A stretch of DNA of 64,000 bases from Macrostomum lignano (lineage: Eukaryota). The stretch spans positions 62,001-126,000 of the forward strand of contig NIVC01000822.1 in assembly GCA_002269645.1 (NCBI GenBank), written 5' to 3'. Shown here piece after piece: positions 1 to 64,000 of this stretch (positions are counted from its first letter, which is position 1; the number at the start of each line of letters is the position of its first letter). A program made the translations under genes and the position numbers. The notes under the pieces were generated by a model. The model did not search any database. It was not told the DNA's origin and saw nothing but the letters and a program-made list of their open reading frames with translations.

Positions 1-1200
1 TTGTATCAGTGCGAAGGTGCTTGAGGAACTGGTTGTATTAATGCGGAAGGTGCTTGAGGAACTGGTTGTGTCAGTTCGAAGGTGCTTGAGGAACTGGTTG
101 TGTCAGTTCGAAGGTGCTTGAGGAACTGGTTGTGTGAGTTCGAAGGTGCTTGAGGAACTGGTTGTGTCAGTTCGAAGGTGCTTGAGGAACTGGTTGTGTC
201 AGTTCGAAGGTGGTTGAGGAACTGGTTGTGTGAGTTCGAAGGTGCTTGAGGAACTGGTTGTGTCAGTTCGAAGGTGCTTGAGGAACTGGCTGTATCAGTG
301 CGAAGGTGCTTGAGGAACTGATTGTGTCAGTTCGAAGGTGCTTGAGGAACTGTCTGTATCAGTGCGAAGGTGCTTGAGGAACTGGTTGTGTGAGTTCGAA
401 GGTGCTTGAGGAACTGGCTGTATCAGTGCGAAGGTGCTTGAGGAACTGGTTGTGTCAGTTCGAAGGTGCTTGAGGAACTGGTTGTATCAGTGCGAAGGTG
501 CTTGAGGAACTGGTTGTGTCAGTGCGAAGGTGCTTGAGGAACTGCATGAGTGTATTAGTGCGAAGGTGCTTGAGGAACTGGTTGTGTCAGTTCGAAGGTG
601 CTTGAGGAACTGGTTGTGTTAGTTCGAAGGTGCTTGAGGAACTGGTTGTATCAGTGCGAAGGTGCTTGAGGAACTGGTTGTATCAGTGCGAAGGTGCTTG
701 AGGAACTGGTTGTATCAGTGCGAAAATGCTTGAGGAAAGGGTTTTAATAGTGCGAAGGTAAGGTAGCTAAGGTATCAGTGCTTCAGGAACGGGTTGTATT
801 AGTGCAAAGGTGCTTGAGGAACGGGTTGTATCGGTGCAAAGGTGCTTGAGGAACGGGTTGTATTAGTGCAAAGGTGCTTGAGGAACGGGTTGTATCGGTG
901 CAAAGGTGCTTGAGGAACGGGTTGTATTAGTGCGGAAGGTGCTTGAGGAACTGCACGATTGTATAAGTGCGAAGGTGCTTGAAGATCTGGTTGTGTCGGT
1001 GCGAAGGAGCTTGAGGAACTGGTGATATTAGTGCGAAGATGCTTGAGGAACTGGTGATATTAGTGCGAAGATGCTTGAGGAACGGGTTGTATTAGTGCGA
1101 AGGTGCTTGAGGAACTGGTGATATTAGTGCGAAGATGCTTGAGGAACGGGTTGTATTAGTGCGAAGATTCTCAGGGAGCTGACTATGTCAGTGCGAATGA
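1..1200. repeat. 32-bp minisatellite (GAAGGTGCTTGAGGAACTGGTTGTGTCAGTTC), probably intronic in the nuclear receptor gene
   Basis: Unit recurs at 32-bp spacing (e.g. 78, 110), about 37 copies, becoming more divergent toward 1200; runs off the window start. Confidence 0.95.
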
Positions 1201-1336
1201 GTTGGAAAACGGTCTGTGGCATTGCGAAAGTGCTTGATGAAATCATTATCGGTGCAGGTATGTTGGAAAATGAGCCTGAAAGAACATCTCAGGCTCATGA
1301 AAGGTACAACAAGTGAGGTAAAAGTGCTGTGCTAAC

Positions 1337-1900
1337 CCTCGAATCGAATTGCAGTCGCCAGGCACTGCGTCGGAAAAAAGCTTTGCAGCTCTCGCAGCTG
1401 AGCACGTCAAAGTTGTACCCTGAGGCGTGTGACTGGCAGATGGCGCACAGCGGGGTTCCCCCGTTGTTGGCCAGCCTCCTGCGGCGACGCTGAACGGCGG
1501 CAATTGTGTGAGACGGCAGTGCCAGAGGCTCCGGCTTGCCCGACAGAGGCAACAGCGGCAGCGGGGGTGGCAGAGGCGGCTTCGGCCGATGATGCTGATG
1601 ATGCTGGTGCTGGTGATGGTGATGGTGCTGGTGCTGGTGGTGGCCGGGCAGCTGGCTGTGCTGGTGCGGCCCACTGTAGATCGAATGCTGCGGCGTGGCG
1701 ACACTGCCGTCTCCGATTCCTGCGCTTCCACCTCCACGGGACATTCCTGGCCAAGCAAATACCGTAGCCGCCGCGGCCTGGTGCAGAGAAGACACCGCCG
1801 TCGTGAACCGGTGCATCTGCAACTGGGATGGAATTGCCAGACAGCTTTCCTGCGAAACTTGCCCTCCGGCTTTCACCGGCAGCCTTTGACAAGGGTGCAT
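1337..1900 (-). CDS. Hr96: Nuclear hormone receptor, NR1J/HR96 (DAF-12-like) type: His/Gln/Pro-rich A/B domain plus first C4 zinc finger; downstream exons lie outside the window
   Basis: ORF 1295-1900 encodes CAICQSHASGYNFDVLSCESCKAFFRRSA; the ESCKA P-box is characteristic of NR1J. Candidate donor GAGG|GTTAGC at 1337/1336. Start Met uncertain. Confidence 0.8.
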
Positions 1901-2149
1901 GGGATTGGACTCAGAAGATGCTGAGTCCAGTGTGGATGGGAGCGGACTCAGAGGGAGCTCACTTCAATATTTTATAAGTGACCCTCTGGCATCAGTGAAC
2001 TTTTTTGGGTTAAACGAGATGGTTGCGCACTCAGGACTTAAGTAGGATTATGCATTCAAAAAATTAATGAGTTTGGTGTGCATCCAGGAAAGTGGGTGTG
2101 CATTCAGAACTGAAGTGCTGCCCATTCAGTAATGAATTAGGTTGTAAAT

Positions 2150-3535
2150 TCAGGAGTGAAGTGGGTGTACATTCAGGACTGAAGTGGGTGTGCATTCAGG
2201 AGTGAAGTGGGTGTGCATTCAGGACTGAAGTGGGTGTGCATTCAGGACTGAAGTGGGTGTGCATTCAGGACTGAAGTGGGTGTGCATTCAGGACTGAAGT
2301 GGGTGTGCATTCAGAACTGAAGTGGGTGTGGATTCAGGAGTGAAGTGGGTGTGCATTCAGGACTGAAGTGGGTGTGCATTCAGGAGTGAAGTGGGTGTGC
2401 ATTCAGGAGTGAAGTGGGTGTGCATTCAGGAGTGAAGTGGGTGTGCATTCAGGACTGAAGTGGGTGTGCATTCAGGACTGAAGTGGGTGTGCATTCAGGA
2501 CTGAAGGGAGTGTGCATTCAGGACTGAAGTGGGTGTACATTCAGGACTGAAGTGGGTGTGCATTCAGGACTGAAGTGGGTGTGCATTCAGGACTGAAGTG
2601 GGTGTGCATTCAGGACTGAAGTGGGTGTGCATTCAGGACTGAAGTGGGTGTGGATTCAGAACTGAAGGGAGTGTGCACTCAGGACTGAAGTGGGTGTGGA
2701 TTCAGGAGTGAAGTGGGTGTGGATTCAGAACTGAAGGGAGTGTGCACTCAGGACTGAAGTGGGTGTGGATTCAGGACTGAAGTGGGTGTGCATTCAGGAG
2801 TGAAGTGGGTGTGGATTTAGGGCTGAAGTTGGTGTGCATTCAGGACTGAAGTGGGTGTGCAGTTAGGAGTGAAGTGGGTGTGCATTCAGGACTGAAGTGG
2901 GTGTGCATTCAGAACTGAAGTGCTGCCCATTCAGTAATGAATTAGGTTGTAAATTCAAGACTGAAGTGGGTGTACATTCAGGACTGAAGTGGGTGTGCAT
3001 TCAGGACTGAAGTGCGTGTGCATTCAGGACTGAAGTGGGTGTGCATTCAGGACTGAAGTGGGTTTGCATTCAGAACTGAAGTGGGTGTGGATTCAGAACT
3101 GAAGGGAGTGTGCACTCAGGACTGAAGTGGGTGTGGATTCAGGAGTGAAGTGGGTGTACATTCAGGAGTGAAGGGAGTGTGCACTCAGGACTGAAGTGGG
3201 TGTACATTCAGGAGTGGGTGTGGGTGTGCATTCAGGAGTGAAGTGGGTGTGCATTCAGGATTTAAGTGGGTGTGCATTCAGAACTGAAGTGGGTGTGGAT
3301 TCAGAACTGAAGGGAGTGTGCAGTCAGGACTGAAGTGGGTGTGGATTCAGGAGTGAAGTGGGTGTGCATTCAGGACTGAAGTGGGTGTGGATTCAGGAGT
3401 GAAGTGGGTGTGCATTCAGGACTGAAGTGGGTGTGCAGTTAGGAGTGAAGTGGGTGTGCATTCAGGACTGAAGTGGGTGTGCAGTTAGGAGTGAAGTGGG
3501 TGTGCAGTTAGGAGTGAAGTGGGTGTGCATTCAGG
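2150..3535. repeat. 23-bp minisatellite (GTGGGTGTGCATTCAGGACTGAA), probably in a 5'-UTR intron of the nuclear receptor gene
   Basis: About 60 near-identical units seen directly. Confidence 0.95.
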
Positions 3536-4000
3536 TAAATACTGAAAAAGGCAGTATGGCAGTGCATGTTTACAATTAGAAGTGAAGTTTTTATGAAGAT
3601 CGTTCAGCTTTCAGAGAAATCTGTTTGATGTGACAGAGACTGGTGCTGAGCTTAGGAGAGGTTCAGTGTTCCCTATTTTCCCTGAAGTAAGCTAACACGT
3701 AAGTGAGCTAAGTAAGGTAAAGCAAAGCAACAAAAATGTGAAAAGGCGCCGTGAAATTGGCTACATTACCTTTTGCCGTAACTTACGAAGTTGGTTTGCG
3801 AACTTGGATGAGTTGAAGCTTTGCTTGCTGACTGCAAGGTGTAACCGACAAAGATAGATTCAGGAAGTCAAACAAGCCGACGTGAGTCAGCAATCAGCCA
3901 CAGCTGACTGACTCTCGAGCGCTCTGAAAATTTCTGCGACCTTCCCGAGAAAATTTCCTCTTCAGCTATGGTTTTTCCAGTGCGGGGTTTTCCCCCGTCT

Positions 4001-4004
<4 letters not shown>

Positions 4005-4086
<82 letters not shown>
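4005..4086. repeat. (CT)n/(GA)n microsatellite
   Basis: About 40 perfect dinucleotide units. Confidence 0.98.
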
Positions 4087-4091
<5 letters not shown>

Positions 4092-6521
4092 CTTTCTCCC
4101 GTTCCCCTCCTTGGACAGGCCGGGGGCTTGAAACAGCATGGAAAAAGGCAAAATGAGTTAAGCAAAGGTCAAGGTGATTTGACATGCAAGGCACAGATAC
4201 CAAATCACGGGGTCCAGCAGCCCCCTCTTTCTGACAGGGCAGGCGATCGCTGGAGAATTCAGCGGTTGAAATTAAATCACACACATAGTGCTAAAAGTAG
4301 GTCGAATAAATGAGCTGCAAAACTAAACTGATCAGGCATAGGAATGGAAATTGATAAGGTGTGCATATATAGCTCGCACCATGAGATGCCGGATTTTCTT
4401 CCTACGAGTAAAATTAACGTGGGTTGATTGAAAGAAAGAAGAAAGAGATGGTCAGCTGTTAGAGAGCAACCCTGAGTCAGACCTTTGGGCTGCAGTGACA
4501 GCAGAGTCAGAGGACCAGCAGAGCAGAGCACAGCAGAGCAACTGGGCGTAACACCTCGGGTATTTATTAGGTAAGGCCATCAAAATGCCGAGCTTCAGGG
4601 ACTTGAGGACAGGTGCAGGGTCTCTTGGCCTGTTGGGATCACTCGTCTGTTGGGGACGCTTTTGAATAAAAATTCGAAAATATTTACTCGAAAAATCTGT
4701 ATCACGTATCAGTAGTAGATGAAAGGCAGTAGCAAGCACTAGGTGCGAAAATATGGAGCCAGAAAAGTGCCTTCTCAATCAAGCATGTGTTACATTACCT
4801 CTGTTTTGGCGGACCAAAGCTTGCAGTGAGTCCTCCAAGTACCGCAGGTCTCCTGAGCACTGACTCAAAATAGCTCATGGAACCGACAACGGGAGAGACA
4901 GAGAGAGGGATAAAAACAGAGGGAAAGTCAGCGATACTGCATACTGAAATGCTTAACAAACAACTTTTATAGTTAAAAAAAGGAAAAAGTGACAACATGA
5001 GAAATTTCAAACTCGCGACAATCATGGGATATTTTAAAAGCAAAAACTGTCTTAAAATTTGCAGACCAGGCTGGGCCCCAGACCAGGAACTACAGGTATG
5101 AATTTCCTGTAATCGTACTGAAGTCTCCTCTATGGTTAGTGCGACTGCGTTGCTCTGTCCCTGCAACGTCTCTGCACCCAGGTGCTGAGCTGCCACAGGT
5201 CACGCTGAGACTGTGGGCCAAGCTCTTAAATCAAGCGCTGAAGGCTCCCGAAACCGTCCCGACAGAAAGAGGGGGCTTAGAGTGTGTGAACCTGTGAGGG
5301 TCTGAAAGCCTAGTCCTGAACATGCAGGGCTTGGCCATGGCCACGCTCAAGGGGTTCCGCAGTCAAGGGGTTCCGCAGTCAAGGGGTGAATACAAGATCC
5401 ATCGTCTTTTCTACTGTAACTCTACTAGTAACTCTGTCCCTACATTTTCCCTTTGATTTTTGCTGCATACCGGTAAATGATTATTGAGATTCTCAGGAAG
5501 GCCAGTGCAGCAAACTGATAGGGGTTGGGCCGCGTTCGCGAGCCAAAACTTACCGAGAGTTTGACGAAGCACAGGCTCGGGCCTGGGGGCTGAGAGCTGG
5601 TATCCTAGTTCCAGCAGGTGAGGAAGACAGTTTTGGGGCCGGAGCCTGCCCTGGGAGATTTTATAGCCGCTCGGCCAGGCGCCCGAACGGGAGAGCAAAG
5701 GCAAAGAAGAAAATTCCCTAATCGCTTCGCCAATCAAAATTGGGAGAAAATTGGCGACTGCCGTCATGGGCGGTCCGCTAATCGGCGGCCCGAAATCCAA
5801 ATCCGATAAGGGGGCAAAAATGGGTGCTAAAATTTCCCCTTATCTTAATTCTCCGGATGGAAAATTGCGCAGATAAATGGAACCACGGCCTGTATTGAAA
5901 AGACACCTGCAGCCTTGTTGGCGCAATTAAAACAATTTGGGCGGGATTTATTGCCTCTGATTGTCCGACTCTGGGGCCGATGGCTGATCTCAGCAATTGC
6001 CCCATCTTGGCTTTTGCCCCACCGATTGCAGTTATTTTTCTTTTTCGTCGATGGGGCAAAGGGCGTTTAATAATTTGATTGCTTCATAGGGGAAAATTTT
6101 ATTGACGCATTTTAGAATAATCTGTTTTTCTGCCCACGAGTAATTTATTTTTTAAAAGCCATCAAAGCCATCAAAAGCCGACAAATTGCAAAATTATTGG
6201 AAGGCTCGGGGACGGAACCGGACCAGAAAACTGCATAAAATTGGTTCTTAACAAACTCCTTGCCAAGATAAGAATTCTGCCTTCCTATGCATGCACAATA
6301 TGCACGATAACCGCTCTAACTGATCTCATGTTTTTGGCTAGATCCATCTTCATGATACTTCTTCACCTGGTTTCTTCAAGTACTAACACGAGAATAAGGC
6401 ATCTTTAGATAGTTCATCAGGCATGGTTAGAAGAGAAAAGGTTTTTTTATTGTTTTTCGTTTTGTAAACGTCTGTACTATGACTCACTCGAGATCACTTA
6501 TATTGCACCTGCCTGCACACG

Positions 6522-7640
6522 CACCTGATCGTGGACGCGGGATCGACCTGACTGGGCGCCATCGTGGCGCAGATGCAGCAGATGCAGGCCGGTAACATGC
6601 GCCAGCCGGACCCTCTCCGACGTCGAGCGGCGATACTCACAGACTGAGAAGGAGCCGCTCGCTGTGAAGCTCCGCTGCCTGAAGTTCGAGTACTACCTGC
6701 ATGGATCGCCCGAGTTCTCAGTGCTCTCCGATCACTAGCCGCTGACGGCCATGTTCGCGCTTGGGTCCGCGGCCGTCTTCCACGAGTCGAGCGAATGGTG
6801 CTGAGGATCCAGCACTTAGTGTTCAAGGTCGAGTACCAGCTGGGAGCCTCCAATGCTGCAGACGTACTCAGCAGGCAGCCCCTAAACGCGCACAACAGAA
6901 ACTTTGGAGGGGAGGCCTACTTCAATGAGGTGGCGCGCAGACGGCTGGCGCTGTCGATGGCGCTGACGCTCGAGGACATCTGCAAGAGCTCTGCCAGCGA
7001 CTGTCATTCAGGCGGCGACGCAAAGCGGCCAGTGGGATCGCTCCAACGCGGAGACACGGTTGCTCCACGCGCTGCGAGAGGATCTCGAGCTGTCTGCGGT
7101 GGACGGAGTCCTCCTTTGGCACCAGCGAATCGTCGTGCTAGCTGGTCTGCGGCAGCAGATGCTCGAACTGGCGCACCAAGGGCACTAGTGATCGCAGAAG
7201 ACAATCACCAGACTCGGCACGAAGGTCTGGTGGCCGAGGATGGCAACTCAAGCGGAGGAGTTCGTCAGTCGATGCCCACACCTCTGCAGTCGACGCCGAT
7301 ATCCGCGAGCGCCTGGCTGTCGATCGGCGCCGACTTCGTGGGACCCATCAACAACATGCTGCTGGTGTGCGTGGACCGCTATTCGAGATTCCCGGAGGTG
7401 CAGCTCATGCAGACGTACCGGCCGAGGCAGACCCCGCCTTACGAGAGATGTTCGCTATCTGCGGAATCCCGCAGGAGCTCGTGACAGACAATGAACCGCT
7501 CTTCTCGTCCAAGGAGTTTGGCCGATTTCTGGCGAGCTATGGGATAAAGCACCGCCTCATCACGCCCTATTACCCTATCCTGCAGCCAACGGCATGAGAG
7601 AGCGACTCAACCGCTCCATCCACAAAGTAGTGCGAGCAGC
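6522..7640 (+). mobile_element. Degenerate Ty3/Gypsy pol fragment (RNase H-integrase)
   Basis: LIVDAG..LGAIVAQ, ERRYSQTEKE, KFEYYLHG..SDH*PL, KVEYQLGASNAADVLSR, LELAHQGH..VWWPRM..C zinc finger, IGADFVGP, ELVTDNEPLFSSKEF..ITPYYP across shifted frames with stops. Confidence 0.9.
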
Positions 7641-7686
7641 CAGCCATCTAAGGCACAGACTGGGGGCAGACCAGCAAGCAGTTTTA

Positions 7687-7995
7687 ACCATGGAGGAAAG
7701 AATAGAATGGAGTGCTAATCTGAGCCAGTTATTTTTGTCTCACTCGATCTTCACTTTTAACCTCCCTTTCCCCCCGTTCTTTCCTATTGGCTCGTGACTG
7801 CCATAGACAAAGTATTTTTCGTCTCGTTTTCGTTCCCCTCTGAAAGGTATGTCCCAGCAAAGTACGAGCTCGCATCAAAATATGCTTTCAGCCAATAGGA
7901 AGGAACGGGGGGAAAGGGATGTTAAAAGTGAATATCGAGTGAGACAAAAATAACTGGCTCAGATTAGCACTCTATTCTACTCTTTCCTCCATGGT
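7687..7995. mobile_element. About 309-bp MITE/foldback with about 105-bp terminal inverted repeats
   Basis: ACCATGGAGGAAAG...CTATTGGCT (7687-7792) is the near-perfect reverse complement of AGCCAATAG...CTTTCCTCCATGGT (7890-7995). Confidence 0.85.
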
Positions 7996-9664
7996 ATTAA
8001 CAATTTTGACAACGCACACACAATGCCACACATTCAAATATTTCATGGTTTATGAGCAATGGCCTACAGCTTAGATTTAGTTAGTCCCGCACTCAAATAT
8101 AATTAGCTGCTCTTTTGAATGCCTTAGTTGGGGCTGCCCAGGAAATTGCTGATTCCCATCGACGCCGTAAATTCCTTAAAAAGAACTCAGTCTATGGGAA
8201 GAACTGTTTTAAAAGCTACATCCATTTTTCTTATTTCAGTTGCTCCAAACTTGCGTTACTCAAAAAAGCCGGTGTCTGGACGGAGAAATGGCATGTCTCC
8301 TTGCCTGTTCGATTCCAAGGTCAGATTTAGTGTTCGGACAAAAAGGCCATTAAAGGGTGAATTTCGGTCGATGGACAGTGCCAGAAATAAATTCAATTTC
8401 TTTACATGTACTGTAGCAGTGTTTGCACCAGGAATATATCCGACGTAGATCCTTAATTCAGGCTTTCTAGAGAGGAAATACACAAGTGTATATATTGTAA
8501 AAGATAATCCTAATAATGGATACCCAGCCTACTACAAGTGTTTACAGTTCCGTAGTGTTAATATAGTGCATTACAGTACAAGTTGGGAATACCGATTTTC
8601 CACTTCCTCAAACCGCCCTCCGGCTCGTACCAGCTTTTTACTGTGGCTGATGGTCAGAGTTAGCACTTGCAAAAATACACCCACCAATATTGACAGACTG
8701 CTCGGGCTGAAACGAGCAGAAGCCAATCTTCCGTTTAGCCGCTTCTTCGCTTGGGCATCGGTGTCAGGGATCGTATCTCGAGTTGATGACGGCTCTCCCG
8801 CGTACTACCGCCCGTTTCTGATAACTATGGGCTCTGTACTGTAAATTTAAGCTCTCTGGAGACAGTTATCTATTAATATCCCTACCGAAAATGGGCGTGA
8901 AGTGTATCAAGCACACCTTTTCACTCCCTCTGGTTGCTCGCGCAACTGCCAGCTGTCACCTCTTGTCGAATGGGCTTTGAATCTGTCAGGCAGAATTCTT
9001 TTCTACACAGGAAGTCCTTCCTCCCTGGCACGTGGCCCCGAAGCCAAAAGATATTCCCAGAAATCGATATCACAATGCGGCACCGCTGAAAATTTGCGAA
9101 AATGCTGAATCAGGGATAACAGACGGTGAATTTAGTTCTCAGATAGGAATCGAATTAAACAGAAGTAAGGATATAGGAGAGTGTATTGTATTGATAGCAT
9201 AGAACAGAAAAGGCAGACGGCTTAGTATATGCTTTGGCACAGCAAAATATCAGGGGACAACTGCTGAGAAGAGATATACGGACAGGGAGGGAAGACTAGA
9301 GAAAAACAAGGAAAGGGCAACAAATGTTTAACAAGTAAAGTACGCTGCTGAAGCCAGCCAGGTGATCAGCTGACTGACAGCTAGGCAAATAGAAAAAACC
9401 AGTCCATTGGTTAAATAGACAGAATATATACAATTACTCTGTGGCTAAATATGTTCGATTTATCTCCAACCCTTTCGAATAGACAGAAACATTGGACTCT
9501 AAAAATGATAAGATGCGAACGCATCTCCCTAAACTCTTGTTGCTAGACAGCTATTTTTACACAGAAAGTGTTCAGTTAACAAACCGTTGGGAAAAAATAC
9601 AGCTGGATTTGGATCACAAAATCAGATCAAAACACAGAAGTTTAGCTGCAGTAGGACACAACCT

Positions 9665-9947
9665 TCAGAGCTCGCTCCGCTGCTCCTTGCTGCGCAGCCC
9701 GATGGCTGTCCTCACGAAGTCAGACAGGGCTGCGAGGTCGCGGAGGCCGCGGAAGCTGTCCACCAGGTGACCCTGCTGGTAAAGCAGCAGACTAGGATAG
9801 GCGCGAACCCCCTGCTGATTGCACAGGCCGGCTTCCTCGGTGCAGTCCACACGGCCCAGCACCAGCTGCTGGCGGCCTGGGAACTCCTGCGCTAGATCCT
9901 GTGCCAGCCGCTCCCAGACCGGCGCAAGTCGCTGACAGTGCGAGCAC
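9665..9947 (-). CDS. TXNDC5-like last exon: Trx domain 3 (WCSHC), ending in RSEL (KDEL-like ER retention)
   Basis: ccgcag|G TGC TCG CAC TGT; RVDCT..LC..GVRAYPSL..FRGLRD; stop at 9665-9667. Confidence 0.9.
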
Positions 9948-10026
9948 CTGCGGCAGACAGTCAAGTGAATGCGTCAGCGGAACAGCATCTCTACCTCATC
10001 CCACTCCTTCGATTTTGACCTAGCTT

Positions 10027-10745
10027 TATTCAGACTCTGACCCAGTTTAGTTCAGACTCTGACCCAGTTTAGTTCAGACTCTGACCCAGTTCTATTCAGA
10101 CTCTGACCCAGTTTAGTTCAGACTCTGACCCAGTTCTATTCAGACTCTGACCCAGTTCTTTTCAGACTCTGACCCAGTTCTATTCAGACTCTGACCCAGT
10201 TCTATTCAGACTCTGACCCAGTTCTATTCAGACTCTGACCCAGTTCTATTCAGACTCTGACCCAGTTATATTCAGACTCTGACCCAGTTCTATTCAGACT
10301 CTGACCCAGTTCTTTTCAGACTCTGACCCAGTTCTATTCAGACTCTGACCCAGTTCTATTCAGACTCTGACCCAGTTTAGTTCAGACTCTGACCCAGTTC
10401 TATTCAGACTCTGACCCAGTTCTTTTCAGACTCTGACCCAGTTCTATTCAGACTCTGACCCAGTTCTATTCAGACTCTGACCCAGTTCTATTCAGACTCT
10501 GACCCAGTTATATTCAGACTCTGACCCAGTTATATTCAGACTCTGACCCAGTTTAGTTCAGACTCTGACCCAGTTCTATTCAGACTCTGACCCAGTTATA
10601 TTCAGACTCTGACCCAGTTCTATTCAGACTCTGACCCAGTTCTATTCAGACTCTGACCCAGTTATATTCAGACTCTGACCCAGTTATTTTCAGACTCTGA
10701 CCCAGTTTAGTTCAGACTCTGACCCAGTTCTATACAGACTGACCC
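10027..10745. repeat. 22-bp intronic minisatellite (TCAGACTCTGACCCAGTTCTAT)
   Basis: About 32 units filling most of the last intron of the TXNDC5-like gene. Confidence 0.95.
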
Positions 10746-10792
10746 ACTCCTACCCCAGGTCTGACTGCTTCAAACCGAGCACAGAAACTCAC

Positions 10793-10881
10793 CAGGGAGC
10801 GAAAAATTTGACAAACAGGAATTCTGTCGACCGAGCAGTTTTGTCAAAGGAGCTCCAAGTCAGGGAAACCGGCTTGACGAT
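10793..10881 (-). CDS. TXNDC5-like exon (IVKPVSLTWSSFDK..FVKFFAPW)
   Basis: cttttcag| ... CCCTG|gtgagt; 89 nt, phase-consistent. Confidence 0.9.
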
Positions 10882-11346
10882 CTGAAAAGAATGAAAAGCA
10901 AAAACTTTGCAGAAAATCCAACTCCAAGATCCAACAGCAGGGGTTAATCCTGCTTCCTGCCGAATAGATGGGGCTTTCAAACCAGCTTTCACGAAAAAAT
11001 AGCAGCCAGACTCAATTATGACTAGCATTCCACCATCAATAAGCACAGTAGAAGCATATGCATTCCACACACTTTCCTAGAAATATCAGCCTTTGACCAA
11101 AACTTGAACAGCAAAGCCAGCAACTGTTGGTAAAGTGTCTCAAAAGCGAAAACTTTGACTAGCCATTCAGTAGTAAGTCAAACTCTCAGTAATCTCCCCT
11201 TGACCTTGGCAGTGTGCAAACAGTGAAGCAGACAGTTAGAAAGGAACCAAACAAGTAAAGAAGTCTACAGACGATTTCATAAAAATAGAATAGGTCAGAT
11301 ATAATTAGGAATTAGGATACAATAAACCTGATGGCAAAATCCTCAC

Positions 11347-11890
11347 CGAATACCAGTTCGCAAGGAGTCCCTCGGAGACAGCCGCTGCTCTGTCGGCAAC
11401 CAGCTCCTGCAGTTTCAGCTGCAGGAACTGCTGCCAATTTTCGATGGTGTTGTCGGCCTCGTGAACACCCAGACGACGGCCGTGGCCGAACAGCGCCATG
11501 TAGGGATAATGCGGCACTGCCTGTTTGCTGCAAGTGTCCGGCTGGCTTTCGCAGTTCACCTGACCCAGCGCCACGCCCAGCCGCTTGGCCAACGGAGCCA
11601 GCTGAGGGAACAGCGGCTTCAGCAGTTTGCAATGCGGGCACCAGTCTGTGAAGAATTTCACAAATACCGGCCCGCCAGCAGTGAGTGAGTCGAAGTTCGC
11701 GTCCGTCAGTTCCATCACGCCATCCAGCATTAGTGGTGGGGATGCGGCAGTATCGCCAAAGGCTTCTGCCTCGACAGCGGGTACCGTGGAACCGAGCATC
11801 GCCTTGCCCAGGAAGCTCAGCAGCGTGCTGGCAGTTCGGCGACCACGAAACACCTGCGGCTGCTGCGAGCCACGCTGGTGGAATCTGATG
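11347..11890 (-). CDS. TXNDC5-like exon: end of Trx domain 1 plus Trx domain 2 (WCPHC)
   Basis: cccgcag|C ATC AGA TTC gives YPSIRFHQRG..VFRGRRTA; ELTDANF..FVKFFTDWCPHC; donor TCG|gtgagg. Confidence 0.9.
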
Positions 11891-12300
11891 CTGCGGGATC
11901 AGGGATCAGGTAACTGGGCTGGTGGAATCTGATGCTGCGGGATCAGGGATCAGGTAACTGGGCTAGTGGCTTCTGATGCTGTGGGATCTGGGATCAGGTA
12001 ACTGGGCTGGTGGGATCTGATGCTGCGGGATCAGGGATCAGGTAACTGGGCTGGTGGAATCTGATGCTGCGGGATCAGGGATCAGGTAACTGGGCTGGTG
12101 GAATCTGATGCTGCGGGATCAGGGATCAGGTAACTGGGCTGGTGGAATCTGATGCTGCGGGATCAGGGATCAGGTAACTGGGCTTGTGGAATCTGATGCT
12201 GCGGGATCAGGTAACTGGGCTAGTGGCTTCTGATGCTGTGGGATCTGGGATCAGGTAACTGGGCACAGATTCTGGTGCTGCAGGATCAGGGGTCAGGCAG
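11874..12300. repeat. 44-bp minisatellite whose unit spans the intron/exon acceptor junction
   Basis: Minus-strand unit CCAGTTACCTGATCCCTGATCCCGCAG|CATCAGATTCCACCAGC, about 9 copies; the last copy contains the real acceptor at 11891/11890. Confidence 0.9.
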
Positions 12301-12340
12301 CTTGGGTCAGCAAAGGACTTCACAAATTATTAACACTCAC

Positions 12341-12399
12341 CTTGGGTAATACTTTATCTTATGTTTGGCACACAGTTCTGTTTCAGCTTCACAATCAAT
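12341..12399 (-). CDS. TXNDC5-like exon (IDCEAETELCAKHKIKYYP)
   Basis: tttcag|ATT...CCAAG|gtgagt; typical Trx-fold VDC...C...I..YP segment. Confidence 0.85.
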
Positions 12400-12493
12400 C
12401 TGAAATAGATTAAAAGGAACGAGATTTATTACAGAGATAGGACTAATTGGAATACCTTATAGAGCTACCAATTAAAATATTTATTCTACTTAC

Positions 12494-12584
12494 CAAATGA
12501 CTAGCGAAACCGCTGCCAACAGTTGGCAGGCTGTGCACATCAATGCCTTTCCACAATTTCAGGAACTGTTGGCTGAATGGGCAT
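12494..12584 (-). CDS. TXNDC5/ERp46-like PDI, most 5' exon identified (start of Trx domain 1, CPFS motif)
   Basis: ttttcacag|A TGC CCA TTC AGC ... TTG|gtaag; 91 nt, phase-compatible with the next exon; upstream exon(s) not found. Confidence 0.6.
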
Positions 12585-15339
12585 CTGTGAAAAATTTTAA
12601 GTCTCAATATTAAGTTGCAAAAAATTATAACTTAAATAAGTGAAGTAATGCAATACAAGCAAATTAGTTTTATAAGTAGGTACAAGTACATCAACTGTAA
12701 GTAGGTTAATTACATAATTGCTATTTAAAATTATGATATATAAATGGCTTATAATCTAGATCGTTAAATTTCTAGTATAAAAGTTGGAAGCCAAAATGAC
12801 CTTGTCATAGTTGGCATTAAAATTTCTGTATCAGTCTCATATGTAACATATGTACATTGCCATTGGTCCCTGCCATTCAAATTATGGAAAATTTGTTTTA
12901 ATAATTTTGAATCACATGTTTTTATAAATGTGTATAGAAATGTTATACTTTCTATAAGCATAGGCAAGATATAGCTAAAAGTTTTTTTAAAAATGAGGGA
13001 AACTGGCTGAAATTGGCTGACCCTAATACATGTATACATTGACAAACAACAAATTGTAAAAGAAAGTGAATATAAAATATATACTTAGCATTTTTAGCCT
13101 TTAGTCTGTTCAATACTTGTTTTTGTATATAAAAAAATTGTTTTACTAAGTATGTTTGACATTCAAGACCAGCAAAAAACATGTCACCAAATTGACTTGT
13201 TGTCAAGACAACCTGTTGCCAAATTAACTGGTTCTTGTGCTACCTTAATACCATAGTCAAGATTGTATTATGTGTATGCCAGAAGTTACCCAAAATTTTT
13301 TGATTGTGTACCAGGTATGCCAGGCAAAATTTATTAGTGCGCTGGGTGTTCTAGCAATGAGTCTAACTAAATTTCATAACATAGAGTAGACATGATTTTT
13401 GTGCTTGTATAAACAGTAGTAGTGTGGTGCAGCCTTTTTTAGATCTAGAATAAATGTATATGCACAAAATAGTGCATGCTATATACCAAAATTCAGGCTT
13501 ATATATATATGCCTGAATTTCCAATTCTAGATTTATATAAATTCTAGATTTATATATATAGATTTTAAAAATGAGACTTTAAAAAAATGTGCACCAAGTA
13601 TGCACCAGCTATCATAAATGATAAATCATAAATGCAAGAAATTTCTGGCACAAATCAAATGACATGATCCAAGTATGGACATAGTAGAAAAGAGTACCAA
13701 AGGTATTATGCATATAGAGCTAATGACATCATAGAAATTCTAATGTAGGCATCAACTAGAGCATTACTTGTGCTATACATGTGACTTTTAAGTCTCATTT
13801 TTAAATTGCAAAAAATTTAGTGCAAAAATTAGTTGCTAATTTGGGTTTAGACCATAGACTAATGCTATATCAAAGCCACATTAGACATCTTCCCTTGGGC
13901 TCAGACCATAGGCTAGCCTATGCCCCTATTGGAAAAAGTTGCTAAATGGCAAATGGCTATCCCGCACATTTTCAAAGTGACCCTGTGGCATGGTGCATTT
14001 TCTATGAGGTATTGCTTGGTGCAATGTGTTGCTTGGAATCTATGTGAAAATGGCCATGGACAGAATAGACACAACAAAATGGCAACATAGTCAAAATATT
14101 TTGTATAACAAATTTGTGTAATAGTAACAGATTAATGTAAAAGTTTTTTATGATATAATCATTTAGCTACAATGAGAATATTAAATAGAGGAGTGGTTTT
14201 TGGGCATTCTTTTGTTAGACAATACCTGAGCAGGTAAAATTTAGTTTTACAATGCCCATTAAAAAGAGTCAAAAAGGCAGTCAAATATATCAAAAATTAC
14301 ATTTTACATTTTACTCACTTCTCATATAACTTCAAATCATTACTGCAAATCATTGAAATGTAGCATAGAAAGTTACAGAAGCATATCTTATATTCACTTT
14401 TGTCATACAATCATTTAAAATTATTTGTAGGTGATTGTAAGATGAAACTAAAAGAGCTTGTATCACAAAATTGAATAGATTAATATGGTCCCAAATTTGC
14501 AGTTTGATTATGTTTATTCTATGGACACAAAGTCCCAGTCCATGTCAAACAGTACATCTCCATCAATGATCTGCATGGTTGAGAACAAAATTATTCATTA
14601 TGGTAATTGCTTTTGCACTACCCCCCACACTTTTGTCTTGTCTTATGATCCCCACTCCATATAAAACATATACATCTATTTCACTAGGGGGATTGTGAGA
14701 CAAAAGTGAGGGGAAAGGCAGAAGCAGGTGCATTAGTTATAGTAAATGTCCCTTTCTTGCTTCTGCGGAATGTCCAAGAGGAAGCCAAGACAAAACGGCA
14801 AGATGTCCATTAGATGAAGATGTGATCTAACAAAAAAATTATTAGTTCAAAAATATTAGTTTTATCTTATAAGTCAATAAGATGATCACCTACATATAAT
14901 TTTACTTTGGCTATTGTTGGTCAGTGCAAGTCGAGAGCAAAGAGTTTGCGAGGCGAGACGAAAGTGCCAAGTGCACTGACAAACGATACGATTTATTATA
15001 AGCGAGGTTCAATAGCAGCCCCTCAACCCAAGGGATAAAACACCAACAGTGTACATTAAAGTCACGATAGAGCAGAGGCGTGCAAAGAGCGTGAGCCCAG
15101 ACGAAGGGCACACGCACAGGGTTAAAATCACAAACGATACGCGGAGTAAAAGCACACGCCCAAACCCCCACGCACCAGGCCCAACACTGCCCCGCAAAAG
15201 CAAACAAAAATCGAAACAAGTAGAACAAAATCAAACAGTCAAGTACAGTCACAAAGAGTCACTAGTCTTTATAGCAGACTGGCTGGCGCGGCCGAAGCTC
15301 GTACGGCTTCCTCCGGCCGCTGGTCAGGGGCGCTGCCGT

Positions 15340-18300
15340 TGATTCCGGATCAGAGAGTTGCTCAACCTTGGCGCAAGGAAGCTACTCCGGCAACTCCGAC
15401 TCGGGTTCGGCCCATTCAAGCGACCCAGGCGCACTCGGCTGGCCAGTCCACTGATTCGAGTGCGTCAGCCGCAGGCCATTGTCCGATTGGTCCGCAGGGG
15501 CTACCAGCGCCGTGTTCTGGCCATGCTGCACCACGAACTTGGCTGGAACCGGCGAGCATCCCGGATACATCCTCAGCCAAATTGGGTCACCCACCTGCTC
15601 AGTCATAGCGGGTGGCGAAGGCGACGACCCCACATTAGAACGTCCGGAGATGCCGCTCGATTTCCACTGGGCCGGCTGGTCCTGATCGTCAGCAGCAATT
15701 TCTGCAGAAAGTGGTCGAAAGGCACCATCTTCGTCCACGCCTTGAGTCCATCCTTGATGATCTTCACCAGCCTTTCTGCCTGACCGTTCGAAGCCGGATG
15801 GTACGGCGGAGTGTGCAGCTCCTGGCACCCAATGCCACTGGGACTGGCTGGGAATGCCAGCTGTGGCTGGGAATGCCACAGCCACTGGGACACTTTCTCT
15901 GACTTGAACTCCGGGGCATTGTCTGACACCAGCGTCCGAGGCACTCCGTTCATGGCGAACACCGCTCTTAGAACCCGCAGGACACTGTCCGTAGTTCGGT
16001 CTGGCACCTGGATCGCCTCAGGCCACCCCGAGTATGAGTCCGACAGCAGCAGCAGCATACTGACAGTAGAAATCTCACAATGGTCCATGTGAATCCGGCA
16101 CCGCGGCTCACTCTCGGCTGGCCAGGTGTCGATTCTTCGCTGCAGGACTGGCCGAGTTTCTGAGCACTGCTGGCAGCGCTCCACAAAGCTGCAAACATCG
16201 CGATCCAGACCCGGCCACAAGAACTTCTTGGAGATGTGCGCCTTGGTGTTGTCGGCGCTCGGATGCACCTCGTCGTGCGCCACCTCCAGGATGCGCCTGC
16301 GGAGAACAGGTGGCGGCACAATTCTGGTTCCGTGGATCACCAGACCATCTTTCACCGACAGCGCCTCCCGGCACGCTTTGTACGGCCTCTCCACCTGCGA
16401 CACCTGGCCACACCGGCCCGTTCGGATCCTCTGCTGCAACCGCTTCATCAACGCGCACATTCTGGTTTCGTCACGAAGATCCTGCAGAGTCACCAGAGCT
16501 CCTTCTGACACGACTTCTTCATCCTCCAGCTGGTGCACAGCGTCACTCGGAGGGTCTTGGGCAGCAAAACTCAAACGAGACAGGGCATCTGCGTTAGCCA
16601 TAAGTCTTCCCGGCACATACTCCTATCGTAGTCAAAAGCAGATAGTCGCAGAGCCCAGCGACTTGTCTAGCCGACACTGTTTTAGGAAGATTCTTGCTGG
16701 GATTGAAGATGTACTTCAGTGGTTCGTGGTCAGTCTGGAGCGTGCACCTCTTCCCCAGAAGCATCTTGCGCTCTCGCTCCACTGCCCAAACAATGGCCAG
16801 TGCCTCCCTCTCAATGTTGGAGTAGTTGGCCTCAGACTTGGTCAGCGCCCGAGAGAGGTACATGACTGGGTGCCCTGACTGCACCAGAACCGCGCCCAGC
16901 GACTGCTCGCTAGCATCCACCCGCAGACACACCGGCGAGTTGACGTCAAACGGTTTCACACACGGATTCGAGCTCAGGCTCTGCTTTACATTGGTGAACG
17001 CTGCCTCGGCAGCCGCACTCCAGTCAAATACGCGGTCCCCTCGACGAAGTTCCTGCAGAGGCCGACACTTCTCAGCAAAGTTGGGAACCAATCGACCATA
17101 GAACTGCGAAGGTCCCAGAAACCGTTAGAGATCCTTTCTGCTTTTCGGAGCCTCCACATACTGAATCTTCTGCACCATTCCCGGATCCGGCTTGATCTCC
17201 TCATCGATGATGTGGCCCAGGAACTTCAGGCTACTGGCCTCCATAATGCACTTCGCTTCGTTGATTTTCACACTAGCCGTCCTCAGCTTGTCCAGCACCT
17301 TTTCTTTGATATTCTGCAGCTCCGCTTTCGACACCGCTCCCATGAGCACATATTCCTGGTACACGATGACACTTGGGTGCTCACCCAGCAGCTTCTCCAT
17401 CTCGCGCTGGAACACGGACGGAGACACCTTGGTGCCGTACGGCAGCCTGTTAAAGCGGTAGCAGCCGAAAGGGGTGTTGATCGTGGTGATGTCCTTTGAC
17501 CTTTCCTTTCCAGCGGAACCTGGTAGTAAGCGTCAGATAGATCCAGTCGGCAGAACAACTTCTTGTTTGCCATCTTTGAGAAGGCTGTCTCGATGGACGG
17601 AGTCAAATACGTTTGATCCTGCACCCACTGATTAACAGCAGTGTAATCTCCGCAGATCCTCACGGACAACTTGTCGGACTTCACCGTCACCACTATGGGG
17701 CTGCCCCACTCCGAGGACGTCACCTTCTCAACTATGCCTGCCTTCTCCATCAAGTCCAACTCCTTCTTCACCAGTGGACGCAGCGCCAGCGGCAGCTCTC
17801 TGGCTGGTTGGAAAATCGGCCTGGCTCCCACCTTCAACCGGATCTCGCCAACTGCTCCATTGATGCCCAACAAGCTCTCGTACCTGTTGTTGCTGGGCGG
17901 CTTGGCCTCGTCCGAGTGGTGAGCAGGCAGCGAGCTGAGCAGATCCCGGCCGAGCAACCCGAACTTCTGCTCGCATTCGATGACGGGCAGCTCCGCTGCA
18001 GCGAAGCGGCCATCAGGGCCGCCAGTCTCCACCAGGCACTCCAGGATGCCGAGCTGCTTCATCACGTGTCCGTCGTACGCCAGCATCCGAGACTTGGGCG
18101 ACTTCAGTGGCGGCCTGCCGAGTTCTTCCCAGATCTTTCTCGAGATCAGTGAGCACGAGGCGCCGCTGTCCTTTTCCATTTCAACCTGCCTTCTGTTGAT
18201 TTTCACATCGCAGAATGCAGCAGGGGTGCCCGCAGCGCAATAGAAAATCGGCTCGTCTCTGGTCACGGCTGAGTAAGAGTGCTTGGATTCTTTGGCTGTG

Positions 18301-19148
18301 ACAAAGTGGGTCATGGCACTCCGACAGACCTTCGCGAAGTGGCCAGTCTTGCCGCACTTGTGGCACGTAACCTTCAGAGCCCGGCAGTCTGTCGGTCGGC
18401 GATGTGGCGCCTGGCCGCATCGCTGGCAGCTCTGGCCTCCACTGGCCGTGGGCCTCACCATCTCCGCCGCGTTCACGCTGTTGGCACCTGCAGAACTTTC
18501 TTCTGGCACCTCCTGGCTAGCGGACAGCGCCTGATGCACCGCCGAGTCCACTTCAGCTTGTTCGGAGGCGGTCAGTGGCCCAGACGAAAATTTGCTCACC
18601 ATTTGAAGTTGCTGCACGTACTCGGTGATCTGACTCACAGAGAGCTCTGCCGAGACTTCGCGCTCGAGGACCTTGCTCCGAAGCTCCTGGTTGCTGAGGT
18701 CGGCGATGAGACGCATTTTGATCAGTTGCTCAGCTCGATCGACGTTCTCGCCCTTCAGCTTTTCGAATTCGCACACTACTGCCTGCTCTTGAAGTCAGGC
18801 AGCAAAGCCGGCAACCGTCTCGCCCTCTCCTTGGCGCATGGACATGAAAGCCGCTCTCTCGGCAATCAGCAGCCTCTTCTTGGGTTCCAGAAACCGCACG
18901 AGGCACTCCTTGATTTCCGCCCACTTCATCTGCGAGAGCGGTTTGGGCGCAACCAGCTGTTTCACTTTGATGAGCTGTGCCACACCAAGGCAGCCAAGGA
19001 AGGCATCGGTCAACGCCAGATTGCCGGCTGTGTCATCAGTGCGATCGTTGTCCTTCACTCCTTTTGCCTGGGCGTCGAAGACTTCGATCCATGACCGCAA
19101 CTCTTCAATGTTGTTGAGAGGCAGTGGGTCTCGTAGCTTTATGGACAT
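15340..19148 (-). pseudogene. Disrupted gag-pol of the Gypsy element
   Basis: ATG at 19148; in-frame TGA at 18795-18797; frameshift near 17515 after YYQVPL; RT motif reads YQEY instead of YxDD; further stop at 17125 and later shifts. Confidence 0.9.
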
Positions 19149-19154
19149 CTGATG

Positions 19155-19172
19155 ATCCTGCTCGCGACGCCA
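19155..19172 (-). promoter_or_regulatory. Primer binding site, complementary to a tRNA 3' end (tRNA-Ser-like)
   Basis: TGGCGTCGCGAGCAGGAT 3 nt after the 5' LTR; its reverse complement ATCCTGCTCGCGACGCCA ends in CCA. tRNA identity is inferred. Confidence 0.75.
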
Positions 19173-21838
19173 AAATGTTGAGTCAGTGCAAGTCGAGAGC
19201 AAAGAGTTTGCGAGGCGAGACGAAAGTGCTAAGTGCTAAAAAGGGCTAAAACACCAACAGTGTACATTAAAGTCACGATAGAGCAGAGACGTGCAAAGAG
19301 CGTGAGCCCAGACAAAGGGCACACGCACAAGGTTAAATCACAAACGATACGCGGAGTAATAGCACACGCTCAACCCCCCACGCACCAGGCCCAACAGAGA
19401 CTGAAACAGAGACATTCTAGGAAAAAAAGCAAGGAAATTATTATAACAAATTGGTCAAATAGTAATTTGAGCATTGATTAAATTTAAAAAAATCATTACA
19501 AAAGGTGCACCAATGCACATTTTCTTGGCTTAAAAAATATTAATTTTATGTTTTATTGCAGCAAAGTTTAAAAAACTATTGTATTGTGCTTTTTATATTA
19601 TTTAAACAATAGAAAAAACATGATAAAGATATATTGTAAATTTGTTTTTTTAACTAGCATTATGCTATAATCGAGTACAGTACAGTGTACCATGCAAAAA
19701 TATTACAACTCTACAAGTAATATAAATAGTAGTAATGTAACCACATGGTATGACATCATTTGTCAATTTGTCATTTGTCAATCATTATAATTTCTGTTAT
19801 ATACTTATCCTTCTGCACTATGGTGTAAGGGGCCTAATAGAACATATCTGTATTATTTAAAAAATAAAACTGTTTTAATAGCTATGTAGGTTATAGTGTT
19901 AGTTTAGTTTTAATTGAAACACACATTGATATTCAAACTACTAAAAAAGGTCCATTATTATTGCAAATGCAAAAAGGTTCATTGCAAAATTGCAAAAAAT
20001 GTTGCAACTATGGCTCCTTGATGTAGCCCATGTACCTTATAAAGTGACCCCTTGGCATGATTTTGCTAGGTCCTTGATATGTGTCTGCACATTTGTAGAA
20101 TTTATTCCAATAGGGGCCTGTCTGTCTCCATAGTTTGGAAGGCAACATGTACATTGGGATTCCTAGAGTAAAACAAAGGTGCTTGCCATTTTTGTGTACA
20201 TTAGCATAGATCCTAGCATATATAACGAAGTGAAAAAATTTAGGCTTACATCTATGACATACCTATGTAAATGTTAAGATCAAATAAAGTAACTTTATGT
20301 AGAATATGCTATATGCAACACCATCATTATGGAAAAGGAAAAAAGAAAAATCAATTTTAAATTTTGTGCTCTAAAAACATGTTTTTTTCAATTTTAGTGA
20401 ATTAAGATAACTTCTTTTATAATTGTATTTTCTCATTGCACATTGCAAAACCCTATTGGAATAAATGTTAAAAATCCGCGGACGCGCACTTTAGAAAAGA
20501 GTCAAACTATTTTACCGTGCTTTAGGATTATTAGAGATGTTCCGAAAGATCTGCAGTTTCGTCGAAATCAAAATTCGCTAACTTTCCAAAATCAAAATTG
20601 AAATTTCCCAAAATCATAATTCAGAAAAACAAAGTTTAGTATGATCAACACTCATTTTTTTACTTTTAATTTACTGCTTAAGCAAAAAGTAATACATGTA
20701 TATGTAGTAGAAAGTAGTTTATTTTTAGCAACTTTTTAGACACAACCAAAATTTTCACTTCTAATTTTTTTTCAAAATTGAAATGGCTCATTCTATATAA
20801 GATGGACATTTTTGGAAAATAGAAAAAAGTCAATATTTTTGCTTGCCATTGCCTTATCAGCCAATTTTTTTACCAAATGTTTTTTATGTGTAATATCTAC
20901 AATCTAAGAATAAATGAATGATAAAATGTTAGATTAGTATGCTATCAAGTGGCAAAAAGTCATTTTTGTAAAAATTTAGACATTTTTCTAAGCAAAAGAC
21001 ATCATTAAGTTTGTGTACCTTTTAAAAACAAATAGAAAGCTTTGGAAGGTTGAAACAAACTATAGATAAAAGTATAGTACTTGCATCATCAGATAAAAGT
21101 ATTGGTGACCAAATAATCTATTATATTTTTAATATATTGGTACCTCAAAGTTACTGAATTGACAGAAAAAAATATGTTACGACCATAATGTTACGACCAT
21201 AAGGCTGCCTTTTCTTTTGTATCTTTGTTGCCTTTTTGAGTTTATATATTCTACAAAAAGAGTATGATTACTAAAGATGTTCTTAGTCAAATTTTTAAAA
21301 ATGTATTGCAAAATATCAAAAATAAAAATGTTATAAGACTTTTACCTTTTAGTTTCTATATGTCAAAAATCCTGTTGTTACGACCATAAGTGCCATTCAA
21401 GGTTTAATAGCATCTATACTAATGATGATATCTACATGAAACTCTATAAAAATATTTTTGACAAAATTATCTTTCATTTAAAATATTGGTTTAGTATATT
21501 CTATTTTTATATTTCATTTTATAAGTAAAAATAGCCTGTCATGTTACAAGCATGCTTATATGGAATGAGCCAAATTGAATTTTCGGAACATCTCTAAGCT
21601 TAATAAATTACGAGTATATAAGCCCCTTCAACAGAGGTATTATACCCATTTCCATATATATGTATTTGCTAGAGCAGCAGCCAGTAAGAAAGGGCAGCGC
21701 GTGCGCAGGCAATGCGCCTATGTGCACTGCGCTTTAGAAAAATTTCAAAAGTGCACCGGACACCGTCCGCGGTTTTACAACTTTTTCCTATAGGGTTGCA
21801 AAAGTGCATAATTTTTAAGTTTGTTACTCTGTATATAT

Positions 21839-22170
21839 TGCAACTTTCCTATAGTCATTTCTTTAGTTCTTCACTTGTCTTTGTTTACTTTTTTTTCTCT
21901 TTCTCTCTCTCTGTCTAGCTCAATCTTGTTATTCTTATCTCTTTCTCCCTTGCTGCCTTTTGATTGGCTCTTCATTCCCACCTCTCTCTTTAGTTGCAAA
22001 TTTCAACCCCTCTCTTTATTATCTTCAACTTAAACCCCCTTTCAATTTAATGTCATACAAATATATTGGTTTAGGCCCTGCGCCCACTTACTGCTCCTTC
22101 TCTCTCAGTATCAATTTAACTCTAATTTAAATATTGTTAGTTTAGTCTTTTTTGTCTTATTATTTTCTCA
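21839..22170 (+). mobile_element. Old, diverged solo LTR of the same family as the 51816-53649 element
   Basis: Colinear similarity (ACTTTCCT..AGTCATTTCTTTAGTTC..GTCTAGCTCAATCTTGTTATTCTTATCTC..GGCCCTGCGCCCACTTACTG..GTCTTATT). Confidence 0.85.
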
Positions 22171-22357
22171 TGGCTTAAAAAAATCAAAATTGAAAAAGTG
22201 TAACAACTTCAGCATACATAGTTTAAAATTTTTTTTTGTCCCAGTGTACAAACATGGTCCTATACTTTTCCCCCACTGGACCTGGCATATACTAATATAA
22301 AATCCAAACTATGGACTTGCCTATGCTATATTAGCCTTTTTTTGCATCCACCATGCA

Positions 22358-22359
<2 letters not shown>

Positions 22360-22400
<41 letters not shown>
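22360..22400. repeat. (TA)n microsatellite
   Basis: About 20 perfect units. Confidence 0.95.
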
Positions 22401-22403
<3 letters not shown>

Positions 22404-24313
22404 TTCATATATATAACCTTATTAGAACTAATTCTAAAATGTATAGACATGCATAAGGGTCTAGCAAAAATATGCCAAGGGGTCAATCTCCAAGGTACAT
22501 GGGCCATATCAAGGGGTTATATGCACTATACTATGCCATGTACCACATTGCACCAAGCACTAGGTTTACCTCTTAAAAATATATCATATTTTTTATGATG
22601 TACGTTGATATACCCTATAGTCCAGAAGGTGGCCTTTATGCTGGAAAATTCTGGCATATTTTTGCTCTTGTTGACAATCTTGGCATACACTTGGTGTAAA
22701 GAATTTTTAGGTTCAACATGATGTGTACATAGTTGGCATACAACATAGTTCAGGGCTAATGTAACCCTGTGGTTAAATATCAAGCAACAAAAGCTCTTTA
22801 CAAATAATTGGAAACTAAAACAGAAAATATTAATGCAATTTATGAGAAAATTAAAATTAAAACAAATAATTTTAGTTTTTAGCAAAGAACAGCCATTTTA
22901 GAGTTTAATAAAACTCATATATTTCTAGAAATTATATATTCTTTAGCCTGCCATGATCTAGACTTTGGATTATACCTATAGGGTTATTTTGAAAATATGC
23001 CAGATGCTATAGTCCAGATCATGCTAGGTGCATGACCAGACAAAAAATGAATAATTATAAATGCACACCAAAAAATTGAGTACACACGTCAATTTTACAA
23101 ACTATGCTAGTGTTGCGACAATAAATGGCCTTTTTTACATTATAACAATAAATTACCTGACAAAATTACCTTTTTTGAATTGTGTATGGAACCCTTTTTG
23201 GCAAATAATTTGGTTCATTTTTCTGCTTTTTTGACAATACTACTGATTGTAGAAAATTGCTACCTACAATGATTTGTTTCAATGCTTTATTACAAGCTTA
23301 AAAACCTGGAAAGCTTGAAATTTATGCTTAAATGAACCTCTTTATCTTTTTTTCTATTTCATAATGACTTTTCCATGTGATTCTATGAAGTGCATGCTAG
23401 GTATGCATGCACATTATTTTCTTAGGAGTGATATATACCAACTTTGCATGCCAACTTTTAGTGTACAAGGCATTGCAAGCCCAAATTTTCAGGCATATAC
23501 TATATGATCTAGAGTGTAGGCCAGATGGCCATCTACCATTTAGCAACTTTTTATAATAGAGACAGTGGCAGATCTAGAGTTTAATTTTTTTTCGGGGGGG
23601 GGGGCAATTTAAGTTTGGGAGGCCAACATAAATATAAAAAGTATCAATTTTTAAGCTAAGGGCACAAAAATATATATAAGAGACAAAAACCAAGCTTAGA
23701 AGTGAAAAAAGCGTCTAAAGGGCAAAAAGTCAAGCTTAGGAACAAAAAGGCATTTGGGATAAAAATAAAGTTTAAGAAAATGAAGGGGTGCAAACTTAGG
23801 TTTTGGGGGGCACAATAAGCCCATAGTCTAGATCATGGCAGGTGTCAAAATGAAAATTCATATATTTTCTATTTTATGCCAACATAAAATTAAAAAACAA
23901 GTTTACACCAAGATAAAAATTGTTCATATGCAACTTTTTATTGAATATTTATTTTTAGAAATTCAAAACTTTTACTAAACTATAAAATGGCTATTTTTTG
24001 CAAAAAACTGATATTCTTTGTTTTAATTTTGATTTTCTCCTGATTGCATTAATATTTTCTATTTTAGTTTAGCTATTTTAGCTTTCGACATTGGTTGATG
24101 CTTAACTACACAATTACATTAGCCTTGAACTTGGCTATTTTTTGTATGCCAACTGTGTACACTTCATGTTGAATCTGAAAATTCTATACACCAAGTATAT
24201 GCCAAGATTGTTAGCAAGAGCAAAAATATGCCGGCATAAAGGCCATCTTCAGGACTATGGCAATAGGCCTATGTTTTGTAAAGCTATTTTCTATACTCTG
24301 GAAAGCATATACC

Positions 24314-24893
24314 ATAGTCCGGATCATGTCATTTACGCCGGAGATCTTTGGCGTAAATCTGGTTTGGGATTGGAGGCTGGCGTAAGTGCTTGGCATAAGT
24401 ATAGGCCAAAATGTGCCTTGGCATAAGTGCTTGGCATAAGTACATAGCATAAATCAAATGGCATAAATGTTGGCACAAATGAGATCATTCACAATCAAAT
24501 ATATCACTATAGAACATTACACATTTGCGTTAATTATGATGTTAAAGGGCAGCATTAAAACAAAGTTCATCAAAATATTGCAGTTTGTATAAATGAGATA
24601 GCAGAATATCTATTGTAGGATAGCAAAAGTTTTTTAGCTTCAAGATGCTTACTTTGATTCTTAATTCAGAATTTGCAACTTGTGAGATTTTTAAACAGTT
24701 GCAACTTCTGAATTTAATTAATCACTGATTAATTGTAAATCATCTATTCTATTCTATTCACAATAATTGTGAAAGACATTTTTTTGGGTGGCGTAAGTCA
24801 GAGGGACCTTTTTTTGGTTGGCGTAAGTCTGGCGTAAGTGCCAAAAAATGTTGGATTTTTCCTTTGGCATAAGTCCAGCATGATCCAGACTAT
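24314..24893. mobile_element. Putative MITE with 15-bp TIR (ATAGTCCGGATCATG) and internal GGCGTAAGT/GGCATAAGT motif repeats
   Basis: 14/15 inverted match at the ends; related ends near 22950, 23008 and 23822; no TSD resolved. Confidence 0.45.
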
Positions 24894-26273
24894 AGGGCAT
24901 ATATTATGCTAGAAAAATCTAGCATGCATTTGGTTTGGCCTAAAAGTTGTAGCATGCATTTGGGTATATTTGGGTATTGCACGCTGAAAGTGGCATGCTG
25001 GTGTGCTATGGCATAGAATAGCTGGAGTTGAATGTGGCCTGGCATAGTATTAGACATGTTTTGTTGAAACAAAAGTTCCTGAAAAGACTTGGTGTTATGA
25101 AGACAAGAATTCATAGGCCTACTTATTTTCATTGCAAAATGATAAGTAAATTTTAATGTGCAAAAAAGAAGCATTATATATTTGCATGCTACAAAAGTTT
25201 TTAAAAATGTTAAAGACTTGCTTGGTTTTTTGAAATGCATTTATAAATATAAAAAAGTTGTTTTTTCTGTTAACATATTTGTTTGGTGTGCATTTGCTGA
25301 CATGTATCTTACTGGCACTGGCATTAAAAAAATTAATTGAACAAGTGTAGGATTGCCTAGAGGCCTATCTAGGCCCTATATTTAATGTAGATTTTAAAAG
25401 GCATTTATTCTTAATCAACTTTACCTTTAGATATAAATTTATACTTGAATAGAAAATCATTCAATATAAACCTTAGATCAAAAACTAATGTAGTATAAGT
25501 TAATAGTACAATCTATTAGTATTACAACTGTTAGGGGCCTATATATTTCCTATAAACTATAAACATTGTCTATAGTATTTAGTATTATAATAATTAATTA
25601 GTGAAATTCTTATGACTTTTGAATGTATATTTTTGCAATAGAATTACTTACTTAGCAGAATAATAAGTAACTAGTACATTCCTCTCTTTGATGTCATTCA
25701 TCAATGATATGTGTGTTGATGATTTTGCATATACAAATGATATTAGGCCCAAACCAATAAAAGATAACTTCCATGATAATCTATAATACAGACTATACAT
25801 CCTCAGATGTTGCGGCTGCCACCGCTCTTGGACTTAGGGCAAATATATCACAAATGACTTTTTAAATTCCTGAACAAACTTGCGTTAGAGCTACTTTAAG
25901 TTGAGAAGTTAAATGACAGTCCACGCACGCAACTCTGGCAACAGGGTCTCCCTAAAACACGTCAACAATGTGATGACCGGATTTTCAGTTCTCGCGGTTC
26001 AGTTCCGAAATTTAAATTAATTCACTCCGGATTGCCTTTAAATAGTTAGTGTATAAACAAAGTAAAAACATTTCTGCTCCAATTGCACTTAAACAGCAAA
26101 TAAAAAAGCATTGCCATTGCAATAAATATTTAAATTATATTATTTTTTGATGATATTTTTACATTTTATTGTAATTTTTTCGTCAGTCATTTTAGCGCGC
26201 ATATGAAACTTATGCATACGAAATTCAAAAGCACATTGCTTTCGAATTGCTTGGAGAATGCCTAAGGCAAAGG

Positions 26274-26461
26274 CAGTGGCGCAACCAGGTGGGGGGCGGG
26301 GGCGGTCGCCCCCGTCTTAAAGGCGCGGAGACCCAAAAAATCAAAGAATCAGAGGGGGGGACCAAGCGAATTTTCGCCAAAACAGAGCCACCCCTCCGAC
26401 CCCTCTCCCGGGACTTTACCCTCCAGAATCCGCCCCCTCATAAAATTTCTGGTTGCTACTG
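26274..26461. mobile_element. hAT-type MITE relic inside the MULE
   Basis: CAGTGGCGCAACCAG ... CTGGTTGCTACTG imperfect TIR; no TSD match. Confidence 0.55.
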
Positions 26462-26949
26462 AACGAAAGTTTCCTTACACACCCTCTCTTCAATATAAAT
26501 TTATAATTATATTATATTTCAATATAAAATTATAATATTTTACATATTATAATTATATTTTTAATTATAATTTTAATTACATGTATATATAATTATATAA
26601 TTAAAAAAGATATTTAATTTATCTGCACTTTCTTTGAAAATTTAATCTCATAAGAATAAAATATAAGCAGAAAAGTCATGCTCAAATGTCTTTTGCTGAG
26701 CAAAACTGTCACTCTATAATGATGGTATTAAATATTTACGCGTAGATGAACTTTGTTTTTGTTTTTAGTTACTCTTAAGACTAGAAAAAAAATTACCTGG
26801 GACTATATGAAGTATAACTTGTTTCAACTAATTGTTTTACTTAAATGAATAAAAAATATATACACTGTAAAAGTTAGCTCATAACAGCAACAACAACAAC
26901 AAATTATGCAGCTAGCAATCAACGTCACAGAGCAGGGTGCTTCAGATGG

Positions 26950-27390
26950 CGCGCCGCAGAGCCTGAGAGCGGACGAAGTCTGCCCCGTTGGCAGTGTCGG
27001 GCGCCCTGGCGTCGCGTACGTAGGAGGCAGTCCACGTATCGACGGGTTTGGGCCTGACCCCGCCTGAGCGGGCCCTGCAGAGAGTGAGCAACAGGACGTC
27101 CTGAACAGGTTGGCGTGTTGACAACCAGTCCGACGCTCAATGCCACCTTGACCAACCTGTCGATCTGGCGGGATGCCACCTTGAACGGACGAGGACAGGA
27201 GGGCGAGTTCGTCGGCGTAGCCAAGCAAATAATAATAAGGCGCTTTTCGCCGTGGCGGCGACCGATGCGTCTGCGCAGCGCAGGAAGCCGTCGTTAGTCG
27301 AGGAGACTGCGGTCCGAAGCACCCAGTGGCAGCAGCACGAAGAGAAACGGCGCCAAAGTGTCGCCATGCAGAACTCCTGATGAAGTGTCG
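26950..27390 (-). mobile_element. Non-LTR (LINE, RTE-like) reverse transcriptase fragment
   Basis: TSSGVLHGDTLAPFLFVLL..WVLR, LGYADELALLSS, IDRLVKVALSVGLVVN in shifted frames. Confidence 0.8.
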
Positions 27391-28264
27391 AACTGATGAT
27401 GATTTACATGTATGTAATCGCCCTACTAGTGAACCGTCTTCTCATGGGGAAGGATCAGATCGTATGACTATGGATGGCTGCCAGCCGTCTATGACCAGAC
27501 TATGACCAACAGATCGCCCTTCAGGTTGTCCCGCCCATGCATATTGATAACAATTTTTGGTAGTGCTATATTAGAGACGGGGTAAAGACCCAAATGTGCC
27601 CCATCGATAGCTAAGGTGCAAATATTGATCATCGGGTTATTGCATGACCCACTGGCTGCCACCACTCTGTGACCTGGCGAACCTGGATCTACGGTATGAC
27701 CAGACCTGGCGAGGCCGGAGCCCCGCCTGGGATGGGTATCAAGGGTTGGAGCTAGCGGCGAGCAGCATGCAGCCGAATAGCTATAATAGGAATCTGCTTG
27801 GGCACAAATCGGGAACTCCGGGATCATACAGACGGATTTTTATCAGGGGATCCTTTTAAGGCTGTGATGACATACGGTTCAGATTGCAAAAAGTACATGT
27901 AGTGTATAGAGAAAACGTAGAACAGCTATACATGTACATCTAGTTTGGATTGATCAATGGGTTCGGGCCTGGCTCCTCATATGAAAAGGTTTTCCTCTCC
28001 ACATGGAGCACCAGACCGCTGATGTGATGAACCACTGCTGGCAGCGTGCGTCTGCGTCGTGGCATGTCAGGTCCGCTGATACGTCAGCAGACACAGTCAG
28101 CATATCTCGGTCTTCAATATGCTGACAACGCTTGAACCCACCTCTTTCTGTGCTTTCAACAGACGAGAAAAAGAGGCTGAGGTCGCCAGCGTTGCCAAAC
28201 AAGCTTAGGTGTTTTTTGCCGCTGTGGCGAACGATGCGTCTCCACAACAGATAAAAAAAGCAGG

Positions 28265-28626
28265 AAGAAATCTCTCCATTTCAGCATTCTAGGTGTGCCA
28301 CGAAGCTCACAGATGTTCAATTGAAAAGATATTTTTGGTGTAAGGTCTACTCAGATGTTATATTGCTAAAATGCTTTTAGTTTAATTTTAAAAAGATTTT
28401 CCTTGCTGTAGTATGCATTTGATTTTTTTGTACAGTCACCATCTACGTCGTAAATTCTAAAGAAAATTCTCTCCATTTCAGCATTCGAGGTGTGCCACGA
28501 AGCTCACAGATGTTCAATTGAAAAGATATTTTTGGTGTAAAGTCTATTCAGATGTTATATTGCAAAAATGCTTTTAGTTTAATTTTAAAAAAATTTTCCT
28601 TGCTGTAGTATGCATTTGATTTTTTG
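28265..28626. repeat. Direct duplication of about 165 bp (period about 197 bp)
   Basis: TCTCTCCATTTCAGCATT...GTAGTATGCATTTGATTTTTT occurs twice. Confidence 0.9.
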
Positions 28627-30704
28627 TTTATTTATTTTCGTGGAACTGAACGTGGAACTGAAAATCCGGTCATAACAATGTGTGTGGCAGGCGGGTTGCC
28701 ACGGATAACACTTGAATTTGGCGTTTGAACATTTTTGCATGGTGCATGCGGTGACTCCTAATTTTTGGGGTGACGTCACTCCTGTGGCGGGATTTGTCTA
28801 TAACCCGTTTCATGCGTATATTCGCACGCAACGGGATTTGCTTATCCATTTTTGTTATACTAATGTATTCCATGCCGCCCTGCATTATGCCCTCTGGCGT
28901 GTATTTTCTTTCCCGGTGCATGTCCATCCTGAGTCCCCGCTGCGTGTCCATGTATTCCTCTGTATATAATGCGATGATTTTTCATGACTATTTTTTAGTG
29001 GTTTTTGTTTTTTGTTTTGCTTTTAGTTTAGTTTTGGTTCATGCTCTCATCCCCTCGTTTCGTATTTGCCAGCTTTTGTGTTTTCCTGGGTTATTGATTT
29101 ATTCATTAATTCAGTGCTCCATTTGCTAGCGTAAGACAGTTAATACCTTCTATTTTCGGCCTTGCCCCCCCCCCCGTGTTCGTCTGAGTAGAGTCGAGTC
29201 TTAAGTAACATTTAATAATTCTGCTCACTAAAACTTAATAAATTCCAATAATTAACTATATTTATTCACTAATCCAAAGCCATAGTATCTCTTGAATTAT
29301 TTGCCCGTGGGGCGTAAAATAACCAAAGTTCTCATCTCAAAGAAAGCTCTGAGACTTATTCGTTCCGTAATACGTAAATTACGGTGGTGGCAGCAACTAC
29401 CCTACTGAAAGTAACGAGTTCAGATAATCGACGCATTAATTTTAGAGTCAGAAATCTCCGGTGTTTCACCGCTTTGAACGACCGCGCCGCTAACGACCGC
29501 TCCGCTACGATTACGACTACCCTTCCCCCGGACTTGAGAACCCGGCTGTCGGAGTAAAACAGGAGAAGAAATTTCGATCGTTGTGATTCGTCTGCGCGTT
29601 TTCCCGGTTTTATTCGTGCGAACTCAACGCCGGCGGCAATTCAAACGAGGAATCCGCCCCACCTCACTGGTGTCAGCAAATTCAAAAAGCAACCGTTCCA
29701 AGAAAAATCTTCTCCACCCCCACCTCAAATGCAGTATTTGATTGCAGAAAAAACTATTTGTTTTAGGATTAACACGGAATAAATACCTTTATTTGTTATA
29801 TTCAATATTGTTATTATTTTTCTTATTTTAGTTTTCTTTATGACAATTATATTATCATTATTTTATTATTATTATTACTAATACCACTTATTATTCACCG
29901 AGTTTTATGTTTTGAAGTAAAAACTTTACTTTGAAGTAAAAAAATGATAAAAACTTAACTTAACAGACAACGTATTCTGAAATGTCTTCAGTTATAGTCC
30001 AATTTGTTTTAATGTGTAGCGCTTGCGAGAGGGTACCCACGTGTTTTAGGGAGAGCCCTGGCAACAAATCTAACTTTAAAGTCGTTGAAAAGATAAACAA
30101 AATTTAAAAGCCACTAACAGCTGCTAACCATCTATCTGAAACTAAGCTAATCGGATGATAGCATAAAGAATTGTAACTATTTTCTATACTTCTGCGCTTC
30201 TCTGCCATATCTCGTTGCTATTGATCTTCAGTTAAACGGACGATATTTGTTGCTTTCTATATTAAAAAAATAGTTTAGGGATGAAGTGAAAATGAAAAAA
30301 CAAAAGAAATTTCTGTGCACTTTCAGCTTCAGCACCGAGTTACATGTATATACACATGTAGATCTCCAGTCTCCAGTTTGAAATGGACGCGAACATGTAC
30401 ACATGCATGTGTACACGTACGACTTAAAAAATTAAAGCTGTTTTAATTTAATCTTGCGAGAAAAAAAATGGCGGGCTGTTTCATCTATTACATCTACTGT
30501 GCGAACTATTCACATGGCAAAAGAGGTTGGGTAGCATTTTTAGCTAAAGCTATAAATTTACATATACATGTACAATTTGAGATGCTGGAGGCCCTAATAA
30601 AAAGAAAGCTGATGAAATTCATAGCTGCTTTAATTACTCGATCGTTCAGTGCGTAAATGTTTCGAAGACAGACTGACGCACACATACACAATATCCTGAA
30701 ACAG

Positions 30705-31502
30705 TTATTCAGAGTTGCATGTCGACAGGCCGTGAAATGTTCGGAGTCTTCTGAGACCGCTGGTCACAGGATGAGGGTCCCAAGCAGGTTGTGTCTGATT
30801 TGTTAGCCGCCCGCGCTGCCTCCGTCGCAAAGCCGTAGCCCCAGAGCGTTCTACCGGGTCTGCAGGGGTCGGGCAGCCCGGCGGAGAGAACCGGAGTCCC
30901 AACCCGGCCACCGCAGCCGTTTCACCGCAGCCAGCTACAGTGGACGATTCCCCACCAGGTTTCATTAGACCGATGGAGAAGTCCGGAAGCTGTGACTGCC
31001 ATCTCCAGACCGCTTCGCTGAAGCTGATTCCGTCAACGCCACGGCGGAGGCGCCGGCTTTGCCGCGAACGCACTGTGACTGATGCTGCGGCGGCCTCATT
31101 GCTTGCTTCGTGTATCTCTATCAGTTTCTTCTCTGTCTCACCAAGACAGTCGCAACCGGCAATGTCTTTACCTGGTGCAAGTCGCCGAAGCGCTGGCAGC
31201 CGCTGCTGTCTTATCATTGCTGCCGCAGCTATCTCCGCTGAAGCCGGCGGCTGCAGAAATGGACTCGGATGGAGATGCCGTCGCTTAGGCTTCGGTGGCG
31301 GTGGTGGTGGCGGCTGGGGAGGCCGGGTGTCCTCGAAAAGGGGGCACAAAACACCGCGGAGATCGGCGAAGCTGGTGGTGGCCTCCCTGCGGAACTGTAG
31401 CAGCTGTAGCTCGTTGCAGGCTGAATTCAGCTCGCGCAGGTGAAGGCAGTTCAGCTGCCGCCGTTTCACGAGCTGCCGCACCGAGTCCTTCTCGGTGTGC
31501 AT
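30705..31502 (-). CDS. Uncharacterised 265-aa ORF with a poly-Pro tract
   Basis: GC-rich island with an ATG-started ORF and composition like neighbouring exons; no recognisable domain. Confidence 0.45.
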   Translation of the reverse strand: MHTEKDSVRQLVKRRQLNCLHLRELNSACNELQLLQFRREATTSFADLRGVLCPLFEDTRPPQPPPPPPPKPKRRHLHPSPFLQPPASAEIAAAAMIRQQRLPALRRLAPGKDIAGCDCLGETEKKLIEIHEASNEAAAASVTVRSRQSRRLRRGVDGISFSEAVWRWQSQLPDFSIGLMKPGGESSTVAGCGETAAVAGLGLRFSPPGCPTPADPVERSGATALRRRQRGRLTNQTQPAWDPHPVTSGLRRLRTFHGLSTCNSE

Positions 31503-33311
31503 TGCACTGCAGCACTTAGCTTGCTATGCGTCTGTAGGTCTCTAAGGCCGCTCGGAATAATCTGAATAAATCTTCTGTTCACTAACCCGTCTTATTTAGC
31601 CACTCTTGCTAGCTCAACTGCCACACAATTGAGGTGCATGGGTGTGCGGTGGTTTGCTAACCCCGCTGCGCAGCTCACACTTATTATTATACCCTCGCAT
31701 CTACACCCAGACCGGAACAGCAACAAAAGGTTGGAAGAGCAAGCGGCCTCACCCCATAAAGATTAAATCATACCATCACCCCTCCTGCGGAGCAGACAAT
31801 TACTGTTAAGGTTGGCTCTAGTGCAGTGCTATACTATGCTCATGCTCATTTCCAGCCTGCACTGTCTATAAATACTGACACGGACTGCGTCTTTTAACCA
31901 GTGCACGACGTGTACTGGATTAATACCCACAATAATACCACTGTGGCAGCTATGATTATTATACAAAATGAAAATATGAACATTGAATATCAAAATATGA
32001 ACATTGGGCCTGCCTCTTATTGAAAGCAATTACATTTTTTGTGCATTTTTTCGAAAAATCCTACCTACTAAAATTTCCAAGAAACGAGGTTTCCTGTCCT
32101 TCTATTTAAGTCGTACTTCATACATTAACTGAAAGATTAAGAGAAATTGAAGCTGAGGGAGAAAAAAATTTGGTATTTGACGAAATGCCGTTTCTCGATC
32201 GTTGTAGCGCATCCGTGAATGAACAGCGTCGGCAGCACATGTACCGAAGTTGGGTACTGTTAGAACTGTGCACAGGTTGGGGAAGGCAGACAGACAATTT
32301 GGAGCGTTCGATACGCGTGACTTTTCTCACTACGTGAGAAAACCCGATCACAGCAGGTACAGTCGGACACTCAAACTCGAACATCTCCAACGCGCTGCAG
32401 GCCAGCGTGCGCCACGTCGATTTTCTGTTCCAGCGATGTGTCCAAAGTCTCGAGTACATTTACAGTAGCAAGAAGACGGTCTTGACCTTTGCCTGAACCT
32501 GCAAGCACGAAATAAGTAAGACATCGTAAGACATCGTAAGACATCGTAAGACATCGTACAAGTACGGACATGTACAACAGTGTTGCCCTTACTCCAAACG
32601 GAAGCAAGTCATTGCAGGCAAGTACGCGGCAAACCAAACCACCGAGATAAGCTACGCTCGTACTGACGTGGAATACAATACTTGTGAGGGGATTGTCGAG
32701 TGACGTTGAAATGTCGTTGAAACCTACATGCATCATCACAATGATATTCTTTATTCTTAGGAAGGATTCAGAAAACTATTAGACGCAGTCACAATTCGTA
32801 ACAAACTCCAAGAAATCTCGGTTCCTTTGGAGCACCCAGAGAGCTGTTACGAGACAATTGTGCTCAGTTCATCAAACCAGCCAGAATAGATTCCTGGACT
32901 CATTAATGTAGCTGAAATGAGTTTACAAGAAGAAAGCACGGATATGAATCCGGATTAAGACGCTGCCTTAGCGCAGTGCAATCAGAGCAACACAATTTAG
33001 AAAACGCAATGCACTTTTATTTTTGCCTCCGGGCTGCAATAGTAACACAAGATTAAAAACACTGTACAGATTCGCTGCCACAGTGAGCAGCAGCCCAGTC
33101 CATTAACTGTACTCAGATACACAACCAGACTCAGAAACCGCGGGCTTAAGATTGCTACACTTCATACCAGTTAACAAACCCGCTCTGGCCGTTGACTGTT
33201 TCTGTCTTGGTGGCTTCGAATGACAGAATGTCGGACAATAATTCAGGTGAAAATTAAACCAATCAGAGCACACAAAGATGCAGTTAATGAACAGGGAGAA
33301 AGGCATGTCAG

Positions 33312-34041
33312 TCACTGGGTGAGGTCACCGGCTTCCCACAGCTCCTGCTCGTACAGGTCTGCCCGAACCTCCCTGCCGCCGAAGAAGCGACCAGCCATAG
33401 CACGGCAGGCAGCCTCAGCCCCAGCCGAGTCCTCGAACTCAACGAACACCCGCACGGAGTCCGCCTGCTCAAGGATGACCACCCGCTGGACGCTGCCAAA
33501 CTTGGCGCACTCGGCGGACACTTCGGACTCCAGGTCTTCGTCCAAATCCTGCGGCGTGACCATGTTGCGCAGCAGGAGCACCCTGGGTGGTGCGGCCCGC
33601 ATCATCAGCTTCCGCATCACCAGCCGCCTAGCCTCCTGGCCCCTGATGAAGTCGTTCTCGTGCTCAACGCTTTCCGGTTGTTGGCCCAGCATCGCATCAT
33701 CCTCCATTAGCTGCTGCTGCTGCCTCTCAGTCATCCCCGCCGCTGCTGCAGCCGCCATTGCAGCTGCGACAGGCGGAGGAGGCGCCAGAGCTGCAGCTGC
33801 CTGCGATACCTGCGGCTGTTCCGATTGCTGCTGCGATACCTGCGGCTGCTGGTTCTGGGTCTGCTGCTGCTGCTGCTGTTGCTGTTGCTGGGGGGCCGAA
33901 GGTGCAGATGAACTGAGCTCTGCGGGACCCACAGCCCGCTGTGCCATGAGCTGGGCAGTGATGTTGGCAGCTGCAACGGCAGCCGCCGCGGGCAGGGCGG
34001 ATGGAGGGGCGGAAACCGGCACAACGGGCGGAGTGATGGCC
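33312..34041 (-). CDS. PUF60: PUF60 exon 4 (Ala/Gln-rich linker plus UHM domain); spliced CDS totals 537 aa
   Basis: RAITPP, AAAVAAANITAQ, LLLRNMV..DEDLESEVSAECAKFG..RFFGGREV; all four exons are phase-consistent; AATAAA at 33016-33021. Confidence 0.95.
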
Positions 34042-34485
34042 CTGGTGGATCGAGTAGGTGGTTTAATTAAATAGTCGACTAAGCTGCAGCACAAGTTTTC
34101 TTTCAGCACCAAAACATAAATTGCGCTAAATGACACCGACTTTAAATTGGATATGGAATAAACAAGCTTTTGCATCAATTTTAGGCTGGCTGAAAGTAAG
34201 GAACTCAAGGAAGGTTTAGAAGGCTGGCTTTACGCTCGAATTGTAGGAATTTTTGCGCAATTTTGCAGCTTACTTGTGAACTAAGCGGTATTTCACAATT
34301 GCCAACAATGCCATATATTCTACTACAGTTTCCCCTATTCTAGAGTAGAACTAATTCTAGAGCTGGGTAGTTAGCCATTTCCCCAGGACTCTTTCAATTG
34401 AAATGCTTCTGCACATACAGGTAGATAATGGATAAGAATGAAATGCGGAATATCGAAGCATCGAACCGGCAAGTCTCAGACTGAC

Positions 34486-34804
34486 CTGCCAACCTTGAGC
34501 AGCTGCCCGCCAAGGTCAAATCCATGCATCGCACTAATGGCCTCGATGGCAGACTCCGGGGTGGAGTACTCTATGAAGCCGAAGCCGCGGTGAACGCCGG
34601 GCACGGTGGGGTCGGGCTCCAGCTTGCAGCTCACCAGCGAGCCGAAAGCCTCAAACACGGAGCGCAGCTCGAACTCGGTGAGCTGCGGGTGCACGTTGGC
34701 CACGTAAACGCGGCTGTACAGCGACCCCTCACGCACCAGCTCGTCGATCACCGGGTTTGGATTCGAAATGTTCGATGGCCGACTCACCTTTAGGTTGCGA
34801 CCTC
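34486..34804 (-). CDS. PUF60: PUF60 exon 3 (linker plus RRM2)
   Basis: GGRNLKVSRPSNI..RVYVANVH..RGFGFIEY..FDLGGQLLKVGR; cccgcag| and GGCAG|gtcagt. Confidence 0.95.
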
Positions 34805-34877
34805 CTGCGGGATGAGCACCGGAGGAACAGGTAAAATTGAATTTAATTTAACACCAACAGTGTATGCACACATATCA

Positions 34878-36214
34878 CAGTGCACTCTGACTCCACCAAA
34901 TAAATTCATGACACAGTGCACTCTGACTCCACCAAATAAACTCATGACACAGTGCACTCTGACTCCTCACCAAATAAATTCATGACACAGTGCACTCTGA
35001 CTCCTCACCAAATAAACTCATGACACAGTGCACTCTGACTCCACCAAATAAACTCATGACACAGTGCACTCTGACTCCTCACCAAATAAACTCATGACAC
35101 AGTGCACTCTGACTCCACCAAATAAATTCATGACACAGTGCACTCTGACGCCTCACCAAATAAATTCATGACACAGTGCACTCTGACTCCTCACCAAATA
35201 AACTCATGACACAGTGCACTCTGACTCCTCACCAAATAAATTCATGACACAGTGCACTCTGACTCCTCACCAAATAAACTCATGACACAGTGCACTCTGA
35301 CTCCACCAAATAAATTCATGACACAGTGCACTCTGACTCCACCAAATAAACTCATGACACAGTGCACTCTGACTCCTCACCAAATAAATTCATGACACAG
35401 TGCACTCTGACGCCTCACCAAATAAACTCATGACACAGTGCACTCTGACTCCACCAAATAAACTCATATCACAGTGCACTCTGACTCCTCACCAAATAAA
35501 TTCATGACACAGTGCACTCTGACTCCTCACCAAATAAATTCATGACACAGTGCACTCTGACTCCACCAAATAAACTCATGACACAGTGCACTCTGACTCC
35601 TCACCAAATAAATTCATGACACAGTGCACTCTGACTCCACCAAATAAATTCATGACACAGTGCACTCTGACTCCTCACCAAATAAACTCATGACACAGTG
35701 CACTCTGACTCCTCACCAAATAAACTCATGACACAGTGCACTCTGACTCCTCACCAAATAAACTCATGACACAGTGCACTCTGACTCCTCACCAAATAAA
35801 CTCATGACACAGTGCACTCTGACTCCACCAAATAAACTCATGACACAGTGCACTCTGACTCCACCAAATAAATTCATGACACAGTGCACTCTGACTCCAC
35901 CAAATAAATTCATGACACAGTGCACTCTGACTCCTCACCAAATAAATTCATGACACAGTGCACTCTGACTCCTCACCAAATAAACTCATGACACAGTGCA
36001 CTCTGACTCCTCACCAAATAAACTCATGACACAGTGCACTCTGACTCCTCACCAAATAAACTCATGACACAGTGCACTCTGACTCCTCACCAAATAAACT
36101 CATGACACAGTGCACTCTGACTCCTCACCAAATAAACTCATGACACAGTGCACTCGGACTCCTCACCAAATAAACTCATGACACAGTGCACTACAGTGCA
36201 CTCCGACTCCTCAC
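34878..36214. repeat. 36/38-bp minisatellite filling PUF60 intron 2; the unit contains the 5' splice site
   Basis: Sense unit AGAGTGCACTGTGTCATGAGTTTATTTG|GTGAGGAGTC, about 36 copies starting at the true donor. Confidence 0.95.
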
Positions 36215-36458
36215 CAATGGTATATCCATTCATGCCGTCAATGGCCAGTGTGGCTGCCTCGGCAAGCTCGAACTCAACGAATGCATAGCCTTTGTGTTTG
36301 CGGGTGGCGTTGTCGAAACCCATGTTGCAGGCCTTTACTGTGCCGTAGGTTTGGAAGGCGGCAGTCAGCATCTCCTCCGTGACGTCAGCGGCAATGCTGC
36401 CCACGTAAATTCTGCTGAGCAGCAACAGAGCCTGAGCTCGCTTCACTTGCTGAACTTG
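36215..36458 (-). CDS. PUF60: PUF60 exon 2 (RRM1)
   Basis: RAQAL..SRIYVGSI..KHKGYAFVEFE; ttgtag| and ATTG|gtgagg. Confidence 0.95.
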
Positions 36459-36860
36459 CTACAAGGGGAAGTGTTGCTCATTCAATAATTATTGATCAAT
36501 GACGATTGTGACAGAGCGGGATAGAATTCAGGTGTGGTCATATCTCTCTGGGGTAGCAATACTCAGTCACAGCATGGGGGTTTCCTCGTTCAACACGAGG
36601 GCCAAACCCGAACACCCTAAATTGTAAAAGTGTATATGGCCTGACTTTGAATAATTCAGACACCTGTGAATGTGCGCATGTATACCCGCGCTAGTGTGTC
36701 TGCCACAATTGCCTTCCCAGCGGCTGTGGGACGATGTCACAGAATGCATTGTCCACAGCACTTGAATAGTGCAAACTAACAAATCCTAAGTTTTAAACGC
36801 CTTTTCAATCAAATAGCACTCATGAATTGAAAGCAGTAATGAAGCAAGCACTCTACCCAC

Positions 36861-37181
36861 CGCGCGGTGATGCTTCTCCTGCATCTGGTGCATGATGAAC
36901 TTGACACTTTGCTCCTTGGCGAATCGTTTGGCTCGCCGGACATAGTCTTCACAGCGGCGCGACTGCAGCTCTGGAATGATGCACAGCGCCATCAGAGGCC
37001 TCTGGTGACCGGAGCCTTCTGTGAGATCGCCCGTTTGCTCATATGTTGCCATAGAAACAGGAGCTGGGCCAGGCGCGCTCTCGAAGAAAATGGTGTCTGG
37101 TCGGCCATCTGTCCAGGCCGAGTTCGAGTTGGAGGGGCTTGACTGGCCGGACATGCTGTGGCTGTTGGGCCGGCCGAACAT
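36861..37181 (-). CDS. PUF60: PUF60/half-pint exon 1
   Basis: YEQTGDLTEGSG..RRAKRFAKEQSVKFIMHQ resembles the PUF60/Hfp N-terminal AKKYAMEQSIK region; donor GCG|gtgggt. Confidence 0.8.
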
Positions 37182-39639
37182 TTGCAAGGTTTGGGTTGAA
37201 TCAGCATGCGGTTATTTGTCCAGTTGTTTCAAAAGTCCTTATACACAATGGGCCTTTTCATATTACTTTTTCTGGTTCTAGAACCAGATATATTTGTAAA
37301 GTATAACTTTTTGTCTCCTGAACTAGAGGGACATATACATGCTATAAAGTCATTATAATTGAATGGCAATAGGCAAGAAGAAGTAAAAAATTGCGCAACC
37401 TGAGGCTGTTAGACAGTAAAAAACTCAACAAAGTTAAATAGATATACTGTTTTTTCTTGGAACTTGGGTTTCTGATTTGGCTTGTGAAGTCTATAACTAA
37501 AGGCAGTTAGACCAGTCTTGGATATATACAATGGGGTTTGTAGGGCTTTATCATCCCTAGTTGACAATCTTACTTTTCGTCTGGTAAGATCTGACGGCAA
37601 TTGCGATTTCTTATTAGATTTTACATGTTCTGATCAGAAGAGTCAAGAACAAAATCAGCTGCTTATGGGGCAAAAATATCGTAGAAAAATATTTGTAATT
37701 GATTCAACAAGTGTTTTATTTAATAAAATACCAGCTAGCTAACTTTTGCTACTCAGTATAAAATAAAAGTTCTTAATTGGGGTTTCTTATCAGATCTTTT
37801 TAAGTTCTTTCAACGCCCATTGTCCTTATAGGTTTTCGAATTTAAAATGAATTGAGGGGACACAATTTGTATCTACAAGTCTTGGATTGATTTTTTGTGT
37901 CATGAGTATAAAATAGTTTTTGATGAAAAATATTTTTTCCATTTAGTGTTAATTATGCAGTTTTACATACAAATAAAAAGTGCAAATGGGTAATAATTAG
38001 CAAAGACATCAAGAAAATATATATTCAAAATAAATATTATTAATAGAATCAAAAGTCACAGAACTGTATGATTTCACTACATTTGTGTGTACTTAAATCA
38101 AATTTTGTTTAAATTTTTAAGAAATTATAATTGCCCCAATTTTTGCTTTTGCAGAGCTTTCACATTAACTAAGTCAGCTAATGTGGTACACCTCGAGCTC
38201 TGCCTTTACAGGCAAGTGTGTTATTTAATAAATTGGAACTCCAATCAAAGAACCCCTCCTTAGTATTCTATTTGCGTTTCGCTGCAATATTGTTTCTAAG
38301 TAAAATTTACTTTTTATTTTTAAGCTCTAAATACGTAAGCTAGTCTAGCTATACTTTTTATTATTGTTTATTAGCTTTAGCTTCTAAAGATGGACACACT
38401 AAGGGAAAGGCAAATTGTTAGGAAGCATCCTTTGACTAAAATCCAGCAGCAAAAGTTAGAATCTACTTATTGCCTATTTTGGTATTACAACACTAAGTGT
38501 TTTTCCCAAGTCTTCAAGCTTTCTGATAAACGATTTTCTGCGTTTACAGCTGAAGAGAAGCTGAGCTGGTCTATTGTAAGTATTAAACCAAGCTATTTGA
38601 CTATACTTAGCCTTTCAGATAAGCCATAAAATTTGAGTAGATAGAAATTAAGAAAAATTTTAATATACATTTTAATATCATCCTTATACAATTATTTCAT
38701 ATTAGGCCTAATAATATTTTTTTCAATATATACTATCTAGCAATCAAACTCTTTTAAAATTTGTATTTTTTAATTTTATATATACAAAAATCTTGTGATT
38801 TATATTTTTGTTCTATATTTTTCTTCATAATGCCTTTTATATCTTGAGCAGTGAAGCCTTATGGTACTAGATGCATTATGCCCACCCAAAATTTGGGTTA
38901 AAGGCACCATATAAATTGAATTAAAATGCAAAAGTTGCCAAAATTTGGTTTGTGACCCCTTGAAATCTAAAAAATGGCTTCTGCCCCCCTAGAAAAATTG
39001 TTCTACCACCCCTGTCTATGCTGATAAATTTAGAGGGTATTACAATTAATATAGTATATTTTATACATTTTTTTTTGTTAAAAATATTTGCATTCAGAGT
39101 TTTTTATCATTAGAATTAGTTATCACAATCATAGGATCCCAATATTCAAGGTCCTAAATCACAAGAAAAAATTAGATATAATAAAGATATAATATATTTT
39201 TTACCTTTTCAAGCCAATCTTATTTCTAGATAATTTTTTCCATGTTTGTTGATATTTTGTTAGATTTAAAATTTCTATATTTAATTAAACTTAACCTTTC
39301 TTTGCTTAGTTAAGGCCAAGTAGAAAGTGCCAGCCCACTAGCAGCTTCAAGCCTTTTATTTCCTAAAATACTATGTATACCTCTAGGGTTCTGTTTATCA
39401 CCATTTTGAAAGTTAAAACTCTTTCAGTCTTGTATGCATAATAAATTTTTAAGATTAGATACTATATAAATTACAAAAAAAGTAATGATACTTAAAGAAT
39501 TATTTCTAATAAATGATTAGCCTAGGCTATTGGGCTAATTACTAGGTTTTTTGTCCTAAAGTTGGATACATTTTTGTATGCTAGGTTAGATTTCAGGATG
39601 CAATTTTCAAAACTTGGATGCTATTTTGCCATTTTTAAT

Positions 39640-41618
39640 GATATCACCCCTAAAAAAGGTTATTTCAGATCGTAACTCAGATTTCAAGATGCAATTTCAT
39701 ATCCTTGCTCAAATTTCAAGATTTGTAGTCTAGCATTGGGATGGCTATGGAAACCAGGTTGAAGTTGATTGGAAGTATCTAAGATGAAAATGCATCTTGG
39801 TACCATTGGCAAAAACCAAACTGGATTTTGTTGTTTCAGTAATGACACTGGATGAGCACAACTAAATTCTGCATGTAAGTTGTTTTGCTATTCTTGTTAA
39901 AAATTTTCTTTTGTCTTTTACTTGTAAATGCTGCAGATTTTTTGCTTACTGCATGTTCTTTTCAGTCGGTGGCCCACTGGGAGATTCAATCATTTGCCGG
40001 ATTCGAAGTTGGTGAAATGGAACTTGTGATTGTGATTGATAATGACGGCATGTTCAATTTATTGTAACAATTACAAAAGTTTTTATGAAAATCTAATTGC
40101 TTTCTATTTAGCTATATCTTTCATATACCATTTATTTTGCCATTTATTGCATAGTTGTACTTATGTTTTCTATTATACAATGGAATACCACGGTGTAATT
40201 ATGATCTGTTTGTAAAATGTCTACACTTGCAATACTGCACTACAATTAGCACCATGGCATGATATTACTGAAATAATACAAATGGCAAATAATTTATAAG
40301 AGCAAATCTAACAAATGCAAGGATTTATTGCATCTAGATATTGACACAAAAATCCTTTAAATTCCATTTTGGGTGTTGCCAGTATAGCATCATATTTTAT
40401 ATAGGCTCGTTTAATAGCAATTTTTTACTTCAGTTGTTATTCAATCTTATTCATTTATTTTGACATTCAAAAAGCAATATTTAAATTTATTTATAAATTT
40501 ACATGATTATAGATATAGAAAAGATCCTTATAGGTTGTTTAAAAATTAGTTATAGAAGTATTTCTTGATAATTTAAGCCAATGAAGGTTGGATTTAAACT
40601 GCAACAAAAGGCGTATTTAGTACAAAGCAGTAAAAGAATACATTAATGTCTTACCAATTCTTGCAAGATCATTATTTATTTGTGCAAGATCTTATCTCAT
40701 TCATGCAATACATTGCAAGATCTGGTAAGATTCTCCAAATAAATGCTTACGCGATCATGCATGAAATTATAAGATTGGTAAGTCAGATCTTTTAAGATTC
40801 GATAAGGCATTGTCAACTAGGGATCATATTTACTTTGCCAAAGCAGACACTGGAAATGACTCTGACACTACATTTTTTATAGCTTACCCACTGGCACAAA
40901 CTTGAACTTGTTATAATCAAGCAGATAAAACCATTCACATATCTCAAAGCATATGTAGCACTATAATTTACAACTTAAATATTTTGTTCTTTTTTAAACT
41001 GTGTTCATAGACAGACTCCAGCACATAAAAATATAGAAAAAGATAGCTAACTTTAAGGTTTTATTTTGTGCTTTTTGCAATTTAATTTAATTGTTCAGTT
41101 CAACCACTTAGGCCTCTCCTTGGCCAAGGTCTTTTCAATAAAAGAAAAAAGGTTTTATATACTATGAAGCTTCTTTTTCATACTAAGATTTTGCAAGATA
41201 TAATAGCATTCATGCTGTGCATGCGTCTATTCTATGTGCAACATTTGGAGTATGCAGTGGTCTAGGCAATGAGACCAATGCCACACTCTACATAAGGACA
41301 CACCTGATGTAGCCTTCTAACCTGCTGCATGAGCAGCTACTTCAACTGGCTAGCCATGTCATCTGGTTGGAGGCTTGCTGCTCTGAGCCACTGCATGAAA
41401 TACTATTGCTCAATCTGCAGAGACTGTGTAGGCAAGGCCAAGGGCAAATGGCAAGATACCTTGATAGGCTTTTGACCAATGCTCGCACCCTAGACCAAGC
41501 TAGGGATGTGACTTTCTTAGGGCTATGGCCCAGAGATGCACTCTCTGACTTCTCCCCCTTTCTAGATTCAATGCAAAAGGGGCTTTTTTTACATGAAAAA
41601 AACATCAAATGGTTATGA
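39640..41618 (+). pseudogene. Possible decayed coding segments (39640-39850 and about 41260-41618) with C-to-T-type nonsense codons
   Basis: Protein-like frames PLKKVISDRNSDFKMQFHIL..VV*HWDGYGNQVEVDWKYLR*KCIL.. and HLM*PSNLLHEQLLQLASHVIWLEACC..; no family recognised. Confidence 0.3.
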
Positions 41619-42038
41619 AATTCAAACTTTGTGACTAGCAAGTGAAATATTTTGTTGTTGTTGTTGTAAGAATAAATGAGGGTTGTTCCGAAAGTTTGTG
41701 GACAAACATATTTTTTTTCCAAATGAAAGGCAAATTGAAAGTCACTATACTTTAGGCCATAGACAGCACTTATGTCTCACAACTTTTAATGGTAATGTAA
41801 TCAAATATGTTTAGGTTATTTTTATAGCAGCCATTTAAGTTATCCATTGCGTAAATGTAGTAATATCATCATCAGGTAGGTCCAATGATGATATTACCAT
41901 ACTCATATAAAACAGTGATCATAACCTTTACATTGTGCAGATCAACCTGTACCACGCAGTTGTGGCTTATTTAATGTGGGCTGTCTCATTTTAATATATA
42001 GTGCTTTTAATAGGCAGAGCATAAGATCTCTATTGCAA

Positions 42039-42567
42039 ACATACATGCGCATCTTCCAAAATTTGGTTGGCCATGCAACTTAGCTTTAACAAAAATGCGA
42101 CGTAGTTTTTGGCCAAAAATGCAACTTATATCCAAATTGGTCAGCCAGATTGGCTGATTGTTGCGCATGTATGATTGCAAAAATCATTACCCTTCATTAT
42201 CTCATGTAGGTCAGCATCACAACAACTGTTGCAGGTGTTCATTAAAGGTGTTCATTAATAGCAGAGTTTTTTAGCCAGTGCTTTCTAACCCTTATGTATA
42301 GATTTGGCCGACCGATTTGGTGGCCAACCAAGGAAGTCGCAAAAATGCCAACCCGAAAAAACACCAAGTAGTAGTACTAAGTAGCTAAAGAGGCATTTTG
42401 GGTTTATAAGACAGTCATAGTTACTCCTGCCGTTTACCCAAAGTTGCGTTAATTTTGCTTTTGGGTTTTTTTACATGTAAGTCACATTTTTGGCCAAAAA
42501 CTATGTTGCATTTTTGTTAAAACTAAGTCGCACGGCCGACTGAAATTTGAAGGTTGCACATGTATGT
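42039..42567. mobile_element. Diverged foldback element with about 100-bp inverted repeats
   Basis: ACATACATGCGC..AACAAAAATGCGACGTAGTTTTTGGCCAAAAATG mirrored near 42475-42567. Confidence 0.7.
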
Positions 42568-42682
42568 GTATAGATGTTGTTTAGTTTTTCCAATATAGGA
42601 GATACTTTGGTCCTCAGAGCAAATAAATTTATATACAACACCTACCACAAGAGGATGAGGAACACTAGATTTCAGTTTACAG

Positions 42683-43064
42683 TAGAGGTTGGACGAGATC
42701 CCAATCCCAAATCCAGAAATCTCAGGAAAATTGAATTCCTGCGGGACCAGAATCCTGACCCTAAAAAACTCTAGATTTGGGAACAGGTCTTTTAATTAAA
42801 AATTTATAGAATTAGTGATTACATGAAAGTATTTTGCTTTAACTTGTACTCATTACATTATTTACTTTGTTGGTTACAAAACTTCATAATTTTGTTGTGT
42901 TTTACTTCTTGATCTTGATAATCTTTTCTTAATTTTGTTTAACTTTACATGGACAATATACTAAAAGACCTGATCCTGATTCTCAAATCCTGATCCTGAT
43001 CCCGAGAAAAAAATTATTCCCAATCTCAATCCCGCCCGAAGATTTCAATCCCATCCAACCTCTA
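42683..43064. mobile_element. hAT-type MITE
   Basis: TIR TAGAGGTTGGA / TCCAACCTCTA; 8-bp TSD GTTTACAG / GTCTACAG (7/8). Confidence 0.8.
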
Positions 43065-44407
43065 GTCTACAGACAAACTTAGCAACCTTTTCAATGTAAA
43101 AAATGATAGATTTAAGCATTCAAGTCTTTATAGAGCAGCTTTTCAATCTTCTTTTTGAACTCAATAAAACAAACACCAAAGAAAGATAAAATGATCAAGG
43201 GACAATTAGAGATAGATTTACAAACTTTCATCTAAGTAGGTTTCTGATCAGGTCATCTTATCAGGTCAGGTCAGTTCATCTGAGTAGGTCAGTCAATTTA
43301 TCATTGAGAAAAGAGTTAGCAATTTTCAATACAAAGCTCCTAGGGTAGCCATTGTAACTGAGCAAGTTAGTAAATATTTTAACTATGTTGTGAAAAAGCC
43401 TCTAGGAACTGCAAAAAGAAAAGGCCTAATGAAGAAAATAGCAAACCAATCTAACTTTCCATTTTCTAAGGCACAAGGCATCATACCTAAGCATAAACCT
43501 AGTAAAGCCTTCTAGAAAGAAAGGAAATTTTCTACTTCTACCTTCCATCATGAATTTGATATTCTTATGAATAGAACTGATAATGTTAAAAAACTTTTTT
43601 TAGTTTATTATTAGTTTCTTACTAACTCAATAAAAATAATAAGTTTTTTTCCATGATGATATTGGTACATGCATTGTATTGTAGCTAAGAAATCGCCCAA
43701 TTATAAAGGAATTAAATATTCAAAAAACATGAAAAAACAAAGGTCCAACAGAACTTTACTTAAAATATATTGTAAGATGTCCAATTTTTTTGCTAAAGAA
43801 AAAAACTGACTGGCTGTCAGCATGGCAATAATCTTGAATCTTAACTTATCTTATCTTAAGTTCAGAAGTTTAGGTTTAGGTATAGAGTTTAGGTCTTGAA
43901 AATCTTGAGAAATCATAAGACTTGATTATTTAACCAAAGATAAAAATATAATTCATTTTGTTTAGGCTTGTTGAAATCATTCTAATTCAGACAAAAGTGC
44001 ATACAAATAGTTACAATTGTTTATCTTCAACTCTAGAAAAAATTCTATGCTTGCCTAGTTGTACTTCTAGTTCTAAAATGTATAAAAACAAATAAAACTT
44101 CCTTTTAGCTAGAACTAGCAATCTACGCCCCTGTTGCGGAGCCAAAGAAATGCAATACACATTTTTTGCATTTACCTAGGCTGCCTAAGGGAAATGGGAA
44201 AGTTGGTTTGATAATTCCATAACCATATTGATATAGAAGTGAATTCTTCTATATCATATCAGTATAGCTATGTAAAATTACAGGCAGGCAAACTCAAACG
44301 ATACAAATGCAGAGCTGCCATCACATCATCGGTAACCGGTCGTTTCGCCCTAAACTGTTTTGGACATTAACCGTTTCACTTCCAAGCCTCCTGATCGAAA
44401 TGACCTA

Positions 44408-44664
44408 GGGCCTTTTCATATTACCAATTCCAGAACCAGAATCGGTTCGGAATTCCAAGAAAAACAGCAGTAAAACTATTAAACTCTGTTAATATTTGAC
44501 TGCCTTAACAACCTAACTTAGCACAATTTTTCACTTTCTTGGCGATTGTCATTCAATAATAAAAACTTTATAGTACCTATCTCTGTCAAGTTATGGAGAC
44601 AATAAGTTATACTTCACAAATTGGTTCTGGTTCTGGAACCAGAGCAAGCAATATGAAAAGGCCC
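44408..44664. mobile_element. PIF/Harbinger-like MITE
   Basis: 15-bp TIR GGGCCTTTTCATATT; 3-bp TSD CTA. Confidence 0.75.
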
Positions 44665-44737
44665 CTAGATATGCTTTTTATACACTTTTTCAAGGACCTT
44701 GCACTTTTTACTGTTGCCTTCTTAGAAAAAACAGCAC

Positions 44738-45711
44738 GGGTCTCCCTAAAACACAACACGCACCACCCGAGTGGCATCGATAAAAACCCGGACTAAAGGT
44801 ACAAAAACGAGTGCATAAGATCGGGTAAATGCCATGTCATATGCCACGGTGACATGTCTTCTACTCAATTAAAAGTGGGCTTATGTATAAATCCAATGAA
44901 CTACTTCCTCACGCACGGTGCACTGACCCAAACCGCTACACGTTATAACATTTTTTATCAATGCAGTATTTGATTGCAGAGAAAACTGTTTGTTGTAAGA
45001 GTAATGCAAAAAATAACTTAAGTTATTATTTTAAATAATATTATTAGTTTTCATATTCTCGTTTTCATTACTAAATTATATTGATACTATGGCACTCGTT
45101 TATTTGCACGGTACCGTGTAAATACATGTAATACAGTCGTTGTTTACACGGTAACTAAAATAAAGACTAGTATATACACTAGTTTTATATACTGTGTGGT
45201 GCTTATAGCTATGGTCCAGTTATATTTGACCACAAATCTATCCTTTTGAAGGCGAATAAGTCGCATTGTCGTTCGTTTCTTTTGCATGAATAATATAGTA
45301 TACGAGTACGAGCTAATAAAAAACGCTAAGCTATAAACACATATAAATCAAGCCTAAACTCCATCTAAGTTAGTTAAAACTCATTATGAAAATACAAGAT
45401 ACAGGGGCAAATATTGAGTAGTCCCTGAAAGGATAACTATTTAATTTTTCAGTTACCGTGTAGTAAATAACACCTGCAATATTTACACGATTTACCGTGC
45501 AAATAACGACTGCCAAATATTTTTTGAATAATATTACTATTAAAATCACTTATTATTCACCAAAATTTATATTTCAATGTAAAAAAACTAAATTTAATAA
45601 AAAATTAAAGCTTAACAAAAAACGCATTTTGAAATGTCTTCAGTTATAGTCCGATTTGTTTTAATGTGTAGCGCTGCTGCAGGGCGGTGCGGGCGTGTTT
45701 TAGTAAGACCT
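44738..45711. mobile_element. Second MULE-like element, same family as 25944-30057
   Basis: TIR GGGTCTCCCTAAAACAC / GTGTTTTAGTAAGACCT; 9-bp TSD AAACAGCAC; shares 3' subterminal blocks (AATGCAGTATTTGATTGCAGA, GAAATGTCTTCAGTTATAGTCC). Confidence 0.8.
45091..45514. mobile_element. MITE nested in the second MULE
   Basis: GGCACTCGTTTATTTGCACGGTA ... TACCGTGCAAATAACGACTGCC inverted ends; interrupts sequence that is contiguous in the other copy. Confidence 0.7.
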
Positions 45712-46110
45712 AAACAGCACTAACCTTAAATAACATTTTTTAAACAATACAACAAAATCTCGATGCTAAAGTACATTATCTAAAAAATTACAAAGAAGCG
45801 AAATACTCTGGATATACTTGCAGATGTTAAAATATATATCGTACAATTATTGTAAAAATGAAACATTTCTAAAAGCAATACCGCGGGAATTTTTTGCTGC
45901 CTTTTTGGAAATTATATGAACTATATATAAATTGGCTTGGCCTTAGCAAATTGGCATATTAATCCAATAATTTTAGCTATGTATTTGTAGTCACATACTG
46001 TACAATGATGGTTGTTGCAGACAAAGGTGAACGACAGTTTATATAATAGTGTATTTTACTATTTATATATACAAATAGCTCGTACACTCGCCACACTCTA
46101 GACTCTTTAC

Positions 46111-46165
46111 TTATTTTGCTCTGAAGAAGGCAAATACACGCCGAAAGCGCTCGAGCTAAATTAAA
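46111..46165 (+). ncRNA. Minimal type-I hammerhead ribozyme-like motif of Penelope-like element pseudo-LTR type
   Basis: CTGAAGA (46121-27), A, stem II GGC/GCC, GAAA (46143-46), palindromic helix III AGCGCT, cleavage triplet CUC, stem I TTTTGCT/AGCTAAA; two extra nucleotides relative to the canonical core. Confidence 0.65.
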
Positions 46166-46697
46166 TCCACAGTTTTTCTCCTTAGTTTACTTATTTATTG
46201 CTTGCAATCTTCGTCCGGTCAGCTGTTTTGGCCTAACCAATATCATTTCTTGACGATTGCGGGTCGCATTAGTTGCAGCGAGTCTTATCAGTTTGTCGTG
46301 AACTCCTGCCGATCGGTTCGTTCGTTAATCCCGCCTCATACAGTAGAACATTTTAGTTCAGGGTGAACAACGCGCTTAGAAGTTTGTCGGCTGTAATTTA
46401 GCTGCACTCTATTTAGTGCTGCCTCAGATAGCCTAAGAAGCACTCTTGAGCAGTCATTGCTCAAATTGAACCATGCGCAGGCTGCGTGGCGCGTTAGAGA
46501 GTGTGCTCAGCCATTGTACTCACAATTTCTCTGCACTTCTCCGCAGCGGAGAGCGAAACTTCTCTTCAAGGCCATTCGGTTGACAGTGCTTTCTGGGGCT
46601 TTATATGTTACCTGGTCTCACGTGATTCGGTGTTTCAGACTTCGGTCTTTCAGTCTCGGTTTCATTCCAGCTCGCCTTGTGAACGGACAGCCGGAGC

Positions 46698-47663
46698 ATG
46701 TCGAGTCGGGTCTCTCGCATCGTCCTGATGACGGTGACCACAGCCCTCATGCTCGTCACCTTCGCCTTCAACTTCCTGAGCTTCTCTCCGCTGGGCCGCA
46801 GTCTGGGCATCTTCTCCAACTCTAGCGGCAGCGTGTGGGACAACCGCAACAACCTGACCCAGAGCGGCCTGAACCCGCCCGAGTACGCCTTCGGTGTGTG
46901 GGGCTTCATCTACCTGTACCAGGTGTGCATGCTGGCTTACTGCTGGAGCCTGCTGTTCCGCAGCACCAGCCGAGGCCAGCCGCTGTGCTGCGTGCCTGGC
47001 CTGCTGCCCGTGGGCTACCTGGTCTGCCACTCGCTCAGCAGCGTCTTCAACACCGCCTTCGTCCTGCTGGCCGGCAGAACTGACCGCAAGTACTTTCTTA
47101 TCGTCCTGATCTTCGTGATGCTCGCGCTGGCCGTGTCGCTCAGCGTCGGAGTGATCATCTCCATCCGCCAGCTGTGGCTGGGAAGGCTCCGGCTACAGCA
47201 GGAGGGCCTGCTGCCGCACTACTGGCTGGTCATCGGCCTGCAGCAGAACGCCTGCGGCTTCTACGCCGGCTGGGCGTGGATCGCCCTCTTCATCAACATC
47301 GACAACGCCATCATCAACCTGGCCGACTGGCCAGTCACCAGCAGCTCGCTGCTGTGCCTCTGTCAGCTGTTCGCGCTGCTGGCCGCCTACGTCACCGCCG
47401 ACCTGTCCATCCTGGACCCCCACCTGCGCTTCTTCTTCGGGCCCTACCTGACCCTGCTGTGGGCCGTGGCCACAGGCGTCGGCGCCAGCTACAGCCCGGC
47501 CTCGGCTGTGACCAAAGTCACTCTGGAGCTGGCGGTCGCCCTGGCGCTGGTCATCATCGTCAAGTCGGTTCTGGCCGTCATCAGGCAGAAGAGGAATCCA
47601 CTGCCGATGCCCGGCAGTGGCCACGGCGGCGCGTATGACGGGAGCTTCGAGAAGGCTTCTTAG
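46698..47663 (+). CDS. Intronless multi-pass (about 8 TM) TSPO/TspO-MBR-related membrane protein, paralog A (321 aa)
   Basis: NPPEYAFGVWGFIY and FYAGWAWIALFIN resemble TSPO PPxWxFxxVWxxLY and YxxWxxxAxxLN; upstream pyrimidine tract plus CAG acceptor-like site near 46670; AATAAA near 47711. Confidence 0.85.
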   Translation: MSSRVSRIVLMTVTTALMLVTFAFNFLSFSPLGRSLGIFSNSSGSVWDNRNNLTQSGLNPPEYAFGVWGFIYLYQVCMLAYCWSLLFRSTSRGQPLCCVPGLLPVGYLVCHSLSSVFNTAFVLLAGRTDRKYFLIVLIFVMLALAVSLSVGVIISIRQLWLGRLRLQQEGLLPHYWLVIGLQQNACGFYAGWAWIALFINIDNAIINLADWPVTSSSLLCLCQLFALLAAYVTADLSILDPHLRFFFGPYLTLLWAVATGVGASYSPASAVTKVTLELAVALALVIIVKSVLAVIRQKRNPLPMPGSGHGGAYDGSFEKAS

Positions 47664-48009
47664 ATCAGCTGCGAGTGCAGCCGGATCTGGCTTTTTTTTA
47701 AAAATCACTGAAATAAACACGAATTTTCTCTTGGTTATCTAACTGTAGATTACAGACCTATCCACACTGTGTAGCTGGTGTCTTTAATATTAACTGCACT
47801 TGCACTTGCAATCTTTGTCTTACAAACACCGCTTTGTCCTAAAAAGCGAAATATATATGTATATAATTTAACAGGTTCTTTATGAACGTATTGTCCAAAA
47901 CTAAATGTTTCAGACTGCGTTACTTTTAAGTTATTGATTTTTTTAAATCTCATCTCTCCCTACTCTTTCCCATCTGTTCACATCCTCTCGTGTCCTCTCT
48001 CCTCCTGAA

Positions 48010-48490
48010 GACAGGTGAATGAAAGACAGAAAGCTAGTTGATAACAGGTGAATGAAAGACGAGAAGCTTGTTGATGACAGGTGAATGACAGACAGAAAGC
48101 TTTAGTTGATAACAGGTGAATGAAAGACGAGAAGCTTGTTGATGACAGGTGAATGACAGACAGAAAGCTATTGTTGATAACAGGTGAATGACAGACAGAA
48201 AGATAGTTGATAACAGGTGAATGACAGACGAGAAGCTTCTTGATGACAGGTGAATGACAAACATAATGCTAGTTGATAACAGGTGAATGAAAGACGAGAA
48301 GCTTGTTGATGACAGGTGAATGACAGACAAAAAGCTAGTTGCTAAAAGGTGAATGACAGACAGAAAGCTAGTTGATGACAGGTGAATGAAAGACGAGAAG
48401 CTTGTTGATGACAGGTGAATAACAGACAGAATGCTAGTTGATGACAGTTAAATGAGACAGAAAGCTGATTGATGACAGGTGAATGACAGG
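48010..48490. repeat. About 33-bp minisatellite (GACAGGTGAATGACAGACAGAAAGCTAGTTGAT)
   Basis: About 14 units with two alternating variants. Confidence 0.9.
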
Positions 48491-48989
48491 CGGAAATCAA
48501 TGACCTGTCATGATTATGGCATGACACATAAAGGTGTATTTTGCGCTGCTTTTAGAGCACAGAGTGAACTCTATAATACACTAACTATTATCACTTCTCA
48601 ACCCTGCAGAGCTGAATTGTTTCTGGCTATTAGACAGCAAGCGAAAATAAATTTAAAGATGCGCTTGCACTTAGAGAGCTGCCTCCAACAAGGAAAGCCG
48701 AAGAAATCTAAAGAACAAAAATAAGGCCTATTTTTAGCGCCAGCAGAGAACGAATGGCGTGGACGGCCAGATTTGAATTGTAATTACACTTTTCTCGCTG
48801 AGAGCCTGCATTAGATGGGCACTCTGTGGATGCGTGCTGCGAGGCCTCACCCACTCTGCACTCCCTGCCCCTTTAGCTGCGCGGGCCGTGTGACCAAGCG
48901 AATCGTTGTTTCAATAATAAGGCCCCCGAGGACTGCTCAAGGCCCCACCCCACTCCCAGAGAATGAGCCACGCGCTCCGTGCAGTTGAG

Positions 48990-49021
48990 TATAAATACGG
49001 AGGGCGCCTCTCGACTCAGTC
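48990..49021 (+). promoter_or_regulatory. TATA box plus Inr core promoter of paralog B
   Basis: TATAAATA at 48990 and TCAGTC with A at 49018 (28-nt spacing), 46 nt before the ATG. Confidence 0.7.
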
Positions 49022-49063
49022 GTTTTTCACCTACCCAATTTCGGAGCCAAGCCCAACGCAAAC

Positions 49064-50032
49064 ATGGTCCACCAAGCCGTGCAGATCACTCTGGTGGCTC
49101 TGACCACTATCATGCTGGTGCTCACGCTGCTGTTCAACTACTTCAGCACCTCGGAGGTTGGCTACAGGCTGGGCCTGTTCTCCATCAACAGCGCCACCCC
49201 GTGGACTCAGCGCGCCAACCTCACCAAGAGCAACCTGACCCCGCCTGGCTGGGCCTTCACCGTCTGGGCGGTGATCTACGTGTACCAGGGCGTGATGCTG
49301 GCGTACTGCTGGAGCCTGCTGTTCATCAAGAACGCGGCCGGCGAGCCACTGTGCTGCGTGCCCGGCCTCCTGCCTGTGGGCTTCCTGATCTGCCACATGA
49401 TCAGCAGCGGCTTCAACATCGCCTGGATATTTGTCACGGACAAGGTGGAGTACAACAAGTACAACCTCATCCCGCAGACCATCATGCTCTTCCTGCTAGC
49501 CATCTCCCTGTGGGCCTGCCTGATCTTCTCCTTCAACCGGCTGTCGGCCCACAAGATAGAGCTGCGGCAGCAGGGCCTACGGCTGCACTACTGGCTGGTC
49601 ATCGGCCTGATGCAGAACTCCTGCGGTTTCTACGTCGGCTGGACCTGCATCGCCAGCTTCCTCAATCTGGACATCGCCATCGTCAACATCACCGGCTACA
49701 CGGCGGCTACCAGCTCCCTGCTGGCCCTATGCCAGTTCTGCGGCCTCCTTGGCGCCTACATCACCGCCGACTTCTCCTTCCTGGACCCCTTCCTGCGCTT
49801 CTTCATCGCGCCCTACCTCACCCTCATCTGGGCCTTAGCCACCTCCGTTGCCGGCAACTATGCGGCCGGCTCCGTCACCTCAGATCTGACGGTGGAGCTG
49901 ACGGCTGCTCTGATTGCCGCCCTCATTGTGAAGGTGGTTCTGGCCATTGTGAGACAGAAGCGCGACCCACTGCCGGACAGCACCTCCAGCAGCCGCATCA
50001 TGGACAGCAAGGAGGCGGCCACGCCAAATTAA
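49064..50032 (+). CDS. Intronless TSPO/TspO-MBR-related membrane protein, paralog B (322 aa)
   Basis: TPPGWAFTVWAVIY, QNSCGFYVGWTCIASFLN; colinear with paralog A over the full length. Confidence 0.85.
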   Translation: MVHQAVQITLVALTTIMLVLTLLFNYFSTSEVGYRLGLFSINSATPWTQRANLTKSNLTPPGWAFTVWAVIYVYQGVMLAYCWSLLFIKNAAGEPLCCVPGLLPVGFLICHMISSGFNIAWIFVTDKVEYNKYNLIPQTIMLFLLAISLWACLIFSFNRLSAHKIELRQQGLRLHYWLVIGLMQNSCGFYVGWTCIASFLNLDIAIVNITGYTAATSSLLALCQFCGLLGAYITADFSFLDPFLRFFIAPYLTLIWALATSVAGNYAAGSVTSDLTVELTAALIAALIVKVVLAIVRQKRDPLPDSTSSSRIMDSKEAATPN

Positions 50033-50107
50033 GGCTGTGTTAGGGGAGTGACAGATTCAGGCTGAGTGCTTTACTTGACAGGAAATATTGACAGGTGACG
50101 GGTGAAG

Positions 50108-50500
50108 CACACGAGACAGGAGACAATCAGACAGGTGGAGAACACATGAGACAGGAGACAATCAGACAGGTGGAGAACGCATGAGACAGGAGACAATCAG
50201 ACAGGTGGAGAACACATGAGACAGGAGACAATCAGACAGGTGGAGAACACATGAGACAGGAGACAATCAGACAGGTGGAGAACGCATGAGACAGGAGACA
50301 ATCAGACAGGTGGAGAACGCATGAGACAGGAGACAATCAGACAGGTGGAGAACACATGAGACAGGAGACAATCAGACAGGTGGAGAACACATGAGACAGG
50401 AGACAATCAGACAGGTAGAGAACACATGAGACTGGAGTGAGTCAGACAGGCAGAGAACATGAGACTGGAGTCAGTCAGACAGGCAGAGAACATGAGACTA
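50108..50500. repeat. 35-bp minisatellite (ACATGAGACAGGAGACAATCAGACAGGTGGAGAAC)
   Basis: About 11 units just 3' of paralog B. Confidence 0.9.
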
Positions 50501-51543
50501 TTATAGAGTAGATTACCTGGGTCGTTCTCAAATTCTGGTAGGAGCGAAAATTTTAACAATTTTCCGAACATTTACTATTGTTACTGCCGTATTGAAAACA
50601 ATATGACACTTTCATCTGTGAATAAAGATATTTTTGGGTTGAAATTTATGTTGCAAAAGTGTTTTAAGTTATCTTGTGGTATTAGGCGATATTAGGCGAT
50701 GAAAAAAATTCAAATTCAACCACTTCATTGATGTTCTGATTTTTTACACTATGATGTCTGTAACTTAAAAAAGTTGTTTTTGTGTTGAAAACTTGCTATA
50801 TTACATTAAAAACGAAATGTTTTATAAATTTAATTTAGGAAATTTTTCAAAGACATGTAAACTGCACTTTAAACGATTTTATAGACGCTTAACTGTATGC
50901 CTAGCATTCCCAGTGGTACAGCCACTCTGCGTCTCACGAAATGTTTTTTGGCTGATGCCTAGAATGAGTGCTTAAAATGATACATTTTGATACAGATGAT
51001 TAGAAAAACATGTATTAGTTTCTTTTTGTAAAAAACTTTCATGAAGTAGAGCACTAATTGTTGATAAAAAAAATTAAAAGCTACCATGAATCGTATAGAA
51101 CCCTACTTTGAAGCACAAGATAAATTTTCTTGTAACCACACTAGCTTTCTCCATGGAGCACCTTTTGAGCCGAGATTTTGAGCAGAGAGCAACCACTTCA
51201 GCAGGATCGTCCTTTGCCACCGCATCCTTCGAAATGGCATCGATTTATTGAGCAGGCAGCGAGCCAGCAACATGTGAGATTTTTGCTTCCATGAGTTTAG
51301 TTCTATTAGTTCCATTTTTAATAGATAACAAGTATAATTAGTCTTTGACCAGGGGTGTCGGACCACTTTTTAGCATGATCCCGCAAATGCCATTTTCTTT
51401 GAATTTTAAACAAGTGTTGGCCGGTTTTGGGCTTTGGCTTTTCTGGGTCTTTTTGAGGTTTTTCTGAGGGTACATTAAAAATGTTAAAAGTGTTAAAATT
51501 AAAAATGGTCATTACCCTCAATCGGGGTATGTGGACATATAAT

Positions 51544-53718
51544 CAGGGGCGTAGGCAGGAATTTCTCACGGCGGAGAATGCAAGGATATGAGTAGCTGCT
51601 GCTATTTGTACTTGCTGGCCCAATGGCAGTTCACAGGAAAATTAAGTGCCATAAATCAAATACGTAGGTGCTAGGTAGCTATGAACGGCCAGTCATATTT
51701 CCAATTCTATAAAAATGTCACAATTTAGTTAAAAAATTAGAAAATAATTCCTTCTACTGAATGCTTTATAGTAAATGAAAATCGTTTTTGACTTGCTGCA
51801 CTAGCATGCACTATGTGTCGCGACTTTCCTAGTCATTTCTTTAGTTCACCTTCACTTGTCTCTGTTTACTCTGTTTTCTCTCTCTCTCTGTGTCTAGCTC
51901 AATCTTGTTATTCTTATCTCTCTCTCTCCCTTGCTGCCTTCTGATTGGTTCTCCATTCTCGCCTCTCTCTTCAGTCGCGCACTTCACCCCTCTCCTTATT
52001 ATCTGGAGTCAACCCCCCTCTAAATTAGTCATATAAATATACTTGTTTGGGCCCTGCGCCCACTTACTGGCGTATCTTAGTATTCAATTTAACATCTAAT
52101 TTAGTTCTAGTGTTTTTAGTCTTATTTTCTCTACATGGCGCCCAATGAAAAATAATTCAGTCAATACAGTAAGGCTGGCAAAGGCCATGCCATCGTCGTT
52201 GTCGTAGCCCTACACCAGTCATCTCGTCATCCCGTCATCGACTCCTAATCGTCTCGTCTCTGCTTGCCGGCCTCTCAATCGTCTCGTTGCCGGCCTCTCA
52301 ATCGTCTCCTCTCTGGTTGCCGGCCTCAATCGTCTCGTCTCTGCTTGCCGGCTTCTCAATCGTCTCGTCTACCGGCCTCTCAATCGTCTCGTCTCTGGTT
52401 GCCGGCCTCTCAATCGTCTCGTTGCCGGCCTCTCAATCGTCTCGTTGCCGGCCTCTCAATCGTCTCGTTGCCGGCCTCTCAATCGTCTCGTCTCTGGTTG
52501 CCGGCCTCAATCGTCTCGTCTCTGGTTGCCGGCCTCTCAATCGTCTCGTCTCTGGTTGCCGGCCTCTCAATCGTCTCGTCTCTGGTTGCCGGCCTCTCAA
52601 TCGTCTCGTCTGCCGGCCTCTCAATCGTCTCATCTCTGGTTGCCGGTCTCGTCTTCGGAGTCGGTGCCGGCAGCATATTCACATTTCAACTCGGGCTGTC
52701 GGTCTCGTCTTCGGAGTCGGTGCCGGCAGCATATTCGCATTTCAACTCGGGCTGTCGGTCTCGTCTTCGGAGTCGGTGCCGGCGGCATATTCACAATTCA
52801 ACTCGGGCCGTCGTCACGTCTTCGGAGTCGGTGTCGGCAGTCAATCTCACCGGTCTTTGTCAAACTTTCTTCACTCGGTCCCCTCCTCTCTTGTCAGTGT
52901 CTCCAGTTGTCTCTAGTCGTCTCCAGTTGTTCTTTTCATCAACTTGATTCTCATCTCATCTCATCTCTCTCATCTCAGCTCTCTTACTCAACTGACAATG
53001 TTAATGTTTTCTCTAAACTGTACTAGCCATTTACAATTAAAAATTGCTAATTTTTAAGGGGAGGGTGGATATATTCAGTCTTTTCAGTCTTCTCATTGGT
53101 TCAAAAACTACTCAATAAAAATCTAAGTTTAAAATTCGGTCTTAATATTTTGCATTCGCTCTACTGTTTTTGTATTCAAATTCTTAGTCATTATGTATTT
53201 TTCAAATCGTTTTATACACCATTTATTGTGAATGTGTTTTTCAATTTAATTCGACCTAATTCTAACTCATTAATTTCAATTGGTAATGGTACTCGAAAAT
53301 TCAAAAAATGTTCCATTTTTTGGGGGGAGTGTCGCGACTTTCCTAGTCATTTCTTTAGTTCACCTTCACTTGTCTCTGTTTACTCTGTTTTCTCTCTCTC
53401 TCTGTGTCTAGCTCAATCTTGTTATTCTTATCTCTCTCTCTCCCTTGCTGCCTTCTGATTGGTTCTCCATTCTCGCCTCTCTCTTCAGTCGCGCACTTCA
53501 CCCCTCTCCTTATTATCTGGAGTCAACCCCCCTCTAAATTAGTCATATAAATATACTTGTTTGGGCCCTGCGCCCACTTACTGGCGTATCTTAGTATTCA
53601 ATTTAACATCTAATTTAGTTCTAGTGTTTTTAGTCTTATTTTCTCTACACTATGCTTTCCTAATTTCTTACACCCACCGAGGGGATACATCCCCATACCC
53701 CCCTTGCCTACGCCACTG
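51544..53718. mobile_element. hAT MITE (about 336 bp when empty) interrupted by an LTR element
   Basis: TIR CAGGGGCGTAGGCAGG / CCTTGCCTACGCCACTG; perfect 8-bp TSD CATATAAT. Confidence 0.85.
51816..53649 (+). mobile_element. Recent non-autonomous LTR retroelement (1834 bp, TRIM/LARD-like)
   Basis: Two 320-bp LTRs (51816-52135, 53330-53649) identical by eye, TG...CA ends, PBS TGGCGCCCAA, PPT GGGGGGAG, 5-bp TSD CTATG; interior of tandem repeats, no gag/pol motifs. Confidence 0.95.
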
Positions 53719-53974
53719 CATATAATAGTTGATGTTGTTCTCCATCCCATTCCACTACAGTTTTTATCTAATGTGCATGTGCCTAAGCCTAGTGCTTTTA
53801 GTGCAGGGATTGGCAAACTTGTTACCTCAGTCCTCAAGGGCCAAATTGAGAACCCAGCTCATGACTGCCCTTCTGGGTCCGCTTCGCTCATGGGCCCCTA
53901 AGCGAAGCGGGCCCAGTAGTCCTGATGACTGCGGGCCAGCTGAGGGAGACAGGATAAGGAATAGAGAAAATAAA

Positions 53975-54372
53975 TACGAGCATAGGAGAAAGGAGGCGAA
54001 AGAATTAAGGAGAAGAGAGTGGACGAGAGGAGAGATGAAATAGGAGAGGATCGAGAGAAGGGAGATGAATGAGGAGAGAGGAGAGAATGGAGAAGAGAAT
54101 GGAGAGGAAAAGGGAGATGAGAGGAGAGGAAAGAGGTGAGGATATGAGACTGGAGGAGAGAGGAGAGGAAAGAGAAGAGGAGAGGAGAAAAGATGAAAGG
54201 AGAGGAAAGAGGTGAGGATATGAGACGGGAGGAGAGAGGAGAGGAAAGAGGTGAGGATATGAGACGGGAGGAGAGAGGAGAGGAAAGAGGTGAGGATATG
54301 AGACGGGAGGAGAGAGGAGAGGAAAGAGAAGAGGAGAGGAGAAGAGATGAAAGGAGATGAGAGATGAGAGGA
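53975..54372. repeat. Purine-rich low-complexity (GGAGA-like) repeat
   Basis: Nearly pure A/G tract with internal direct repeats. Confidence 0.85.
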
Positions 54373-54590
54373 GGGTTTTCAGACTTTAGAACTAATTTCA
54401 ACACAATTGAATATTGGCCTGGTTGTCACAATGTCACAAACTGACATAACAGCAGGAGTTTGCATTTTATTAGTTAGTTTCCACATTGTTAATTATTATT
54501 TTGCTTATTTAGTCACGCGTTTCAATGTACTTTTTTCTCTTAGTTTAGAGTTTGTTTTGCGTAAACAGGTTAGAAGTTAGACGCCAATTC

Positions 54591-54966
54591 TGTGACTCAG
54601 CGGAGGGTTGAGTTTTCCTGCGTACCCCAAGCTTTGCGCGGCCAGCCAATCAAGATCGGCCTGGACCCTGGCACGCGGCAAAATCCAAGTCTACCCGGCG
54701 CCGCGGGCCCAGTGCAAATCAGCTTAGCGAGCGGCCGGCCAGACACCAACCACCCGGCTTGAGGGGATTTTGAGGGGTTTGACAGTGACTATAAATCAAA
54801 GTGCAGTGTTTGGCGGTCGGATCTCACTTCTGTTTTTCGGCCTTTAGCTTGTCCAATCTCCCGGCCGTTTGCTCTCTACTCGCGCTTTGAGGCGCTTAAT
54901 CTGCATCGTCTCCCCCGGTCCGTGTTTTATTCCCTCGCCCAACCGCACCAGTCTTGTGACGTAACG
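54591..54966. mobile_element. Possible LTR relic
   Basis: TGTGAC...GTAAC ends, CCAAT and TATAAA on +, TGGCGTC PBS-like motif adjacent on -; orientation ambiguous and no partner LTR. Confidence 0.3.
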
Positions 54967-55193
54967 TCCGCGATAACCTTGTCTGAGGGCGTCGTTATCA
55001 AGCGCGGTTTAGATAGAGACTGGCGGATTTGACAAAGTACGTGGCCTCGACCCGAGGGCCTTAGTGTCTCACTGGAGGGCAGCGCTGGTAGTAGAACTTA
55101 GCCAGAGCTCCGCTGAACCGTCAATTCGTCAGGGCTCTCGTTTGAGAGTAGGTTCATCCATATCATCGATAACATCCATATCACTAACAGACA

Positions 55194-56160
55194 GCTCTCA
55201 CTCTTAGCTTTGTGGCCTTTGGAGGGTGGCTAGCTCAGCGACAAGAGTAAGCTCTCACTGTTAGCTTTTTGGCCTTTGGAGGGTGGCTAGCTCAGCGACA
55301 AGAGTAAGCTCTCACTGTTAGCTTTGTGGCCTTTGGAGGGTGGCTAGCTCAGCGACAAGAGTAAGCTCTCACTGTTAGCTTTTTGGCCTTTGGAGGGTGG
55401 CTAGCTCAGCGACAAGAGTAAGCTCTCACTGTTAGCTTTTTGGCCTTTGGAGGGTGGCTAGCTCAGCGACAAGAGTAAGCTCTCACTCTTAGCTTTGTGG
55501 CCTTTGGAGGGTGGCTAGCTCAGCGACAAGAGTAAGCTCTCACTCTTAGCTTTGTGGCCTTTGGAGGGTGGCTAGCTCAGCGACAAGAGTAAGCTCTCAC
55601 TGTTAGCTTTGTGGCCTTTGGAGGGTGGCTAGCTCAGCGACAAGAGTAAGCTCTCACTCTTAGCTTTGTGGCCTTTGGAGGGTGGCTAGCTCAGCGACAA
55701 GAGTAAGCTCTCACTCTTAGCTTTGTGGCCTTTGGAGGGTGGCTAGCTCAGCGACAAGAGTAAGCTCTCACTCTTAGCTTTGTGGCCTTTGGAGGGTGGC
55801 TAGCTCAGCGACAAGAGTAAGCTCTCACTCTTAGCTTTGTGGCCTTTGGAGGGTGGCTAGCTCAGCGACAAGAGTAAGCTCTCACTGTTAGCTTTGTGGC
55901 CTTTGGAGGGTGGCTAGCTCAGCGACAAGAGTAAGCTCTCACTCTTAGCTTTGTGGCCTTTGGAGGGTGGCTAGCTCAGCGACAAGAGTAAGCTCTCACT
56001 GTTAGCTTTGTGGCCTTTGGAGGGTGGCTAGCTCAGCGACAAGAGTAAGCTCTCACTCTTAGCTTTGTGGCCTTTGGAGGGTGGCTAGCTCAGCGACAAG
56101 AGTAAGCTCTCACTGTTAGCTTTGTGGCCTTTGGAGTGTGGCTAGCTCAGCGACAAGAGT
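55194..56160. repeat. 57-bp minisatellite (GCTCTCACTGTTAGCTTTGTGGCCTTTGGAGGGTGGCTAGCTCAGCGACAAGAGTAA)
   Basis: About 17 highly homogeneous units; stops in all six frames. Confidence 0.95.
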
Positions 56161-56992
56161 ATCAAGCAGACTCAAGTGGACATCAAGTGGACCCGTCTTA
56201 AACCTTGTGCTAAGCGGGTGGCTTTTTGCGCGCAGGTGTGGATAATTTTCTGTTGCTAGATGTATCTATGCATAGCTCGAATCGTTTAAAATCCAACTTT
56301 TTGTTCTCATATAGCCAGCCCATTATAATATGTACATGCAATTCTCACTGGACAAAGCTTACATGTAGGCTGCAAACCACCACAGTCATCAATCGAGATG
56401 GTTTTGAATCACATTTACATGCGCTAAGCGTGCAAGCAACGCAACGCCTTTGAAATTTTCAGGTACTGCGTAGCATGCCAATACAGTATTTATTTATCAG
56501 CAAAATTTTGGATACCTATTCTGGAGTACAATTATAGTAGTATCTTATCTTTAGGCAAGCAACAGCGTGTGCGTACAGAATAAACCTACTATATGGTATT
56601 CAATCGTATTGTAACACTGGGGTCATAAGGCATCTCAACATTTAGCCACATTAGACAAAAATTAAGCAGTGCAAGATGAGAATTTCACAATTTGAAGAAA
56701 AAATGAACGCGTCGATTGAACAAAAAAGCCTTGAACACAGTTGGGTGCCAAATTACTAGCTATCTTTCCCATGTGACCCTGTTCTACATTGCGCATGCAC
56801 CCCATCAATAAATACTGGACTCTTTTAGATAGAAAGGATTTACATGAATAGCACTTACTGTACGCATATGAAAAATCTGCAGCAAAAAATAAACTTTTAC
56901 GCGCCAACATATTAACTTGCATCAACAGGTTGACATAGATTGTCATTTGAATTGAATGCTTCCAAGTGTCTGTTTATGCATCATTGACCATA

Positions 56993-57859
56993 CCGGGTGT
57001 CCCAAAAAAGTTAGAATTCCAATCCAATACTGTGCAAAACTGTCCACTACTAGCTGTTTCCTAGCAACTGCACATCAGTGGCGTAGCCAGGAAATTCAAT
57101 TGAGGGGGGCCGGGCTGGCTTGGCTGGCCATGCCTTATGCCATTGCCACTTTTGGCGCCGCAGGCACTCATTTTGGCGCCGCAGGCACTCATTTTGGCGC
57201 CGCAGGCACTCAATTGCCTCATGGTTTTTGGTACCCGCCGCGCTCAACCCCACCCCCGAGGCGATTTGGGGCCGCGGCCCCCCCCCGCCCCCCCCTGGCT
57301 ACGCCACTGCTGCACATGATGATAGTAGTCAACATTCATAAGTTTTGTTTCCTGCAGTTCTTATTTCAATTGGTGCTTCCGTTCATGATCAAAAGCATTC
57401 GGAACTTGCTGAAGTCGCCACTGTAAGAATGGGTTAACGCCACAGACATCGGCGGCAGCGAGCAGTGAGAGAGCAGTAGCAGCAGCATTAGCAGCAGCAG
57501 TTTTGCCTCGTGACGCATGGTGTCCAAATTTTACGAAGAGTGCCGACTTCGGATTGCAGAATTGCACGAATGCAGTCCTTCATAGCTGGTTAAAATTTAA
57601 CGTGATAACTTTTTACAACTTGTTAAATCAATCGTAATAAGAAATAAGCCTCTTGTCTGAGGCATTAATCCATTCTTACAGTGGCGATTTCAGCCAGTTC
57701 TGAATGCTGTTGATCATGAACGGATGCACCAATCTAAATAAAAACTGCAGGAAACAAAACTTATGAATGTTGACTATCAGCATGTACAGTTGCTAGGAAA
57801 CAGGAGAAGACAGTTTTGCACAGTATTGGATTAAAATTCGACATTTTTGGGAAACTCAG
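56993..57859. mobile_element. Tc1/mariner-type foldback MITE with about 200-bp inverted repeats
   Basis: TA|CCGGGTGTCCCAAAAA ... TTTTTGGGAAACTCAG|TA; arms match once the nested MITE is removed. Confidence 0.8.
57076..57309. mobile_element. hAT MITE (234 bp) nested in the left arm of the foldback
   Basis: Perfect 16-bp TIR CAGTGGCGTAGCCAGG; perfect 8-bp TSD CTGCACAT. Confidence 0.92.
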
Positions 57860-58109
57860 TACAGTAGAGCTGAGAACCCCTTCTGACTTACTTTAGCAGT
57901 AGCCTAACTTACTTCATACTGTTGTGTTTCCTGTGATTGGAAATGTGTTGACTCCTTAGATAAATTACGGCTTATAGGGCAAAGCAAAGAGCTAAATATT
58001 TTCATTTGTCTTCCCAAATGTACATGTACTTTAAATAAAAGAGACAATCCATCTTACTGCTTGAATTTCAGGTCACAGAGAGTCAATTAAATTGAAGTAA
58101 ATGGCAGGG

Positions 58110-58437
58110 TCACTCGCCGCAGCCCCTCTCGTGCTTGTCCTTTTCGTGCTCGGTGACGAAGTCCATGCCGCACCTGGCGCAGTGGACAATGCTGCCTGGG
58201 TGCTTGCGAAGGTAGTGTGCCTTGAGTGTGCAATTCTGCGCGGTCGAGTAGTCGCAATCTCGGCATTTGTAAGGCCGCTCGCCAGTGTGCTTGCGGATGT
58301 GCACGGTGAGGTGGCTCTTCTCAACTGTAGTGTACTCGCAAGTGGGGCACTTGTGTGGCTTCGATAGGCTGTGTTGCGACATCACGTGTTTTCGCAGGTG
58401 GATATTCTGGCGGTAGATCTTTGAGCACTGGGAGCAT
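58110..58437 (-). CDS. Zinc-finger gene last exon: three C2H2 fingers and one C2HC finger; spliced protein about 345 aa
   Basis: CSQC..HLRKHVMSQH, CPTC..HIRKH-TGERPY, CRDC..HYLRKH, CARC..KHERGC. Confidence 0.92.
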
Positions 58438-58730
58438 CTGCAGCGATAATTTATTTTTGATTGAAAAAAATAATTTGTTTGAGTGCGATATTAGGAATAC
58501 ATTTCAAGCAGTGGCTTTTAAACAAATTTAGAGTCCGGTGCATGACTACTAAAGTATCGTTTATACTTATGTAGTCCGTCCTACGGTGTACAGGGCCACT
58601 TGGCCTAAAAGAGACTGCATATTCCGGCTTAAAACTTAAATAAAATGATTAGGATCCGATTACGTAAATAATCAGATACTTGTAGTCATCAAGACCCCGA
58701 CAAGTGTTAATACAATATCAATAACCTCAC

Positions 58731-58957
58731 CTGTACTTCAATTCCTTAACCTTCTTAAGCTTTTTCTGTGGCCGATGAGCAGCGGATTGGTGCTGCAGCT
58801 GCAGCTGCTGGTGCGACTGCCCCGGTTGCTGCATGGGCAAATCCAGCGGCAAGGAGACGTGGTTGACATGCGCTGAGGTGCTGGGAACAGCTGAATTGGT
58901 AAGCAGGTCCTGGGACATGTACTGCTGCTGTTGTTCACCCAGCAACTGAGGTGGGTC
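58731..58957 (-). CDS. Zinc-finger gene exon (Gln-rich, ending in the basic KKLKKVKELKYR)
   Basis: ctccacag|GAC ... TACAG|gtgagg. Confidence 0.8.
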
Positions 58958-59223
58958 CTGTGGAGAATTATTGAGGCAATCCGTTATGAATTCCAGGAAG
59001 AAAACAGACAAGAAGACATTTTTAATTTACATTAAATCAGAGCGTCAAAGAAAACAAAGCTATAAATTTCTGACATGGCTGGTAGGAGTCACAAATGGTT
59101 TTTAGAAGGTTCTATATGACTCTGTCTGCCCGTGCCCAGGTTGGACTCTACATGTATCGTCAAAAATGGCAATTAGAAGAAACAAGGTAAAATCGACAAC
59201 AAGAGGAAGCCACGCAAGCTTGC

Positions 59224-59635
59224 CTGTGACTTGGAGAACATGGAATAGGAGCTATCCAGAGGCGCCATGTGAGTGGCGCTTGTCTCCATTCCATCGGCCA
59301 GGGCAGCAGAAAAGCTGCCATCGCCACCACCACCAAACTGTACACAAGGGTCCGACGCAAAGTAGATACCCGAGTCGCTAGTCGGTGGCGGAGGCGGCGG
59401 CGGTACGGAGACGGCGTGGACAGCAGCTGCTGGGTCGGGCTCGCCCGCTGGATAGGCCACTCGGCTGAGGGTCTGGATGGCCTTGCAGGGCGCAGTCGCA
59501 ACAGCTCGTGTCTGTGGCGCTTCCTCACTGGACTCGTTGAGCAGGGAGGACCCCTCGCCGCCACCCAGCAGCATATCCATGTCGATGTCCAATGTGACCA
59601 CGAAGTCCGTCTGGGTGCTCGTGCTTTGCACCGAC
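59224..59635 (-). CDS. Zinc-finger gene exon (low-complexity N-terminal region)
   Basis: cccacag|G TCG GTG CAA; ends at CAG|gcaagc (GC donor), in phase with the next exon. Confidence 0.7.
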
Positions 59636-59671
59636 CTGTGGGATGAAGAAGTCAGATGTAGGCAATCTTAC

Positions 59672-59742
59672 GTAGTGGCAAATTTAGCTCTTGCTGTATC
59701 CATCAGATTTTCCTCTAAGATTTGTGGCTCTATTGGCTCCAT
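59672..59742 (-). CDS. Zinc-finger gene, first coding exon found (MEPIEPQILEENLMDTARAKFAT); the exon begins at acceptor 59758
   Basis: tttcag| at 59759/59758 and CTAC|gtaaga; phase-consistent; the frame is open upstream of the ATG. Confidence 0.65.
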
Positions 59743-59878
59743 TACTCTTGCAACTCCTCTGAAACAGACTAGCCTTTAAGCATAAATTAAGCATAAACGT
59801 ATGGAACTATGCGTGCAATGAAAGGAAATTGTCACCGTTCTGTATGATTGGATTAGTAAGCGAATTACTCGCTACATG

Positions 59879-62800
59879 TTACAAGATACATGTGTAAAAA
59901 AACATGTAGAAAGATACATGTGTAAAGATACTTATGTGTAAAGATGTATGTGCAAAGATACATGTAGAAAGATTACATGTGTAAAGATACTTATGTGTAA
60001 AGATACTTATGTGTAAAGATGTATGTGCAAAGATACATGTAGAAAGATTACATGTGTAAAGATACTTATGTGTAAAGATGTATGTGCAAAGATACATGTA
60101 GAAAGATTACATGTGTAAAGATACTTATGTGTAAAGATACATGTGTAAAGATACATGTGTAAGGATACTTATGTGTAAAGATACATGTGTAAAGATACAT
60201 GTGTAAAGATACATGTGCAAAGATACATGTAGAAAGATTACATGTGTAAAGATACTTATGTGTAAAGATGTATGTGCAAAGATACATGTAGAAAGATTAC
60301 ATGTGTAAAGATACTTATGTGTAAAGATACATGTGTAAAGATACATGTGTAAGGATACTTATGTGTAAAGATACATGTGTAAAGATACATGTGTAAAGAT
60401 ACTTATGTGTAAAGATACATGTGTAAAGATACATGTGTAAAGATACATGTGTAAAGATACTTATGTGTAAAGATGTATGTGTAAAGATACATGTAGAAAG
60501 ATTACATGTGTAAAGATACTTATGTGTAAAGATACATGTGTAAAGATACATGTGTAAGGATACTTATGTGTAAAGATACATGTGTAAAGATACGTGTAAA
60601 GATACTTATGTGTAAAGATACTTATGTGTAAAGATACTTATGTGTAAAGATACTTATGTGTAAAGATACATGTGTAAAGATACATGTGTAAGGATACTTA
60701 TGTGTAAAGATACATGTGTAAAGATACATGTGTAAAGATACGTGTAAAGATACTTATGTGTAAAGATACTTATGTGTAAAGATACTTATGTGTAAAGATA
60801 CTTATGTGTAAAGATATATGTGTAAAGATACATGTCTAAAGATACATGTGTAAAGATACATGTGTAAAGATACATGTGTAAAGATACATGTGTAAAGATA
60901 CTTATGTGTAAAGATGTATGTGTAAAGATACACGTAGAAAGATTACATGTGTAAAGATACTTATGTGTAAAGATACTTATGTGTAAAGATACTTATGTGT
61001 AAAGATACATGTGTAAAGATACTTATGTGTAAAGATGTATGTGTAAAGATACATGTAGAAAGATTACATGTGTAAAGATACTTATGTGTAAAGATACTTA
61101 TGTGTAAAGATACATGTGTAAAGATACATGTGTAAAGATACTTATGTGTAAAGATACTTATGTGTAAAGATACATGTGTAAAGATACTTATGTGTAAAGA
61201 TACTTATGTGTAAAGATGTATGTGTAAAGATACATGTAGAAAGATTACATGTGTAAAGATACTTATGTGTAAAGATACTTATGTGTAAAGATACTTATGT
61301 GTAAAGATACTTATGTGTAAAGATACATGTGTAAAGATACTTATGTGTAAAGATACTTATGTGTAAAGATATATGTGTAAAGATACATGTGTAAAGATAC
61401 TTATGTGTAAAGATACTTATGTGTAAAGATACATGTGTAAAGATACATGTGTAAAGATACTTATGTGTAAAGATACTTATGTGTAAAGATACTTATGTGT
61501 AAAGATACATGTGTAAAGATACTTATGTGTAAAGATGTATGTGTAAAGATACACGTAGAAAGATTACATGTGTAAAGATACTTATGTGTAAAGATACTTA
61601 TGTGTAAAGATATATGTGTAAAGATACATGTGTAAAGATACTTATGTGTAAAGATACTTATGTGTAAAGATACATGTGTAAAGATACTTATGTGTAAAGA
61701 TACATGTGTAAAGATACATGTGTAAAGATACATGTGTAAAGATACATGTGTAAAGATACATGTGTAAAGATACATTTGTAAAGATACATGTGTAAAGATA
61801 CATGTGTAAAGATACATGTGTAAAGATACTTATGTGTAAAGATGTATGTGTAAAGATACATGTAGAAAGATTACATGTGTAAAGATACTTATGTGTAAAG
61901 ATACATGTGTAAAGATACTTATGTGTAAAGATACTTATGTGTAAAGATACATGTGTAAAGATACTTATGTGTAAAGATGTATGTGTAAAGATACATGTAG
62001 AAAGATTACATGTGTAAAGATACTTATGTGTAAAGATACATGTGTAAAGATACATGTGTAAGGATACTTATGTGTAAAGATACATGTGTAAAGATACATG
62101 TGTAAAGATACATGTGTAAAGATACTTATGTGTAAAGATACATGTGTAAAGATACATGTGTAAAGATACTTATGTGTAAAGATACATGTGTAAAGATACA
62201 TGTGTAAGGATACTTATGTGTAAAGATACATGTGTAAAGATACATCTGTAAAGATACATGTGTAAAGATACTTATGTGTAAAGATACATGTGTAAAGATA
62301 CTTATGTGTAAAGATATATGTGTAAAGATACATGTGTAAAGATACTTATGTGTAAAGATACATGTGTAATGATACATGTGTAAAGATACATGTGTAAAGA
62401 TACATGTGTAAAGATACATGTGTAAAGATACTTATGTGTAAAGATGTATGTGTAAAGATACACGTAGAAAGATTACATGTGTAAAGATACTTATGTGTAA
62501 AGATACTTATGTGTAAAGATACATGTGTAAAGATACTTATGTGTAAAGATACTTATGTGTAAAGATACATGTGTAAAGATACTTATGTGTAAAGATACTT
62601 ATGTGTAAAGATGTATGTGTAAAGATACATGTAGAAAGATTACATGTGTAAAGATACTTATGTGTAAAGATACTTATGTGTAAAGATACTTATGTGTAAA
62701 GATACTTATGTGTAAAGATACATGTGTAAAGATACTTATGTGTAAAGATACTTATGTGTAAAGATATATGTGTAAAGATACATGTGTAAAGATACTTATG

Positions 62801-64000
62801 TGTAAAGATACTTATGTGTAAAGATACATGTGTAAAGATACATGTGTAAAGATACTTATGTGTAAAGATACTTATGTGTAAAGATACTTATGTGTAAAGA
62901 TACATGTGTAAAGATACTTATGTGTAAAGATGTATGTGTAAAGATACACGTAGAAAGATTACATGTGTAAAGATACTTATGTGTAAAGATACTTATGTGT
63001 AAAGATATATGTGTAAAGATACATGTGTAAAGATACTTATGTGTAAAGATACTTATGTGTAAAGATGTATGTGCAAAGATTACATGTGTAAAGATACTTA
63101 TGTGTAAAGATACTTATGTGTAAAGATACATGTGTAAAGATACATGTGTAAAGATACTTATGTGTAAAGATACTTATGTGTAAAGATACATGTGTAAAGA
63201 TACTTATGTGTAAAGATACTTATGTGTAAAGATGTATGTGTAAAGATACATGTAGAAAGATTACATGTGTAAAGATACTTATGTGTAAAGATACTTATGT
63301 GTAAAGATACTTATGTGTAAAGATACTTATGTGTAAAGATACATGTGTAAAGATACTTATGTGTAAAGATACTTATGTGTAAAGATATATGTGTAAAGAT
63401 ACATGTGTAAAGATACTTATGTGTAAAGATACTTATGTGTAAAGATACATGTGTAAAGATACATGTGTAAAGATACTTATGTGTAAAGATACTTATGTGT
63501 AAAGATACTTATGTGTAAAGATACATGTGTAAAGATACTTATGTGTAAAGATGTATGTGTAAAGATACACGTAGAAAGATTACATGTGTAAAGATACTTA
63601 TGTGTAAAGATACTTATGTGTAAAGATATATGTGTAAAGATACATGTGTAAAGATACTTATGTGTAAAGATACTTATGTGTAAAGATACATGTGTAAAGA
63701 TACTTATGTGTAAAGATACATGTGTAAAGATACATGTGTAAAGATACATGTGTAAAGATACATGTGTAAAGATACATGTGTAAAGATACATTTGTAAAGA
63801 TACATGTGTAAAGATACATGTGTAAAGATACATGTGTAAAGATACATGTGTAAAGATACTTATGTGTAAAGATGTATGTGTAAAGATACATGTAGAAAGA
63901 TTACATGTGTAAAGATACTTATGTGTAAAGATACATGTGTAAAGATACTTATGTGTAAAGATACTTATGTGTAAAGATACATGTGTAAAGATACTTATGT
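59879..64000. repeat. AT-rich satellite of interspersed 14-bp (GTAAAGATACATGT) and 16-bp (GTAAAGATACTTATGT) units
   Basis: More than 4 kb, runs off the window end; the ORFs here are repeat artefacts. Confidence 0.97.

Follow-up and report, generated by a model that had tools for sequence, protein, structure and literature searches.

Two tandem intronless genes of Macrostomum lignano encode TSPO-related proteins with eight predicted transmembrane helices

The window analysed here, a stretch of 64,000 nucleotides from contig NIVC01000822.1 of Macrostomum lignano, contains two neighbouring single-exon genes in the same orientation, designated paralogue A and paralogue B. The following features were assigned to the locus.

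46698..47663, + strand: paralogue A, single-exon CDS with ATG start, 321 aa, TSPO-like with eight predicted TM helices (ORF list)
46800..47309, + strand: TSPO-homologous core of A, approximately residues 35-204 (colinearity with B plus the alignment of B to TSPO)
47712..47717, + strand: AATAAA, candidate polyadenylation signal 49 nt past the stop codon of A (read from the sequence)
48006..48496, no strand: minisatellite between A and B, 33 bp x 14.8 copies, GACAGGTGA core (Tandem Repeats Finder)
48990..48997, + strand: TATAAATA, candidate TATA box 67 nt upstream of the ATG of B (read from the sequence)
49064..50032, + strand: paralogue B, single-exon CDS with ATG start, 322 aa, TSPO-like with eight predicted TM helices (ORF list; AlphaFold2)
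49166..49678, + strand: TSPO-homologous core of B, residues 35-205, loop 1 and TM2-TM5 (hhalign; Foldseek)
49694..49963, + strand: family-specific C-terminal extension of B, TM6-TM8, residues 211-300 (model helices; hhalign)
50108..50492, no strand: minisatellite 76 nt downstream of the stop codon of B, 35 bp x 11.1 copies, GACAGGTGG/AGACAGG core (Tandem Repeats Finder)

A preliminary description of the locus had reported two intact, colinear ORFs of about 320 codons that are roughly half identical. Their coordinates proved exact, and BLASTP aligned A and B over 304 aa with a single gap, at 51% identity and 69% positives (E=4e-111); both copies being intact at this divergence, the proposed old duplication with retention of both genes is upheld. 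The exact protein of A corresponds to an existing gene model on NIVC01000822.1. The public gene call at B uses a different frame, the translation of which is of low complexity and rich in P, R, H and G, and should be shifted to the correct reading frame. Further long ORFs overlapping the pair (47174-47638, 47193-47720, 48979-50043 and others) were dismissed as alternative-frame artefacts of GC-rich coding sequence, the GC3 of the pair being approximately 0.9.

The same tandem pair was detected, intact and with 98% amino acid identity, on a second contig of the assembly (L006), where the copy of B (P0001) is 98% identical to B. Divergence between these contigs is 1.2% in the coding sequences, without a single indel, and 2.3-6.0% in the flanks, with many indels. 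The lowest flank value belongs to the 528 bp upstream of B (2.3%), the other flanks differing by 4-6%; the candidate TATA box in front of B suggests that this gene has its own promoter. The between-contig dN/dS amounts to 0.24 for A and 0.33 for B, each value resting on just 12 substitutions. Judged from their sequences, A and B are functional single-exon paralogues under purifying selection.

Based on sequence comparison, A and B furthermore belong to an unnamed family of approximately 300-aa proteins that extends across Bilateria. It comprises at least 501 representative clusters at E<=1e-3, of which 225 reach E<=1e-10. The majority are full-length with a size of around 300 aa, and full-length matches to proteins of 300-340 aa were obtained with E-values from 1e-44 to 1e-14. 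Among the best 150 of the 501 clusters all named homologues are bilaterian, originating from nemerteans, annelids, molluscs, a hemichordate, a fish, a copepod and a springtail, and are designated "uncharacterized" or "hypothetical"; examples are Octopus sinensis LOC115221323, Tubulanus polymorphus LOC141907356, Capitella teleta CAPTEDRAFT_226481, Stigmatopora nigra LOC144209888 and Ptychodera flava XP_070574947. These names, the lack of a dedicated Pfam model and a literature search that retrieved no paper agree with the earlier view of the proteins as uncharacterised, and no described long TSPO-like family was found in the literature searches. Automated classifications, namely the PANTHER family PTHR33802 ("si:ch211-161h7.5-related") and the InterPro TspO/MBR-related superfamily, may already group such proteins.

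A and B have in common with the other members the full-length match, the size of about 300 aa, the eight helices and the motifs ITPAGWTFSIWGxIY, NIxWLFLWDR, VQNGLxxYATWxxIATLLN and LDRYTRYxxTPY. Of 53 columns conserved to at least 70% in 48 non-Macrostomum members, B retains 34 and A 30, and of the 12 columns conserved to at least 90% they retain 11 and 10, respectively. The Macrostomum A/B/C copies are only 21-33% identical to other family members. They also differ in the PLCCVPGLLPVG loop, which A and B share with a third paralogue, C, and in place of which the other members have G.LY..P; the Cys-Cys pair noted in this loop is thus indeed common to A and B but Macrostomum-specific, Y and L/V occurring at these positions elsewhere.

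The relationship of the family to TSPO, which the preliminary description had proposed from motifs, turned out to be genuine but remote. Neither A nor B matched PF03073 in a Pfam search, even at E<=10 (and thus they remain below the gathering threshold), nor did they match any NCBIfam model, and searches of the PDB sequences were empty for A and B as well as for the family profile. The homology emerges only at the level of profile-profile and fold comparison. A profile of 51 family members was compared by hhalign with a profile of 30 TSPOs, all of them PF03073 proteins and obtained with seeds matching PDB 4UC1, 4RYI and 2MGY, which resulted in a probability of 96% (E=4.3e-9, score 64.6). In this comparison residues 35-205 of B align with residues 21-155 of human TSPO (96% probability, E=3.8e-9), and the N-terminal 210 residues alone gave E=1.6e-9. 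As controls, a reversed profile scored 15.7 (0.3% probability) and column-shuffled profiles at most 27.2 (best probability 9.9%). The identity to TSPO amounts to approximately 22-23% over 113-133 columns. PF03073 matches were obtained in four of the 51 members at E<=1, the best having E=3.6e-6; one Octopus member clears the gathering score (26.6 vs 24 bits), with its residues 86-226 aligned to positions 32-143 of the 145-position profile.

The structure model and the residue numbering used in the following refer to B. Since AlphaFold2 reached only a pLDDT of 50 with the five Macrostomum sequences, an unusable model, the alignment of 51 sequences was needed, with which a pLDDT of 93.4 and a pTM of 0.89 were obtained. 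The model predicts eight long helices (residues 4-29, 62-87, 105-126, 132-162, 173-210, 214-237, 249-265 and 271-300), in line with the earlier estimate of about eight TM segments. In a Foldseek search against the PDB, BcTSPO and RsTSPO occupied ranks 1-4, 6, 8, 9 and 11 (prob 0.60-0.99) with TM-scores of 0.59-0.65, normalised to TSPO length, in alignments spanning the whole TSPO chains. The best matches were BcTSPO 4RYI (prob 0.99, TMt 0.64) and RsTSPO 8E7Z/4UC1 (TMt 0.64-0.65), and the TSPO crystal structures were the only credible ones, all other matches having a prob of at most 0.14. As the E-values of the Foldseek matches lie at a poor 0.4-4, it is TM-score and rank that carry the fold assignment. 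TM1 of B (residues 4-29) matches TSPO by fold only.

Helices 1-5 hence represent the TSPO fold, and helices 6-8 are an unrelated addition for which hhalign detected no resemblance to either TSPO or the N-terminal half of the protein (probability <1%). By the same comparison a partial internal duplication of the TSPO fold as the source of helices 6-8 was rejected; this idea had arisen from the resemblance of "TPYxVxxWAL" to the "PYLxWxxFA" of TSPO. The extension carries a conserved loop motif, LDxxxRFxxxPY in B, which is predicted to be cytosolic. N-x-S/T sequons occur in loop 1 of 36 of the 51 members and in any other loop of at most six, and lysine and arginine are concentrated in loops 2, 4 and 6 and at the C-terminus. 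Sequons and charge distribution suggest a protein with cytosolic termini and a glycosylated loop 1 on the lumenal or exterior side; such a loop would in turn imply a location in the secretory pathway.

Besides profile homology and fold, conserved residues constitute the third independent line of evidence supporting the kinship with TSPO. The motifs first noticed, including GFYxGWxxIAxFxN, are present in A and B, and more generally the family shares with human TSPO1/2, Rhodobacter sphaeroides TspO and Bacillus cereus TSPO (PDB 2MGY, 4UC1, 4RYI) the patterns PxxW...W..(I/L)Y at the start of TM2, N..W in TM3 and Y..W..(I/F)A..LN in TM5. P60 and W68 (each 51/51 members) correspond to TSPO P44 and W53, W121 (49/51) to W95, W193 (50/51) to W143, A197 (48/51) to A147 of the human protein and N201 (49/51) to N151; W68, W193 and A197 are found in both A and B. 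W68 and W193 are also the equivalents of W51 and W138 of BcTSPO, of which the former is needed for porphyrin binding and the latter for porphyrin degradation, their mutation impairing binding or catalysis with the structure undisturbed (PMC10598825).

Several features set the family apart from TSPO. Classical TSPO has about 150-170 aa and five helices as opposed to 321/322 aa and eight helices in A and B, which score below every curated TSPO model. N185 (51/51), R245 in the C-terminal extension (48/51) and D236/D241 are family-specific residues without TSPO counterpart. The CRAC motif (L/V-x1-5-Y-x1-5-R/K) that follows TM5 in mammalian TSPO is absent after TM5 of B (LNLDIAIVN vs LNYCVWRD in TSPO), the TM5 helix of B running on to residue 210 past the equivalent position. 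Finally, TSPO resides in the mitochondrial outer or bacterial membrane, whereas the conserved loop 1 sequons and the charge distribution would place A and B in the secretory pathway.

In a protein tree, four Macrostomum paralogue groups (A, B, C and D) form one clade nested among bilaterian homologues with 100% bootstrap, which bears out the notion of a local expansion. Tandem duplication was followed by dispersal of copies. Dating of the duplications by dS is unreliable: GC3 is approximately 0.9, and the dS of A-B (0.54), smaller than that of B-C (1.05), contradicts the protein tree. A, B and C are all single-exon genes, while genes of M. lignano have on average 4.9-5.0 introns (PMC5730564). 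A single phase 0 intron interrupts the homologous body of paralogue D, following its residue 253 (approximately B residue 138), and this intron coincides with none of the five CDS introns of the Physella homologue (at approximately residues 33, 126, 184, 219 and 244); the Octopus homologue has at least one or two. In view of the introns in Physella and in paralogue D, intronlessness is a derived state of the A/B/C clade. This much of the suggested retroposition is sustained, but the expected hallmark is missing, as inspection of the sequence past the 3' ends of A and B detected no A-rich tract as a poly(A) remnant; target-site duplications would have eroded over such a time. A retroposed origin of the clade is accordingly possible, and stepwise intron loss equally so.

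Three other explanations of the locus were weighed against two functional, vertically inherited paralogues. That the frames are open merely by chance or have no function, for instance as dead retrocopies, might be argued from the out-of-frame public call at B and from the absence of visible retroposition hallmarks at A and B. Both ORFs, however, match a family of more than 500 clusters over their full length, are intact on two contigs with coding sequences better conserved than the flanks, and yield for B a high-confidence model, whereas the competing call translates into low-complexity sequence; by this conservation the explanation is effectively refuted. The same applies to the horizontal origin raised in the preliminary description, i.e. 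the acquisition of intronless genes from a bacterium or another non-animal donor. The lack of introns and the GC content of the genes (0.61-0.64 vs 0.30-0.33 in the flanking intergenic DNA) would fit such an event, but elsewhere in the window coding regions are just as rich in GC, and the bilaterian origin of all homologues named among the best 150 clusters, the nesting of the flatworm copies within it and the spliceosomal introns of relatives, paralogue D of the same genome included, make it extremely improbable.

It appears unlikely, though considerably less so, that A is a duplicate under decay or relaxed constraint, heading for pseudogene status, and that only B (and C) carry the function. 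A is the faster-evolving copy. It has the longest branch in the protein tree, 43-46 of the 48 outgroup members are less identical to it than to B or C, and it retains fewer of the 53 conserved columns (30) than B and C (34-35). Relative to the family consensus it alone carries W63Y, W121F, D126G and T59N. The Tyr of A at the motif Trp of B, pointed out earlier, is real (PPEY in A, PPGW in B), yet position 63 is moderately variable (W in 38/51), and W121F and D126G strike more conserved sites (D126 in 41/51). The apparent A-B dN/dS of 0.8 would also speak for decay but is unreliable at this GC3. On the other hand, the ORF of A is free of indels on both contigs, where its two copies differ by five non-synonymous and seven synonymous changes; A keeps W68, W193, A197, N201, N185 and R245; and it is represented by a gene model in the GenBank annotation, a product of transcriptome-guided annotation (PMC5730564). 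B is the conservative copy.

Ligands of classical TSPO include porphyrins, cholesterol and PK11195, and it degrades protoporphyrin IX. The physiological function of TSPO is itself disputed between cholesterol transport, porphyrin handling and enzymatic degradation. Our best guess for A and B, by analogy with TSPO, is that they bind or process a hydrophobic ligand, for example a tetrapyrrole. In the explanation to which we incline overall, with moderate confidence, the proteins are functional paralogues consisting of the TspO/MBR five-helix bundle fused to three extra C-terminal helices. They would insert with both termini in the cytosol, and their site would be the plasma membrane or the secretory pathway, not the outer membrane of mitochondria. 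Loop 1 would be the N-glycosylated counterpart, facing the lumen or cell exterior, of the LP1 loop, which in TSPO contributes to keeping the ligand cavity intact. In the cavity of helices 1-5 the proteins may hold a flat hydrophobic ligand, most likely a tetrapyrrole or alternatively a sterol or lipid, and possibly process it oxidatively. Helices 6-8, with the conserved LDRYxRY loop on the cytosolic side, may form a family-specific surface that perhaps binds partners or substitutes for the dimerisation of TSPO. Following tandem duplication, B would have kept the ancestral pocket, whereas A changed three signature residues (W63Y, W121F and D126G), which suggests that its ligand specificity is altered or its constraint partly relaxed.

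Alternatively, the TSPO bundle might merely serve as a scaffold for an unrelated job, e.g. as a membrane-complex subunit or chaperone, lipid scramblase, transporter or surface receptor, and the conserved tryptophans in the helical bundle, like the conserved Asn and Ala, could be structural instead of ligand-contacting. The low identity to TSPO, the three additional helices with the residues lacking a TSPO counterpart, and a predicted orientation and compartment unlike those of mitochondrial TSPO are compatible with this; recurrent local clusters and lineage-specific expansions, too, typify environment-facing receptor or detoxification families more than housekeeping porphyrin handling. The positions common to both families, however, line the TSPO cavity and include both porphyrin-critical tryptophans (PMC10598825), a selection not expected from structural constraint alone, and we regard a relationship limited to the fold as possible but rather unlikely. 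A wider proposal starting from the ligand-binding reading, more doubtful still, is that the long TSPO-like proteins represent a second, non-mitochondrial arm of tetrapyrrole/sterol biology: glycosylated secretory or surface proteins with a cavity open to the lumen or exterior might bind or oxidatively degrade porphyrins or related ligands, and expansions of the A/B/C/D type might diversify specificity, A having a remodelled pocket.

A precedent for the compartment proposed for A and B is Arabidopsis AtTSPO, which has the TSPO fold, resides in the ER/Golgi and not in mitochondria, and is encoded by an intronless gene; as a canonical five-helix TspO/MBR protein of the classical family it differs in having an N-terminal extension and no added C-terminal helices (PMC3003801).

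A large unstudied animal family thus keeps TSPO cavity residues in an eight-helix architecture, probably in another compartment, and offers an independent evolutionary sample of what the TSPO fold is conserved for. TSPO is an important drug and imaging target, and transgenesis and RNAi methods are established for M. lignano; if a non-mitochondrial arm exists, the proteins would provide a genetically tractable system outside mitochondria for settling TSPO-fold chemistry. The locus further illustrates paralogue evolution cleanly, with intron-containing and intronless copies within one genome, and the "hypothetical proteins" of the family can be labelled TSPO-like.

With regard to the repeats around the pair, the minisatellite between A and B occurs on the second contig as well. 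The first AATAAA past B is located at 50621-50626, beyond the minisatellite that follows this gene. While no GACAGG-type array was detected downstream of C, arrays of this type lie downstream of both A and B.

The window sequence is identical to contig NIVC01000822.1 of the Macrostomum lignano assembly GCA_002269645.1. According to the ORF list it carries two tandem reading frames, referred to as paralogues A and B, whose coordinates and lengths agree exactly with those in the preliminary description, and the TSPO-like motifs quoted there were found in their sequences. The two proteins are colinear, as had been noted, sharing 51% identity and 69% positives with a single gap (E=4e-111). The pair and its immediate surroundings comprise the following features:

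46698-47663, + strand: paralogue A, ORF with ATG start, 321 aa
49 nt past the stop codon of A: AATAAA, read from the sequence
48006-48496: minisatellite downstream of A, 33 bp x 14.8 copies
67 nt upstream of the ATG of B: candidate box TATAAATA, read from the sequence
49064-50032, + strand: paralogue B, ORF with ATG start, 322 aa
50108-50492: minisatellite downstream of B, 35 bp x 11.1 copies

The coding sequences of A and B are very GC-rich (GC content 0.61-0.64, GC3 0.89-0.91), and the remaining long ORFs that overlap the pair are artefacts of this composition in alternative frames. At the position of B (window 49036-50043) the public gene call, of 335 aa, uses a different reading frame; its translation is low-complexity sequence (QFRSQAQRKHGPP...) and it is probably an annotation error. 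The exact protein of B was not found in the protein collection; the annotation is correct for P0001, a twin with 98% identity on another contig.

Used alone, neither A nor B matched the Pfam TspO_MBR profile (PF03073) even at E<=10, nor any NCBIfam model or PDB sequence, and a word-indexed protein search returned Macrostomum paralogues only. An exhaustive HMM search with the Macrostomum paralogue alignment as query retrieved 501 representative clusters at E<=1e-3 and 225 at E<=1e-10, the proteins being mostly 300-340 aa long and matched end to end. Among 51 full-length family members that were aligned (alignment A2), four matched TspO_MBR individually (best E=3.6e-6). One Octopus sinensis protein exceeded the Pfam gathering score (26.6 vs 24 bits), its residues 86-226 corresponding to profile positions 32-143 of 145. 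An hhalign comparison of A2 with an alignment of 30 genuine TSPOs (A4), which contains PF03073 in every sequence and whose seeds match the structures 4UC1, 4RYI and 2MGY, gave a probability of 96% (E=4.3e-9, score 64.6) and paired human TSPO 21/40-155 with B residues 35/56-205, i.e. loop 1 and TM2-TM5. The reversed TSPO profile scored 15.7 and the best column-shuffled profile 27.2, with a probability of <=10%. The proposed relationship to TSPO is thus borne out at the profile level as a remote one.

The AlphaFold2 model of B, computed with A2 as input, consists of eight long helices (pLDDT 93.4, pTM 0.89), in line with the approximately eight transmembrane segments expected earlier. In a Foldseek search of this model against the PDB the TSPO structures of Bacillus cereus (BcTSPO) and Rhodobacter sphaeroides (RsTSPO) ranked first (probability up to 0.99; TM-score to TSPO structures 0.59-0.65, normalised to TSPO length), and no non-TSPO match exceeded a probability of 0.14. 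Since the Foldseek E-values were weak (0.4-4), the fold evidence serves as corroboration and is not self-standing. Comparison of A2 with the TSPO alignment furthermore revealed that the most conserved family positions coincide with invariant TSPO residues:

Conserved positions common to TSPO and the long TSPO-like family (family numbering according to B; members out of 51)
TSPO P44: family P60, 51/51
TSPO W53: family W68, 51/51
TSPO N92: family N118, 40/51
TSPO W95: family W121, 49/51
TSPO W143: family W193, 50/51
TSPO A147: family A197, 48/51
TSPO N151: family N201, 49/51

The equivalents of human W53 and W143 in BcTSPO are W51, whose mutation impairs porphyrin binding, and W138, whose mutation abolishes porphyrin degradation (PMC10598825). 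We conclude that helices 1-5 constitute a true TSPO domain. Helices 6-8 (residues 211-300) showed no likeness to TSPO or to the N-terminal half (hhalign probability <1%). Within the motif LD(R/x)Y(T/x)RYxxTPY they hold residues whose conservation is peculiar to this family, among them R245, present in 48 of the 51 members. A further family-only residue, N185 at the start of TM5, is invariant (51/51).

All named members are animal proteins labelled as “uncharacterized” or “hypothetical”, originating from nemerteans (Tubulanus, Lineus), annelids (Capitella, Owenia), molluscs (Octopus, Haliotis, Patella, Nucella, Sinanodonta, Physella, Elysia), a hemichordate (Ptychodera), a fish (Stigmatopora), a copepod, a springtail (Allacma) and the flatworm Macrostomum. 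Pfam has no dedicated model for the long TSPO-like family and the literature search yielded no paper on it, so that its description as uncharacterised holds. Such proteins may already be grouped by automated resources (PANTHER PTHR33802, the InterPro TspO/MBR-related superfamily). The long TSPO-like family is a new architectural variant of a known superfamily. Locus tags of family members are adjacent or nearly so in Patella caerulea (SNE40_010440 and 010442) and Elysia crispata (RRG08_013427 and 013429), and Tubulanus and Haliotis each have several family loci on one contig. Local clustering of genes appears to recur in the family.

In 36 of the 51 members loop 1 bears N-x-S/T sequons, those of B being N52 and N57, compared to at most 6 members for any other loop, and lysine and arginine are concentrated in loops 2, 4 and 6 and in the C-terminal tail. 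This pattern suggests that both termini are cytosolic and that a glycosylated loop 1 is oriented toward the lumen or exterior; the proteins would then reside in the secretory pathway or at the plasma membrane. A precedent for the former location is AtTSPO of Arabidopsis, a TSPO-fold protein (PMC3003801). The Cys-Cys loop common to A and B is specific to Macrostomum in the family alignment; given the predicted topology it would be a cytosolic juxtamembrane loop, for which palmitoylation is one, albeit speculative, possibility. A and B may function in ligand sensing or transport.

The lack of introns in A and B had been tentatively ascribed to either retroposition or horizontal origin. The coding sequence is single-exon in A, in B and in paralogue C (P0002), which is 66% identical to B and found on two other contigs, where it has no tandem partner; M. 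lignano genes contain on average 4.9-5.0 introns (PMC5730564). In paralogue D (P0004) an intron lies within the homologous body after D residue 253 (about B residue 138), and five introns interrupt the CDS of the Physella orthologue. In Octopus the gene is ~77 kb long, with two alternative 3' exons that arose by duplication (Octopus sinensis CM016876.1, L003, 66033-66815 and 78872-79654). The two copies of this large exon, which encodes most of the protein, are 38% identical at the amino acid level and occur in different annotated isoforms, indicating that the family diversified there by exon rather than whole-gene duplication. The tree unites the four Macrostomum groups in a single clade with the branching order (D,(A,(B,C))) and 100% bootstrap; this clade lies within the rest of the animal members, in agreement with the postulated local expansion. 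Because of this nesting and the introns in D and Physella, intronlessness is derived in the A/B/C clade, and a horizontal origin can be dismissed. The observations fit a scenario in which a D-like ancestor was retroposed and the copy then duplicated in tandem and dispersed. No poly(A) remnant was detected at the 3' ends of A and B, so that the introns may also have been lost from this clade by other routes. At least one neighbour is intron-bearing, as had been stated: a multi-exon RRM-domain gene (window ~30700-37172, - strand) with a public product of 534 aa, one exon of which is the ORF 33312-34208.

The same A/B pair is present on a second contig of the assembly (L006), as expected from the 180 Mb of the assembly that consist of duplicated blocks with at least 95% identity (PMC5730564). 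Between NIVC01000822.1 and L006 no indels separate the coding sequences, which diverge by 1.2%, whereas the flanks diverge by 2.3-6.0% and contain many indels. With only 12 substitutions per gene, dN/dS amounts to 0.24 in A and 0.33 in B. The GenBank models of M. lignano originate from transcriptome-guided annotation (PMC5730564), which points indirectly to expression. A is the divergent copy: in the comparison with 43-46 of 48 outgroup members its similarity is lower than that of B or C. W63Y, W121F, D126G and T59N occur in A alone, and both key tryptophans are retained.

Among the coding sequences of A (window 46698-47663), B (window 49064-50032) and C (L001, 10001-10969), A and B show the lowest synonymous distance (0.54, compared to 1.05 for B-C), whereas the protein tree pairs B with C. 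This conflict possibly results from the extreme GC3 common to the copies or from old conversion events between the adjacent genes A and B, either of which could account for the raised A-B third-position identity in codon blocks 31-60, 91-120 and 151-210; possibly, too, the tree pairing is an artefact of the acceleration of A.

The minisatellites following A and B have a common GACAGGTG/AGACAG core and both arrays also occur on L006; no array of this type was detected at the locus of C (L001). The arrays may have belonged to the unit once duplicated in tandem or may represent a common M. lignano satellite. Elsewhere in the window the following features were identified:

11305-11853, - strand: neighbouring gene, thioredoxin-domain ORF (E=1e-16)
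15603-18776, - strand: LTR-retrotransposon remnant
15603-16616, - strand: ORF with integrase zinc-binding and core domains
17283-18776, - strand: ORF with gag zinc knuckle and retroviral-type aspartyl protease
52247-52840: tandem repeats of 30, 56 and 58 bp

The ORFs of 190-230 aa at 52264-53026, which arise from these tandem repeats, are repeat artefacts and not genes, and the position has no gene call. A very strong GC skew (+0.35 to +0.53) was observed at window 1-4000 and 60001-64000, the latter having a GC content of only 27%, and both ends are probably strand-biased satellite or low-complexity DNA.
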